In this document: positions 1 to 57,581 of the stretch, piece after piece
How positions within the stretch are numbered: position 1 is the stretch's first letter
Layout: every line of letters begins with the position of its first letter
Source of the DNA: Eubacteriaceae bacterium
GTDB lineage: Bacteria; Bacillota; Clostridia; Eubacteriales; Garciellaceae
Assembly: GCA_012838085.1 (NCBI GenBank)
Contig: DUPX01000119.1
Span: 1-57,581 of the forward strand
Reading direction: 5' to 3'
DNA length: 57,581 bases
Translations under genes and position numbers: made by a program
The notes under the pieces: generated by a model
The model's database searches: none
Told to the model about the DNA's origin: nothing
The model's input: the letters and a program-made list of their open reading frames with translations, nothing else

Positions 1-306
1 TAATTATACTTTATGTATAATATTAATAAGGACATACTAATTTTTTATGGTGAAAATTTAAACAATTCATATTATTAATTAATCCAAATTACCATTCTAT
101 TGGTAATAATATCAGAATCTTCGTCATGGTTCCTCATAAGTAATAAACAAAAAAATAGGTGCTATATTGTAAATCGTTTATAATAATTAATAACTTTTAT
201 CAGGTATGAAATTAAGGTTACTATTTTATGTTTAAGGGTAGATAATAAATAGTGGATATTATAGTTAACAATGTACATATATAACGGAGAAAGGGGTTTT
301 AGGATA

Positions 307-1641
307 ATGTCAAAAAGATTACTAATTATTGGAGGTGTTGCGGCGGGAATGAGTGCAGCAGCAAAAGCTAGAAGAATTAATCCTCAATTAGAAATTACAG
401 TATATACCCAGGAAGAATATATTTCCTATGCAGGATGTGGACTCCCATATTTTATAGGAGATAAAATTTCAGATAAGAAAAGTTTAATTGCGAGAACTAT
501 AGAAGATTTTGCCACTCAAAATATAATTGTTAATACAAGAACAAAGGTGGAAAAGATAAGAGACAAATCTAAAATATTAATCCTTAAAGATCTTGTTGAT
601 AATAATATGTATGAAGATTATTATGATAAGCTAATAATTGCAACTGGGGCAAGACCTTTCATTCCTCCTATGGAGGGAATAGAATTAGAGGGAATTTTCA
701 CATTGCGAACTATTAATGATAGTTTAGCTATTAAAGATTACCTTAAAAAACGTAAATCTGGAAAAGCAACGATAATTGGTGGTGGCTATATAGGATTGGA
801 GATGGCAGAAAATCTCTATGATAAAGGATGGAAAGTAAGTATAATTGAAAAGGCGCCCCATATAATCCCAAATATGGATGAAGATATGGCGAGTATAGTA
901 ACAGAATATTTAGAAGATAAGGGGATTAAGGTTTATACGGGAATTACAGTAAAAGGCTTTTCTGGGAACGGAGTAGTAAACAAAGTAATCACAGATAAGG
1001 AAGATATAAATACAGACTTTGTATTGCTTTCTATAGGTGTAATACCTAATTCTGAAATTACTAAAGATACAGATATAGAATTAGGCCCAAGAAATGCGAT
1101 ACTGGTCAATAACAAGATGGAAACAAATGTGAAGGATATTTATGCAGCAGGGGATTGTGCAACAACTACCCATTTGATTACTGGTGAAGATGTTTATATA
1201 CCATTAGGTACTACTGCAAATAAACAAGGGAAAACAGCAGGGGAAAATGTTGCCGGCGGTGAAAGCTTTTTTAAAGGTGTATTAGGAACAGGAATTGCTA
1301 GGGTATTAGAAATGGAAATGTCTAGAACTGGACTTAGTGAAAATGAATGTAAAAGATTAGGAATAGACTATGTGGCCAAGCAAATAAAATCCAGAAGTGC
1401 TGCCCACTATTGTCCAGATTCTGGTAGTGCCTATGTAAAACTGATTGCAAACAAACAAAATAATAGGTTAATAGGGGCACAAATCCTTGGGTATAAAGGG
1501 GCAGCTATGAGGATAGGTATGTTAGCTACTGCCATCACTATGAAGGCCACTATAGAGGATCTTATTGATATGGACTTAGCATATTCTCCACCCTTTAGCC
1601 CAGTATGGGATCCAGTCTTAATTGCCCTAAATCAATTTTAA
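307..1641 (+). CDS. CoA-disulfide reductase / NADH oxidase family flavoprotein (single redox-active Cys)
   Basis: N-terminal FAD fingerprint LLIIGGVAAGMSAA. Single-Cys motif YISYAGCGLPYF resembles the CoADR SFANCGLPY motif. Second Rossmann fold TIIGGGYIGLEMAE. I prefer the ATG at 307 (MSKRLL) over the ORF-track start at 271, because an AAGGGG SD lies about 10 nt upstream. Confidence 0.8.
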   Translation: MSKRLLIIGGVAAGMSAAAKARRINPQLEITVYTQEEYISYAGCGLPYFIGDKISDKKSLIARTIEDFATQNIIVNTRTKVEKIRDKSKILILKDLVDNNMYEDYYDKLIIATGARPFIPPMEGIELEGIFTLRTINDSLAIKDYLKKRKSGKATIIGGGYIGLEMAENLYDKGWKVSIIEKAPHIIPNMDEDMASIVTEYLEDKGIKVYTGITVKGFSGNGVVNKVITDKEDINTDFVLLSIGVIPNSEITKDTDIELGPRNAILVNNKMETNVKDIYAAGDCATTTHLITGEDVYIPLGTTANKQGKTAGENVAGGESFFKGVLGTGIARVLEMEMSRTGLSENECKRLGIDYVAKQIKSRSAAHYCPDSGSAYVKLIANKQNNRLIGAQILGYKGAAMRIGMLATAITMKATIEDLIDMDLAYSPPFSPVWDPVLIALNQF

Positions 1642-1977
1642 TTAACTCAATATAATAAAGTAGATATTTATAACTATAAAATCCTTCTAGATAATAATCT
1701 AATACAATAAATACTTTTAGGCATAGGGTAATTATTATATCTAAAATAAAAGGTATTTTATAAATATTGTTGAAATAATACGTTGAATGAAAATATATTG
1801 GAAGTTATGTAATTAAATAGATAAGTATAAAAAATTTTTATTATAATATAAAACTATTGCCTAATAAGTATTGCATAATAATGTCAGTAAAGATACTATA
1901 TAGTTAATAGATTGTCAAAGTTAAATTTATGTAAAACAGAGAAAGTTGCCTCAAATATAAATTTGGGAGGGAAAAAA

Positions 1978-2337
1978 TTGAAGACAAGAGAAATTTGCAA
2001 ATTATTAAATGCAAAAGTACTTGCTGGAGAACATTTACTAGATAATGATATAGAGTCTGCTTTTGGCTCAGATTTAATGAGTGATGTCCTTACCTTCGCT
2101 AATGGTAGAATGGCTCTGTTAACTGGATTAAACAATCCCCAGGTAATTAGAACAGCAGAAATGAGTGATATCCCATTAATTATATTTGTCAGGGGAAGAA
2201 CTCCTTCAGAGGAAGTTGTTAAAATGGCCTCTGAAAGAGACATCTGTATATTGGCAACAGAATTTATTATGTATGAAGCTTGTGGCACTTTATACAAGGC
2301 AGGCCTTCTTCCATGCACTAGACTTTCAAATGTATGA
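1978..2337 (+). CDS. DRTGG domain-containing protein
   Basis: The sequence LLTGLNNPQVIRTAEMSDIPLIIFVRGRTP is typical of DRTGG domains. A TTG start at 1978 follows a GGGAGGG SD; the ORF-track start at 1912 has no SD. Confidence 0.6.
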   Translation: MKTREICKLLNAKVLAGEHLLDNDIESAFGSDLMSDVLTFANGRMALLTGLNNPQVIRTAEMSDIPLIIFVRGRTPSEEVVKMASERDICILATEFIMYEACGTLYKAGLLPCTRLSNV

Positions 2338-2767
2338 TAAGATTTTTGCTGAGTATATATTTACTATTTCACATGGGAACTTTGAAATGGCAGGAAGTGC
2401 TTCCAGTAGTATTAAAAAAATTTTAAAACACATGGAAATGGGTAAGGCTTTTATCAGAAGGGTATGTATTGCTTGTTATGAAGTAGAAATGAATATGGTG
2501 ATACATTCTATAGGAGGAAAGATAAGATTAGAGATCTTACCAAATGGTGTTACCATTATTGCCGAAGATTTTGGTCCAGGTATTCCTGATATTGAAAAAG
2601 CTTTAAAAGATGGATTCTCAACAGCATCTAAGGAAATTATATCTAAAGGTTTTGGAGCAGGAAGAGGATTTTCAAACATAAAGCTTAATTCAGACAGGTT
2701 TAATATTAATTCACAAGTAGGAAAGGGCACTAGACTTGAATTACTTTTTATTTTTAGGAAGGAATAA
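2330..2767 (+). CDS. GHKL/HATPase_c anti-sigma-regulatory-factor-like ATPase (Ser/Thr kinase-like)
   Basis: N-box-like EVEMNMVIH, G1 box DFGPGIPD and G2 box GFGAGRGF. The ATG at 2330 overlaps the upstream TGA (2335..2337) by 8 nt, which suggests translational coupling. Confidence 0.6.
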   Translation: MYDKIFAEYIFTISHGNFEMAGSASSSIKKILKHMEMGKAFIRRVCIACYEVEMNMVIHSIGGKIRLEILPNGVTIIAEDFGPGIPDIEKALKDGFSTASKEIISKGFGAGRGFSNIKLNSDRFNINSQVGKGTRLELLFIFRKE

Positions 2768-2816
2768 TTAATAATTATTTTTATGGGTATTATATCAACA
2801 ATATTTTTTTTAATTA

Positions 2817-3791
2817 TTGGAGGTGCCTAAAATTAAAGAGTATAAAGAAATATATCTAGCAGGGGGTTGCTTTTGGGGAGTAGAGAAATATCTAAATGAA
2901 ATTCCAGGCATTATAGATACAGAAGCAGGTTATGCAAACGGAGATACCGAAAATCCTACCTATAAAGATGTATGTTTTAATGATACTGGCCATGCAGAAA
3001 CAGTTAGGGTAAAGTATGATAGCAAGCTAGTATCTTTAAATCATATATTAAATCTATATTTTGAGATAATAAACCCTACTTCTTTAAATAGGCAAGGCTT
3101 TGATATAGGGAAACAATATAGAACAGGGATTTATTTTACACATTCTGAAGATGAAAAAATAATTAAGTCAGCTATTTCTAGGCTTCAACAAAATTATAAA
3201 AAACCAATCCTAATAGAGGTGTTGCCATTAGACAATTATTACCCTGCGGAAGAAGAACATCAAAAATATTTGGAGAAAAACCCTGGAGGATATTGTCATA
3301 TAGGAAAAGACAGTTTTGAAAGGGCTAGAAAAGCCATAGTGGACCCTATGGATTATACTAGGCCAAATGATGATGTAATTAGAAATACCTTAACAGATTT
3401 GCAATATAGGGTAACAATGGAAGAAGCAACAGAACCACCATTTGATAATGAATATTGGAACGAGTTTTCCCCAGGTATTTATGTGGATATAGTAAGTGGA
3501 GAACCACTTTTTTCATCTAAGGATAAATTTCATTCTTCCTGTGGTTGGCCTAGTTTTGCAAAGACCATAGACCCCTCTGTTATTAATACAAGAAAAGATT
3601 TATCTTATGGGATGATGAGGGAAGAAGTTAGAAGTCGAGTAGGGGATATACATTTAGGCCATATTTTTAATGATGGTCCTCAGGAGTTAGGAGGACTTCG
3701 CTATTGTATTAATTCTGCCTCCATACGCTTTATACCTAAAGATAAGATGGAAGAAGAAGGCTACGGAAAGTACATTTCTTTAGTAGAATAA
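2817..3791 (+). CDS. msrAB: Bifunctional peptide methionine sulfoxide reductase MsrA/MsrB
   Basis: MsrA motif [10 protein letters not shown]. MsrB motifs CGWPSF and [11 protein letters not shown]. The start codon is uncertain (TTG 2817, GTG 2823 or in-frame ATT 2832; see findings). Confidence 0.9.
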
Positions 3792-3806
3792 TAAATCCAT
3801 AATTTA

Positions 3807-3835
3807 AAGGGACTACTTTTTATTAGCAGTCCCTT
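3807..3835. terminator. Hairpin terminator between convergent msrAB and the grx-like gene
   Basis: AAGGGACT (3807..3814) pairs with AGTCCCTT (3828..3835). T-rich sequence follows on both strands. Confidence 0.6.
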
Positions 3836-3867
3836 GTTTAATTTTATATTTTAGGATTAACTCTCAA

Positions 3868-4098
3868 CTATAAATTTAAAAATCTATCTATATTTTGCTG
3901 GTCAAAACCTATAATGATATTTCCTTCAATATCTACTACAGGAACACCACGTTGACCTGATTTTGTGATCATTTCCATTGCCTTATCTCTATCAGAAGAT
4001 ACATCATAGTCTACAAAGTCAACATTCTTGGAACTTAAATATTCTTTTACCCTGGTACACCAAGGACAAGTCGGTGTACTATATACTTTTACAGTCAT
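3868..4098 (-). CDS. Glutaredoxin-like protein (YruB/NrdH-like, CPWC active site)
   Basis: 76 aa with a TPTCPWCTRVKEYL thioredoxin-fold motif. An AGGAGG SD lies inside the last codons of the upstream gene, and the ATG directly follows that gene's TAA. Confidence 0.85.
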   Translation of the reverse strand: MTVKVYSTPTCPWCTRVKEYLSSKNVDFVDYDVSSDRDKAMEMITKSGQRGVPVVDIEGNIIIGFDQQNIDRFLNL

Positions 4099-4983
4099 TT
4101 AAATTTCCTCCTTTAATTTTTTTATATATTCTATAGCACTTTTCCCAGCTAAGGCCCCTTGGCCAACTGCTGTTGAAATTTGCTTAAAACCGCCGGTACA
4201 ATCTCCTGCTGCATATAAACCATCAATATTTGTCTTTTGGTTATCATCCACTTGAATCGCATTATCTTGTATCATTATTCCTAACTTACGGGCAAAATCT
4301 ACCGAAGATGCGGTGCCATAGGCTATAAATACTCCGTCAACATTTTCCTCAGATTGGTCATCAAAGGAAATTTTTTTTATCATTTGTTCTCCCTCAAAAG
4401 AATAGATTTTCTTTGTTATTATAGGTATATTCTGCTCTTTAAGAAATTTTTGATTTATAGTGTTAATATCTAATTCCTGGTTATTTGTATAAAGAGTGAT
4501 ATTGTTTGTATAGTTTTGCATTTCCTTTAATTCTTGTATTGCATAATCAGTATAGCCTATTATTCCAACTTTTAATCCTTCATAGAAAAAACCATCACAG
4601 GTTGAACAATAATGTATGCCTTTACCTTCTAAGTAATTTATATTTTTTATAGGGATTTTTTTTGAAGGTTGACCGGTAGCAATAATAACTGCTTTGCTTT
4701 TATAGGTATTATTATCAGTGATAACCTCAAAGGTAGAATTTTTTCTAATACTAACAGCTATTTCTTTTTTAAATTCTACACCAACAGCTTTTCCCTGTTG
4801 AACACCAATGGCGATTAATTCTTCACCGGTTTGGCTTGGGGCACAACAATAATTATCTATTCTAGTAGATTTCTCTATAACACTATCCTTTCCTATAACT
4901 AGGGTTTTTAGTTTTGCCCTAGCAGTATAAAGTGCAGCCTGCAGACCTGCAGGACCTTTTCCAATAATAATAACATCATACAT
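4099..4983 (-). CDS. Thioredoxin-reductase-like FAD flavoprotein (CSTC redox centre, atypical second nucleotide site)
   Basis: FAD motif VIIIGKGPAGLQAA, redox motif HYCSTCDGFF and C-terminal motif LYAAGDCTGG. I prefer the start at MYDVIII (4983), which has an AAGGGTGA SD; the ORF-track N-terminal extension has none. Confidence 0.8.
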   Translation of the reverse strand: MYDVIIIGKGPAGLQAALYTARAKLKTLVIGKDSVIEKSTRIDNYCCAPSQTGEELIAIGVQQGKAVGVEFKKEIAVSIRKNSTFEVITDNNTYKSKAVIIATGQPSKKIPIKNINYLEGKGIHYCSTCDGFFYEGLKVGIIGYTDYAIQELKEMQNYTNNITLYTNNQELDINTINQKFLKEQNIPIITKKIYSFEGEQMIKKISFDDQSEENVDGVFIAYGTASSVDFARKLGIMIQDNAIQVDDNQKTNIDGLYAAGDCTGGFKQISTAVGQGALAGKSAIEYIKKLKEEI

Positions 4984-5212
4984 TAATAAATCACCCTTAC
5001 TCATATAATAAATATTAATATAATAAATCCATATCATATTATACCCTATATGGGTATAATAAAACATTTATTAATATTTGTCAAATATTTATAAAGAAAA
5101 ATAGTTTTATTGTAATATAGTTAATATTAGTATATAATTCTTTGGAGATTAATAGATTAAATTTTCTTTAATGGGAAATGATAAATAATAAATAAGAGAG
5201 AGGCATTTAATT

Positions 5213-6805
5213 ATGAAAAGAATTAAGTTTGAAGAATTAAATATTTGTAATGATATAAAGAAAGCAATAGCTGATCTAGGTTTTGAGGAACCAACTCCTA
5301 TACAATCAAGTTCTATACCTTATATATTAGATGGGAGAGATGTTACTGGTCAAGCTCAGACAGGGACTGGTAAAACTGCTGCATTTGGTATTCCAATTAT
5401 AGAAAGGGTTAAGAATGAAATAGAAAAGGGTCTACAGGTATTAGTTTTATGTCCTACTAGAGAGTTAGCTATACAGGTTTCTCAGGAACTGACTATGTTA
5501 TCTAAATATATAAAAGGAATTAAGACTCTACCTATATATGGGGGACAGCCTATAGAAAGACAAATAGGGGCATTAAAAAAAGGTGTACAAATTGTAATTG
5601 GTACTCCTGGTCGTATAATGGATCATATGAGAAGAAAAACACTTAAATTAAATAATCTTAAAATGGTAGTTTTAGATGAAGCAGATGAAATGTTAAATAT
5701 GGGTTTTAGGGAAGATATTGAAACTATTTTAAAGGATACACCCTCCGATAGACAAACTATATTATTTTCCGCCACTCTATCAGCGGACATTTTAGAGATT
5801 GCAAAAACTTATCAAAAAGATAGTAAGATGATTAAGGTAGTACAAAAAAAACTTACGGTGCCCAATACCCAACAATATTATTATGAAGTAAAACGTGCTA
5901 ATAAATTTGAAATTCTTACCCGCTTAATCGATATAAACAATCCCAGATTATCATTAGTATTTTGTAATACAAAAAAGAGAGTTGATGAAATAGTAGAACA
6001 ACTTCAAGGTAGGGGATATTTTGCCGATGGACTTCATGGAGATTTAAAGCAAAGACAAAGAGATCAGGTAATGGATAAGTTCAGAAATGGCAGTATAGAT
6101 ATTTTAGTTGCTACTGATGTCGCGGCAAGGGGAATAGATGTAGATAATGTGGATGCAGTTTTTAATTATGATGTACCTCAAGATGACGAATATTATGTTC
6201 ATAGAATAGGGCGAACTGGTAGGGCAGGACGATCAGGTAAAGCCTTCACATTAGTAGTGGGCAGGGAAATATATAAATTAAAGGACATTCAAAGATACAC
6301 TAATACTAAAATAAAACTTCAAAAAGTTCCTAGCCATAGGGATGTAGAAGAAATAAAAGCATCTATGCTTATAGAAGAAGTTAAGAAGATTATAGAGGAA
6401 AATAAACTTGGTAAGGAAAGAAGGATAATTGATAAATTGTTGGAAGAAGATTATACTTCTATGGATATAGCTGTTGCATTATTAAAAATGGTTTTAGGTA
6501 AACAAAGCAATTCTGAAGAAATTTTAGAAGATTCGGATTCAAGAGAAAAGAGTGGGAAAACCGATATGGTAAGATTTTTTATCAATATCGGGAAAAATCA
6601 AAAAATTCGACCGAGAGATATTGTTGGGGCAATAGCAGGAGATACTGGTATACCTGGTAATCTTATTGGTGCTATAGATATTTATGAGAAATTTACATTT
6701 GTGGAAGTGCCAAAAGAATATACTAAAAGATTATTACAGGGAATGAAAAAAAGTAGCATTCGAGGAAAAACTATTAATATTGAGAAAGCAAATAGAAGAA
6801 AATAA
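5213..6805 (+). CDS. DEAD-box ATP-dependent RNA helicase with C-terminal DbpA-type RNA-binding domain
   Basis: Q-motif region, Walker A AQTGTGKT, DEAD, SAT and HRIGRTGRAG. The C-terminal region VRFFINIGKNQKIRPRDIVGAI is DbpA-like. Confidence 0.9.
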   Translation: MKRIKFEELNICNDIKKAIADLGFEEPTPIQSSSIPYILDGRDVTGQAQTGTGKTAAFGIPIIERVKNEIEKGLQVLVLCPTRELAIQVSQELTMLSKYIKGIKTLPIYGGQPIERQIGALKKGVQIVIGTPGRIMDHMRRKTLKLNNLKMVVLDEADEMLNMGFREDIETILKDTPSDRQTILFSATLSADILEIAKTYQKDSKMIKVVQKKLTVPNTQQYYYEVKRANKFEILTRLIDINNPRLSLVFCNTKKRVDEIVEQLQGRGYFADGLHGDLKQRQRDQVMDKFRNGSIDILVATDVAARGIDVDNVDAVFNYDVPQDDEYYVHRIGRTGRAGRSGKAFTLVVGREIYKLKDIQRYTNTKIKLQKVPSHRDVEEIKASMLIEEVKKIIEENKLGKERRIIDKLLEEDYTSMDIAVALLKMVLGKQSNSEEILEDSDSREKSGKTDMVRFFINIGKNQKIRPRDIVGAIAGDTGIPGNLIGAIDIYEKFTFVEVPKEYTKRLLQGMKKSSIRGKTINIEKANRRK

Positions 6806-6978
6806 TCACGTTAGTTATGTATGTTATGTAAACAAGCTGTAAATATTTATGTAAAGATGGTTATTTTCTTAATGTGTATAAATTTATATGTTATATTAAG
6901 TATAGAAATAGAAAAAAATGCAAAAATAGATAAAGTAAGTTAGAAGTGGAAATATGCTATAAAAAAGGAGTGTAATTC

Positions 6979-7191
6979 ATGGATTGCCCAGTTTGTTCAA
7001 ATAAAGATATAGGAAAAATAGGCAGAAGTAAATATTTTTGCTCGAATTGTTTTTCAGAGGTTTCTATCAATAAAAATAAATTAAATATATTTGAGATTGA
7101 TGAGAATGGAAGTTTGGTTAAAACCTATGAAAAGTTCCTAAAGGATATTTTAATACCCTCAAAACAATTACAAGAGAAGTATAATATTTAA
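6979..7191 (+). CDS. Small zinc-ribbon protein (hypothetical)
   Basis: CPVC...CSNC pair in the first 25 aa. An AAGGAG SD lies 7 nt upstream of the ATG. Confidence 0.5.
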   Translation: MDCPVCSNKDIGKIGRSKYFCSNCFSEVSINKNKLNIFEIDENGSLVKTYEKFLKDILIPSKQLQEKYNI

Positions 7192-7267
7192 AGAAGTATA
7201 AATAGTATAAACTAACATAAATTTTGCTACTATAGTAATTCTTAATTTTATATGCTATACTAGTATA

Positions 7268-7466
7268 AAACCTAGGGTGTGCGTATAATCTGTATTTTCA
7301 ACCGACAGTGTACATCAGGGAGCCTGAGTTTTTTCATCTATGTTAAGCCTTTTTAAGGAAAACAGAAATGAAGAATAGGGCACCCACCTGCCTGAGAGCG
7401 GGGATGAAAATTACGGAGAAACGGCATCACTGGGAATTGCCATCTCCCTATGTGGGGATGGCTTTT
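7268..7466 (+). promoter_or_regulatory. Unclassified structured 5' leader with terminator/antiterminator switch upstream of HPr
   Basis: Extended -10 TGcTATACT at 7253..7261. The patch is locally GC-rich within AT-rich DNA. GGGGATG occurs twice (7400..7406 and 7454..7460), and both copies are complementary to CATCTCC (7441..7447). The terminator is followed by TTTT. Confidence 0.55.
7439..7466 (+). terminator. Intrinsic terminator of the HPr leader
   Basis: GCCATCTCC pairs with GGGGATGGC (9 bp including one GU), with a 6-nt loop and then TTTT. It lies 25 nt upstream of the HPr ATG. Confidence 0.6.
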
Positions 7467-7491
7467 GGTTCTAAATGAAAGGGTGGACAAA

Positions 7492-7758
7492 ATGATTTCA
7501 AAAGAAGTAATTCTAAAAAATAAAACTACCTTACATGCCAGATCAGCTTCAAATTTTGTACAACTTGCTAATAATTACAAAAGTGAGATATATATCCAAA
7601 AAGGTAATACAAAAATTGATGCAAAGAGTATAATAGGAGTTTTAACCCTTGGTGCCAGTGAGGGAGCTAAGATTACTATAATTGCAGATGGTAAGGACGA
7701 AGAAGAGGCAGTTAAGGTTTTATCAGAGTTAATTGAATCAGAAAATGTAGGATATTAA
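7492..7758 (+). CDS. ptsH: Phosphocarrier protein HPr
   Basis: 88 aa. The His15 context is TLHARSAS and the Ser46 context is AKSIIGV. An AAAGGGTGGA SD precedes the ATG at 7492. Confidence 0.85.
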   Translation: MISKEVILKNKTTLHARSASNFVQLANNYKSEIYIQKGNTKIDAKSIIGVLTLGASEGAKITIIADGKDEEEAVKVLSELIESENVGY

Positions 7759-7790
7759 AAATGCTTGTTTTCAAAACAAGCATTTTTAAA
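7757..7790. terminator. Bidirectional terminator between HPr and fprA
   Basis: AAAATGCTTGTTTT pairs with AAAACAAGCATTTT as a perfect hairpin, with A/T runs on both sides. Confidence 0.8.
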
Positions 7791-7794
7791 ATAA

Positions 7795-8985
7795 TTATTT
7801 TATTTCATTACCAATATTTCTACCAAATTCATAACATTCTTCCACGGCTTCTTCATTAGGATTCCATGAAGCTCTAATTCCTTCATTCATAATTTCAAAA
7901 CCTGCTTTATTTAGTTCATCAGTAATCATTTTAACCTGCTCACCGCTCCAACCATAAGAACCAAAGGCAGCCGCTTTTTTATTTTTAAATTTTAGTCCCC
8001 TGATAGATTCTAGAATTCCTGCAATAGAGTTTAAATAACCGCTATTAATTGTTGGTGATCCAACTAATATAGCTTTGGACCTAAATACATCTGTAAGTAT
8101 TTCATTCTTATCAGTTTTTGCCGCATTGTGCAATATGATATTCACATCTTTATTTACTTCTTTTATTCCCTTAGTTATAGCTTCAGCCATTTTTCTAGTA
8201 CTATTCCACATAGTGTCATAGATAATGGTTATTTGGTTTTCCTGGTAATCATTAGCCCATTCCATATATTTATTTACAATCTGTAGTGGGTCTTCCCTCC
8301 AAATAACACCATGGCTGGTACAAATCATATCTACAGGTACATTTAGGTTTATTACTTCTTTAATTTTGTTTTCCACTAATTTACTGAAAGGAGTAAGTAT
8401 ATTTGCATAGTATTTAATAGCTTGCTGGTATAATTCAGCCTGGTCAACTAGATCATTAAACATGAATTCTGATGCATAGTGCTGACCAAAAGCATCATTA
8501 CTAAAGAGAATATTATCTCCAGTCAGATAACAGAACATACTATCAGGCCAGTGAAGCATTCTAGCTTCTATAAAGATAAGTTCTTTTTTCCCAAGATTTA
8601 GAGTATCTCCAGTCTTAATTGTTTTAAAATTCCAGTCTTGGTGGTATTGACCTTTTAAAGATTTTATAGCATTAGGGGTACAATAAATAGGAGTATCAGG
8701 GATTTCCTTCATTAATTCCGGTAATGCACCACTATGATCAACTTCCCCATGATTTGCTATTATATAGTCAATTTCATTTAAGTCTATTTCCTTTTTTAAG
8801 TTGGCAACAAATTCTTTTGCAAAAGGTTCCCAAACGGTATCGATTAATACTGTTTTTTCATCCCTTACTAGATAGGAATTATAGGTTGATCCTTTATATG
8901 TAGAATATTCAGCACCATGGAAGCTTCTTAATTCCCAATCAATTTTACCTACCCAAGTAACATTATCATTTACCATAAAGCTCAT
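7795..8985 (-). CDS. fprA: Flavodiiron protein (FprA, rubredoxin:oxygen/NO oxidoreductase type)
   Basis: Metallo-beta-lactamase-like di-iron motif [13 protein letters not shown] plus a C-terminal flavodoxin domain ([19 protein letters not shown]). Confidence 0.85.
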
Positions 8986-9174
8986 TTTTTCTCCTCCTTA
9001 TAATATAATTTATTAATAGCCGTTATTTATTTATAGTATACATTTTTTTTACCCCAAAATTATATTAGATAAACAAAGTAAAAGGTTAAGATTCTTACAT
9101 ATTAAAGTCTGCTTTGATGTAACCTTAATTATGGTATAAAATATAAACAATAATATTACAAGGAGAAAGATTGA

Positions 9175-9897
9175 ATGGAAGAAAAAGTTAGAATAAATAA
9201 ATATATAAGTTCTACAGGATTTTGTTCCCGTAGGGAAGCAGATAGATTAATAGAAGAAGGTAAAGTCCTTATTAACGGTAAAAGAGCAATAAAAGGAACC
9301 ATGATAGGTCTTCTAGACGAAATAAGGGTAAATGGACAACTTTTAGGGTCAAAAGAGCAACCTGTTTATATTGCCTTTAATAAACCTAGGGGTATTATCT
9401 GTACTACAGATAGAAGAATAAAGGGTAATATTATTGATTTTATTAATTACTCAAAAAGAATATTTCATGTGGGGAGGTTAGATAAGGATTCCCAAGGCTT
9501 AATTCTTCTAACAAATGATGGGGATATTGTAAACAAGATTCTTAGGGCCAGCAATAATCATGAAAAAGAATATATAGTGACAGTGGACAAGGAGGTTACA
9601 ACAGAATTTATTAGGAATATGTCAAAAGGAGTGCCAATTTTAAATACCATAACTAAAGATTGCAAAGTATGGAAAATAAGTAAATATATATTTAAAATAG
9701 TTTTGACCCAGGGTTTAAATCGGCAAATAAGAAGAATGTGTGAATATTTCGGATACAATGTTGTGAAGCTAGAACGGATAAGAATAATGAATATAACATT
9801 AAAAAACTTACCTCTTGGTAAATGGAGGTATCTAACTCCCCATGAATTGAAAATTTTAAATAAGTTTATTTCAAGCGATAAAAATAGTATTAAATAG
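9175..9897 (+). CDS. RsuA/RluB/RluF-family rRNA pseudouridine synthase
   Basis: N-terminal S4 domain ([21 protein letters not shown]) and catalytic motif [19 protein letters not shown]. Confidence 0.85.
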
Positions 9898-9932
9898 TTT
9901 GGAATATTTTTATCAACTAACTATTGATAAAA

Positions 9933-9962
9933 CTCCCTGAATCCGTGCTCGGATTTAGGGAG
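9933..9962 (-). terminator. Terminator downstream of mgtE
   Basis: 13-bp stem CTCCCTGAATCCG / CGGATTTAGGGAG with a TGCT loop. On the minus strand it is followed by TTTTAT. Confidence 0.65.
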
Positions 9963-10064
9963 TAACATCAAAAATGAATTTCTTTCTATTGGTCTATAAT
10001 ATTTAGTATAGAAGCATAATTTTCTTGCTAAAATTAGGTGGTCTGAAAATCAAATCATCTAATT

Positions 10065-11399
10065 TTATATTTTTAAAATTATTGAAGCTAGGGTAAAATA
10101 TAGTATAAGGGAAGCTGTATCAACTACTGTAGTAATTAGTGGTCCCGCCATAATAGCAGGGTCCAATTTTAGTTTTCTTGCTCCTAAGGGTAATATACCA
10201 CCTATTATCTTTGCCATAACTACAGTGGCAAAAAGTGTAATACTTACTGTAACAGATAGATTAAATGGAATTTTTTGAATAAAATAGGTCCTAAGAAAGT
10301 TAATCAATGCTAAAACAAAGCCTACCAAAGAACTTATTTGCAATTCCTTTAGCATTACTTTAAAGTAATCCCTAGTTTCAATTTCCCCCAATGCCATACC
10401 ACGGATAATTAAGGTGGATGACTGGGTACCAGCATTTCCACCTGTATCCATGAGCATGGGAATAAAGGCTGCAAGTACAACTACTGATTCTAATACTGTT
10501 TCAAAGTGATGAATAATATTTTCTGTAAAGGTGGCTGAAATCATGAGGATTAGCAACCAGGTTATTCTATGCTTTGAAAGGATAAAGATGCTAGTTTTAA
10601 GATATTCAGTTTCTGATGGCTGTATTGCAGCCATCCTTTGAAAGTCTTCAGTACTTTCCTGGTCAATAACATCTAAAATATCATCAAAAGTTATTATACC
10701 GATTAATCTATCCTCATTATCCACTACAGGCAGGGCCATAAAATCATATTTTTTAAAAATATGGGCTACTTCCTCCTGGTCATCATGGGTATGAACATAA
10801 ACAATATCTGTTTCCATTATGTCCTCTATAGTAGCTTCAGACTCGCTGATAACTAATGTTCTTAAGGATACTATTCCCTCCAATTTTCTATTTCTATCGG
10901 TTACATAACAGGTGTAGATAGTTTCTTTGTTAATACCTGTTTCCTTTATTAGAGCCATTGCTTCTCTTACTGTAATATATTTTCTAAACTCTACATATTC
11001 AATAGTTGTTAAACTACCTGCTGAATATTCTGGATAATTAAGGAATTGATTGATTAATTTTCTTTCTTCATATTTTGTATTTTTAAGTATTTTTTTTACC
11101 ATATTAGATGGCAATTCTTCTAAAAAGTCAATCATATCATCAAAGTATAGTTCATTCATAATATACTGGGTTTCTTTTTCTGTAATAGCATTTACTATAG
11201 TCATCTGATCATCGCTAGATAGAAAGGAAAAAACTTCAGCTGCCACATCTTTAGGTAATAATCTAAATAAGATTAATATCTCACTTTCTCCTAATTCATC
11301 AAATAATTCAGCAATGTCCACTGGGTTAAGGGTAATTACCTCTTCATGCACGTCTTTCCACTTTTTTTCATGTATTAATTGAAGGATTTTTTCTGTCAT
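10065..11399 (-). CDS. mgtE: Magnesium transporter MgtE
   Basis: MgtE N-domain, tandem CBS region and C-terminal TM domain with PMLMDTGGNAGTQSS. I prefer the start at MTEKIL (11399), which has an AAGGAGG SD. An M-box lies upstream. Confidence 0.9.
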   Translation of the reverse strand: MTEKILQLIHEKKWKDVHEEVITLNPVDIAELFDELGESEILILFRLLPKDVAAEVFSFLSSDDQMTIVNAITEKETQYIMNELYFDDMIDFLEELPSNMVKKILKNTKYEERKLINQFLNYPEYSAGSLTTIEYVEFRKYITVREAMALIKETGINKETIYTCYVTDRNRKLEGIVSLRTLVISESEATIEDIMETDIVYVHTHDDQEEVAHIFKKYDFMALPVVDNEDRLIGIITFDDILDVIDQESTEDFQRMAAIQPSETEYLKTSIFILSKHRITWLLILMISATFTENIIHHFETVLESVVVLAAFIPMLMDTGGNAGTQSSTLIIRGMALGEIETRDYFKVMLKELQISSLVGFVLALINFLRTYFIQKIPFNLSVTVSITLFATVVMAKIIGGILPLGARKLKLDPAIMAGPLITTVVDTASLILYFTLASIILKI

Positions 11400-11522
11400 A
11401 ATAAAGACCTCCTTGGCAGAGCCAATTATCCCCATAGATAGTTATGGCTCTAAAGTATTGATATGTTTTATATAAGCTTTTCCGGGGGACAGGCCCAGTA
11501 TCCATAACTATCACTCCCTTTC

Positions 11523-11549
11523 AAAAAAAAACTCTACTCAATGGTAGAG
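11523..11549 (-). terminator. M-box expression-platform terminator
   Basis: On the minus strand: CTCTAC-CATTGA-GTAGAG followed by T9. Confidence 0.7.
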
Positions 11550-11702
11550 AAAGTTTTCTTACATTGAGCTTTGGCACTGTAAAGCTTTGGCATTATAACC
11601 AGCTACATTAAAAATCACCTTCACGATAGTTTTTGTTAACCCATTGGAATCTCTAGATTTTTCTGGGCAGTAGCATATATCTTTACAGGAGCCTCACCTA
11701 AC
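11550..11702 (-). promoter_or_regulatory. M-box (ykoK leader) Mg2+ riboswitch
   Basis: The minus strand reads GTTAGGTGAGGCTCCTGTAAAG...CTACTGCCCAGAAAAATCTAGAGATTCCAATGGGTTAACA...AAGGTGATTTTTAATGTAGCTGG...CAGTGCCAAAGCTC. This matches the conserved M-box core as I recall it from B. subtilis ykoK, and it lies upstream of mgtE. Confidence 0.85.
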
Positions 11703-11772
11703 ATAGATATTTAGATTCTTAATAATATTATATTCCTTCAAAAAGACAAAAGTCAACAAAAGGTCAAAAGAT

Positions 11773-12807
11773 TTACTTAGAAATGCTCCTTTTATAGTTT
11801 TCATATGTAGCATTATAGGATTGTAACATTTTCTTTAAAAGATTTGGTGTGTCTAACTCATAGGGACAATTACTTTTACATTGGCCACATTCAATGCAAT
11901 TATTAATATTATCCATCTTCTCTCTCCATTCATCAGTCATAAAAGGCATAATGGGAGAACGATTTAACATATAGGACATTCTGGCAGCAACTGATATAGG
12001 TATTCCAACTGGACAGGGCATACAATAACCACAACCTCTACAAAAGCTACCAGCTAACTCTTTACGATCCTTTTCAATTATTTCTATCATTTCCTGATCT
12101 AAATTAGGAGGATTTCCTTCAAGGGATATAAATTCATCCAATTCCCATTCCCTTTGAATACCCCAAATAGGTACAACATTCTCATATTGTCTTAAAAAGG
12201 TAAAAGCAGAGGCCGCATTTGTAATAAGACCTCCAGATAATGCCTTCATAGCTATTAGTCCTATATTATGTTTTTTGCAAAGTTCTATTAAAGCTAAGTC
12301 CTCTTGGGAGGATATTGAAGATAGGGGAAATTGTACTGTATCATAAAGGCCAGAAAGGACAGCATCATTTGCAATATTTAGTTTATGATTGGTAATACCT
12401 ATAAATCTGGTTTTCCCCATTTCTTTTGCCTTTAACAATGCTTCGTAAAGACCACTTTTATGGCCAGGGACAGGCAAAAATGAAGGGTTATGTATTTGCA
12501 ATATATCAACATAATCAGTTTTTAAATTCTTAAGGCTTATGTCTATATGTTCTAATAATTCCTTACCTGTTTCTCCATGACTTTTTGTAGAAATAATTAT
12601 TTTTTCCCTAACATCAGAAAGTGCGTATCCTATCTTTTCTTCACTGTCACTATACTTTCTAGCGGTATCAAAATAATTTATTCCATTATTATAAGCTTTT
12701 CTTAGAAGATACTCAGCATCTTTTAAAGAAATTCTCTGTATAGGTAATGCTCCAAAGCTAGTGCGACTTACCATCAAATTTGTTCTTCCTAAAGATGTTT
12801 TTTCCAT
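11773..12807 (-). CDS. Aldo/keto reductase with C-terminal 4Fe-4S ferredoxin-type domain
   Basis: AKR fold (GINYFDTARKYSDSE, LQIHNP) plus Cys clusters CRGCGYCMPCP and CIECGQCKSNCP. Confidence 0.8.
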   Translation of the reverse strand: MEKTSLGRTNLMVSRTSFGALPIQRISLKDAEYLLRKAYNNGINYFDTARKYSDSEEKIGYALSDVREKIIISTKSHGETGKELLEHIDISLKNLKTDYVDILQIHNPSFLPVPGHKSGLYEALLKAKEMGKTRFIGITNHKLNIANDAVLSGLYDTVQFPLSSISSQEDLALIELCKKHNIGLIAMKALSGGLITNAASAFTFLRQYENVVPIWGIQREWELDEFISLEGNPPNLDQEMIEIIEKDRKELAGSFCRGCGYCMPCPVGIPISVAARMSYMLNRSPIMPFMTDEWREKMDNINNCIECGQCKSNCPYELDTPNLLKKMLQSYNATYENYKRSISK

Positions 12808-12936
12808 AGTAAACCCCTTTCTTAAATAAATCTACATATTTATTATATCATGATATATAATAATCTGCATATAAGTGGGATATTTAGACAGTAATAATGC
12901 TAAACAATTGCAAAAAACTCATAGGGAGGCTTTCCA

Positions 12937-13530
12937 TTGAAGAGATTAGAATTATCTTTTTATCAAAGAAATTCTGTACTATTAGCCCAAAAATTATTAG
13001 GGAAATATCTTATAAGGAATATAGGTGGGGATAGAATTATGACAAAGATTGTAGAAACAGAGGCATATATGGGACCTGAAGACAAAGCTGCCCATTCTTA
13101 TAATAATCGACGAACCCAAAGGACTGAAGTTATGTTCGGTCGCCCAGGTAAAGCCTATGTCTACATGATATACGGAATGTACTATTGTTTGAATATAGTA
13201 GCTGGAGAAGAAGAAATTCCAGAAGCGGTTTTAATAAGGGGGGTGGAACCTATAGAAGGAATAGAAATATTAAAGCAAAATAGAAAAATTAAGGGGAAAC
13301 AAATAAATAATTTAACTAATGGACCAGGAAAACTATGTGAGGCATTAGCCATAGATAAATCCTTAAATGGAAGTGATTTAGTTTTTGGAAATGAAATATA
13401 TATTCTAGATAGCAAGGAAAAGCCAGATATAGTTAAATCCAAAAGAATTAACATTGATTATGCAGAGGAATATGTGAATAAACTTTGGAGATTTTATATT
13501 AGAGACAATATCTTTGTATCTAGACCATAA
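12937..13530 (+). CDS. DNA-3-methyladenine glycosylase (Mpg/AAG family)
   Basis: IVETEAYMGPEDKAAHSY and VYMIYGMYYCLNIV motifs. The TTG start lies 7 nt after a GGGAGG SD. Confidence 0.85.
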   Translation: MKRLELSFYQRNSVLLAQKLLGKYLIRNIGGDRIMTKIVETEAYMGPEDKAAHSYNNRRTQRTEVMFGRPGKAYVYMIYGMYYCLNIVAGEEEIPEAVLIRGVEPIEGIEILKQNRKIKGKQINNLTNGPGKLCEALAIDKSLNGSDLVFGNEIYILDSKEKPDIVKSKRINIDYAEEYVNKLWRFYIRDNIFVSRP

Positions 13531-13544
13531 GAAGGGAAATAATA

Positions 13545-13584
13545 AAGAGGATTGGAGAATAACTTTTTCCAACCTCTTTTTTTC
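13545..13584 (+). terminator. Intrinsic terminator after mpg
   Basis: AAGAGGATTGGA pairs with TCCAACCTCTT (one bulge), followed by T7. Confidence 0.7.
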
Positions 13585-13640
13585 AATGTATAGATAAACC
13601 TAACTTCCATATAATACATATAAATTATTAAAACATAGGA

Positions 13641-16111
13641 GTGATTAAAATTAAGGCTGTTATTATGGCAGGCGGTGAGGGCACAAGACTTAGGCCCTTA
13701 ACTTGCCCCCTTCCAAAACCTATGGTACCAATCTTAAACATACCAATAATGGAATATATTATAAAGCTATTAAAAAGAAATAATATTGAGGAAATAGCAG
13801 TTACCCTTGCTTATCTACCAGATACCATTATGGATTATTTTGGAGATGGTGATGATTGGGGGGTAAAAATTAGTTATTTCATAGAAAAAAATCCCCTTGG
13901 AACAGGCGGTAGTGTAAGGAATGCCCAGGATTTTTTAGACGACACCTTTATAGTGATCAGTGGTGATGCATTAACTGATATTAATATAGCCAAAGCTATA
14001 GAATTTCACAGAAAAAAAAATCAAAGGCTACTCTAGTTTTGAAAAAGGAAGAGACCCCATTAGAATATGGAGTTATTATAACAGATGAAAAGGATAAGAT
14101 TATTAGATTTTTGGAAAAACCTAGCTGGGGTGAAGTTTTTAGTGACACTATAAATACAGGAATATATATTTTAGAGCCAGAAGTAATGGATTATTACAAA
14201 ATAGGTGATAAGTTTGATTTTAGTAAGGATTTATTTCCAAAACTACTTAGGGATGGGGTACCAATGTATGGTTATATTAGTAAGGATTATTGGTGTGATA
14301 TTGGAGATATAGGAACTTACACTCAATCTCAGTTTGATGTATTAAATGGAATGGTCGAAATAGATGATATTTTAAAGAACTATAAAGAAATAGAAGAGGG
14401 AGTGTGGTTGGAAAGGGGAATTCAATATAGTGAAGATGTAGAATTCCATCCACCTGTAATAGTAGGCCGTAATAGTTTTATAAAAGAAAATACTATTATC
14501 GGACCTAATTGTGTAATAGGTAGTAATTGTAAGCTAGGCTGTGGTACCAGCATAAAGAACTCTATAATCTGGGATAATACCTATTTGGGTGACAGGGTCC
14601 AATGTCGAGGAAGTATAATATGTAGTGATGTTGTCATAGGAGATAGGGTAAATCTATATCAGCAGTCAGTGGTAGGAAATGGGGCAAAAATAGAATCTGG
14701 AGCAACCATTAACCCTAATATAAAGATCTGGCCCTATAAAAACGTAGAAGAAGATACAGTAATTAATCAACACCTTATTTGGAAAGATAATGCAAGAAAA
14801 ATATTATTTGGTCATAGAGATATTACTGGTTTATTTAATATAGATATTACTCCTGAATTTGCGACTCAATTGGGTTCAGCTATTGCCTCCGACTTTTTAG
14901 AAAACAGGGGCCAATTGATAGTTTCCTCTGATTCAAATAAAGGGAGCTTAATGATAAAAGAAGCTATTAGTTGTGGCATTATTTCTACTGGAAAGAGTGT
15001 AATTGATGTAGGGACAGGCCCTTTGCCCCTCCATCGCTATGCAATTAAATACTTTAATGGACAGGGTGGGGTTTATGTCAGTGCAGAACTAGCAGATCAA
15101 AATAAAATCCATATTGAAGTTATGAATAATATGGGAGCAAATATTGAACGTTCAGTAGAAAGAAGAATAGAAAACATATTTAACAGGGGAGATTTTGAAC
15201 GGGTCAATAATGAACAAATATCAAGGGTGATAAGACAGCAAGACTTTTCCACCCAATACATTAATAAAGGTATTTCATTAATTAAAAATAAACAAATTTC
15301 AGAAAATAAAAGTGTAGTAATCGGATCTCCTTCCGATAATATTCTTTACTTAAGTAGTAAGATATTAGAATTAGCAGGATATAGGGTTTTGAAAATAAAA
15401 ACATCAGGCAATCCAAAGGAGTATAATCACTTTATAGAACATCAAGTGAAGTGTAGTAGTTCAAAAATAGGTGTGTTTATTTATGAAAGAGGAGATGACC
15501 TTATTTTATTTGATGGTAATGGAAGAAGGATCCAACAGGAGGACTATCAATTGCTAGCCCATCTATTATTATTAAAGATAGGTGGCTGTCAGGATTTAAT
15601 AGTCCCTCATACCTTTCCAGAGGTAATTGAGGATATTGCAAAGCAATATAATAGTAAAGTTATTCGCACCAAATCAGCCCCCTCCCAGGTAATGAATAAA
15701 ATGTTGTCGGTAAAAGGTGAGGAAAAGACTAAACTACTATCTTATGCAATGCATTATGATGGAATTTGGGCAGCGGCTATAATTACTGATTATTTATCTA
15801 GAGAAAATATAACCTTAGAGGAATTAAGAAAGGAAATACCAAAATATTTCTATAAAAAAGCCAATATACAATGTAAATGGGAAGATAAAGGCAGAGTACT
15901 AAAAGAGGTAATGTCTCAAAATAATAGGGAAGATTTAGAATTATTTGAAGGAGTAAAGTTTAAAAATAAAAAAGGATGGGCAATTGTACTTCCTGATAGT
16001 GAAAAACCATTAATTAATTTATATGTTCAAGGTGCTACAGAGGAATTTGCAGAAGAACTATCAATTCTTTTTACGGATCAAATTAAAAGATTAATTGATG
16101 GAAAAAAATAA
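13641..16111 (+). pseudogene. Fused sugar-1-phosphate nucleotidyltransferase / LbH / phosphohexomutase (ManC-PMM-like), interrupted by a frameshift in a poly(A) tract
   Basis: ORF 13641..14036 carries [11 protein letters not shown] and [12 protein letters not shown] 14039..16111 continues the same domain (PLEYGVIITDE, FLEKPSWGEVFSDTINTGIYILEP), then LbH repeats and a PGM/PMM-like region. Adding one A to the run at 14012..14020 gives a continuous [23 protein letters not shown]. Confidence 0.8.
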
Positions 16112-16149
16112 AATATAAAAACTTATTATAGATGGAAGGATAGACGGAT

Positions 16150-19100
16150 ATGATTGAAATTAATGATGTGCTACTTAGCCCTGAACAATTACAACAGCAT
16201 GGGATACGGATTGCAGAAAACCATAGACTATCTTCCAAAGAAAAAACAGCTGTTTCCTTAAAGGGTAGATTAAAGAAAAATTACGATGAGATATTTAATA
16301 TATATAAAAATTTGAACAAGGATATAAAAGAGGATATTTATTTAACCCCTCCTTGTGAATGGCTACTGGATAATTTTTATATCATAGAGAACCAAGTAAA
16401 AAGTATTTATCATGGTTTAAGTAGAGAAAGAACACAGAAATTAAAAGTTTTAGATAATAATAATTTTAAGGGTATTTTAAGAATTTATGCCCTTTCTTTA
16501 GAGATGGTTTCCCATAGTGATGGCAGGATTGATGAAAAACTGATTTTAGATTTTTTAGAGGCATATCAAACAAGAAAGACCCTTACAATAGCTGAATTAT
16601 GGGTATTGCCTTTAATGCTAGTTATAGCTTTAATTGAAAATATTAATATTATATCTAAGAAGGTTGAAAATTCCCAATCCCAATTAAGGATAATAAAAGA
16701 ATGGGAAGGATTAGAAAAGGAACATTTGTTTATTAGCATAAAAAAACATATAGAAACCAAAAAGAGTATTCATCCAATATTAGCTGAATTTCTTGTTAAG
16801 ATACTTAAAAAAAATAGTATACATAATAAGGAATTTGAGGCCTATCTTTTAGAGAAATTAGAAAAAAGGGAAGAAAATATAGAGGATATCATACAACAAT
16901 CCTACCATCAGCAAGCTGCTAGAAAGGTTTCAATTGGCAATTCTATTACCAGTATTCATACTATAGAAAATCTAAACTGGAATAATATAGTGGAGAAGCT
17001 TTCTGTTGTAGAAAGAATATTAAGAATGGATCCTGCTGGAATCTATAGTCGAATGGATTTTGAATCTAGAGATTACTATAGAAGAGAAATTATTGCTATA
17101 GCTAAAGAATGTGGAGTAGCAGAAAGTTATGTGGCCAAGAAGGCTATAGATTGTGCTAAAAACTTTGCCGACAAAAATGTAATTTTAAAAAGAAAGCATG
17201 TAGGCTTTTATTTAATTGATAGTGGAAAAAAACAATTATATAATTCCCTTGGAAAAAAAAATAGAGTAGTTATTGTGGAAAAATTATCCTCATATACTCT
17301 ACCAATTTTTATTTCTATAGCTTTTTTAGCAACTCTTTTAGGAATTTATGGGTACTTCAAATATATGGAGAATAATCCAAGTGTAGCAAATGGAGTTAGT
17401 TTAAGTGGGTTTATAATCTTATTATCCCTAATACCCCTTAGTGATATTAGTATAGGTTTATATAATTGGCTCCATATTAAAAATACAAAACCTAGGTTTG
17501 TTCCAAAATTAACCTTTCCTAATGGTATAGGGGAAGAAAATGCCACTCTTATTGTTATGCCTACTCTCCTTAGTGATCCAGAAGATGTGGAAGGGACAAT
17601 AAATCAATTGGAGGTTCACTATCTATCTAATAGAGATGAAAACTTTTACTTTGCAATAGCTGGAGATTTTATCGATGGAGACAGGGAACACTTATCTCAG
17701 GATCAAGAAATTTTAGATAGAGCAAAGATAGCAATAGAACACTTAAATAAGAAATATGAGAAAAATCCTTTTTTATATTTCCATAGACATAGAATAAAGT
17801 CAGAAACACAAAACAGATGGATGGGCTGGGAAAGAAAAAGGGGTGCACTTATAGAATTAAATAACCTATTAAGGGGAGAAAAAAACACATCCTATAGTTA
17901 TATTGTAGGAGACCTAAGTAAACTTTCCAAAATAAAATATGTAATAACATTAGATAGGGATACTATTTTGCCCATAGAGGAAGGAAAAAAGTTAGTGGGA
18001 GCTATAGCCCATCCCCTCCACCAGCCTATTATAAATACAGAAAAGAATGTTGTGGTGGAAGGATATGGATTAATTCAGCCAAGAATTAACCTTGATATTA
18101 AGAGTGTCAATAAAACATATTTGTCCAGAATATTTGCAGGTCAGGGTGGAATTGATCCCTACACAACAGCAATTTCAGATGTTTATCAGGATTTATTCGG
18201 AGAGGGTATATTTACTGGTAAGGGAATATATCATATTGATACATTTCGTAAATGTTTAGGTGATTCCCTACCTACTAATTCAATTTTAAGTCATGATTTA
18301 TTAGAAGGTAGTTATTTACGAACTGGCTTAGCCAGCGATATTCAATTAATAGATGGATATCCCTCAAATTATAATTCCTATATGGCAAGATTACATCGTT
18401 GGGTAAGGGGAGACTGGCAGCTAATACAGTGGCTATCTAATTGGGTAATAGATGGTAAGGGTAAAAGGGTTAAAAACCCTATAAACAGCATATCCAAGTG
18501 GAAGATATTAGATAACCTTAGAAGGAGTCTAGTCTCTACATTTAATTTAGCTTTTATTATATTAGCCCTATTATTTTTCCCTGGAAATATTTTTGTTTGG
18601 TTAGTATTACCATTGTTTTCAATATTCTTTCCAACAATATTAGGAATTTTTAATCTCTTGACCAGAAAGGATAGGATAATAGCAAGGGAGAGGTTTAATG
18701 GTAATATGGTTTTCGGCTTAAAGGCATCTCTATACCAGAGTCTACTCTCCTATATATTTTTAGTTCACCATAGCTATGTAATGATGGATGCTATAATTCG
18801 AACTTTATATAGAGTCAAAATTTCTAATAAAAATCTGTTAGAATGGAAAACTGCAGCAGAGGTAGAAAAGGATATTACAAATGATACTCAAGGTTACTTC
18901 ATAAGGATGAAATGGTCTTTTTTAACTTCCATTCTCTTTATATTTTTTTCTTTATGGGCAAACCCTCTAAGATTTTCTATAGCAATTATCTTATCCCTAC
19001 CTTGGTTATTTTCCCCATTTATTGCCAAAAAGGTTAGTGAAGAAAAAGTTCTAATTGAAGATATAAGAAAAGAGGATAAAATTGTTTTGGATAGATTATG

Positions 19101-22100
19101 TAGAAAAATGTGGGCATATTATGAAGATTTTGCTGGGGAACAGGATAACTTTTTACCTCCTGATAATTATCAAGTAGAGCCTCACAATGGTATAGCTCAT
19201 CGCACCTCCCCCACCAATATAGGATTTCTATTAATGGCTATATTATCAGCCAAGGACTTTGGATATATTACTATATTGGAAATGTTAAAGAAGATTAAAG
19301 ATACACTTACCACCATAAAAAAACTGAAAACATGGAATGGGCATCTATATAATTGGTATGATACCCAGTCATTAGAGGTATTAAATCCCCACTATATATC
19401 TACAGTTGATAGTGGAAATTTCATAGCATATTTAATGACACTAAAAGCGGGACTAAAGGAATGTTTGAATAGCAATCTTATTAATATAAACAATGTTAAA
19501 GGATTGGCAAGTGTCTTAAGATTAAGCAGAGTAAAAGATTCGGGTATCATAAAGAATATTATTGATAAAAGTGAAGAGGAGAGTATTTCATTACAAGAAT
19601 GGATAGATCTATTGGAACTTGCAGACACAATAGAGTGTAGTGATGAGTATTGGTATAAAAAGCTAATTATTCTGGTAAATGAAAGTAAATATTTATTGAG
19701 AAAATTCTTTCCAAAAATATTATTAAACAAAAGAAAAACATTAGACAAAGAAGTTATAAATTCTTTAGATTTTATTCAAAAAAATAATAGCCTATTAGAT
19801 TTAGAGATAAGCTATAAGGAACTTAGGGTAAGACTAATAAATTTAGATCAGAATGAAAATAGAACCATTGATTTAGATATAAAGGAAATAATAAAAGATT
19901 TAGAAGGATGCTTAGAAAATATAGATCAGGTAAAAAATAATATCTATGATTATATAATGGATGTTAAAAATATTATAAAAGACACAGATTTTAGTCAACT
20001 ATATAGTGAAGAAAGACAACTTTTTTCTATTGGTTATAATGCCCAAGAAGAAAAGTTAACAGATTCATATTATGATTTGTTAGCCTCGGAAGCTAGAATA
20101 ATAAGTTATTTAGCCATTGTCCAAGGTAAGGTACCTAAAAAACATTGGTTTAAACTTAGCAGGCCATTAACAAAGGTAAATGGCTACCAGTCATTGGTAT
20201 CTTGGACCGGCACAATGTTTGAATATTTAATGCCTCCACTTATAATGAATCATTATGAAAATACATTATTATCTGAAACTTATAAAACAGCAGTAGCGGC
20301 ACAAATAAAATATGGAAGGGAAAGAAAGGTGCCTTGGGGGACTTCAGAATCTGGATATTATGCCTTTGACCTATCCCTAAATTATCAATATAAAGCTTTT
20401 GGAGTGCCAGAACTGGGGTTAAAGAGAGGATTAAAAACTGACATGGTGGTTTCCCCTTATTCCAGCTTATTGGCCTTACCTATTGCACCGATAGAGGCTA
20501 TGAATAATATCTATGACTTAATAGGATCAGACCTTGAGGGTAAATATGGCCTATATGAAGCTGTAGATTATACAGTAAAACGTCTACCTCGAGGACGAAA
20601 TAAAATGATTATAATGAGTTTTATGGCCCATCATCAGGGTATGGGTATCATGGTATTAAATAATATGCTAAATGATAATATAATGAAAAAAAGATTTCAT
20701 AGCCATCCAGTTATAAAAGCTGGAGAAAGCTTATTACAAGAAAAGGTCCCATTAGGTGTAATAACAACAAAGGATTATAAAGAAGAAATTCAACCAATGG
20801 ATCAAGAAGATAGAAAAGTTAATGAGGTTGATATTGAAAGAATATTTGAATGGGCACCCGAAGAACCTCCCCACTACCATATCTTAACTAATGGTTTTTA
20901 TCAGGTAATGATAACAACCCTTGGCACAGGTTTTAGCAGGGCAGGAGATATGCAGATAACTAGATGGAGAGAGGGTTCTCATAATAATTACGGAAACTTT
21001 ATTTTTATAAAAAATCTAAAGAATAATAAAATATGGTCTACTACAGAAAGGCCTATAGGTAAAAAAACAGATAAATACAGGGTGGTATTTTCTGAAGATA
21101 AAGGAGAATTTATTAGAAAGGACGATAACATTGAGTGTCATACAGAAATAGTTATTTCTACAGAACATCCTGTTGAAATAAGAAAACTGACAATTACTAA
21201 CCACGAAACTTTGGAGCAGGAACTGGAAGTTACTAGTTATCTAGAACTAGTTTTGGCGCCCCAGTCAGCAGATATTGCCCATCCTGCATTTAATAATTTA
21301 TTTGTAAGAACAGAGAAAATGGAGGGAATAGATGGAATAATGGCCTCCAGAAGGCCTAGAGGTGATTTTAAAAAGGAAAATTGGTACTTCCATATTTTAA
21401 CTATAGATGGTAAAAGGATAGGGAACTTTGAATATGAAACATCCCGAAACAACTTCATTGGTAGGGCTAGAGTACTATCTAATGCAGAGAAGTTGCATTT
21501 ACCTTTAGATAATAGCATAGGTGCAGTATTAGACCCTATTATAAGCCTTAGATCTAAGGTAAAAGTACCAGCACAGGATAGTATAACTTTGACCTTTGTA
21601 AATGGAATAGGGGATACTAAAGAGCAGGTCCGCTTGCTAGCATTAAAATATAGCGAACCATTATCTGTAAAGCAGGCATTTCAATTGTCTAAGATAAGAA
21701 ATCAAATTCAGGTACAAAATTTAGATATGAGTTTAAAAGAGATTATCCTCTACCAGGATATGTTATCCCATATTTTAAAATTAAGTCCCTTAAGAAGAAA
21801 GCTATCTGATTATCTAAAACAAAATGCCCAGGGACAAAACTGCTTATGGGCCTACGGCATATCTGGTGATTTGCCTATTGTATTGATTTCAGTATCAGCC
21901 ATTCACGAAATGGATATGGTAGAACAGATTATAAAGGCACATAAATATTGGAGAACGAAGGGATTAAAGGTGGATTTAATTCTACTTAATGAAGATGAAA
22001 GTAGTTATTATCAGCCTTTAGAGGAGATGTTAAAAGAAGAAATATTTAATTTAGGTTGTGGAGACTTAATTAACCAGTACGGTGGGCTTTTCATCTTAAA

Positions 22101-24699
22101 TGCCAATATATTACCTGAAGAGGACTATATCCTTTTACTTAGTGTAGCCAGATTTATTCTTAGGAGTGATGAAGAAAACATTACTAAACAGTTGAAAATA
22201 GATAATAATGATTCCTCCCTTCCTCCGATTAAAAAGTTTACTACCCCAATAGAAAACTATCCACTATTAGAAGAAGAGGAAAAAGATTTATTTTTTTATA
22301 ACGGTTATGGTGGATTCACTAGGGATGGTGATGAATATATAATTGAGTTAAAGGATAATCTTCAGACACCCACCCCTTGGATTAATGTAATTTCTAATCC
22401 AGATTTTGGTTTTCAAGTATCAGAAAATGGATCGGGTTTTACTTGGGCAGAAAATAGCAGGGAAAACAAGCTTACTCCCTGGTCTAATGATCCTACCTCG
22501 GATCCTATTTCTGAAGTGATTTACATTAGAGATGAAGAAGATGGAAGAATCTGGTCTCCAACTGGTCTTCCTATCAGAGACCAAGGGAAATACTCTATTC
22601 ATCATGGTTGGGGTTATTCTGAGTTTTATCATGATAGCCATGGTATTAATCAAAATCTGATAATGTATGTACCACTAGAAGAGTCTATAAAGATAAATTT
22701 ATTAAAGCTGCATAATCATAGTGATAAGGAAAGAAGATTGAGTTTAACATATTATATAAGGCCTGTAATGGGGGTAGACCTGGATATTACATTACCTTTT
22801 ATTCTTACTGATTGGAATAAAGAAGGACAATGTATTTTAATAAAGAACCCCTATAATACGGAATATCCCCATTCAATTGTGGGTCTTTCCTGTTCAGAAG
22901 AAATAATATCTTATACAGGAGATAATGAAGAATTTTTGGGGAATCAGGGAAGCTTGGTTAGTCCTAAGGGGTTAATGAGGGAGGCCCTATCTAATAGAGT
23001 AGGAGGGGGTCTTGATCCCTGTGGAGCTATTCAAATAGATATAAAACTCCAGCCAAATGAGAAAAAAAGTATTGGTTTTCTTTTAAGTTATGGTAAGGAT
23101 ATTGAAGAAATAAAGAGTTTGTTAGCACAACATAAGGATATAGAGTATTTGGAAAAGATATTAAGGGAAACAAAAAATTATTGGAGAAATCTCTTAGGCA
23201 AGGTAAAAGTAAGCACTCCTGATGTTTCTATGGATTATTTATTGAATGGGTGGTTATTATATCAAGCAATTGCCTGCAGGTTGTGGGCAAGATCAGCTTT
23301 TTATCAATCTGGTGGGGCATATGGATTTAGAGATCAGCTACAGGACACTATGAATATTTTGCCAATATTTCCCCAGGCATCAAGAGAACAAATATTAATT
23401 AATTGTGCCCATCAATTTTTAGAGGGGGATGTCCAGCACTGGTGGCATCCAGGAGCAGAAGAGAAAGGAATTCGTACCCGCTTTACTGACGATTTGCTGT
23501 GGCTTCCCCTATGTGTGACTGAATATATAGAACAAACAGAGGATTATAGTATTTTATTAGAAGAAGTGCCCTATTTGGAGGAAGAACCTTTGGAGGAAGG
23601 ACAGGATGAAAGGTATGGGGTACCAAGGATTTCTGAGTATTCTGGCACAGTATATGAACATTGTATAAGGGCAATTGATAGAGGGTTAAAATTTGGAGAA
23701 CATGGAATCCCTCTAATGGGTTCAGGGGATTGGAATGACGGTATGAGTACAGTGGGCAATAAAGGAAAGGGAGAAAGTATCTGGCTAGGATGGTTTATAT
23801 ACTTGATTTTAAACCGATTTATACCCTTATGTGAATTAAAGAAGGATACAGAAAGGGCAGAAAACTATAAAAGGAAAGCAGAGTATATTAGGGAAAATAT
23901 TGAATCAAATGGTTGGGATGGTAATTGGTATAGGAGGGCATATTTTGATGATGGAACCCCTTTAGGCTCTATTGAAAATGATGAATGTATGATTGATTCA
24001 TTAGCCCAGTCCTGGGCAATTATTTCAGGAGGAGGGAGCAAGGAGAGAAGTCGGAGGGCAATGAATGCAGTGGAACAACATCTAGTAAAGAAAAATGAGG
24101 GGCTGATTTTATTATTTACTCCCCCCTTTGATGATGGAGAATTGAAGCCAGGTTATATAAAGGGATATGTGCCAGGTGTACGGGAAAATGGTGGTCAATA
24201 TACCCATGGGGCTACCTGGGTAATAAATGCACTGGCAATGTTGGGGGAAGGAGAAAAGGCTGTAGAGTATTTTAATTTAATAAATCCTATAAATCATAGT
24301 CGTACCCAAATAGAATGTGCCACTTATAAGGTAGAGCCTTATGTAATGGCAGCAGATGTATATGCAGTTTCTCCCCATATTGGCCGAGGGGGATGGACAT
24401 GGTATACAGGAGCGGCAGGTTGGATGTATACAGTAGGTATTAAGTATATTTTAGGGTTACAACCTAGGGGGGATAAACTATATATTAATCCATGTATTCC
24501 TAAGGAATGGAAAGAATATAAATTAAGCTATAGGTATGGTAATAGTAGATATATTATTAGAGTATTAAATCCCCATGGGCTTAGTAGGGGAGTGGCCAAT
24601 ATAAAAATAGATGGAAAATCCCTAAGGGAAAACTATATTCCCTTAAGGGAGGATAAAAAACAATATGAGGTAGAAGTAGTTATAAATAAAGCAGGGTAG
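16150..24699 (+). CDS. cgs: Cyclic beta-1,2-glucan synthase-like giant multidomain protein (GT84-like + (alpha/alpha)6 middle domain + GH94 phosphorylase-like C-terminus)
   Basis: 2849 aa. TM segments flank a GT-A region (ITLDRDTILP, GYGLIQPRI, LHRWVRGDWQ). The middle region has SPTNIGFLLMAIL, VDSGNF and SWTGTMFEYLMPPL. The C-terminal GH94-like region has RDQLQD, SGDWNDGMS and GGQYTHGATW. Confidence 0.8.
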   Translation: MIEINDVLLSPEQLQQHGIRIAENHRLSSKEKTAVSLKGRLKKNYDEIFNIYKNLNKDIKEDIYLTPPCEWLLDNFYIIENQVKSIYHGLSRERTQKLKVLDNNNFKGILRIYALSLEMVSHSDGRIDEKLILDFLEAYQTRKTLTIAELWVLPLMLVIALIENINIISKKVENSQSQLRIIKEWEGLEKEHLFISIKKHIETKKSIHPILAEFLVKILKKNSIHNKEFEAYLLEKLEKREENIEDIIQQSYHQQAARKVSIGNSITSIHTIENLNWNNIVEKLSVVERILRMDPAGIYSRMDFESRDYYRREIIAIAKECGVAESYVAKKAIDCAKNFADKNVILKRKHVGFYLIDSGKKQLYNSLGKKNRVVIVEKLSSYTLPIFISIAFLATLLGIYGYFKYMENNPSVANGVSLSGFIILLSLIPLSDISIGLYNWLHIKNTKPRFVPKLTFPNGIGEENATLIVMPTLLSDPEDVEGTINQLEVHYLSNRDENFYFAIAGDFIDGDREHLSQDQEILDRAKIAIEHLNKKYEKNPFLYFHRHRIKSETQNRWMGWERKRGALIELNNLLRGEKNTSYSYIVGDLSKLSKIKYVITLDRDTILPIEEGKKLVGAIAHPLHQPIINTEKNVVVEGYGLIQPRINLDIKSVNKTYLSRIFAGQGGIDPYTTAISDVYQDLFGEGIFTGKGIYHIDTFRKCLGDSLPTNSILSHDLLEGSYLRTGLASDIQLIDGYPSNYNSYMARLHRWVRGDWQLIQWLSNWVIDGKGKRVKNPINSISKWKILDNLRRSLVSTFNLAFIILALLFFPGNIFVWLVLPLFSIFFPTILGIFNLLTRKDRIIARERFNGNMVFGLKASLYQSLLSYIFLVHHSYVMMDAIIRTLYRVKISNKNLLEWKTAAEVEKDITNDTQGYFIRMKWSFLTSILFIFFSLWANPLRFSIAIILSLPWLFSPFIAKKVSEEKVLIEDIRKEDKIVLDRLCRKMWAYYEDFAGEQDNFLPPDNYQVEPHNGIAHRTSPTNIGFLLMAILSAKDFGYITILEMLKKIKDTLTTIKKLKTWNGHLYNWYDTQSLEVLNPHYISTVDSGNFIAYLMTLKAGLKECLNSNLININNVKGLASVLRLSRVKDSGIIKNIIDKSEEESISLQEWIDLLELADTIECSDEYWYKKLIILVNESKYLLRKFFPKILLNKRKTLDKEVINSLDFIQKNNSLLDLEISYKELRVRLINLDQNENRTIDLDIKEIIKDLEGCLENIDQVKNNIYDYIMDVKNIIKDTDFSQLYSEERQLFSIGYNAQEEKLTDSYYDLLASEARIISYLAIVQGKVPKKHWFKLSRPLTKVNGYQSLVSWTGTMFEYLMPPLIMNHYENTLLSETYKTAVAAQIKYGRERKVPWGTSESGYYAFDLSLNYQYKAFGVPELGLKRGLKTDMVVSPYSSLLALPIAPIEAMNNIYDLIGSDLEGKYGLYEAVDYTVKRLPRGRNKMIIMSFMAHHQGMGIMVLNNMLNDNIMKKRFHSHPVIKAGESLLQEKVPLGVITTKDYKEEIQPMDQEDRKVNEVDIERIFEWAPEEPPHYHILTNGFYQVMITTLGTGFSRAGDMQITRWREGSHNNYGNFIFIKNLKNNKIWSTTERPIGKKTDKYRVVFSEDKGEFIRKDDNIECHTEIVISTEHPVEIRKLTITNHETLEQELEVTSYLELVLAPQSADIAHPAFNNLFVRTEKMEGIDGIMASRRPRGDFKKENWYFHILTIDGKRIGNFEYETSRNNFIGRARVLSNAEKLHLPLDNSIGAVLDPIISLRSKVKVPAQDSITLTFVNGIGDTKEQVRLLALKYSEPLSVKQAFQLSKIRNQIQVQNLDMSLKEIILYQDMLSHILKLSPLRRKLSDYLKQNAQGQNCLWAYGISGDLPIVLISVSAIHEMDMVEQIIKAHKYWRTKGLKVDLILLNEDESSYYQPLEEMLKEEIFNLGCGDLINQYGGLFILNANILPEEDYILLLSVARFILRSDEENITKQLKIDNNDSSLPPIKKFTTPIENYPLLEEEEKDLFFYNGYGGFTRDGDEYIIELKDNLQTPTPWINVISNPDFGFQVSENGSGFTWAENSRENKLTPWSNDPTSDPISEVIYIRDEEDGRIWSPTGLPIRDQGKYSIHHGWGYSEFYHDSHGINQNLIMYVPLEESIKINLLKLHNHSDKERRLSLTYYIRPVMGVDLDITLPFILTDWNKEGQCILIKNPYNTEYPHSIVGLSCSEEIISYTGDNEEFLGNQGSLVSPKGLMREALSNRVGGGLDPCGAIQIDIKLQPNEKKSIGFLLSYGKDIEEIKSLLAQHKDIEYLEKILRETKNYWRNLLGKVKVSTPDVSMDYLLNGWLLYQAIACRLWARSAFYQSGGAYGFRDQLQDTMNILPIFPQASREQILINCAHQFLEGDVQHWWHPGAEEKGIRTRFTDDLLWLPLCVTEYIEQTEDYSILLEEVPYLEEEPLEEGQDERYGVPRISEYSGTVYEHCIRAIDRGLKFGEHGIPLMGSGDWNDGMSTVGNKGKGESIWLGWFIYLILNRFIPLCELKKDTERAENYKRKAEYIRENIESNGWDGNWYRRAYFDDGTPLGSIENDECMIDSLAQSWAIISGGGSKERSRRAMNAVEQHLVKKNEGLILLFTPPFDDGELKPGYIKGYVPGVRENGGQYTHGATWVINALAMLGEGEKAVEYFNLINPINHSRTQIECATYKVEPYVMAADVYAVSPHIGRGGWTWYTGAAGWMYTVGIKYILGLQPRGDKLYINPCIPKEWKEYKLSYRYGNSRYIIRVLNPHGLSRGVANIKIDGKSLRENYIPLREDKKQYEVEVVINKAG

Positions 24700-24714
24700 T
24701 CTTGACTATCCTGC
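24691..24714. terminator. Hairpin in the 22-nt gap between convergent cgs and sorC-type genes
   Basis: GCAGGGTA pairs with TATCCTGC (8 bp, one GU). The hairpin overlaps the cgs stop codon. There is no clear U-tract. Confidence 0.35.
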
Positions 24715-24721
24715 TAATTGC

Positions 24722-25699
24722 CTATAGGGAAACATTGTTATAACTATTTAAAATATCTTTAGCAACCTGTTCTTCTGTAATTAGAACATTCATAATTTTA
24801 CTTTTTAATGCAGAGTGTATAATAGCAGAGTTTTCACTACCACCACTTATGGCTATACGATATTTAATATTTTTCAACTTGTTCCTATCAACGGCAATGG
24901 TTCTATTGCTAATTTCAGAATCTACAAAATTTCCTGCCTTATCAAAGAACCATGTACCCATATTTCCTATGGCACTACTTTCAATCAAACCTTCATAATC
25001 AAGTTTTGTAAACATATTAACATCTTTCATAATGGAATTATTTATATTACCAATACCGAATAGGGCTATATCTGACTTCTCAGCAGATTCTAAGGCTGCT
25101 GATATATTTTTCTCTTTAATAAGCATATCCCGTAGTTCTTTTGAAGATACATATAAGGGTGCATTTATTGCTAATGCTTGACCATTTAAGTTTTTTGCCA
25201 GTCTATGACATATCATATTTGGCTGGAAATCATTCTGTAAATAATCAATGCAACCTATAAGAGGAGCTACTATAATATTTTCCTTAGGGTGGTGCTGATA
25301 TCTGATTGCCATTTCATATAATATCTTACCCCAAGAAAGGGTAATAGTCATATTGTCTTCCAAGATTTGATTTAAATATTCACTGGCGGCATCTGCAAGT
25401 TGTATTGCAATATCTTGACTTTTTATTTTTTCACTATGGGTAGGAATTACGATTGCTCTTTTTAATCCCCAGAGTCTTTCCAGCTTTCTTTCTAAGTCAA
25501 AACAATATAGCCCTGAATTTTTAATTTGAATTTGGACTATATCCTTCAACCTTGCCTCGCTTAATAGGAGGGATACCATGGAACGGGAAATAGACATTTT
25601 TTTTGCGATAGTACTTTGTTGAAGACCATCTATGTAATACATATAAGCAACTTCTACAAGCCTTCTTTGTCTTTGATCATGGACCATAAACAAGTTCAT
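24722..25699 (-). CDS. SorC/DeoR(Bsu)/CggR-family sugar-binding transcriptional regulator
   Basis: N-terminal HTH (VAYMYYIDGLQQSTIAKKMSISRSMVSLLL) and a C-terminal sugar-phosphate-binding domain. The start is ambiguous between 25699 and 25687; the ORF-track extension to 25777 is unlikely. Confidence 0.75.
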   Translation of the reverse strand: MNLFMVHDQRQRRLVEVAYMYYIDGLQQSTIAKKMSISRSMVSLLLSEARLKDIVQIQIKNSGLYCFDLERKLERLWGLKRAIVIPTHSEKIKSQDIAIQLADAASEYLNQILEDNMTITLSWGKILYEMAIRYQHHPKENIIVAPLIGCIDYLQNDFQPNMICHRLAKNLNGQALAINAPLYVSSKELRDMLIKEKNISAALESAEKSDIALFGIGNINNSIMKDVNMFTKLDYEGLIESSAIGNMGTWFFDKAGNFVDSEISNRTIAVDRNKLKNIKYRIAISGGSENSAIIHSALKSKIMNVLITEEQVAKDILNSYNNVSL

Positions 25700-25978
25700 C
25701 CTTTCATGATTTATATGAATAAATTCAAGAATAATATAGTAAAAGTTTAAAATAGCATCATATGAGTATTTTAGCATAAAAAATGTAAAAATAGTTATAA
25801 TAAAAAAGAAAGATTTTACAATCTTGTATAGAATACATATAATGGAATTAGATTATGTTAATAAGACTGTATAAATTTTAACAAAATCTAAAAATTCTAT
25901 TTAAATTTCTTAATATTTATGTTATACTAAAATTGTACTAAAAGCAATGACTAAAAAAAATCAAGGAGGGAACAAAAA

Positions 25979-27220
25979 ATGAACAGAGAAGATGCTAATA
26001 AAGAAGTACTTAAACGCTTGCAAGATTCTGAAGTTTTTGTTGTAGGCATGGGCATCGCATTGGATGTAGTGCCTGGTATGAAGAAAAACCTAATAATGCA
26101 CGCTGGTCCACCTATTGAGTGGGAAAGAATGTGCGGCCCTATGCAAGGTGCTGTAGTTGGTGCTTTAATATATGAAGGTTTAGCAGAAAATGAAGAAGAT
26201 GCTAGAAAGTTAGCTGCTAGTGGAGAAATTGAATTTGCACCAAACCATCATCACCAATCAATAGGACCAATGGCAGGAGTAATATCCCCATCAATGCCAG
26301 TCTATATACTTCAAAACCGTACTTATGGAAACTATTCCTATACTAATATGAATGAAGGTTTAGGAAAATGTCTCAGATTTGGGGCCTTTGATGAAAATGT
26401 TATCAGCAGATTAAAGTGGATGGAAAAAACCCTTTATCCTATTATGAAGGAAGCTATAGAGCTTTCTGAGGGTATAGATATGAAATCAATGGTTGTACAA
26501 GCCCTACAATCTGGTGATGATTGTCATAATAGAAATAGAGCAACTACTGCGTTATTTGCTAAGCAAATAGCTCCATTTATTGCTTTAACAGGTGCTGATA
26601 AAAAAGACATATCAGATGTATTTAAGTTTATAGACGGTAATGAACACTTTGCAATTAATATTACTATGGGTATGTGCAAGGCTATTGCAGATGCGGCCCA
26701 TGGAATTGAAAATAGTACAATTGTTACAGCTATGTGTAGAAATGGTACGGACTTTGGAATAAGAATTAGTGGATTGGGAGATAAATGGTTTACAGCTCCA
26801 GCTAATACTCCAGTAGGACTATTTTTCCCAGGCTTTACTCAAGAAGATGCTAACCCAGATATAGGAGACAGTACTATTACAGAAACTGTAGGTATTGGTG
26901 GATTTGCTATGGCAGCAGCTCCAGCTATTGTGAAATTTGTTGGAGGAACTCCAAAGGATGCTATTAATTTCACCTTAGAAATGTATGAAATAACCTCTAC
27001 TGAAAATGATAACTTTAAGATTCCTACATTAGACTTTAGAGGTACTCCTACAGGTATTGATTTAATAAAGGTATTGGAAACAGGTATACTTCCAAGAATC
27101 AATACTGGTATGGCTCATAAGGAACCAGGTATTGGCCAAGTAGGTGCAGGATTAGTACAAGCACCAATGGATTGCTTTATGAAAGCAGCTGAGTATATGG
27201 CAGAGCAAATGGAAGACTAA
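25979..27220 (+). CDS. DUF1116 (YlbE/AllG-like) protein
   Basis: 413 aa. HAGPPIEWERMCGPMQGAVVGALIYEGLA and the overall length resemble E. coli YlbE-type DUF1116 proteins. Strong AAGGAGGG SD. Confidence 0.65.
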   Translation: MNREDANKEVLKRLQDSEVFVVGMGIALDVVPGMKKNLIMHAGPPIEWERMCGPMQGAVVGALIYEGLAENEEDARKLAASGEIEFAPNHHHQSIGPMAGVISPSMPVYILQNRTYGNYSYTNMNEGLGKCLRFGAFDENVISRLKWMEKTLYPIMKEAIELSEGIDMKSMVVQALQSGDDCHNRNRATTALFAKQIAPFIALTGADKKDISDVFKFIDGNEHFAINITMGMCKAIADAAHGIENSTIVTAMCRNGTDFGIRISGLGDKWFTAPANTPVGLFFPGFTQEDANPDIGDSTITETVGIGGFAMAAAPAIVKFVGGTPKDAINFTLEMYEITSTENDNFKIPTLDFRGTPTGIDLIKVLETGILPRINTGMAHKEPGIGQVGAGLVQAPMDCFMKAAEYMAEQMED

Positions 27221-27285
27221 ATAAGCATTATACCCGAAAGGGTTAATAAAATATATTTTTTAAATACAAAAGGAGGGTTTTATTT

Positions 27286-28080
27286 ATGACAAAAAAATTA
27301 TATGACTTATCACAAAACCTTGGGGTAGATACACAGTTTTGGCCTTTTTATCCACCCTTTGAGTCAAAGTATTTCAAGAGAAAGCCTGAGCATGGTGTTA
27401 ATGCTCAATATATCCAAACTTCAAACCACATAGGAACTCACTTAGATGCTCCACGACACTTTATTACTGATGGAATGACCATTGATCAAATTCCACTAGA
27501 GTGGTTATATGGACCTGGAGTTATAGTAGACTTAACTGATGAAATGGACGATTTAGCAGTATATACTCCAGAAATGATTGAAAAAAGAGTAGAAGTTAAA
27601 GAAGGGGATATCCTAATACTTCATACAGGATGGCATAAATATGCAACTGGTGGATCAGAACCAGATGAAGAAAGATATATCCATTTACATCCAGGCGCTC
27701 ATCCTGATATGGTTCCATGGCTACTTGAAAAGAAAATCAAGTTATGGGCTGTTGATGCTGTGTCCACTGACCATCCAATGGACTTACCTATTGGAAGATT
27801 CTTAGGTAAAGGTACCTTTGGACAATGTGAAAGAGTTAGAGCTATAGCTGAAAAGAAATTCGGTGGTAAAGAAGCTGTTGATAAATTATTCCCAGTAGAA
27901 GACTACCAATTAACTCATAATAAGCTATTTAAACATAATTGCTTCCACGGAGAAAACCTAGGTGGGGAAATTAGTGCACCAGAACTACAAAATAAGAGAT
28001 TAACTGTAGGACTTTTCCCATGGAAATTTGAAGGTGGAGAAGCAGCATTCTGTAGAGCAGTTGCATTCTTAGAAGACTAA
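27286..28080 (+). CDS. Cyclase-family metal-dependent hydrolase (kynurenine formamidase / isatin hydrolase fold, PF04199-like)
   Basis: Signature HIGTHLDAPRHF (HxGTHxDxPxH) plus a downstream DAVSTDHP motif. Confidence 0.8.
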   Translation: MTKKLYDLSQNLGVDTQFWPFYPPFESKYFKRKPEHGVNAQYIQTSNHIGTHLDAPRHFITDGMTIDQIPLEWLYGPGVIVDLTDEMDDLAVYTPEMIEKRVEVKEGDILILHTGWHKYATGGSEPDEERYIHLHPGAHPDMVPWLLEKKIKLWAVDAVSTDHPMDLPIGRFLGKGTFGQCERVRAIAEKKFGGKEAVDKLFPVEDYQLTHNKLFKHNCFHGENLGGEISAPELQNKRLTVGLFPWKFEGGEAAFCRAVAFLED

Positions 28081-28100
28081 GATTTTATTAGTTTACAATT

Positions 28101-28133
28101 ATTAGCTACTGGGGAATTTCCCCAGTAGCTAAT
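28101..28133 (+). other. 14-bp perfect hairpin without a U-tract, after the cyclase gene
   Basis: ATTAGCTACTGGGG-AATTT-CCCCAGTAGCTAAT. It is followed by AAAAATC, so it is not a canonical intrinsic terminator on either strand. Confidence 0.6.
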
Positions 28134-28375
28134 AAAAATCATCACCCATCTGGAAAAATTGAAATCATTATACGTTATAAATAAAGTAGTATATAACAAC
28201 TTGGATGAAAAAAGCCATAAAGCCACATAAAGCCAATAAAATATTAAGTGTTGGCAAGTATTGCTTAGGCTGTACGTAGTTTTAATAAAGGCTTAATTTC
28301 TAGCCTTAAAAGAATAGATAAAAAAGTTTTTTTATTCCCTCCAAGGGAAAATATAAACTATTTAGGAGGAAACTC

Positions 28376-29782
28376 ATGTCTCAAGATAGAAAAGAGAAAA
28401 GAAGATTACATGGCGAACAGCCTGTATGGGATGAAAACCCAAGAATAATTGAGCCTATTTTAGGTATCGAAGACAAACCAAATACTTGGTGGGAAAGTTT
28501 ATTATATGGTTGGCAACATACATTAGTGGACATATCCCCCTTTGTTTTACCTCTTTTAGTAGCTGCTGCTGCAGGACTTTCTCCAGAGGAAGGTGCAATA
28601 TGGGTAAACCGAGGCCTTTTCACTATGGGTATAGCTACATTTATTATGACAACTATAGGAAATAGACTTCCAATTGTTCAGGGGCCATCAGCAACAGTTA
28701 CTGGGGCGGTAGCTTCAGTTGCAGGATTATATGGACTACCTGCTATGTGGGGTGGAATTTTCGTTGGTAGTATTACCGAGATGCTTATCGGTGCTTCAGG
28801 TCTTTTAGGGGTACTTAGAAAAGTTTTCCCAGTAATTGTCTCTGGTATTGTGGTTGTAACCATAGGATTTTCCTTGGGTAGAACTGCTGTTGGTTGGATG
28901 ATTGGTGATGGTAGTATAGAAAATATTATTTTAGGCGTATCAGTTATATTGTTAATATTTATTTTACAATTTACTACTAAAAATATTGCAGGAGGCATAA
29001 TTTCCAGAGGATCTATATTTTTCTCCATTTGGATTATTGGTTTAGGAATGGCTGGGGTTATGGGTATGGTAAACTGGCAATTAATAGCTGATAGCCCATG
29101 GTTTGCGCTTCCATCCCTATTCCCATATGGTGGACCTGGGTTTGGATGGACCTTTGGTATAGGAGCAATAATAGGGGTATTTGTAGGTATATTAGGCTCT
29201 ATTATTGAATCAATAGGTGACTATGCTGCTACTTGTGCAGTTGCTGGAGAAACTTTTAGAGTAAAACACATGAATAGGGGTATTTTTGCCGAAGGTCTAG
29301 GCTGTGTTGTTGCTAGTTTCTTTGGTGGTATTCCAGTAACTAGTTATACTCAAAACATTGGTATCATTGGTACTACAAAAATAGCTTCAAGATTTGTTGT
29401 TCAAGTTGCTGCTGTAATTTTATTGCTTTATGGATTAAGTCCTAAGTTTGGTGCATTATTAGTTGCAATACCTAGACCAGTAATTGGTGCAGTATTTGTA
29501 GTAGTATGTGGTACAATAGCTGTGTCTGGAATCCAACTAATAGGTTCCGCAAAGCAAACCACAGCAAACTCTTTTATAGTAGGTACAACATTATTATTCT
29601 CTATAATTATTCCTATATATGCCCAATATGATATGGGTGAAATTGTTAACAATTTACCTTCATTAGTTCAATTATTCTTAACAAATACAGTTATCATAGC
29701 TGTTATTATGGGTATTGGATTAAACCTACTTATAAATGTATTATTTAAAGGTGAAGAAGAGGATGAAGAAATAGTAAGTTAA
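28376..29782 (+). CDS. NCS2-family nucleobase:cation symporter (xanthine/uracil/SLC23-type permease)
   Basis: About 12-14 TM segments. Contains LPIVQGPSATV, and IESIGDYAA and TSYTQNIG, which are characteristic of NCS2 permeases. Confidence 0.85.
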   Translation: MSQDRKEKRRLHGEQPVWDENPRIIEPILGIEDKPNTWWESLLYGWQHTLVDISPFVLPLLVAAAAGLSPEEGAIWVNRGLFTMGIATFIMTTIGNRLPIVQGPSATVTGAVASVAGLYGLPAMWGGIFVGSITEMLIGASGLLGVLRKVFPVIVSGIVVVTIGFSLGRTAVGWMIGDGSIENIILGVSVILLIFILQFTTKNIAGGIISRGSIFFSIWIIGLGMAGVMGMVNWQLIADSPWFALPSLFPYGGPGFGWTFGIGAIIGVFVGILGSIIESIGDYAATCAVAGETFRVKHMNRGIFAEGLGCVVASFFGGIPVTSYTQNIGIIGTTKIASRFVVQVAAVILLLYGLSPKFGALLVAIPRPVIGAVFVVVCGTIAVSGIQLIGSAKQTTANSFIVGTTLLFSIIIPIYAQYDMGEIVNNLPSLVQLFLTNTVIIAVIMGIGLNLLINVLFKGEEEDEEIVS

Positions 29783-29894
29783 TCTTATAATTATATGAAT
29801 TTAATAAATAGGGAGAAGAAATAATTAATTCTTCTCCCTATTTTCTTAATTTGAAGAAACAATATATTCTATTAGAAATGTACGGGGTGAGAAA

Positions 29895-30407
29895 ATGTCT
29901 TTATTAGATAAGGATTCCAGAATTATAATGGCTTCAGAGTTGGCAAGAGAATATAAACTAAAAGAATACCATTGTTCTGAATCTGCTATTCGAGCCTGCG
30001 CCCAGGCTTTGGATATAGACCTTCCTGAGGGTGTGATAAAAGCAGCTTGCGGATTTAGGGGTGGGGGAGGTGGTTATCTAGATCGTTGTGGAATTATTGA
30101 GGCAGGGAGTATGCTTATTTCATATTTATATGGACGAACATCACCAGATGAGCCAGATTGGCCATATAGCTATCTTATATGTTTACTACATGATAGATTT
30201 AAGGAATGTTTTGGTTCTATATATTGCCGAGATATCTTTCCTGAAGCTAGCAAGGACAAGAGTCTTCCTTCTTGTATCAACACATATACTCAAGGGTGTG
30301 AAATAATCACAAAATTATTATTAGAGGTGGATGAACTACTAGATAATGCACCAGAAATTGTTCGCCAGAACGGTGTTTTTTGGAAGGATGTAGTAAATAA
30401 GTTGTAG
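29895..30407 (+). CDS. C_GCAxxG_C_C family (putative redox-active) protein
   Basis: Cys pattern CSESAIRAC...AACGFRGGGGG...RCGIIEAG...YCRDIF fits the C-GCAxxG-C-C family layout. Confidence 0.7.
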   Translation: MSLLDKDSRIIMASELAREYKLKEYHCSESAIRACAQALDIDLPEGVIKAACGFRGGGGGYLDRCGIIEAGSMLISYLYGRTSPDEPDWPYSYLICLLHDRFKECFGSIYCRDIFPEASKDKSLPSCINTYTQGCEIITKLLLEVDELLDNAPEIVRQNGVFWKDVVNKL

Positions 30408-30420
30408 AAAGATTATCTAA

Positions 30421-30466
30421 AAAATAGCTTAGTAGAAAATCATTCTCTTCAGCTAAGCTATTTTTT
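30421..30466 (+). terminator. Intrinsic terminator after the C_GCAxxG_C_C gene
   Basis: AAAATAGCTTAG pairs with CTAAGCTATTTT, followed by a T-run. Confidence 0.7.
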
Positions 30467-30570
30467 AGATAAAAAAATGTATCTTATTTACTATAAAAGA
30501 CCATGTTTTTTGTTAATTGATTCCAATAATAGAGTTTTTAAAATTAATTTTATATCAAGGATAGAAATTA

Positions 30571-30617
30571 CTACTATATATGGTATAATAAGAAAATAAT
30601 ATACATATATAATGTGT
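30571..30617 (+). promoter_or_regulatory. Candidate tandem NrdR boxes overlapping the nrdJ promoter
   Basis: Two imperfect AT-rich palindromes resemble acaCwAtATaTwGtgt: CTACTATATATGGTAT at 30571..30586 and an element ending ATATATAATGTGT at 30617. Their centres are about 31 bp apart, and the first overlaps a TATAAT at 30584..30589. Confidence 0.45.
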
Positions 30618-30669
30618 TTTTATTTTTATACAGTAGCATGCTGTAGTAAATCATAAAGGAGGAGCTGAC

Positions 30670-33606
30670 TTGAGAGAACTACTGGTTAGAAAGTTTACCC
30701 AGGGATTGGAAGTAGAAAAAGGAAGAACGGTTTACGATTTATTTGAATGGAAGAATGTAGATGTATTTATGAAGAACTGGAAAACAGGTAAGATAATATT
30801 GGATATGAAGGATTTAGAATTTCCTGCTAACTATAGTCAAAATGCCTGTAATATTATTGCCAGTAAGTATTTTAGGAAGGCAGGAGTTCCAAATAAGGTA
30901 GGCTATGAAAGAAGTATGAAGGAAGTAACTGATAGGCTGGTGGGATTTTGGGCAGATGCCCTTATGGATGAAGGACTTATTGAAGATAAAAACCAATGGC
31001 AAATCTTTTATGATGAACTTGCCTATGCTTTTTTAAATCAGATGTGGGCACCTAATTCTCCCCAATGGTTTAATACAGGATTACAGAGAAGCTATGGCAT
31101 TTCCGGTACCCCTGATGGTCATTATTATTATGATGAAAAATTGGGAAAAGTAGTTGAAAGTAAGGATAGGTATACCCGAACTCAGGCATCAGCTTGCTTT
31201 ATAGTGTCTATTGCTGACCAATTAATGGGTAAACATTCCATATCCGAACAATATGTAACAGAAACAAAACTTTTTAAAGGAGGCTCAGGGGTTGGGACAA
31301 ACTTTTCTGCCCTTAGAGGAAAAAATGAATCCTTATCTAGTGGTGGTTTTTCCTCAGGCATGATGAGTTTTTTACAAGGATTGGATAAAAATGCTGGAGC
31401 AATAAAATCTGGAGGAACAACCCGAAGGGCGGCAAAAATGGTTATCGCTGATATTAATCATCCTGAAATTGAAGATTTTATAAAATGGAAGGCAAGGGAA
31501 GAACAAAAGGTAAGAGACTTAGGGAAGTTAGGCTATGACACTTCTATGGAGGGAGAGGCTTATCAAACAGTAGGGGGACAAAATAGTAATAATTCAGTAA
31601 GAGTTAATGGCGATTTTATGGAAAAGGTGGCAAACCTAGATAATAATCCAGAAGCCCAAATAGAATTAGTAGGTAGGGTGGATAATAGGATAAATAAAAA
31701 AGTAGATGTAAGGCATCTATGGAATCTTATAAATAAATCCGCTTGGGAATGTGCTGACCCTGGTCTTCAATTTGATGATAGGTTTAATGAATGGCATACT
31801 TGTCCTGCAGGTGAAGATGGAGAACTATGGGCGAAACACAATAGAATTAATGCCACAAACCCTTGTTCTGAATATGCTTTTTTGGATGACACCGCATGTA
31901 ACTTGGCCTCAATAAATGTGTATAGATTTTATAATGAAGAAAGAAACATTTTTGATGTGGAATCTTACATACACTTAATAGGCATTATGCAAATGGCTTT
32001 AGAAGCATCAATACATGGGGGACATTTCCCCACAGAAGATATTGCTCGAAAGAGCTATATGTTTAGAACTACAGGGGCAGGCCTAGCCAATACAGCTTCA
32101 TTATTTTTAGCTATGGGTTATCCCTATGATTCTGAAAAAAGCAGGAATTTAAATGCTGCCCTTGTAGGTATATTGACAGGTCATTCTTATTATACCTCCT
32201 CCCTTATGGCAAAAAAGGTTGGACCTTTTCCAAAGTATAGTATTAATAGCGATAGTATGAGAAGGGTAATTAGAAATCATGCTAGGGTGGCAGGGGCTTT
32301 AGATAGTACTTATGAAGGGTTGAGCTATCAGCCTATAGAAGTTGATCATGATATATTAAAAAGGGAAGGGCTAGACTATTTAAGTAATTCCTTGAGAAAT
32401 AGCTGGAAAAAGGCTATTGAAGCAGGAGAAAAGTATGGATATCGTAATGCCCAGGTTAGTGTGATTGCTCCAACAGGGACAATCTCCTTTGCCATGGACT
32501 GTGGTGCCACTTCTATTGAACCTTACTATAACCATGTTCTTCATAAGCAATTAATAGGTGGAGGAACAATGGAAATAGTAAATCCTATTTTAGAGATTGC
32601 ACTAAAGAATTTAAATTATTCTTCAGAAGAAATAATGGACATTATAAATTATTTGATGGAAAAAGATAATCAGGGAATGTTAGTCAATAGAAATATAAAA
32701 GATGCCCCCCATTTAAAGAAGGAGCACTTGAAAATTTTTAAAACTGCTAATGATATTTCACCGGAAGGTCATGTAATGATGGTGGCAGCAATAACCCCCT
32801 TAATAAGTGGCTCAGTATCTAAAACGGTAAACTTACCTAATAGCTCAACTATTGAAGATATTGAAAGAATAAATTTATTAGCCTGGAAAAAGGGAGTTAA
32901 AGCCATTGCAATTTATAGAGACGGATGTAAAGCTAGCCAACCACTATTATCAGGATCTAAAGCTGATAGGGAATTAACCTTTGAAGAGATGGATTATAAA
33001 GATTTATTAGAATATGCAAAGAATTGTAAGGATGAAATACCTACAAGGAAAAAGCCTGGAGGAATGAGGTCAGGTAGGACCCATGCAGCCAAAATAGGGG
33101 ATATAGAGCTATATGTAACTATAGGTTTTTATGAAGATGGTGGTATAGCAGAAATATTTGTATCTACCGATAAGGAAGGTACGGTAGTAAAAGGTTTATT
33201 AGCATCCTTGTCAAAGGCAATATCTAATATGCTCCAATATAATATCCCCCCAAAAGAAATCTCTAGGTTATTAAGGGGACAACAATATGAGCCATCAGGT
33301 TTTGTGGGCAGGCATCCTTATATAAAGTACGCCTCCTCCATATCAGATTTAGTAAGTAAGATGATAGATATAGAATTAGGTGACTTTACAAGATGTCAGG
33401 TAAAACCAGATAGTTTCCATTTTATAAATAAAAATAATTATAAAGAGGTGTTAGCAACAAAGGAAACACTTCAGGATATGTCCAAAGATATAGAGGGGGA
33501 AAGACTTTATGGGGAAATTTGCAGTAATTGTGGAAGCGATAATATGGTGATAAATGGTACCTGCAAAGTATGCAAAGATTGTGGTTCCACCACTGGATGT
33601 AGTTAA
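30670..33606 (+). CDS. nrdJ: Class II adenosylcobalamin-dependent ribonucleotide reductase
   Basis: 978 aa. Contains WAPNSPQWFNTG, active-site region NPCSEYAFLDDTACNLASIN, SKTVNLP and a C-terminal Zn ribbon CSNCGS...CKVCKDCGS. The TTG start follows an AAAGGAGG SD. Confidence 0.9.
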   Translation: MRELLVRKFTQGLEVEKGRTVYDLFEWKNVDVFMKNWKTGKIILDMKDLEFPANYSQNACNIIASKYFRKAGVPNKVGYERSMKEVTDRLVGFWADALMDEGLIEDKNQWQIFYDELAYAFLNQMWAPNSPQWFNTGLQRSYGISGTPDGHYYYDEKLGKVVESKDRYTRTQASACFIVSIADQLMGKHSISEQYVTETKLFKGGSGVGTNFSALRGKNESLSSGGFSSGMMSFLQGLDKNAGAIKSGGTTRRAAKMVIADINHPEIEDFIKWKAREEQKVRDLGKLGYDTSMEGEAYQTVGGQNSNNSVRVNGDFMEKVANLDNNPEAQIELVGRVDNRINKKVDVRHLWNLINKSAWECADPGLQFDDRFNEWHTCPAGEDGELWAKHNRINATNPCSEYAFLDDTACNLASINVYRFYNEERNIFDVESYIHLIGIMQMALEASIHGGHFPTEDIARKSYMFRTTGAGLANTASLFLAMGYPYDSEKSRNLNAALVGILTGHSYYTSSLMAKKVGPFPKYSINSDSMRRVIRNHARVAGALDSTYEGLSYQPIEVDHDILKREGLDYLSNSLRNSWKKAIEAGEKYGYRNAQVSVIAPTGTISFAMDCGATSIEPYYNHVLHKQLIGGGTMEIVNPILEIALKNLNYSSEEIMDIINYLMEKDNQGMLVNRNIKDAPHLKKEHLKIFKTANDISPEGHVMMVAAITPLISGSVSKTVNLPNSSTIEDIERINLLAWKKGVKAIAIYRDGCKASQPLLSGSKADRELTFEEMDYKDLLEYAKNCKDEIPTRKKPGGMRSGRTHAAKIGDIELYVTIGFYEDGGIAEIFVSTDKEGTVVKGLLASLSKAISNMLQYNIPPKEISRLLRGQQYEPSGFVGRHPYIKYASSISDLVSKMIDIELGDFTRCQVKPDSFHFINKNNYKEVLATKETLQDMSKDIEGERLYGEICSNCGSDNMVINGTCKVCKDCGSTTGCS

Positions 33607-33622
33607 TAGTTTAAAATATAGA

Positions 33623-33655
33623 CATGGTGATAAATAATTATTACCATGTTTTTTG
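33623..33655 (+). terminator. Intrinsic terminator after nrdJ
   Basis: ACATGGTGATA pairs with TATTACCATGT, followed by TTTTT. Confidence 0.75.
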
Positions 33656-33747
33656 TTTCTAAAATTTGATATTGGTCAATTTTTTTTATACATAGCCATG
33701 GTAATATAAGGTCACAATAATTAAAAGTTATAAAGGAGAGGACATTT

Positions 33748-34041
33748 ATGGGAAATTTTAAAGATATTTTAGAACAATATTTTAAAAAGTTAGAACTATA
33801 TATTCCAGTAGTGGAGCGAGTTCATGGAGAAAATCATCCGGAATTCTATGATGTACGGAAGCTATTTGATCAAATAGCACAAAAGATTGGGAATTTATCA
33901 AAGGATAAACCAAAACTAGATGGGGTGTTTAAGGAATTAAGAAAAATTACAGATAATTATACTGTACCTGAGGATGTATGTGAAAGTTATCAGGCAGTAT
34001 ATGAGATGTTGGCAGAACTGGACAGAGCATACCATAAATAA
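33748..34041 (+). CDS. Small hypothetical protein with RIC/hemerythrin-like VHGxxHPE motif
   Basis: 97 aa. VERVHGENHPEFYDVRKLF resembles the helix motif of YtfE/RIC di-iron proteins. Good AAGGAGAGG SD. Confidence 0.5.
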   Translation: MGNFKDILEQYFKKLELYIPVVERVHGENHPEFYDVRKLFDQIAQKIGNLSKDKPKLDGVFKELRKITDNYTVPEDVCESYQAVYEMLAELDRAYHK

Positions 34042-34179
34042 TTTGAAGTATTAATAAGCTAAATATAGATAAGACTTAATATTTGACAATCCTTTAGGAG
34101 CTATGAAAGTTTTTAATTAAGGAAAAATTTATGTAATAATAGGGGTAGAAAGATATTTTACTAAAAATGAGGTGTTAAA

Positions 34180-35367
34180 GTGGATAAAGAAAGAAATTAT
34201 AATTTTGAAACCCAAACAATCCATGGAGGGGGAGGGGAAAACGCTAATAATGCCTTAAATCCCCCAATATACCAAACCTCTACCTTTGTTTTTGATAATA
34301 TTGATCATGTTGAAAAGGTTATGTCCTTTGAAAGTGATGATTATGTCTATACCAGAGGTAATAATCCTACCCTAAGATTATTTGAAAAAAGAATGGCATT
34401 ATTAGAAAGAGGAAAATCAGCTGTAGCTTTTGCTTCAGGTATGGCAGCCATAAGCACTGTGTTATTTTCCTTTCTTAAACCTGGAGATAATCTTATTGGG
34501 CATAAAACTTTATATGGTTCAAGTTTTAGTGTTGTAAATAAATTGCTACCAGAATACAAGATAGACCGAAGGATAATTGATTTGGGTGACTTAGAAGTTC
34601 TTAAAGGGGCTATTGATAAAAATACTAAGGTTATATATTTTGAAACCCCCTCAAACCCAAACCTTACAATAGTAGATATTAAAGAAGTTTGCAATATAGC
34701 TAAAAAAAGAGGAGTTAAGGTGGTAGTAGACAATACCTTTGCAACACCATATTTTCAAAATCCTTTATCTTTAGGGGCAGATGTGGTTGTCCATAGTGCC
34801 ACTAAGTATATATCTGGTCATGGAGATACTATGGGGGGAGTGGCTATTTCAAAAGATGAAAATTATATCCAATATCTAAAATTCGATTATATGTGTGAAT
34901 TTGGTGGGGTAATGAGTCCTTTTAATGCTTGGCTCTTAATAAGGGGCCTTAAGACTCTAGCTATTAGAATGAAGCAACATGAGGAAAATGCTGTAAAGGT
35001 AGCTAACTTTTTAGTTAATCACCCAAAGATAAATAGAGTTTTTTATCCAGGTCTAAAGAATTTTCCTGGTTATGAAATCGCTCGTAGACAAATGAGAGGC
35101 TTTGGAGCCATGATAAGTTTCGAGATAAATGGGAATCTAGAAAATGCCAAAAAATTTGTAGATTCAGTAAAATTAGCTCAGCTTGCAGTGAGTTTAGGAG
35201 ATTGTGAAACCCTTATAGAATTACCTGCCGCAATGACCCACAGGGATTATCCTAAAGAAGAATTATCCAACTATGGGCTAACAGAAAGCATGGTAAGAAT
35301 CTCAGTAGGGCTAGAACATGTTGATGATATTATTAAGGATCTCAATAATGGATTAAAAAATATTTAG
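34180..35367 (+). CDS. PLP-dependent Cys/Met-metabolism enzyme, methionine gamma-lyase-like
   Basis: Trans-sulfuration family layout with SATKYISGHGD (PLP lysine) and DNTFATPY. The GTG start follows a GAGGTG SD. Confidence 0.8.
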   Translation: MDKERNYNFETQTIHGGGGENANNALNPPIYQTSTFVFDNIDHVEKVMSFESDDYVYTRGNNPTLRLFEKRMALLERGKSAVAFASGMAAISTVLFSFLKPGDNLIGHKTLYGSSFSVVNKLLPEYKIDRRIIDLGDLEVLKGAIDKNTKVIYFETPSNPNLTIVDIKEVCNIAKKRGVKVVVDNTFATPYFQNPLSLGADVVVHSATKYISGHGDTMGGVAISKDENYIQYLKFDYMCEFGGVMSPFNAWLLIRGLKTLAIRMKQHEENAVKVANFLVNHPKINRVFYPGLKNFPGYEIARRQMRGFGAMISFEINGNLENAKKFVDSVKLAQLAVSLGDCETLIELPAAMTHRDYPKEELSNYGLTESMVRISVGLEHVDDIIKDLNNGLKNI

Positions 35368-35447
35368 CCCTAAATCAATGATTTTATTTTAGATACTTGG
35401 GTAAGTTTAACAATAGAAAAGTAAATCATGGAACTTAAGGAGGAAAG

Positions 35448-35675
35448 ATGGGTAAACAAGTAGATCTAAATAAATCAATATTTGATATATCAAAGGAGAA
35501 TCCTGAGATAATTGAAATTATGAAAGAAATAGGTTTCACTGATATAGCTAAAACCGGAATGATTAACACAGTAGGCAAAGTTATGACAATAGCAAAAGGA
35601 TCTAGAATAAAAAACATAGACTTAGATTATATAAAAGCAATATTTGTAAAAAAAGGCTATAAAATTATAGATTAA
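35448..35675 (+). CDS. DUF1858 domain protein
   Basis: 75 aa. It resembles the small DUF1858 proteins that commonly precede DUF438 genes. AAGGAGG SD. Confidence 0.6.
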   Translation: MGKQVDLNKSIFDISKENPEIIEIMKEIGFTDIAKTGMINTVGKVMTIAKGSRIKNIDLDYIKAIFVKKGYKIID

Positions 35676-35688
35676 AGGAGGAATAATA

Positions 35689-36909
35689 GTGAGTGAGTTA
35701 ATTAATAATAGGGAACACCGAAAAAAAGCATTAAAGGAAATGATATTAGAACTACATGATGGTAAAACCTTAGAAGATGTGAAACCAAGATTTGAAAAAT
35801 TATTTGGTGGAGTTTCTGCTAAAGAAATTGCAGATATTGAGCAAGAAATAATTATGGAAGGAATGCCAGTAGAAGAAGTTCAACGTCTTTGTAATGTTCA
35901 TGCGGCAGTATTTAAAGGTTCTATAGAAGATATACATAAGGATACAAAGGAAATCCCTGGTCATCCCATTCATACTTTTATGCTGGAGAATAGAGCTATA
36001 GAAAAATTAATACAGGACAATATGGAAGTTCATTTAAAGGACTTTTATAGTAATCCAAATAAAGATAATGTGAATGCTTTACGAGAGGATTTAAACTTAC
36101 TCTATGATGTAGATAAACATTATAGCAGAAAGGAAAATTTAATTTTCCCTTACTTAGAAAAATATGGGATTACCGCCCCGCCAAAGGTAATGTGGGGGGT
36201 TCACGATGAGATTAGGGATAGAATAAAGGAGGTAAAATCTTTATTAGTAGAAAAGGAATTAGATAAGGTTGTTATAAAGAACAAAATTGAAGATTTAATC
36301 TTTGAAGTAAATGAAATGATTTTTAAAGAAGAAAGCATACTATTCCCAATGACTATTGATAATCTAACCCAGGATGAATGGATTACTATAGCGGAAGAAA
36401 GTGAAGAAATTGGTTATTGTTTGACCAGTCCAACAGAAAAGTGGAAACCAGAAAGATATATTCCTGACAGCCAAGAAGTGGAGGAAACTACTAAGGAGGA
36501 TAGTGGATATATCAAGTTTGAAACTGGTTTTTTAACTCCAAAGGAAATAAGTTTAATATTTAATAATCTTCCTGTAGATATAACCTTTGTAGATAAAAAT
36601 GACATTGTAAAATATTTTTCCCAGGCAAAAGAAAGAATATTTGCTAGGACAAAATCAGTTATAGGTAGGGAAGTATCTAATTGTCATCCCCCTGCAAGTG
36701 TACATGTGGTAGAAGATATAGTAAAGGACTTTAAGAGTGGTAAAAAGGATAGCGAAGAGTTCTGGATTCAAATGGGAGATTTGTTTGTATATATTAGATA
36801 TTTTGCAGTTAGAGATGAAAATGGAGAGTATATAGGTACCCTAGAAGTAAGCCAAAATATCAAACCAATACAAGAAATAAAGGGCGAAAAAAGGTTATTA
36901 GAAGAATAA
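35689..36909 (+). CDS. DUF438 protein (hemerythrin-like cation-binding + PAS-like domains)
   Basis: 406 aa. The N-terminal DUF438 region is followed by hemerythrin-like H/E-rich helices (GHPIHTFMLENR, HYSRKENLIFPYLE) and a C-terminal PAS-like region. The GTG start follows an AAAGGAGG SD. Confidence 0.65.
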   Translation: MSELINNREHRKKALKEMILELHDGKTLEDVKPRFEKLFGGVSAKEIADIEQEIIMEGMPVEEVQRLCNVHAAVFKGSIEDIHKDTKEIPGHPIHTFMLENRAIEKLIQDNMEVHLKDFYSNPNKDNVNALREDLNLLYDVDKHYSRKENLIFPYLEKYGITAPPKVMWGVHDEIRDRIKEVKSLLVEKELDKVVIKNKIEDLIFEVNEMIFKEESILFPMTIDNLTQDEWITIAEESEEIGYCLTSPTEKWKPERYIPDSQEVEETTKEDSGYIKFETGFLTPKEISLIFNNLPVDITFVDKNDIVKYFSQAKERIFARTKSVIGREVSNCHPPASVHVVEDIVKDFKSGKKDSEEFWIQMGDLFVYIRYFAVRDENGEYIGTLEVSQNIKPIQEIKGEKRLLEE

Positions 36910-36922
36910 TATAAAGTAAATT

Positions 36923-36958
36923 ATTAAAGGATTTAGTTTAACAACTAAATCCTTTAAT
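36923..36958. terminator. Bidirectional terminator between the DUF438 gene and folT
   Basis: 16-bp perfect stem ATTAAAGGATTTAGTT / AACTAAATCCTTTAAT with a TAAC loop. Confidence 0.75.
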
Positions 36959-36960
36959 AA

Positions 36961-37470
36961 TTATAATGCAAATAATTTTTTTTGGATTTTTTCCCCCATA
37001 TACTTCCAAGTAAAATAGATAATAAAGATTTGAATAGGAAAAATAATTATTTCTTTAATAATTCTTGCCATAAATAATACTAGATATGCTTTTCCCGTAA
37101 TAATAGAAATCCAAAGGGTATTTAGGCCTATATTAACAAATATTGTGATTATTAGCACTGATATTGCTATGTTGAAGTAGGATTTTGGTCTATTATATAA
37201 GAAAACACCATAAGTTATACCCCCTAAAAAGGCACTTAAAGTGAAGCCGGGGAAATAGGGTCCTTTAGGAAAGATAATCATACCTAAAACATCTGCGATG
37301 GCAGCGGCAATACCTCCGATTATAGGACCAAATAATATTGAGGTTAAAGCTACAGCTATAAAACCAAAACCAATACGAATTATGGCAGTTTCAATGGCGA
37401 AAAAACGAGTTAAAATAATCTCTATTGATATTAATACACCAATAAAGACTAGGGATCTTGTGTTATTCAT
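36961..37470 (-). CDS. folT: ECF-transporter S component for folate (FolT)
   Basis: 169-aa, 5-6 TM protein (IRIGFGFIAVALTSILFGPIIGGIAAAIADVLG) preceded by a THF riboswitch. Confidence 0.8.
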   Translation of the reverse strand: MNNTRSLVFIGVLISIEIILTRFFAIETAIIRIGFGFIAVALTSILFGPIIGGIAAAIADVLGMIIFPKGPYFPGFTLSAFLGGITYGVFLYNRPKSYFNIAISVLIITIFVNIGLNTLWISIITGKAYLVLFMARIIKEIIIFPIQIFIIYFTWKYMGEKIQKKLFAL

Positions 37471-37532
37471 CCATAAACCTCCTCTCTAATATTTATAAAA
37501 CGACATCCGTCACTTAAAGAGGAATCTTTAGT

Positions 37533-37632
37533 GACAGCGGAATGCGATATAGGCACCGCAAACTCATAGAGTTTTTCGTCTAGTGGCAACTTCCCGTCCA
37601 ACTAGCACTTAACGCGCCTAAACCTACTCTGT
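37533..37632 (-). promoter_or_regulatory. THF (tetrahydrofolate) riboswitch aptamer
   Basis: The minus strand reads AGAGTAGGTTTAGGCGCGTTAAGTGCTAGTTGGACGGGAAGTTGCCACTAGACGAAAAACTC...TTTGCGGTGCCTATATCGCATTCCGCTGTC. The conserved blocks AGAGUAG, GCGCGUUAAGUG, GGAxGGGA, ACGAA, GCGGUG and CCGCU appear in the expected order. Confidence 0.8.
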
Positions 37633-37760
37633 CATTTTCATTTTATGGATGTAATTATTATAAGTTTTAAATGTATATTAATCAAGATAAATTTAATAAC
37701 AGCAGGTGATGAATTATAGCACCTACTTGTATTAAGGAGAGTGTTTAGAGAATAGAGAAT

Positions 37761-37790
37761 AAAAAAACCTGCTATCTTTTTTAGCAGGCT
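37761..37790 (-). terminator. Terminator downstream of tRNA-Ala
   Basis: On the minus strand: CCTGCTA-AAAAAGA-TAGCAGG followed by T7. Confidence 0.7.
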
Positions 37791-37802
37791 ACTTATCTTT
37801 AG

Positions 37803-37878
37803 TGGTGGAGATAAGGGGATTCGAACCCCTGACCTTCTGACTGCCAGTCAGACGCGCTCCCAGCTGCGCCATATCCCC
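37803..37878 (-). tRNA. tRNA-Ala (anticodon GGC)
   Basis: The minus strand reads GGGGATATGGCGCAGCTGGGAGCGCGTCTGACTGGCAGTCAGAAGGTCAGGGGTTCGAATCCCCTTATCTCCACCA. It has a G3:U70 pair, anticodon loop CUGGCAG, a GGTTCGAAT T-loop and an encoded CCA. Confidence 0.9.
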
Positions 37879-38042
37879 AAAATTACAAAATTAATTATAC
37901 TATGAATTTTAGTATAAAGCAAGGGGACAAAGAAAAACACTCTAGATTGTCTAAATAGGTATAGGAATCGAATGCTATTTGATTGACAAACCTTGTAGTA
38001 TATTAGAAAATAATATGAAAGATGACGAATGGGAGGCTAACA

Positions 38043-38978
38043 ATGGATATTGGTTATAAAAAAGGTTACTCTGCAGCAATATTTCATACCATAATAACTG
38101 GTCTATCTTTTTTATTTGGGAAGATTGCACTAGAGAGTTCTAATCCACTGGATATATTGGCCTATCGCTATGCTGTAGCATTTTTAGGAGTTATTATCTT
38201 CTTTATATTTAAGCCAGTCAAACTTAATTACACAAAAGAAAATATTTTTAAGATACTACCTTTAACGATATTATATCCTCTATTATTTTTTTCTTTTCAA
38301 ACCTTTGGACTTCAGTATACCTCTTCTTCAGAAGCTGGAATCTTTTTAGCTATGGTACCAATACTTACCTTAATAATGGCAGATATTTTTTTAAAGGAAA
38401 AAACTACATTACTACAGAAAATATCAATTTTACTTTCAGTTATAGGTGTTATATATATTACACTTATGAAAGGTTCTAATTTAGGATTTAGTAATATCAA
38501 AGGTATAGTATTTCTAATTATCTCAACATTAGCATATTCAGGATATAATGTTTTAGCTAGGAACTTAACAAAAGAATTCACTAGCATAGAGCTAAGCTAT
38601 ATGATGATTACCATTAGTTTTATTAGCTTTAACTTACTATCAATTATTCGCAATTTATTATATGGCACAATATCTAATTATTTTTTACCTTTACAAAATT
38701 TAAGATTTACTATAGCAATTATATATTTAGGTATACTATCATCTCTAATATCTTCCCTATTATCTAATTATGCTTTATCTAAAATTAAGGCCTCTGAGAT
38801 GAGTGTATTTGCCAATCTTGGCACAGTTATATCCATACTGGCTGGTGTGATTTTTTTAAAAGAAAAGGTATTTTATTATCATATCATAGGTTCTATTTTA
38901 ATTATTGGAGGGGTTTTAGGGACAAACTTCTTGGATAAAATAGTTTTAAAAGATATTCAAGATGCTTTAAAAAAATAA
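38043..38978 (+). CDS. DMT-superfamily (EamA-type) transporter
   Basis: 10-TM protein with two EamA-like halves. I prefer the ATG at 38043, which follows a GGGAGG SD. Confidence 0.75.
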   Translation: MDIGYKKGYSAAIFHTIITGLSFLFGKIALESSNPLDILAYRYAVAFLGVIIFFIFKPVKLNYTKENIFKILPLTILYPLLFFSFQTFGLQYTSSSEAGIFLAMVPILTLIMADIFLKEKTTLLQKISILLSVIGVIYITLMKGSNLGFSNIKGIVFLIISTLAYSGYNVLARNLTKEFTSIELSYMMITISFISFNLLSIIRNLLYGTISNYFLPLQNLRFTIAIIYLGILSSLISSLLSNYALSKIKASEMSVFANLGTVISILAGVIFLKEKVFYYHIIGSILIIGGVLGTNFLDKIVLKDIQDALKK

Positions 38979-39016
38979 CAGATTATGTTTTAGCCTGTTT
39001 AGATATTTTCGGGAAA

Positions 39017-39208
39017 TTACTCACTGGATTTTAAATGCTTTTTATCTGGGAGATTTATATCCTTTGAATTAGCAAATTTTTCCCCTGCAATTATATCTAC
39101 ATCATCAATAGGACTCCAGGGGAAAAATAATGCATTTGTATTTCGTTTTGGTACAGAATCACCATAGTCATTAGTTGCTGATAAAATTTTCCTTATACTT
39201 TCACTCAT
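39017..39208 (-). CDS. Hypothetical small protein
   Basis: 63 aa. A GGAG SD lies about 8 nt upstream of the ATG. No recognisable motif. Confidence 0.4.
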   Translation of the reverse strand: MSESIRKILSATNDYGDSVPKRNTNALFFPWSPIDDVDIIAGEKFANSKDINLPDKKHLKSSE

Positions 39209-39359
39209 AATATCATCTCCAATTATTTTAAATTTAGATTATTTTGCTCCATAATGGATTAATTATTCATTAATTTAATTGACATTAAATAATAATAAGG
39301 ATATTTTAGAGTAAATAGTATTGGTCAAAATAATAGCCAAAATACAGGAGGTAAAGATA

Positions 39360-40232
39360 ATGAAACTATTGCATTTTAAAAAGTTTAATGAAGTAGGAAT
39401 TGGGTTATTAACTAAGAAGGGGATTTTAGATATTAAAAGTGCAGGAGAAGAGTTTAAAGAAGAATTTCCTGATGATTTAGATGATTTGATTAAAAATGTT
39501 AAATTACTAGAAAAAATAAAAGAATTAGAGGAGAAGGTTTCCAATTATTCATCATTATATTTACGTGAAGAAGATCTAGAATTCTTACCTGTTATTTTAA
39601 ATCCTGAAAAAATAATTTGTGTTGGTGCTAACTATCTTAAGCATGCTATAGAAGGAGATTTTGAAATAGCAAAACATCCAGTATTATTTAATAAATATAA
39701 TAATGCCTTAGCAGCACATAATCAGGAAATTGAGATACCTAAGGGAAGTAAAGAAATTGATTATGAAGGAGAGTTGGTAATAGTTATAGGCAAAGAAGGA
39801 AAAGATATAGAAGAGAGAGATGGGCTAGACTATGTCTTTGGTTATAGTATAGGTAATGATTTAACTGATAGGGAATTGCAAAGAAGATCTACTCAGTGGA
39901 TGTTAGGAAAATCATTAGATAAATTTGGACCTATAGGCCCTTATGTGGTTACAAGGGAAGAAATAGACCCTTCAAAATTAAAAATAGAAACTAGGGTTAA
40001 TGGAGAACTACGACAATCCTCCACTACAGAGGATATGATTTTTAATTGTGAAACTATTGTTAGTTATATCTCTAAATATATTACATTAAAACCTGGTGAT
40101 TTGATATTTACCGGTACTCCTGAAGGAGTGATACTTGGATATCCAAAGGAAAAACAGATTTGGTTAAAACCAGGGGATAAGATAGAGGTGACTATAGAAA
40201 AAATCGGAACTCTAATAAACACCTTAAAGTAA
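39360..40232 (+). CDS. Fumarylacetoacetate hydrolase (FAH) family protein
   Basis: IICVGANY, DYEGELVIVIGK and GDLIFTGTPEGV motifs. I prefer the ATG at 39360, which follows an AGGAGG SD. Confidence 0.85.
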   Translation: MKLLHFKKFNEVGIGLLTKKGILDIKSAGEEFKEEFPDDLDDLIKNVKLLEKIKELEEKVSNYSSLYLREEDLEFLPVILNPEKIICVGANYLKHAIEGDFEIAKHPVLFNKYNNALAAHNQEIEIPKGSKEIDYEGELVIVIGKEGKDIEERDGLDYVFGYSIGNDLTDRELQRRSTQWMLGKSLDKFGPIGPYVVTREEIDPSKLKIETRVNGELRQSSTTEDMIFNCETIVSYISKYITLKPGDLIFTGTPEGVILGYPKEKQIWLKPGDKIEVTIEKIGTLINTLK

Positions 40233-40386
40233 AGAAATGTGGCTTATATCCTAGGCCACTTTTTCTTTATTCTATAAGTTTTATGATTTTCCACCTTTTA
40301 AAGAGTTTTTATCCATTAAAATTATTAAAAGAAATATGTAACAAATTCTTTAGAAATGCTACTAATTATATGAAAGGGGGATGTAA

Positions 40387-40875
40387 GTGGAGGAAATAGA
40401 AAAACTATATAGACTTTATAAACAGGATGTATATGCATATTTAATTTCATTAACACATAATCCTATCCTTTCAGAGGATCTATTATCAGAGACCTTTATT
40501 GCAGCAATTTCAGCATTAAGGAATTTTAAGGGTAAATCTTCCATTAAAACTTGGCTCTTTTCAATAGCTAGAAATTTATGGATTTCCAGGTTAAGAAAAG
40601 AGAAGCCAACCTTAGAGTATAATGACTTTTTAGGATTATACATATCAGATAGTATGGCAGAAGGATTGATTAACAAAGAGATTGCCAAAAGAATTCAGGA
40701 CCTACTTTCAGAGAAGGATAATCGGACACAAAAGATTGTAAATATGAGAATAGAGGGTTTTAGTTATAGAGAAATATCCGATAGTTTAAATATTTCTGAA
40801 AGTACAGCAAGGGTAATAGATTTTCGTACAAAGAAATGGATAAAAAATATCATAGAAAAGGAGGAACAAAATTGA
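40387..40875 (+). CDS. ECF-type RNA polymerase sigma factor
   Basis: Region 2 (DLLSETFIAA, KTWLFSIARN) and a region 4 HTH (FSYREISDSLNISESTARV). The GTG start follows an AAGGGGGA SD. Confidence 0.85.
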   Translation: MEEIEKLYRLYKQDVYAYLISLTHNPILSEDLLSETFIAAISALRNFKGKSSIKTWLFSIARNLWISRLRKEKPTLEYNDFLGLYISDSMAEGLINKEIAKRIQDLLSEKDNRTQKIVNMRIEGFSYREISDSLNISESTARVIDFRTKKWIKNIIEKEEQN

Positions 40876-41402
40876 AAGTGGCCTGCAATATAATACAAGA
40901 CTTAATACCCCTAGTAAAAGACCAAGTGGCTAGTGAAGAAACTACAGAATTAGTGCTAGAACATATAAAAGGCTGTTCTACCTGTAAAAATGATTTTGGG
41001 GAAAAACAAGACAAAATATCGATAGAAAAAATAAAGGAAGATAAAAAAATTATCCAATCAATAAAGAGAAGTATCTTTATTTCCAAAGTGATTATTTTAA
41101 TTATTGGGGCATTGTTAGGGTCTGTTCTAACAAATACAATGGGGGTATTTTACAACTTTTTGATAATGCCTATTTTAGGAGGAATATCTTATTTTGTCTT
41201 TAAAAAGAGGGCCTACCTAATGATATTATTAGTATTTGTTTTGTCCTATGGATATATAACGATAAACTCCATTATAATAGACGGTTTTTATTGGGGGTAT
41301 TTTTATGGCAGTCTATATTATAGCTTTATTTATTGTATTTTAGTTTGTATAGGTATAATTATTTCGTGGCTTTTAACAATTGCTTTTAGGAAAGATAGGT
41401 GA
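40872..41402 (+). CDS. Zinc-finger (ZAS-type) transmembrane anti-sigma factor
   Basis: HIKGCSTC motif followed by about 4 TM helices. The TTG at 40872 overlaps the sigma-factor TGA (TTGA) and follows an AAAGGAGG SD. Confidence 0.7.
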   Translation: MKVACNIIQDLIPLVKDQVASEETTELVLEHIKGCSTCKNDFGEKQDKISIEKIKEDKKIIQSIKRSIFISKVIILIIGALLGSVLTNTMGVFYNFLIMPILGGISYFVFKKRAYLMILLVFVLSYGYITINSIIIDGFYWGYFYGSLYYSFIYCILVCIGIIISWLLTIAFRKDR

Positions 41403-42235
41403 AGGAAATGAAAAGAAATATCATAATAAGAATAGTATCCGGGATACTAGCACTTACCTTAATCGCAGGCCTCCTATTTGTTGCTGGTGCTTTTATTGGA
41501 AATCCCATATCTTTATTGATTGCTAATAGGGCTGCAAAGGATTATGTACAGGAGAACTATGCCTTTTTAGATCTTGAACTAGAAAAGGCAAAATATGACT
41601 TTAAGACTTCAAACTACTGGATTAGGGCCATTTCAAAAACCAGTAAGGATACAAAGTTTTCAATTTATTATTCTAATGGTAAGATAATAAGAGATGATTA
41701 TAAATCTAATGTTTTAAGTGGTTTTAATACACTATATAGATTATCTCAGGAATATTCTTTATTAGCAAAAGATATCTTAAATGAGGAATTAGGTTATAAA
41801 AATATAAATATTAGTGTTATATATGGTAAGGAAAAGTATGAAAACACTAGTGATATAGTAAAATTAGACATGGATTTTGATAGGACTTTACCCCTTGATC
41901 CACAGATAATAATAGATATAGATTTAGAAGATAATTCATTAGAGAAGATATCAGAGATTTTAATAGATATCCATAAGGTTTTTTTAACGAATAATTGTGT
42001 ATTTAAAGAATACTCACTATATTCAGAGAATAATAAGGGAAAAATAGTAAATATAAATGGGGTTAAGCCAGAGGATATAGAGAGTGGTGAATTACTACAA
42101 ATATTAATAGAGGCAAAAGATTGGGAAGATAAAGAAAAAAAGGAAATTCAAGAAAAAATAGACCAGGGAGAAGCAATAGAAAGATATGAAAGAGATTCTA
42201 GCCAAAATGGGATTTCAATATTTATTAAAGAATAA
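41399..42235 (+). CDS. Membrane-anchored hypothetical protein co-transcribed with the sigma/anti-sigma pair
   Basis: One N-terminal TM helix followed by a soluble domain of about 240 aa with no motif I recognise. The GTG start overlaps the upstream TGA (GTGA). Confidence 0.6.
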   Translation: MKEMKRNIIIRIVSGILALTLIAGLLFVAGAFIGNPISLLIANRAAKDYVQENYAFLDLELEKAKYDFKTSNYWIRAISKTSKDTKFSIYYSNGKIIRDDYKSNVLSGFNTLYRLSQEYSLLAKDILNEELGYKNINISVIYGKEKYENTSDIVKLDMDFDRTLPLDPQIIIDIDLEDNSLEKISEILIDIHKVFLTNNCVFKEYSLYSENNKGKIVNINGVKPEDIESGELLQILIEAKDWEDKEKKEIQEKIDQGEAIERYERDSSQNGISIFIKE

Positions 42236-42294
42236 TTTGTAATAAGCTAAATCCATTAATAATCAGCTCAACTAAAAAGCTTTATGATATGATA

Positions 42295-42346
42295 CTTCCA
42301 AAGTAGACAGTTTAATTAATTAAATTGTCTACTTGGAGGTATTTTT
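42295..42346 (+). terminator. Intrinsic terminator after the ECF sigma operon
   Basis: Long imperfect stem CTTCCAAAGTAGACAG / TTGTCTACTTGGAGG followed by ATTTTTA. Confidence 0.7.
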
Positions 42347-42416
42347 ATTGAATATTATTATAAATTATGCTAAAATCGTTATATGAATGACAATATAACG
42401 AAAGAGGAGATTAGAA

Positions 42417-43469
42417 ATGTTCAAAGGTAAGAATTACAAAGGTCTCTTAGTATGTATATTAATAATATTTATATCTGTTTCACTTATAGCCTGTTCCCAA
42501 TCTTCACCTAATACAAATCAACAAGATAGTAACGGAATTAATGATGAAGAAATATCTATTACCGATCATTTGGGTAGAAATGTTATACTTGAAAAACCAG
42601 CAGAAAAATTAGTAAGTGGGTACTATATTACAACATCTATGTTAATTGCACTTGGTTTAGAGGATAACTTAGTAGGAGTAGAGGCTAAAGCAGAAACAAG
42701 ACCAATATATAAAATGGCTGCACCCCATTTTCTTGATTTGCCTGTTATGGGAACCATGAAAGAATTTAACTTAGAGGGGGCGGCTGCCTTAGAGCCAGAC
42801 TTAGTAATACTTTCTATAAGGTTGAAAGACACTGTTGAAAGCTTAGAACAAATGGGTATAAATGTGATAGCAGTAAATCCAGAAAGTATGGAAGAATTAA
42901 AAGAAACATTAGATATGATTGGAAAGGCAACTGGCACTGAAGAAAGGGCAAAAAAATTAATTACTTACTATGATGAAAAAACTCAAGAAATATCTAATAT
43001 TGTAAAGGATAAGGATAAGCCTACTGTTTATTTAGCAGGAAATAATAGTCTACTATCTACTGCAACAAAGAAGATGTACCAGAATTCAATAATAGAAATG
43101 GCTGGTGGAATTAATGTTGCTGGAGATATTGAAGATACATATTGGGCAGATATTTCTTATGAGCAATTAATAGCTTATAATCCAGACATTATTATAGGTG
43201 CGCCTGGAGCAGAATATACTAAGGATCAACTATTAAAGGACCAAAAACTTCAGGGAATAAATGCAATAAAAAACAATCAGGTATATTTTATGCCCAATTC
43301 ATTTGAACTATGGGATTCTCCAGTACCTTCAGGGATCTTAGGTGCACTATGGACCACTAGTATATTACATGAAGAGGATTATTCCTTTGAAAGATTTAAA
43401 GAAGAAGTCTATAATTTTTATAAAGAATTTTATAATATAGAAATTGATATGGAGAAAATTACAAAATAA
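42417..43469 (+). CDS. ABC importer substrate-binding lipoprotein (FecB/BtuF-type, iron-chelate or corrinoid)
   Basis: Signal peptide with lipobox SLIAC. Has the cluster-A-type SBP layout (DLVILS, AYNPDIII). Confidence 0.8.
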   Translation: MFKGKNYKGLLVCILIIFISVSLIACSQSSPNTNQQDSNGINDEEISITDHLGRNVILEKPAEKLVSGYYITTSMLIALGLEDNLVGVEAKAETRPIYKMAAPHFLDLPVMGTMKEFNLEGAAALEPDLVILSIRLKDTVESLEQMGINVIAVNPESMEELKETLDMIGKATGTEERAKKLITYYDEKTQEISNIVKDKDKPTVYLAGNNSLLSTATKKMYQNSIIEMAGGINVAGDIEDTYWADISYEQLIAYNPDIIIGAPGAEYTKDQLLKDQKLQGINAIKNNQVYFMPNSFELWDSPVPSGILGALWTTSILHEEDYSFERFKEEVYNFYKEFYNIEIDMEKITK

Positions 43470-44476
43470 TGAATAATAAAAAAAATAAGAATGAATTGCT
43501 AAAGATTTATATAGTAGCTTCCTTTTTACTGGGAGCTGCTTTTATCATATCAATATCCATAGGTAGATACCCTCTTTCGATAGAAGAGATTTTAGACATT
43601 ATATTTAGAAAAGAAATTGGAACAATGGGAGAAAATATTTTTTTTACTCTTCGACTACCAAGAACTATAATGGTACTAATAGCAGGATTAGGCCTTAGTA
43701 TGGCCGGCAGTGTCTATCAAACAATTTTTAAAAATCCTTTAGCTACTCCTGATCTAATAGGGGTTTCATCAGGTGCTAACTTAGGAGCTGCTATTGCTAT
43801 TTCTTTTTTTGCAGGCAGTAGATTTTCAATAGCAATATTTGCATTCCTAGGAGGTATAGCTGCAGTATTTATTGCCCTTGCTCTTACAAGGATATCTAAA
43901 GATAGGGGCATTACAACTTTTGTTTTAGCAGGAATAGTTATAGGTTCAATAGCACAAGGAATGATTATGTTAATTAAATTTTTTGCTGATCCTGAAAGGC
44001 AATTGGCTACAATAGAATTTTGGTCTATGGGGAGTTTTGCAGATATTACAAGGGACAAGGTAATAACTACTCTACCTTTTTTTATCATAGGAATAATAGT
44101 ATTAATACTTTTTAGATGGAAGATAAATATTTTATCACTAAGTGATGAAGAAGGAAAATCCCTTGGGATAAAGGTGGATACTGTTAGAATATGGGTGGTA
44201 ATAGCTGCTACTCTTGTGGTAGCAAGTATTGTTAGTGTTTCAGGCCTTATCACCTTTATAGGACTAATTGCACCTCATATAGCAAGAATGCTAGTTAAAA
44301 GAAATAACTTTAATACCATTATTTTAAGTGGTCTCGTAGGAGCGATTATATTACTAGTTGCTGATACTTTAGCTAGAAGTCTAGCAGGAAGTGAAATACC
44401 TATAAGTATTCTTACTACCTTTATAGGGGCTCCCTTTCTAGCCTACTTAATGGGACATTTAAGACAGGGGGACTAA
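43469..44476 (+). CDS. FecCD/BtuC-family ABC permease
   Basis: About 9-10 TM helices. Contains FRLPRTIMVLIAGLGLSMAGSVYQ and NPLATPDLIGVSSGA motifs. The start overlaps the upstream stop (TAATG). Confidence 0.85.
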   Translation: MNNKKNKNELLKIYIVASFLLGAAFIISISIGRYPLSIEEILDIIFRKEIGTMGENIFFTLRLPRTIMVLIAGLGLSMAGSVYQTIFKNPLATPDLIGVSSGANLGAAIAISFFAGSRFSIAIFAFLGGIAAVFIALALTRISKDRGITTFVLAGIVIGSIAQGMIMLIKFFADPERQLATIEFWSMGSFADITRDKVITTLPFFIIGIIVLILFRWKINILSLSDEEGKSLGIKVDTVRIWVVIAATLVVASIVSVSGLITFIGLIAPHIARMLVKRNNFNTIILSGLVGAIILLVADTLARSLAGSEIPISILTTFIGAPFLAYLMGHLRQGD

Positions 44477-44480
44477 AGCT

Positions 44481-45245
44481 ATGTTAAAGATAGAAAATAT
44501 AATAGCAGGTTATAATAGTAAGCCAATAATAAGAGACATAAGTTTCTCAACAAAGCCTAGAGAATTAACTGGTCTTCTAGGCCTAAATGGAGCAGGGAAA
44601 ACTACCCTCTTAAAGGTTATAAGTGGTTTATTAAAACCAATGGAGGGCAATTGTTATATAAAGGATATAGATATTTATAAGCTAAAGGAAAAGAAAAGGG
44701 CAAGGTATATAAGCTATTTACCTCAAAGAAGTAGTATAATCTATAACACAAAGGTGATAGATGTAGTATTAATGGGGATAACACCCTATCTGGGAGCTTT
44801 TGATAGCCCTACAAGTCACCATAGGGAAATGGCCTATGAGACTTTGAAAAATGTTTCTATGGAAGATTATGCTGAAGAAAATTTCTTACACCTAAGCGAA
44901 GGACAAAAACAATTAATAATAATAGCAAGAAATCTTATTCAGAATTCCAAAATAATGCTTTTTGATGAACCAGATAGTACCCTAGATTATCCAAATAAAC
45001 ATATGGTTTTAGGGGTAATAAAAAATATAGTAGGTTTAGATAATAAAAGTGGAATAATAACCCTTCATGATCCTAACCTTGCTCTTAGCTATTGTGATAA
45101 TATTATAATTTTAAATAATGGAAAGATATTTAATCAATTGAAGGTAAGGGAAATAAATAAGGATATTATTTTAAAGAACTTTGGCCATATATATGGCAAT
45201 ATTAATGTAGTCCAATATGATGGAAAATACTTTATTGTAAGATAG
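44481..45245 (+). CDS. ABC transporter ATP-binding protein (FepC/BtuD-like)
   Basis: Walker A GLNGAGKTT, signature LSEGQKQ and Walker B MLFDEPDS. Confidence 0.9.
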   Translation: MLKIENIIAGYNSKPIIRDISFSTKPRELTGLLGLNGAGKTTLLKVISGLLKPMEGNCYIKDIDIYKLKEKKRARYISYLPQRSSIIYNTKVIDVVLMGITPYLGAFDSPTSHHREMAYETLKNVSMEDYAEENFLHLSEGQKQLIIIARNLIQNSKIMLFDEPDSTLDYPNKHMVLGVIKNIVGLDNKSGIITLHDPNLALSYCDNIIILNNGKIFNQLKVREINKDIILKNFGHIYGNINVVQYDGKYFIVR

Positions 45246-45246
45246 G

Positions 45247-45795
45247 ATGAATGTAATGACAAATAAAAAAAAAGGGACTTCAATTCAACAAAGAAAAGAA
45301 GAAGTAATTAGGCTTTTTAAAGAAAGCGGGAAGAAACATTTATTTATTACGGGAAAGAAAGGTGCTGGGAAGTCTACTCTTTTTAGAGAAATATTAAAAA
45401 ACAAAGTTAATTATGGAGGTATAGTTACAAGATTTGTATTTGAAGAATCAGACTCCACTGAATACTTATTATTAGAAGATGTGATGGATAGAAATAATAA
45501 TACTATTATAGGTAAGAAGAACAAACTTTTTAATAAAATGATTCCGAATATTGAAGGATTTGAAAACTTAGGTGCTAAAATTTTAAAAAAATATAGAAAT
45601 AGCACAGTTGATTTAGTAGTCTTTGATGAAATAGGATTTATAGAGGCGGAGGCCCCTAAATATAGAAAAGAAATATTTAATTGTTTTCAAGAGAAAAAAG
45701 TATTTGCTATAATCAGAAAGGAATCTAATGAATTTCTTGACAATATAAAGTCTATAGAAAATACCCTAATTATAGATTTAGATAATATGCCCTAA
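45247..45795 (+). CDS. P-loop NTPase (THEP1/NTPase_1-like)
   Basis: Walker A ITGKKGAGKST and Walker B-like VVFDEIG. 182 aa. The start lies 1 nt after the ABC ATPase stop. Confidence 0.6.
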   Translation: MNVMTNKKKGTSIQQRKEEVIRLFKESGKKHLFITGKKGAGKSTLFREILKNKVNYGGIVTRFVFEESDSTEYLLLEDVMDRNNNTIIGKKNKLFNKMIPNIEGFENLGAKILKKYRNSTVDLVVFDEIGFIEAEAPKYRKEIFNCFQEKKVFAIIRKESNEFLDNIKSIENTLIIDLDNMP

Positions 45796-45864
45796 AAAGT
45801 TTAATTTATTTTTGCATTAAAAATTATATGTGTTAAAATGATAAGGCAATTATTCAACTAATTA

Positions 45865-46197
45865 ATGGTGATTATTTTGATATTTTATCTTATACCTCTA
45901 TTTTTTATAAATATTTTTTTATTATTTACAGCCTTTAAAGGATTTTTGATGAGCAGCTTATTAAAGAAAAGGATTTATCGCATTATGGGTATGATACCTA
46001 TAGGGCTATATGCCTTTTTAAATTGCGAAGTATTAATAGATATCTTAAGATATTATTATCCAATAGTTCTTTTAAAAAAAATATTTATTAATCCTCTTTA
46101 TCCATTAATAGTTTCTATATTAATTATGTGCTTAGCATATATTAATGGGATGAAGTGGTTAGAAGGCTATATAATAGATCTAAAAAAATCAGAATAA
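45865..46197 (+). CDS. Hypothetical small membrane protein
   Basis: About 3 hydrophobic segments. No convincing SD, so the call is weak. Confidence 0.3.
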   Translation: MVIILIFYLIPLFFINIFLLFTAFKGFLMSSLLKKRIYRIMGMIPIGLYAFLNCEVLIDILRYYYPIVLLKKIFINPLYPLIVSILIMCLAYINGMKWLEGYIIDLKKSE

Positions 46198-46237
46198 AGG
46201 ACTAAACTTTTGTTAGAATAAAGAAGGGAGAAATCTT

Positions 46238-46414
46238 ATGATCGAAAGGAAAAAGCTGGACAGAATAAACTTTTTAGCAAAAAAGGCTAAAGATGAAAGA
46301 TTAACCCCAGAAGAAAAAATAGAGCAAGATGAGCTAAGAAGGGAATATCTTGAAAACTTTAGAAAGTCTTTTAGGTCACAATTGGATAATATAGAATTTA
46401 TTGATGATAAATAG
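46238..46414 (+). CDS. DUF896 (UPF0291/YnzC-like) small protein; not in the supplied ORF track
   Basis: My translation is MIERKKLDRINFLAKKAKDERLTPEEKIEQDELRREYLENFRKSFRSQLDNIEFIDDK (58 aa). A GAAGGGAG SD precedes the ATG and a terminator follows. Confidence 0.7.
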   Translation: MIERKKLDRINFLAKKAKDERLTPEEKIEQDELRREYLENFRKSFRSQLDNIEFIDDK

Positions 46415-46423
46415 TATAATAAT

Positions 46424-46462
46424 AAGCAATCCTATCCAAGTAATGGAAAGATTGCTTTTTTG
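46424..46462 (+). terminator. Intrinsic terminator after the DUF896 gene
   Basis: AAGCAATC pairs with GATTGCTT, followed by TTTTT. Confidence 0.65.
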
Positions 46463-46676
46463 TTAAATAAGAAATTACTCAGTAATTATTGGATAAAATA
46501 AGTTGTAGCTATAAGAAGAACTCTACTGCTGACTTAAAAAGATGTCTATGTTGAGTATCAATAGTAGGTACAATCTAAGACTTTTTTGTTAGGTATTTTA
46601 CTCTTAATAAAAAGACTTAATAATATTATGGAAACTAATATAATAGAACAATAAATATTAGAAAGGAAGAAAAAAT

Positions 46677-48104
46677 ATGATAAATAATACATCAAAGGAT
46701 TTAGAACAATTATTAATAAAGAAATGGGATAGTGGATGGAATCTAATAAACCAGGATGAAAAAGAAAAAGCATTCCACTTTTCTGAAGGATATAAAAGAT
46801 TTTTAGATGAAGGAAAGACCGAAAGGGAAAGTGTAAAGGCGATAATAAAGTTGGCAAAGGATAAAGGCTTTATTTCTTTGAATAAAACAATTAAAGAAAA
46901 GCATAGAATTTTTCCAGGACAAAAATTTTATTATGAGTATAAAAATAGTTCCATAGTACTATTTGTTATAGGAAAAGAAGATTTAACTGGAGGGATGAAT
47001 ATAATAGGTTCTCATGTAGATGCACCACGGTTGGATTTAAAGCCCAATCCCCTTTATGAGGAACAAGAAATGGCCTTTTTCAAAACCCATTATTATGGAG
47101 GAGTGAAGAAATATCAATGGACTACCATTCCACTAAGTCTTCACGGGGTTGTAGTATTAAAAAGTGGAAAAAAGATTGATATAAATATTGGTGAGAAGGA
47201 TAGCGACCCAGTGTTTTATATATCAGATTTATTACCCCATTTAGCAAAAGAACAAATGGAAAAGAAAATGGGTGAAGGAATCACAGGGGAGGGTTTAAAT
47301 ATAATAGTGGGGAGTATTCCCTATAAGGATGAAGAAATAAAAGAACCAATAAAATTAAACATACTAAAACTATTGTATGAAGCCTATGGAATTATTGAGG
47401 AAGATTTTGCTTCAGCAGAGATAGAAGTGGTACCTGCTTATAAGGCTAGAGATGTGGGATTTGATAGAAGCATGGTAGTGGCATATGGACAGGATGATAG
47501 GATATGTGCATATACTTCTTTACATGCAATATTAAATATTGAAAACCCTAAAAGGACAGCTGTTGCCCTTATAACAGATAAGGAAGAAGTAGGTAGTCAA
47601 GGTAATACAGGGATGCAATCTGCATTTTTTGAAAATGTAATAGCTGAATTGGTTGAATTAACCATGGAAGAACCTAGTGAAATAATGGTAAAAAGGACGA
47701 TGGCAAACTCTAGAGTCTTATCTGCCGATGTTAATGCGGGATTTGATCCAAATTTTCCAGATACCCATGATAAGAGAAATGCAGCCTATCTGGGCAGAGG
47801 AGTAGTTCTTACAAAATATACTGGTGCTAGAGGAAAAAGTGGAAGTAATGATGCAAGTGCTGAATATATCGGGGAAATTAGAAAGATATTTAATGATAAT
47901 AATGTGATTTGGCAAATGGGGGAATTGGGAAAGGTAGATCAAGGAGGGGGAGGTACAATAGCCTATATTCTTGCTAACTATGGTATGGATGTGGTTGATT
48001 GTGGGCCACCACTCTTTAGTATGCATGCTCCCATGGAATTATCTAGTAAATTAGACTTATATATGGCATACAAAGGATATAAGGCCTTTTATAATTCCAA
48101 ATAA
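46677..48104 (+). CDS. M18-family aminopeptidase
   Basis: GSHVDAPRLDLKPNP, DKEEVGS and the C-terminal GGGGTIA...SMHAPME motifs. Confidence 0.8.
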   Translation: MINNTSKDLEQLLIKKWDSGWNLINQDEKEKAFHFSEGYKRFLDEGKTERESVKAIIKLAKDKGFISLNKTIKEKHRIFPGQKFYYEYKNSSIVLFVIGKEDLTGGMNIIGSHVDAPRLDLKPNPLYEEQEMAFFKTHYYGGVKKYQWTTIPLSLHGVVVLKSGKKIDINIGEKDSDPVFYISDLLPHLAKEQMEKKMGEGITGEGLNIIVGSIPYKDEEIKEPIKLNILKLLYEAYGIIEEDFASAEIEVVPAYKARDVGFDRSMVVAYGQDDRICAYTSLHAILNIENPKRTAVALITDKEEVGSQGNTGMQSAFFENVIAELVELTMEEPSEIMVKRTMANSRVLSADVNAGFDPNFPDTHDKRNAAYLGRGVVLTKYTGARGKSGSNDASAEYIGEIRKIFNDNNVIWQMGELGKVDQGGGGTIAYILANYGMDVVDCGPPLFSMHAPMELSSKLDLYMAYKGYKAFYNSK

Positions 48105-48164
48105 TTAAGTATACGAATGATAAATGACAAAATTTTTGTATAGTAATTTTTCTGGAGGGGGATT

Positions 48165-49370
48165 ATGAAAATATTAATAATTGGAAATGGAATAGCTGGT
48201 CTATCTGCTGCGGAAGAAATAAGAAAGAAAAATAAAGAGGTAGACATTCAAATTATTTCAAAGGAGAATTATCATACATACTATAGAACACAATTATCTC
48301 ACTTTTTGTCTAAAGATTTTAATGTGGAAGAAATATATGTAAAACCTGAAAAGTGGTACATAGAAAATAATATAATTGTCCACTTCAATACCGAAGTACT
48401 AAATATAAATAAAGATAAAAGAAAAGTAAAATTATCTAATAATCAAGTATTGGATTATGACAAATTATTATTTGCCAATGGAGCCCATAGCTTTATCCCT
48501 CCCATTGAGGGATATAATAAGGATGGGATTTTTTCTCTAAGAAATTATGAGGACTTAGAGAAAATACAGCAATATGCAAAATCAGTAAATAAAGGCATTG
48601 TAGTAGGAGGGGGATTATTAGGGTTAGAAGTGGCAAATTCATTACAAAAATTAGGAATGGATATCCTTGTTATAGAGTTTTTCGATAGATTATTACCCAG
48701 GCAACTTGATGCTGAAGCTTCCCAAGTACTTATAAATATGGTTCAGCAAAAGGGAATTAAGTTATTACTTGGGACCCAGGTAGAAAGTATATATGGCAAA
48801 GACAAGGTAGAAGGTTGCAAGATAAGAGATGGCAAATCAATAGATGCTTCAATGGTATTATTTTCTACTGGAGTTCGGCCAAATATTACATTAGCTAAAG
48901 AAACTGGACTGGAAATCAATAGAGCTATCATAGTGGATAAGTATATGAATACTAGTGAAAAAAATATCTATGCAGCCGGCGATGTATGCGAATTTGACCA
49001 AAACTTACCTGCTATATGGACTGTAGCTGCTGAACAGGGAAAAGTCGCAGGTGTAAATATGATTGGAGAAAAAAGAGTATACAAAGCAATAATACCCTCC
49101 AATATGTTAAATATAATGGGTAATAAAGTATTTTCGATTGGGGATATAGGAACAGAGGATAAGAATAATTACCAAATTATAAAAAAAATTAATGAAAAAG
49201 ATAATATTTTCCAAAAGTTTTTCTTTATAAAAGGGAAATTAGTGGGAGGAATATTGATAAATGATATTTCTCTGGCTGGAAAGCTAAAAAAATTAATAAT
49301 ATTAGAAGAGGATTATACAGAGCTACTAAGGAAGGATATTTCTCAAGAAGAAAAGATAAAGTTGTTATAA
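48165..49370 (+). CDS. NAD(P)H/FAD-dependent oxidoreductase (NADH:rubredoxin oxidoreductase-like)
   Basis: ILIIGNGIAGLSAA, second Rossmann fold VVGGGLLGLEVA, and YAAGDVCE. Confidence 0.75.
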   Translation: MKILIIGNGIAGLSAAEEIRKKNKEVDIQIISKENYHTYYRTQLSHFLSKDFNVEEIYVKPEKWYIENNIIVHFNTEVLNINKDKRKVKLSNNQVLDYDKLLFANGAHSFIPPIEGYNKDGIFSLRNYEDLEKIQQYAKSVNKGIVVGGGLLGLEVANSLQKLGMDILVIEFFDRLLPRQLDAEASQVLINMVQQKGIKLLLGTQVESIYGKDKVEGCKIRDGKSIDASMVLFSTGVRPNITLAKETGLEINRAIIVDKYMNTSEKNIYAAGDVCEFDQNLPAIWTVAAEQGKVAGVNMIGEKRVYKAIIPSNMLNIMGNKVFSIGDIGTEDKNNYQIIKKINEKDNIFQKFFFIKGKLVGGILINDISLAGKLKKLIILEEDYTELLRKDISQEEKIKLL

Positions 49371-49374
49371 AAAT

Positions 49375-49394
49375 AAGCCCTATAATGGGCTTTT
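49375..49394 (+). terminator. Small terminator after the NROR-like gene
   Basis: AAGCCC-TATAAT-GGGCTT followed by TT. Confidence 0.5.
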
Positions 49395-49431
49395 AATATA
49401 TATTTTCCACTCTTAATAAAAATTTAAATAA

Positions 49432-49517
49432 TGGTGCCGCTGATCGGAGTCGAACCGATATGCCTATTAGGCGCAGCATTTTGAGTGCTGTGTGTCTGCC
49501 TATTCCACCACAGCGGC
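49432..49517 (-). tRNA. tRNA-Leu (anticodon CAA)
   Basis: The minus strand reads GCCGCTGTGGTGGAATAGGCAGACACACAGCACTCAAAATGCTGCGCCTAATAGGCATATCGGTTCGACTCCGATCAGCGGCACCA. It has anticodon loop CUCAAAA, a long variable arm and an encoded CCA. Confidence 0.9.
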
Positions 49518-49678
49518 AATAGAGAATATTACTGTATTATATTAGCATAATTAAAGGGGTATTGCAATAGAATTACTCATCCTCTCTGGTTAAATCTCTC
49601 TATATTTTAAATTTTCTTATATTTTTATCTTTTCTATGTTATAATAGGTAAGTAAATTTAAATTAAAGGGGGTTAATA

Positions 49679-50617
49679 ATGGACCCAATTTCACATGGTA
49701 TGGTAGGTTTGGCTATAGCGACTATAAGTGGAGAACCTATTGTTGGTGCTGTTAGTATTGGAACAACTCTTGGTGCCATGGCACCAGATTTAGATATTTT
49801 AGCTCAGTTTAAAGGACATCTTTCTTATCTTAAAAATCATAGGGGAATGTCTCATTCATTAGTGTTTTTAGCAGGGTTATCTTTAGCTATATCAATTTTA
49901 TTAGGTATTGTTTTCCCAGAAACAAGCCTTTTTAAAATTCTTTTATGGACTTTTATAGGTAGTTTATCTCATAGTTTTTTAGATATTTTAAATTCCTATG
50001 GTGCCCAGATATTTTGGCCCTTTAATAAAAAAAGGTTTTCAGGAAGTTTACTTCTGGCATATGATCCAGTGGTAATTAGCCTATCCTTATATATGTTAAT
50101 ATATAGAACATCAAGTAACTTGGTGTCATTAAGGGCTGGTTTATTATTTATACTTTATTTATTTATTAGATTGTTAGCAAGAAATCTTATTTATGATAAA
50201 ATTATTATACGGCTGGGAAAGGACATTGATATAAAAAAGGTGAAACTATTGCCTTCAATGACTCGAATTCATAAATGGCATTTTATAGTAGAGGCCAAAG
50301 AAAAGTTTATAGTGGGAGAAGTTAATATTTTTAATAGACAGTTTAAGGTTTTGAAGGAATTAGAGAAAAAGAAGACCCTTATTTATCAGGAGATAGTACA
50401 AAACAAGGTGGGGGAATTCTTTGATGACTTTACCCCTATATATCATATAGATATACAGGATAAAGGTGAATATTATTATGTAGTATTTACTGATTTAAGA
50501 TATATGGTAAAGGATGAATTTTTATATCATGCTACAGCTATTCTTTCAAAAGATTTAAAAGTATTAGAAGGGGTATTTCACCCCTATAGTTTAAAACGTA
50601 GTGTAGTTATTGCATAA
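49679..50617 (+). CDS. Membrane-bound metal-dependent hydrolase (YdjM/DUF457 family)
   Basis: N-terminal MDPISHG, plus HRGMSHS and SHSFLD His motifs within TM segments. Confidence 0.7.
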   Translation: MDPISHGMVGLAIATISGEPIVGAVSIGTTLGAMAPDLDILAQFKGHLSYLKNHRGMSHSLVFLAGLSLAISILLGIVFPETSLFKILLWTFIGSLSHSFLDILNSYGAQIFWPFNKKRFSGSLLLAYDPVVISLSLYMLIYRTSSNLVSLRAGLLFILYLFIRLLARNLIYDKIIIRLGKDIDIKKVKLLPSMTRIHKWHFIVEAKEKFIVGEVNIFNRQFKVLKELEKKKTLIYQEIVQNKVGEFFDDFTPIYHIDIQDKGEYYYVVFTDLRYMVKDEFLYHATAILSKDLKVLEGVFHPYSLKRSVVIA

Positions 50618-50643
50618 AGTGGTTAATTCCACTTTATTTTTTT
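50616..50643 (+). terminator. Intrinsic terminator after the ydjM-like gene
   Basis: AAGTGG-TTAATT-CCACTT followed by a T-run. Confidence 0.65.
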
Positions 50644-50745
50644 GTCTATAAAGAGGATATTCAACATACATGAAGAATAAAAACAATACAAAATATTGGA
50701 ACTTATTTTTAATATAGACAGTCTAACATTTAAGGAGGTAAATTA

Positions 50746-51306
50746 ATGAATGACTTAGAAAAAATGCTAATTCGCCGGAGTAAAAAAGGGGACCGGGATG
50801 CCTTTGAGGTTTTGGTTTTAAATTATATGAATAAGATCTATAATATTGCTTTTGGTTTAGTTGGAAATAATGAGGATGCTAAAGATGTTGTCCAGGAAAC
50901 CTTTATTAAGGTATTTAAAAATATTCATACCTTTAAAGGGAAAAGCCAATTTTCTACTTGGCTTTATAGAATAACCGTTAATACCAGTAAGGATTTATTA
51001 AGAAACAAAAAATATACCCTACCAATAGAAGAACTATATGGAGAAGATGAACTTGGGAATGGAAATATTCTCCCCCAAGAACAAATAGAACAATTGGAAG
51101 AAAGGGAAGCAATATTCAATGCATTAAAAGAGCTAAAGGAAGACTTTAGCAATGTTATTATTTTAAAGGATTTAAACGGCTTTTCATATCAGGAAATAGG
51201 AGAAATATTAAATATCAATATAGGCACTGTTAAATCAAGAATATCCAGAGGACGACAGCAACTTAAAACTATCTTGCAGGAAGCAGATAGAAAATATAAG
51301 CAATAA
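50746..51306 (+). CDS. ECF-type RNA polymerase sigma factor (SigW-like)
   Basis: Region 2 DVVQETFIKVF and FSTWLYRITVN. Region 4 FSYQEIGEILNINIGTVKSRISRGR. Confidence 0.85.
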   Translation: MNDLEKMLIRRSKKGDRDAFEVLVLNYMNKIYNIAFGLVGNNEDAKDVVQETFIKVFKNIHTFKGKSQFSTWLYRITVNTSKDLLRNKKYTLPIEELYGEDELGNGNILPQEQIEQLEEREAIFNALKELKEDFSNVIILKDLNGFSYQEIGEILNINIGTVKSRISRGRQQLKTILQEADRKYKQ

Positions 51307-51318
51307 GGAGGAGAAAAA

Positions 51319-52560
51319 ATGAATTGTACAGAAATAAGAGAACTGATTTCATCATATATAGATGGAGAACTTTCGGAAGAAGAGGCAATAAAATTTGAAA
51401 ATCACATTAAAGCATGTAAAGACTGCTATAATGAATATATTTCAATATTAGAAGTTGCAAAAAGGATAAATTCTATAGAAGAACAATCCCTACCGGTAGA
51501 TTTTAAAGAGGATTTAATAAACAAATTAAATAAAATAGAAAAGGAAGAAAAAAACTTTAAAACAATTATTCCTAAAGGATTCAGCAATTGGAAATCCCTT
51601 ACGGCAATATTTGTAATAGGAGTTTTTTTATTCAGTATTTCTTTAGGTCTATTTAATTCCTTTGACTTTTTCCTACCTAAATCTGGTGCAGGTATGGATG
51701 GAGCAATAGGTGAAAAGGACAGTTATGAAATGACCCAACAAAATTCTTTTCCCGGTGCCTCTAGGGATGAAGATGTAGAAAGGGAAGCAGAATTTAAAGA
51801 TAGTTCTAAAGAGATAACGGGGGAGATAGAAGAGCCTAATACAGACTTTAGTAGTATGCAGGAGAAAATTATTTATTCTGCAGAACTATCTATACAGGTG
51901 GATGAGTATGATAAGACCATAAAAGATATAAAACAATATGTAAAGGATGTTAAAGGCTTTATAGAAAGATCTAGTACCTACACTCCACAATATGGTTCAA
52001 AGGTCAATGAAAGTATTAAGAGTGGTCAAATTATAATTAGAATACCTTCTATAAAATTCGATGAGGCCCTAGATAAGATTGAAGAAATGGGTAAACTTAT
52101 CAATAATAATATATCTGGAGATAATATAACTTCTAAATACCGGGATGTTGAGGTGGAATTAAAAAATTTAGAAATTCAGGAAGAACGAATCCAAGAAATA
52201 ATGAAGAAGGCAGATCAAGTAGGGGATATTTTAGAAATTGAAAGGGAATTAAATAGAATAAGAACGGAAATTAATTTAAGAAAAACATCCCTAAAGAATT
52301 GGGACCAATTAGTGGACTATTCAACTATATCAATAAATATTAGAGAAGAGAAAATATCTACCTCAAGCATTGAAGGTGGCCCCTTTAAGGATATAGGTAA
52401 AAAAATTCAAAAAGGTTTTATCCAATCTATTAATATTATTGTAGAAGGTATAGCAAAACTAATTATATTAATTGCTAAATTAATTCCTTTTATTTTAATA
52501 ATTACTATCTTGGCATTTATATTTAGAAAATGGATATGGATAAAAGTTAAGAAAAAGTAA
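51319..52560 (+). CDS. ZAS-type anti-sigma factor with extracytoplasmic DUF4349-like domain
   Basis: HIKACKDC zinc motif, one central TM helix, a coiled-coil-rich C-terminal domain and a terminal TM helix. Confidence 0.7.
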   Translation: MNCTEIRELISSYIDGELSEEEAIKFENHIKACKDCYNEYISILEVAKRINSIEEQSLPVDFKEDLINKLNKIEKEEKNFKTIIPKGFSNWKSLTAIFVIGVFLFSISLGLFNSFDFFLPKSGAGMDGAIGEKDSYEMTQQNSFPGASRDEDVEREAEFKDSSKEITGEIEEPNTDFSSMQEKIIYSAELSIQVDEYDKTIKDIKQYVKDVKGFIERSSTYTPQYGSKVNESIKSGQIIIRIPSIKFDEALDKIEEMGKLINNNISGDNITSKYRDVEVELKNLEIQEERIQEIMKKADQVGDILEIERELNRIRTEINLRKTSLKNWDQLVDYSTISINIREEKISTSSIEGGPFKDIGKKIQKGFIQSINIIVEGIAKLIILIAKLIPFILIITILAFIFRKWIWIKVKKK

Positions 52561-52584
52561 ATCAATAATAGTAAATTTATCAAT

Positions 52585-52631
52585 AAAGTATAACATTGGA
52601 CTGTCTAATCCTTTGTTATACTTTATTTTTT
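52585..52631 (+). terminator. Intrinsic terminator after the sigma/anti-sigma operon
   Basis: AAAGTATAACA pairs with TGTTATACTTT, followed by ATTTTTT. Confidence 0.75.
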
Positions 52632-52665
52632 GATATAATAGTATAAAATGATTTTTTAAATTGAG

Positions 52666-55344
52666 GTGAAGAATTTGTCCAATGAAAAGTGGTTTTTAAT
52701 AGATGGAAATAGCTTAATATATAGAACCTTTTATGCTCTTCCACCTTTGACAACATCCAAGGGAGTACATACAGGTGCTATTAGAGGATTTACTACAATA
52801 TTATTAAAGATTATTAATGAAGAAAAACCTGACTATATAGGTGTAGCCTTTGATAAAAGAACTCCCACTATTAGACATGAGTATTATGAAGAATATAAAG
52901 CAGGCAGATTGAAGATGCCAGAGGATCTTGCAGTCCAAATACCACTCTTAAAGGCTATATTGGAGGCCTTTGGTATAAAGATTATATCCCTAGATGGCTA
53001 TGAAGCAGATGACTTAATTGGCACCCTTTCAAAATACGGTGAAGAAAAGGGTATAGAAGTAAAAATTATAACTGGAGATAGGGATGCCTATCAATTAGCT
53101 TCAGATTTAACTACTATTTGGTACACTAAAAAAGGAATTTCAGAGTTTGATGCAGTAGACCAGCAGGAGATATATAAAAAATATGGTATAACTCCCCAAG
53201 AATTAATAGATGTTAAAGGTTTAATGGGAGATAAGTCTGATAATATTCCTGGGGTTCCTGGAATTGGAGAAAAAACAGCTTTAAAGTTAATTCAAGAATA
53301 TAAATCCATAGAAGGAGTATATGAAAATATAGATAAAATTAAAGGAAAGGTATTATATAATAATTTATTAGCCTATAAAGAACAGGCAGTTTTAAGTAAA
53401 AGACTGGCTACTATAGTTAGGAATATTCCCCTAGAATTAGATATTAATGAATTTAAATATAAGGGCCAGTACAATAAAAAAGTTATTGAATTATTTAATG
53501 AATTAGAATTTAATGCAATACTAGATGGGATGGGTATAGAAACTCAGATAGAAGAAGAACAGCTTCAATTAGATTTTGAAAATATTTCTAATGAAAGGGA
53601 GTTAAAGACTTTATTAGGCAATATTAATAAAAGCTACAAGATTTTTTTAAATTGGTATTTAGAAGGGGAAAATCATAGGAAAAAGACTATCCAAGCTATA
53701 GCGATAGGATTAGAGAAAAAGTTTTATTATATTGACTTAGATAGTATAGATAAGGAATATATTTTACAAGAACTTAGACCAGTACTTGAAAACAAAGATA
53801 TTAAGAAAATATGTCATAATGGGAAAGAAATAATGGTTTTTTTATTGGCCAATGATATCAAACTAAGGGGTCTAGAATTCGATACTTATATTGCAGCCTA
53901 TATACTAGATCCCTCTGAATCAAGATATGATCTTCACCTATTATCATCTAAATATTTACACAAAAACATTGGTAGCAAGGAACAATTATTAGGCAAGGGA
54001 AAAAATGCAAAATTATTTTCAGATTTGAACTATAAAGATAAATCCCAGCTCCTTATTAGTGAACTAGCTACATTGATAGAGTTATATGAGGAGTTTAAGG
54101 TAAAGATTCAGGAGCAAAATATGAATTCTCTTTATTATGAAATAGAATTACCATTAATATATGTATTGGCAGATATGGAAGATATAGGTTTTAGGGTTGA
54201 AAAAAACGAATTAATGAAACTCTCTAAGGAATTCGGGGAGAAGATAGAAAAATTAACTTTAGAAATATATGAACTGGCAGGAGAAGAGTTTAATATTAAT
54301 TCACCAAAACAACTAGGGCATATATTATTTGATGTATTGAAACTACCAGTAATTAAAAGAACCAAAACAGGTTATTCTACAAATATAGAAGTTTTAGAAA
54401 AATTAAAGGACAAACATCCTATTATTGAAAAAATTATGGATATTAGGCAGCTAGTAAAACTAAAGTCCACCTATGTAGACGGGTTAATGGATATAATAGA
54501 TAATGAAACCCTAAATATACACTCTAGTTTTAATCAGACTATCACCTCCACTGGAAGAATTAGTAGTTCTGAACCTAACCTGCAAAATATTCCTGTTAGA
54601 ATGGAAATGGGAAGAAGGATTAGAAGGGTTTTTGTTCCCCGAAATCCAGACAATTATCTTGTAGATGCGGATTACTCTCAAATTGAACTTAGAGTTTTAG
54701 CCCATATATCAGGAGATGAAAATCTTATAAATGCCTTTAATAAAGATCAGGATATTCATACCCAAACTGCTTCTCAAGTATTTGATGTGGCCATAGAAGA
54801 TGTAACACCTGCCATGAGAAATAGCGCAAAAGCTGTTAATTTTGGTATAGTTTATGGAATAAGTGATTTTGGCTTATCTAGAGATTTAAATATACCCCGT
54901 TATGAGGCAAAACAATATATTGACAATTATAAAATGAAATATTTTGGTGTAAATAAATACATGGAGGATATTAAAAAAGAGGCCGCAAAACTAGGCTATG
55001 TAACTACAATCTTTGGCCGTAAAAGATATATAGAAGAAATTCGTTCCAGAAATTTTAATCTTAGGGCTCTTGGGGAGCGACTAGCGTTAAATACACCTAT
55101 ACAGGGAACAGCAGCAGATATTATAAAGATTGCCATGATAAATGTCCATAAAAGATTAGAAGAAAATAATATGGAATCTAAGCTTATATTACAAGTGCAT
55201 GACGAATTAATTGTAGAGGCAACGGAAAAAGAGCTGGAAGAGGTTAAGATAATCTTAGCAGAAGAGATGACTAGAGCAGCTAGTCTAAAGGTAGAACTTA
55301 AAGTGGATATTACCCATGGGAAAAGCTGGTATGAAACAAAATAA
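52666..55344 (+). CDS. polA: DNA polymerase I
   Basis: 5'-nuclease domain (LIDGNSLIYRTFYA, GDKSDNIPGVPGIGEKTA), 3'-5' exo-like domain, and Pol A motifs DYSQIELRVLAH, RNSAKAVNFGIVYG and QVHDELIVE. The start is either GTG 52666 or TTG 52675, after a GAGGTG SD. Confidence 0.95.
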   Translation: MKNLSNEKWFLIDGNSLIYRTFYALPPLTTSKGVHTGAIRGFTTILLKIINEEKPDYIGVAFDKRTPTIRHEYYEEYKAGRLKMPEDLAVQIPLLKAILEAFGIKIISLDGYEADDLIGTLSKYGEEKGIEVKIITGDRDAYQLASDLTTIWYTKKGISEFDAVDQQEIYKKYGITPQELIDVKGLMGDKSDNIPGVPGIGEKTALKLIQEYKSIEGVYENIDKIKGKVLYNNLLAYKEQAVLSKRLATIVRNIPLELDINEFKYKGQYNKKVIELFNELEFNAILDGMGIETQIEEEQLQLDFENISNERELKTLLGNINKSYKIFLNWYLEGENHRKKTIQAIAIGLEKKFYYIDLDSIDKEYILQELRPVLENKDIKKICHNGKEIMVFLLANDIKLRGLEFDTYIAAYILDPSESRYDLHLLSSKYLHKNIGSKEQLLGKGKNAKLFSDLNYKDKSQLLISELATLIELYEEFKVKIQEQNMNSLYYEIELPLIYVLADMEDIGFRVEKNELMKLSKEFGEKIEKLTLEIYELAGEEFNINSPKQLGHILFDVLKLPVIKRTKTGYSTNIEVLEKLKDKHPIIEKIMDIRQLVKLKSTYVDGLMDIIDNETLNIHSSFNQTITSTGRISSSEPNLQNIPVRMEMGRRIRRVFVPRNPDNYLVDADYSQIELRVLAHISGDENLINAFNKDQDIHTQTASQVFDVAIEDVTPAMRNSAKAVNFGIVYGISDFGLSRDLNIPRYEAKQYIDNYKMKYFGVNKYMEDIKKEAAKLGYVTTIFGRKRYIEEIRSRNFNLRALGERLALNTPIQGTAADIIKIAMINVHKRLEENNMESKLILQVHDELIVEATEKELEEVKIILAEEMTRAASLKVELKVDITHGKSWYETK

Positions 55345-55367
55345 GAATTTTAGAGAGGTAAGTAATA

Positions 55368-55958
55368 ATGGATATAATCGGATTAACAGGTGGAATAGCC
55401 AGCGGTAAAACCACTGCTTCCAATATTTTAAGGTCTTTCGGAGCTACAATTATAGATGCAGATCATCTTGCCCGTAAGGTGGTAAAAAAAGGAGAACCAG
55501 CTCTGGATAAGCTAGTAGCTGCATTTGGTGAAGCAATATTAACTAATGATGGAGAACTTAATAGAAAGAAATTAGGAGAAATAGTGTTTAATGATAATAA
55601 AAAGTTGGAAAAACTTAATGATATTTTGCATCCCCTTATTAATTCTTTAGCAATTAAACTATTCCAAAAGGAAAGAAATAAGGGAAAGGACAAAATAGTT
55701 TATGATAGTCCCCTTCTAATTGAAAAAAACTTGATTCATATGGTGGATAAAGTTTGGTTAATATATCTTGATGAAAAATCCCAATTAAGGAGATTGATGG
55801 AAAGAGATAACTATACAAAAGTTCAGGCATTAAAAAGAATCAATAGCCAGATGCCCATTAAAGATAAAATAAGATTTGCAGATGTTTTAATAGATAATAG
55901 TGGTAGTATAAGTGACTTAGAAGAAAAACTTAGATTCCTTTGGTATAATTACTCATAA
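55368..55958 (+). CDS. coaE: Dephospho-CoA kinase
   Basis: P-loop GLTGGIASGKTT, ADHLAR, and the usual position downstream of polA. Confidence 0.9.
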   Translation: MDIIGLTGGIASGKTTASNILRSFGATIIDADHLARKVVKKGEPALDKLVAAFGEAILTNDGELNRKKLGEIVFNDNKKLEKLNDILHPLINSLAIKLFQKERNKGKDKIVYDSPLLIEKNLIHMVDKVWLIYLDEKSQLRRLMERDNYTKVQALKRINSQMPIKDKIRFADVLIDNSGSISDLEEKLRFLWYNYS

Positions 55959-55975
55959 GGAGGAGAAAGGCTCTA

Positions 55976-57581
55976 ATGAAGCTGGTAACAAAGATTAAGA
56001 TATTGTTGATAATAAGTATCTTCACTATAATTTCAAGTTCTTGCAGCACTGATATAGAAGGTCCATTAGAAGAAATTCAAGAAGAAAAGCCAATAGAAAA
56101 TAAAATACTCACTCCTATTACAGGAGGAACCCTTTTCCTGGGAATTATTACGCCTTCCCACTTAAATCCAATAATTAACCAAGAAGAAGACAGTTATCAT
56201 ATATTAAGATTAATTTATGAATCTTTAATTACCTTAAATGAGGAATATAGACCTAAACCTTTATTGGCTGAGGATTGGAAAGTGGAAAACAGTGGAGAAA
56301 CTATAGTTTTTAATCTTAGAAAGAATGTGACTTGGCACGATGGGGAACCATTTACTGCAAAAGATGTAATTTTCACCTTAGATGTACTAAAACATAAAGA
56401 TGTGGAATCACCATATACCCAATATGTAGATAAGGTCAAGTCTTATAAAGCTATAGATGAACATAAAGTGGAAGTAAACTTCATAAATAACCAAAGTGGA
56501 AATATTGAGGCATTTGTCTTCCCAATAATCCCTAGCCATAGATATAAAAGACCTAAAGATGTAATAACTGACTATAGATGGTCTCCTATTGGTACCGGCT
56601 ATTATCAATTGGGCAAATATATACAAGGTAGAGAAATAAGTCTTAAAGTTAATAAAGATTATTGGGGTAAAGTACCATATATTGAAAATATTAATATAAG
56701 TCTTATGACTAAAAAAGATAAAATAGCTAAAACATTTGAAACAAAGGGTATTGATCTGTTAAAGACTACTGATAATAAATGGAGCCATTTTATTGAGGAT
56801 GAAAACCTAACAATATATCATTATAATACACAATATTTTAAGTTTATTGCCATTAATCATAATAAAGAAATATTTAAAAATAAAAACATTAGAAAGGCAA
56901 TTCAACTTTCACTTAATAGAGAAGGCATGCTAGAAGAATTGTATTTAAAGCAAGGTAAAATAGTAGATTTCCCAATACCACCTCATTCATGGTTATATGA
57001 TAAAAATATTTCAACTCAAGGCTATAATATAAAAGAAGCAAAGAAGTTAATTTCTGAAAGCGGTTGGGAAAAGCTATTGAAGGATGATGAGAAGGGAAAT
57101 AATAATAAGCTGGAATTTGAATTATTGATAAAGGCTGGAGACAAATTAAGGATTCAGGAAGCCCAAATAATTAAAAAGTCAATAGAGGCTATAGGAATAA
57201 ATGTTAATATAAAGGAGTTACCGCCAGAAAAAATCAATGAAAGCATAAAAAAAGGGGAATTTGATGCTATACTCTCCGGATGGAATTTATCCTTTATACC
57301 TGATTTAACATTTGCATTTCATTCAGAAGAAATTGACAATGGAAAAAATTTTATTTCATATAGAAATAGTACAATAAATAAGCTCCTGACGGAAGCAAGA
57401 AAATATAAAAATGAAGAGGAAAGAATAAATATATATAAAGAATTACAATCAAAAATAATAGAAGAACTTCCTTATATTAATTTATATTTTAAAACATCCT
57501 CCCTAATTGTAAATAATAGGGTAAAAGGACCAATTAGTCCTACAGATTATAATATATTTAATAATATTGAAGAATGGTATA
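55976..57581 (+). CDS. ABC transporter substrate-binding lipoprotein, family 5 (peptide/nickel type), 3'-truncated by the window end; not in the supplied ORF track
   Basis: The frame is open from the ATG at 55976 (AGGAGGAG SD) to the window end. Lipobox IISSSC. Contains LAEDWKVENSGETIVFNLRKNVTWHDGEPFTAKDV, which is typical of SBP_bac_5. Confidence 0.8.
   Translation, partial: MKLVTKIKILLIISIFTIISSSCSTDIEGPLEEIQEEKPIENKILTPITGGTLFLGIITPSHLNPIINQEEDSYHILRLIYESLITLNEEYRPKPLLAEDWKVENSGETIVFNLRKNVTWHDGEPFTAKDVIFTLDVLKHKDVESPYTQYVDKVKSYKAIDEHKVEVNFINNQSGNIEAFVFPIIPSHRYKRPKDVITDYRWSPIGTGYYQLGKYIQGREISLKVNKDYWGKVPYIENINISLMTKKDKIAKTFETKGIDLLKTTDNKWSHFIEDENLTIYHYNTQYFKFIAINHNKEIFKNKNIRKAIQLSLNREGMLEELYLKQGKIVDFPIPPHSWLYDKNISTQGYNIKEAKKLISESGWEKLLKDDEKGNNNKLEFELLIKAGDKLRIQEAQIIKKSIEAIGINVNIKELPPEKINESIKKGEFDAILSGWNLSFIPDLTFAFHSEEIDNGKNFISYRNSTINKLLTEARKYKNEEERINIYKELQSKIIEELPYINLYFKTSSLIVNNRVKGPISPTDYNIFNNIEEWY

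Follow-up and report, generated by a model that had tools for sequence, protein, structure and literature searches.

In Escherichia coli, the AllFGH carbamoyltransferase cleaves the acyl-urea oxalurate with phosphate, yielding oxamate and carbamoyl phosphate (PMC11326118). Deleting any one of allF, allG and allH abolishes oxamate formation, and allGH without allF still restored 16% of it (PMC11326118). Whereas the E. coli enzyme consists of three subunits, the window analysed here (the whole stretch of DNA, 57.6 kb in length) encodes an AllG protein without AllF and AllH. Since all three genes are needed in E. coli, AllG alone may be inactive as a carbamoyltransferase. The 413-aa AllG/DUF1116 (YlbE-like) protein (25979..27220, plus strand; PF06545, 321 bits) shares 50% identity with its E. 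coli counterpart and retains 78 of the 78 family columns that are near-invariant, i.e. conserved to at least 97% across 88 homologues. It matches PDB entry 3clq (E 6e-142), which is uncharacterised, and a Foldseek search with AllG revealed no structural relative besides 3clq, so that the fold gives no catalytic mechanism.

Based on sequence comparisons, we propose with moderate confidence that this locus represents a reduced version of a gene cluster for cyclic-ureide catabolism that is widespread but experimentally uncharacterised, cyclic ureides being nucleobase-like rings containing -NH-CO-NH-. A literature search found no published description of an AllG-cyclase cluster, in line with the view of an earlier, sequence-only reading of this DNA that the gene combination matches no known pathway. 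The five genes and domains described in that reading are present, as judged by open reading frames and Pfam and NCBIfam matches. AllG is followed on the plus strand by the gene for a PF04199 'cyclase' (27286..28080), a metal-dependent amidohydrolase of 264 aa (134 bits) which one database source names 'arylformamidase', by that for an NCS2/NAT permease of 468 aa (28376..29782; PF00860, 231 bits), and by a C_GCAxxG_C_C protein gene (29895..30407; PF09719, 62 bits). A SorC/DeoR(Bsu)-family regulator gene (24722..25687, minus strand) is oriented divergently from AllG. Strong ribosome-binding sites, likewise noted earlier, are visible at all four co-directional genes (AAGGAGG for AllG and for the cyclase, AGGAGG for the permease, GGGGTGA for the C_GCAxxG_C_C gene). 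The order and orientation of these four genes were described correctly, but they do not form a continuous unit because a hairpin follows the cyclase gene and an intrinsic-terminator-like hairpin with a U-rich tail (29806..29843, plus strand; dG -23.7, z -4.75), predicted to end the permease transcript, separates the permease gene from the C_GCAxxG_C_C gene. The trimmed module present here comprises AllG, the cyclase and the NCS2 permease; the C_GCAxxG_C_C gene probably is an adjacent gene outside this module.

The composition of complete clusters was deduced from 80 species-representative genomes in which neighbours within 8 kb of AllG were counted and assigned to families by Pfam and NCBIfam scans of cluster representatives. 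FdrA (AllF) is found in 70 of them, the PF04199 cyclase in 62, subunits of a three-subunit molybdenum hydroxylase in 44–48, AllH in 35, CN_hydrolase in 25, NCS2 in 24, a family-III CoA-transferase (CoA_transf_3) in 20, PucR in 18 and carbamate kinase in nine. In 56 of the 73 loci with enough flanking sequence the cyclase gene immediately follows AllG, and close Bacillota relatives (75–87% AllG identity) share the fixed order AllG-cyclase-CN_hydrolase-NCS2, which confirms that AllG, cyclase and NCS2 belong together. In these relatives FdrA and its 57-aa tail are located upstream, downstream or are absent, and the regulators vary (PucR, LysR, AraC or SorC). Five AllG loci encode the cyanuric acid amidohydrolase AtzD (equivalog 535 bits, cut-off 360), and all five lack the cyclase. 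AtzD seems to stand in for the cyclase as ring opener, with both enzymes supplying a common AllFGH/carbamate-kinase step. A neighbourhood with molybdenum hydroxylase, AllF/AllH, carbamate kinase, PucR and AtzD supports the earlier suggestion of nucleobase-like ureide utilisation. Some complete clusters, e.g. those of Halanaerobiales (L055, L062) and Biomaibacter (L001), additionally contain genes for a carboxyltransferase, a biotin carrier and OAD-beta, a set that fits malonyl- or methylmalonyl-CoA decarboxylation.

Beyond homology, every step of the following scheme is our inference. In a full cluster the heterocycle would be imported by NCS2 or another transporter, oxidised by the three-subunit CoxLMS-type molybdenum hydroxylase, and opened by the PF04199 cyclase, or by AtzD in a few genomes, to a linear acyl-urea. 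An AllF-AllG-AllH-type carbamoyltransferase would then convert acyl-urea and phosphate to an amide and carbamoyl phosphate, the latter being used by carbamate kinase to form ATP; a CN-hydrolase or amidase would deamidate the amide, and the family-III CoA-transferase together with the biotin/Na+ decarboxylase would dispose of the dicarboxylate. The most likely substrate, by inference, is a barbiturate-type pyrimidine, for which the route would lead from uracil or thymine via barbiturate to ureidomalonate, on to malonamate and carbamoyl phosphate, and from there via malonate and malonyl-CoA to acetyl-CoA. Of these functions, the window copy would retain only uptake by NCS2, ring opening by the cyclase and, of the carbamoyltransferase, AllG, which may release the carbamoyl group without AllF or with an unlinked partner. 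The genes are predicted to be transcribed from a sigma-70-type promoter, and the divergently encoded SorC-type regulator may act as repressor.

It is possible, though less probable, that the same module handles a purine-derived substrate such as xanthine, urate or an oxidation product like parabanate. An equally tentative corollary is that the cyclase would produce oxalurate or a ureido-imidazole, and that AllG would carry out the carbamoyl transfer known for oxalurate. No substrate of AllFGH other than oxalurate has been proven (PMC11326118), AllFGHK also adjoins biuret/triuret genes in nitrifiers (PMC12625717), many clusters come with a PucR-family regulator, and the CoA_transf_3 representatives also resemble oxalate/formyl-CoA transferases. 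The permease itself belongs to a xanthine/uric-acid-permease-like branch, its best NCBIfam model being pbuX (TIGR03173, 278 bits, cut-off 414), compared with only 80–85 bits for the UraA/RutG models. Given this difference and its Q-type NAT motif (QNIGIIGTTK; Q-N-x-G-x-x-x-x-T-K), a purine-derived substrate fits no less well than a pyrimidine; ascorbate, which had also been suggested, gains no support from the motif. However, no recurrent neighbour family was identified as allantoinase, allantoate amidohydrolase or ureidoglycolate dehydrogenase, nor was any cluster gene identified as the TPP enzyme oxalyl-CoA decarboxylase, and the biotin-dependent Na+ decarboxylase set of several complete clusters fits malonyl- or methylmalonyl-CoA and not oxalyl-CoA. 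Orthologues of the permease with 72–79% identity occupy the same position in L001–L004, L010 and L011, and a permease was called there by position, not by identity, in L091, L092, L094 and L096/L097. The NCS2 permeases of other cluster types are only 24–35% identical to it, and the permease type is thus not a fixed feature.

The reduction of the locus might alternatively mean that three genes of a larger cluster persist as a decaying relic of a pathway that no longer works, which we regard as unlikely. Losses are evident. A tblastn search of the whole 57.6-kb window with reference proteins from related loci detected no FdrA, AllH, carbamate kinase, CN-hydrolase, molybdenum hydroxylase, CoA-transferase or PucR. 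The DUF1116 protein had been described as stand-alone, which is not characteristic of AllG; with FdrA near AllG in so many genomes, the absence of FdrA here (together with that of its 57-aa tail) is a derived loss. None of the best 120 FdrA homologues is located on the 1.84-Mb contig that carries the proteins of the window, and an unlinked partner is therefore not evident. CN-hydrolase is kept by the closest relative, L010, and lost in the window, where its slot is cleanly replaced by a 296-bp non-coding gap (28081..28375, plus strand) at which colinearity with L010 breaks exactly and in which no CN-hydrolase remnant was found. The gap contains a hairpin with a perfect 18-bp stem and no U tail (28099-28135; dG -28.7, z -6.9) that is unique within the window and matches no Rfam family. 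Among type-A cyclase loci on adequate contigs, the window alone has neither a CN-hydrolase nor an amidase, L083 being a possible second case. These stepwise losses and the need for all three AllFGH subunits in E. coli would suit a relic, but the open reading frames are intact, their ribosome-binding sites are strong and all near-invariant AllG residues are kept. Moreover, the AllG and cyclase genes are under purifying selection, with dN/dS values of 0.048 and 0.052, respectively, against the equally FdrA-less L010 at a dS of about 1.5; the value for the permease is 0.086. FdrA-less AllG loci also recur in several contexts (L010, L007–L009, L096/L097, L057).

Rather improbable is the model put forward in the sequence-only reading, namely a SorC-controlled four-gene system in which a C_GCAxxG_C_C redox protein and a stand-alone DUF1116 protein serve the use of a nucleobase-like compound that is perceived in the form of a phosphosugar. 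The genes are arranged and oriented as stated there, and the slot after the permease is occupied in relatives by another Cys/Fe-S redox protein (reductive-dehalogenase/QueG-like). However, co-occurrence was borne out for AllG, cyclase and NCS2 only: scans of 80 genome and 80 metagenome loci revealed neither SorC nor C_GCAxxG_C_C in the vicinity of AllG or the cyclase, and for the C_GCAxxG_C_C gene the preceding terminator is a further argument against membership. The regulator matches PF04198 (Sugar-bind, 204 bits) and, among NCBIfam models, best the B. subtilis-type DeoR (NF053881, 203 bits, cut-off 420). Its longest open reading frame extends to 25777; translation probably starts at the ATG at 25687, which is preceded by a GAAAGGA ribosome-binding site and yields 321 aa, so that the divergent spacer measures about 290 bp and not 200 bp as reported before. 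Divergent pairing with AllG is kept at a single other locus, L010, whose regulator (318 aa, 64% identical) occupies the same position with different flanks and abuts a galactitol-type (EIIC-GAT) PTS/PfkB sugar operon. The next relatives (47–49% identity) are encoded within sugar-catabolic operons with PTS or sugar-kinase genes. The claimed role of SorC as regulator of the system is not supported, and its link to the cluster is uncertain.

The best sigma-70-like promoter match 5' of AllG (25815..25843, plus strand; TTTACA-17-TATAAT, 11/12) represents only a similarity to the consensus; overall, promoter-like sites are no more numerous in this region than in shuffles. Its spacer harbours the palindrome noted earlier, TGTATAGAATACA, at 25825..25837, one base off the position implied then. 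This element is unique within the window, and L010 keeps only its core, TATAGAATA, i.e. it is partially conserved in the closest relative. Palindromes with 5-nt arms are at chance level in the intergenic region (five observed vs 5.6 ± 3.1 in shuffles), and TGTATAGAATACA is a candidate operator with weak statistical support.

An ordinary known pathway, be it the canonical allantoin/oxalurate branch (AllFGH) or tryptophan/kynurenine formamidase metabolism, is highly improbable despite the similarity of AllG to its E. coli counterpart and the database name of the cyclase, as AllF, AllH and AllK are not in the window and no allB, allC, allD, kynA- or kynU-like gene was recognised among its scanned open reading frames. 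The cyclase reaches 61 bits against the arylformamidase model TIGR03035 (cut-off 223) and only about 55 bits against solved KynB or isatin hydrolases, and the earlier kynurenine/isatin suggestion finds no support in the arylformamidase score. The protein contains the HxGTHxDxPxH motif (H48-I-G-T-H52-L-D54-A-P-R-H58) and belongs to the type-A subfamily, which is associated with AllG and molybdenum hydroxylases, being 66–88% identical to cyclases that adjoin AllG or molybdenum hydroxylase/amidase genes in other phyla. In a reverse scan with the cyclase as seed, metagenome loci with both flanks encoded molybdenum hydroxylase in 35 of 39 cases, an amidase or CN-hydrolase in 28 and AllG in 12.

The locus under study belongs in part to an AllG–cyclase gene neighbourhood that is conserved between genomes. 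Its five ORFs lie where they had been placed from the sequence alone and, according to Pfam and NCBIfam scans, carry the domains assigned to them: a SorC/DeoR(Bsu)-type regulator on the minus strand (24722–25777; PF04198, 204 bits), followed by AllG/DUF1116 (25979–27220; PF06545, 321 bits), a 'cyclase' with its metal motif (27286–28080; PF04199, 134 bits), an NCS2 permease (28376–29782; PF00860, 231 bits) and a C_GCAxxG_C_C protein (29895–30407; PF09719, 62 bits). The strong Shine-Dalgarno sequences noted earlier are visible on inspection, and tblastn with proteins of related loci across all 57.6 kb bore out the reported lack of FdrA (AllF), AllH and carbamate kinase (AllK). The locus thus fails membership of the canonical AllFGH system, from which AllF, AllH and AllK are all absent here.

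Homologues of the window AllG number in the thousands and retain 55–87% identity across Bacillota, Chloroflexota, Spirochaetota, Verrucomicrobiota, Gemmatimonadota and even Bathyarchaeia. E. coli AllG (YlbE) is 50% identical to it over 375 amino acids, and all 78 near-invariant columns, defined by at least 97% conservation in 88 other homologues including the E. coli protein, are kept. For a survey of gene neighbourhoods we used 80 loci from species-representative genomes of the five phyla named first, together with one Nitrosomonadaceae and one Bathyarchaeia MAG. Neighbouring ORFs were clustered, cluster representatives were named by Pfam and NCBIfam, and presence counts were re-tallied by tblastn so as to be independent of ORF-calling errors. 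FdrA was present within 8 kb of AllG in 70 of the 80 loci and missing in just three with adequate upstream flank, which contradicts the sequence-only reading of DUF1116 as a characteristically stand-alone protein. The same 8-kb limit captured a PF04199 cyclase in 62 loci, CoxLMS-type molybdenum hydroxylase subunits in 44–48, AllH in 35, a CN-hydrolase in 25, NCS2 in 24, a CoA_transf_3 protein in 20, PucR in 18, carbamate kinase in nine and AtzD in five; SorC and C_GCAxxG_C_C proteins were found in none. Further recurrent neighbours are molybdenum cofactor maturation genes (XdhC, MobA, YqeC), NmrA, CoxG, a thiolase-like/DUF35 set and a biotin-dependent Na+-decarboxylase set. In most of the AllG genomes the neighbours are a PF04199 hydrolase together with a molybdenum hydroxylase, rather than allantoin genes. 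With respect to the four genes supposed to co-occur, the pairing of AllG and cyclase is well conserved (the cyclase lies directly 3' of AllG in 56 of the 73 loci with enough flank) and NCS2 recurs (24/80), whereas the C_GCAxxG_C_C gene drops out (0/80).

FdrA itself is split in Bacillota into a 518-amino acid protein and a 57-amino acid tail, the latter corresponding to the C terminus of E. coli-type FdrA (PRK06091 positions 509–554). This C-terminal portion of about 46 residues forms a separate ORF of 56–58 amino acids which always travels with FdrA and not with AllG, as in loci L001 (9771–9944), L004 (9786–9959), L091 (6797–6967) and L182 (11573–11743). Fusions also occur in nature: a Sphaerochaeta MAG (locus L051) encodes FdrA and AllG in a single ORF of 1043 amino acids, and two proteins (P0221 and P0269; 824 and 853 amino acids) combine FdrA with AllH. 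Such fusions support a physical association of the three subunits. The AlphaFold model of AllG is of moderate quality (pLDDT 70.7, with a poor C-terminal third). A Foldseek search against the PDB returned 3clq alone, an uncharacterised structure from E. faecalis that matches the window AllG; an SCS-like fold was not supported.

The AtzD proteins of five loci belong to the cyanuric-acid amidohydrolase equivalog (535 bits versus a cut-off of 360 bits), and in all five the cyclase is absent. Since the two never occur together, the AllFGH/carbamate kinase step seems to take either AtzD or the cyclase as its partner for ring opening. These loci (L015, L037, L049, L065 and L068; about 3–10 kb upstream of AllG) share one common cluster in anaerobic Bacillota, namely Sporosalibacterium, Tissierella pigra, Flavonifractor porci, [Clostridium] ultunense and Clostridiales VE202-15. 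Its gene order is PucR–AtzD–unknown 418-amino acid protein–NCS2–AllH–FdrA–AllG, with carbamate kinase next in four of the five (none was detected in L049) and an additional amidohydrolase in L037 and L065. This arrangement points to a pathway in which rings of cyanurate or barbiturate type would be broken down with a gain of ATP.

The window cyclase gene follows AllG immediately in the same orientation, after a spacer of 65 bp. Its metal-binding motif (H48-IGT-H52-L-D54-AP-R-H58, residues 48–58) conforms to HxGTHxDxPxH and is invariant across the subfamily alignment. The Pfam domain and this motif are shared with the characterised PF04199 members KynB and isatin hydrolase, the latter being an example of cyclic-amide opening within the family. 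However, solved PF04199 members match the window cyclase with only about 36–57 bits, and membership of the arylformamidase equivalog TIGR03035 failed (61 bits; cut-off 223). Unlike KynB and isatin hydrolase, the window protein is extended at its C terminus by about 100 amino acids that are conserved in its subfamily, and its genomic partners are wholly different; scans of window ORFs revealed nothing resembling kynA or kynU.

Cyclases adjacent to AllG fall into two groups with 66–88% (type A) and 37–50% (type B) identity to the window protein. In the reverse test, metagenome contigs were searched with type-A cyclase seeds, which yielded 39 loci flanked by 1.5 kb or more on either side. Because 35 of these carry a molybdenum hydroxylase and 28 an amidase or CN-hydrolase, the type-A cyclase is primarily associated with a hydroxylase plus an amide hydrolase. 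AllG (12/39) and FdrA (14/39) are less frequent, and AllFG is an optional extra branch of these loci; neither SorC nor C_GCAxxG_C_C was found in any of the 39. Several soil and sediment contigs (L116, L118, L120, L122, L124, L134, L146, L151 and others) contain a compact module of a three-subunit molybdenum hydroxylase, a type-A cyclase and an amidase but lack AllG and FdrA. Its genes are candidates for the orphan oxidative pyrimidine pathway, or for a pathway acting on another N-heterocycle. Conversely, among AllG-seeded loci on adequate contigs, every type-A cyclase has a CN-hydrolase or amidase beside it except that of the window, locus L083 being a possible second exception.

The closest relatives (75–87% AllG identity) have the order AllG–cyclase–CN-hydrolase–NCS2 in common. 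Biomaibacter, Lutispora, L092 and L094 have FdrA and its tail upstream, L091 has them downstream of the permease, and L010 and L096/L097 lack them locally; the three-subunit CoxLMS-type molybdenum hydroxylase is likewise absent from several close Bacillota relatives. The regulators of these loci vary (PucR, LysR, AraC or SorC). In a neighbour-joining tree the window grouped with L010, L007 and L091. DNA alignment with L010, the closest relative locus, is colinear through SorC, AllG and cyclase (74% identity), is lost exactly at the L010 CN-hydrolase and is regained in the permease (76%). In the window the CN-hydrolase slot is occupied by 296 bp of non-coding DNA, and no remnant of the gene was found in the gap at 28081–28375 by tblastn even at E=10. 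The site of the missing gene is marked by a hairpin (28099–28135) with a perfect 18-bp stem (TTATTAGCTACTGGGGAA/TTCCCCAGTAGCTAATAA; ΔG −28.7, z −6.9) that lacks a U tail. It is present in a single copy in the window, which argues against a repeated mobile or REP element.

CN-hydrolase, molybdenum hydroxylase, CoA-transferase and PucR gave no tblastn match in the 57.6-kb window, nor did about 70 FdrA sequences at E<=1e-3, and tblastn disclosed no remnants of other cluster genes. The window copy is thus the most reduced version among the loci examined. Proteins encoded in the window also occur in many metagenomes and on a 1.84-Mb NCBI contig. When homologues of the nearest FdrA were ranked, none of the top 120 was located on a contig of this length. 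On this indirect evidence, AllF is probably absent from the entire genome of the source organism. Judged by low dN/dS values relative to L010 (AllG 0.048, cyclase 0.052, NCS2 0.086; dS about 1.5) and by the intact set of conserved AllG columns, the remaining genes do not look dead. The specific point made by the window is that strong purifying selection acts on AllG and cyclase with no AllF, AllH or amide hydrolase encoded close by, which raises the question of whether AllG can work alone.

Like PbuX, PucJ/K, XanQ and UacT, the permease carries PF00860, and its best NCBIfam model is the pbuX xanthine permease subfamily TIGR03173; yet its score (278 bits) stays below the cut-off of that subfamily (414 bits), and no purine riboswitch lies upstream. 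Uracil permease models reached 80–85 bits only. The NAT signature reads QNIGIIGTTK, and a first-position glutamine is characteristic of the purine type of NAT proteins. The suggestion that ascorbate might be taken up by an SLC23-type protein is ruled out by the same residue, which would have to be a proline. Orthologues (72–79% identity) are found at the same position in the close relatives L001–L004, L010 and L011, and only in AllG–cyclase clusters of such relatives.

How might these genes act together? Single deletions of allF, allG or allH abolish oxamate formation in E. coli, and in a triple mutant formation was restored to 16% by allGH and to 7% by allFG (PMC11326118), which makes AllG the element common to the partly active combinations. 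In nitrifiers, AllFGHK adjoins biuret and triuret genes (PMC12625717). We rate the locus as a variant of ureide catabolism via an AllG-type carbamoyltransferase. E. coli AllFGH interconverts oxalurate plus Pi and oxamate plus carbamoyl phosphate, and the chemistry likely shared with it is the phosphorolytic release of carbamoyl phosphate from an acyl-urea. In related loci, FdrA, AllH and carbamate kinase are found beside AllG. Unlike in the E. coli system, the window AllG is coupled to a PF04199 hydrolase, to which the relatives add molybdenum hydroxylase, CN-hydrolase and CoA-transferase. In the full clusters, a heterocycle would be imported, hydroxylated by the molybdenum enzyme and opened hydrolytically by cyclase or AtzD to an acyl-urea, which AllFGH would phosphorolyse to an amide and carbamoyl phosphate. 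Carbamate kinase would then generate ATP, a CN-hydrolase or amidase would deamidate the amide, and CoA transfer and decarboxylation would follow. A route from uracil or thymine via barbiturate, ureidomalonate, malonamate and malonate to malonyl-CoA would give a role to every recurrent gene.

This scheme resembles the oxidative pyrimidine pathway of Rhodococcus and Mycobacterium, which consists of uracil/thymine dehydrogenase, barbiturase (of the AtzD/TrzD family) and ureidomalonase. The logic appears to be the same, with a molybdenum hydroxylase, a ring-opening amidohydrolase and cleavage of an acyl-urea, and the trio of molybdenum hydroxylase, type-A cyclase and amidase from soil seems to match the classical three-enzyme pathway. 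In contrast to that pathway, the predicted ring opener of the clusters is a PF04199 metal hydrolase and not a protein of AtzD/barbiturase fold, so that a cyclase would stand in place of the AtzD-family barbiturase, and the acyl-urea would be phosphorolysed in the AllG clusters, with energy conserved, rather than hydrolysed to urea. A serious rival is a purine-derived ring as the substrate, for instance parabanate opened to oxalurate. The xanthine/urate type of the window permease counts in its favour and against uracil or thymine, which are the substrates that would engage all recurrent genes of the full clusters. An allantoin-derived substrate is probably not involved; no allB, allC or allD was recognised among the window ORFs scanned.

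The earlier idea of a nucleobase-like ring-opening system was broadly right. The window would encode only import, ring opening and AllG. If AllG is active without AllF, this module could deliver carbamoyl phosphate and nitrogen; it may also depend on unlinked genes. Taken together, it is tempting to speculate that AllG/DUF1116 is the catalytic core of a broad acyl-urea phosphorylase family with interchangeable ring openers (PF04199 'cyclase' or AtzD), that the AllG–cyclase clusters encode an anaerobic form of the oxidative pyrimidine (barbiturate) pathway which yields ATP, employs a new 'barbiturase' other than AtzD and has so far gone undescribed, and that the window represents a minimal module of AllG, cyclase and permease which needs neither AllF nor AllH to obtain carbamoyl phosphate from a cyclic ureide after its import. 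We consider this joint reading doubtful.

The only context in which AllG/DUF1116 has been assayed is oxalurate breakdown in E. coli (2024), and literature searches on DUF1116, FdrA with cyclase, barbiturase, and PF04199 with molybdenum hydroxylase retrieved no published description of an AllG–cyclase cluster. If the proposed logic is right, the clusters would represent a common, energy-conserving route for nucleobase-type ureides in anaerobes and soil bacteria, would supply candidate genes for the long-orphan uracil/thymine dehydrogenase and an alternative barbiturase, and would account for a large set of 'DUF1116', 'cyclase family' and 'arylformamidase' annotations. The widespread parent cluster is of more interest than the trimmed copy in the window.

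The regulator probably starts with the ATG at 25687, which gives a protein of 321 amino acids, comparable to its 318-amino acid orthologue. It resembles B. subtilis DeoR and other sugar-phosphate-responsive repressors of the SorC family in having an N-terminal HTH and PF04198, and DeoR is its best NCBIfam model; yet at 203 bits it stays far under the DeoR cut-off of 420 bits, and it falls below the equivalog cut-offs of both DeoR and LsrR. A single orthologue (64% identity) was found, in L010, and only there is the divergent SorC–AllG pairing conserved; SorC was absent from 80 metagenome loci as it was from the 80 genome loci. As this arrangement has survived in two settings that differ from each other, control of AllG by the regulator is possible. 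Just as possibly, the regulator was left behind by a sugar operon nearby. The next homologues (47–49% identity) reside in operons for galactitol-type (EIIC-GAT) PTS or FGGY kinases with acetoin dehydrogenase-like complexes, and the L010 regulator adjoins a PTS/PfkB operon. PTS, kinase and other sugar-operon genes associated with SorC homologues were not found in the window. Of the SorC-controlled system envisaged in the sequence-only reading, the divergent gene and its pairing with AllG stand, and control by SorC is one possible reading.

The small palindrome described for the divergent promoter region is present at 25825–25837, within the spacer of the best sigma-70-like match (25815–25843; TTTACA-17-TATAAT). 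As a candidate operator it has weak statistical support, since the intergenic region between AllG and the regulator contains five palindromes with 5-nt arms compared with 5.6 ± 3.1 in shuffled sequences. The palindrome does not recur elsewhere in the window, the region upstream of the permease included, and L010 keeps just the core TATAGAATA. An Rfam E-value scan of 24500–31000 returned no family and no purine riboswitch, which leaves the permease and AllG without a known upstream RNA; two matches at chance level fell on the terminator hairpin.

Strong hairpins punctuate the co-directional genes. One with a U-rich tail resembles a terminator and follows the permease (29806–29843), and another is located 3' of the C_GCAxxG gene. 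The latter gene, which had been counted as part of the system, is separated from it by the terminator-like hairpin and was encountered in none of the 80 genome and 80 metagenome loci; it is probably not a member. In close relatives its slot is held by a reductive dehalogenase/QueG-like Fe-S protein which recurs 3' of NCS2 (L010, 11555–12310; L004, 15059–15814; L092, 9349–10617) and has two 4Fe-4S motifs, with scores below family cut-offs.

The genes around the five ORFs bear no relation to a ureide pathway. Upstream are genes for a 2849-amino acid GH94/cyclic-glucan-synthase-like protein, a methylpurine-DNA glycosylase and MgtE, and downstream those for NrdJ and a PLP enzyme of methionine gamma-lyase type. 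The 2849-amino acid ORF (16150–24699, plus strand), convergent with the SorC gene, comprises two GH94 supersandwich stretches, a GH94 catalytic domain and a glucoamylase-like domain. Its likeness to cyclic beta-1,2-glucan synthase/phosphorylase is unusual for a Firmicute-like genome of this composition (about 31% G+C in the window). Further upstream, an NTP_transferase domain is split between a 131-amino acid ORF (13641–14036, plus strand; profile 1–129) and an ORF of 690 amino acids in a different frame (14039–16111, plus strand; profile 138–239), which also contains hexapeptide and phosphomannomutase domains; the split reflects either a frameshift in the gene or an error in sequencing. A 97-amino acid ORF (33748–34041, plus strand) matches only the C-terminal part of RIC/ScdA (profile about 150–202 of 216) and is a truncated or stand-alone hemerythrin-like domain of this iron-sulfur repair di-iron protein. 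Finally, a DUF438-hemerythrin-PAS protein encoded downstream of the methionine gamma-lyase-type gene (35689–36909, plus strand) is a putative sensor of O2/NO or iron.
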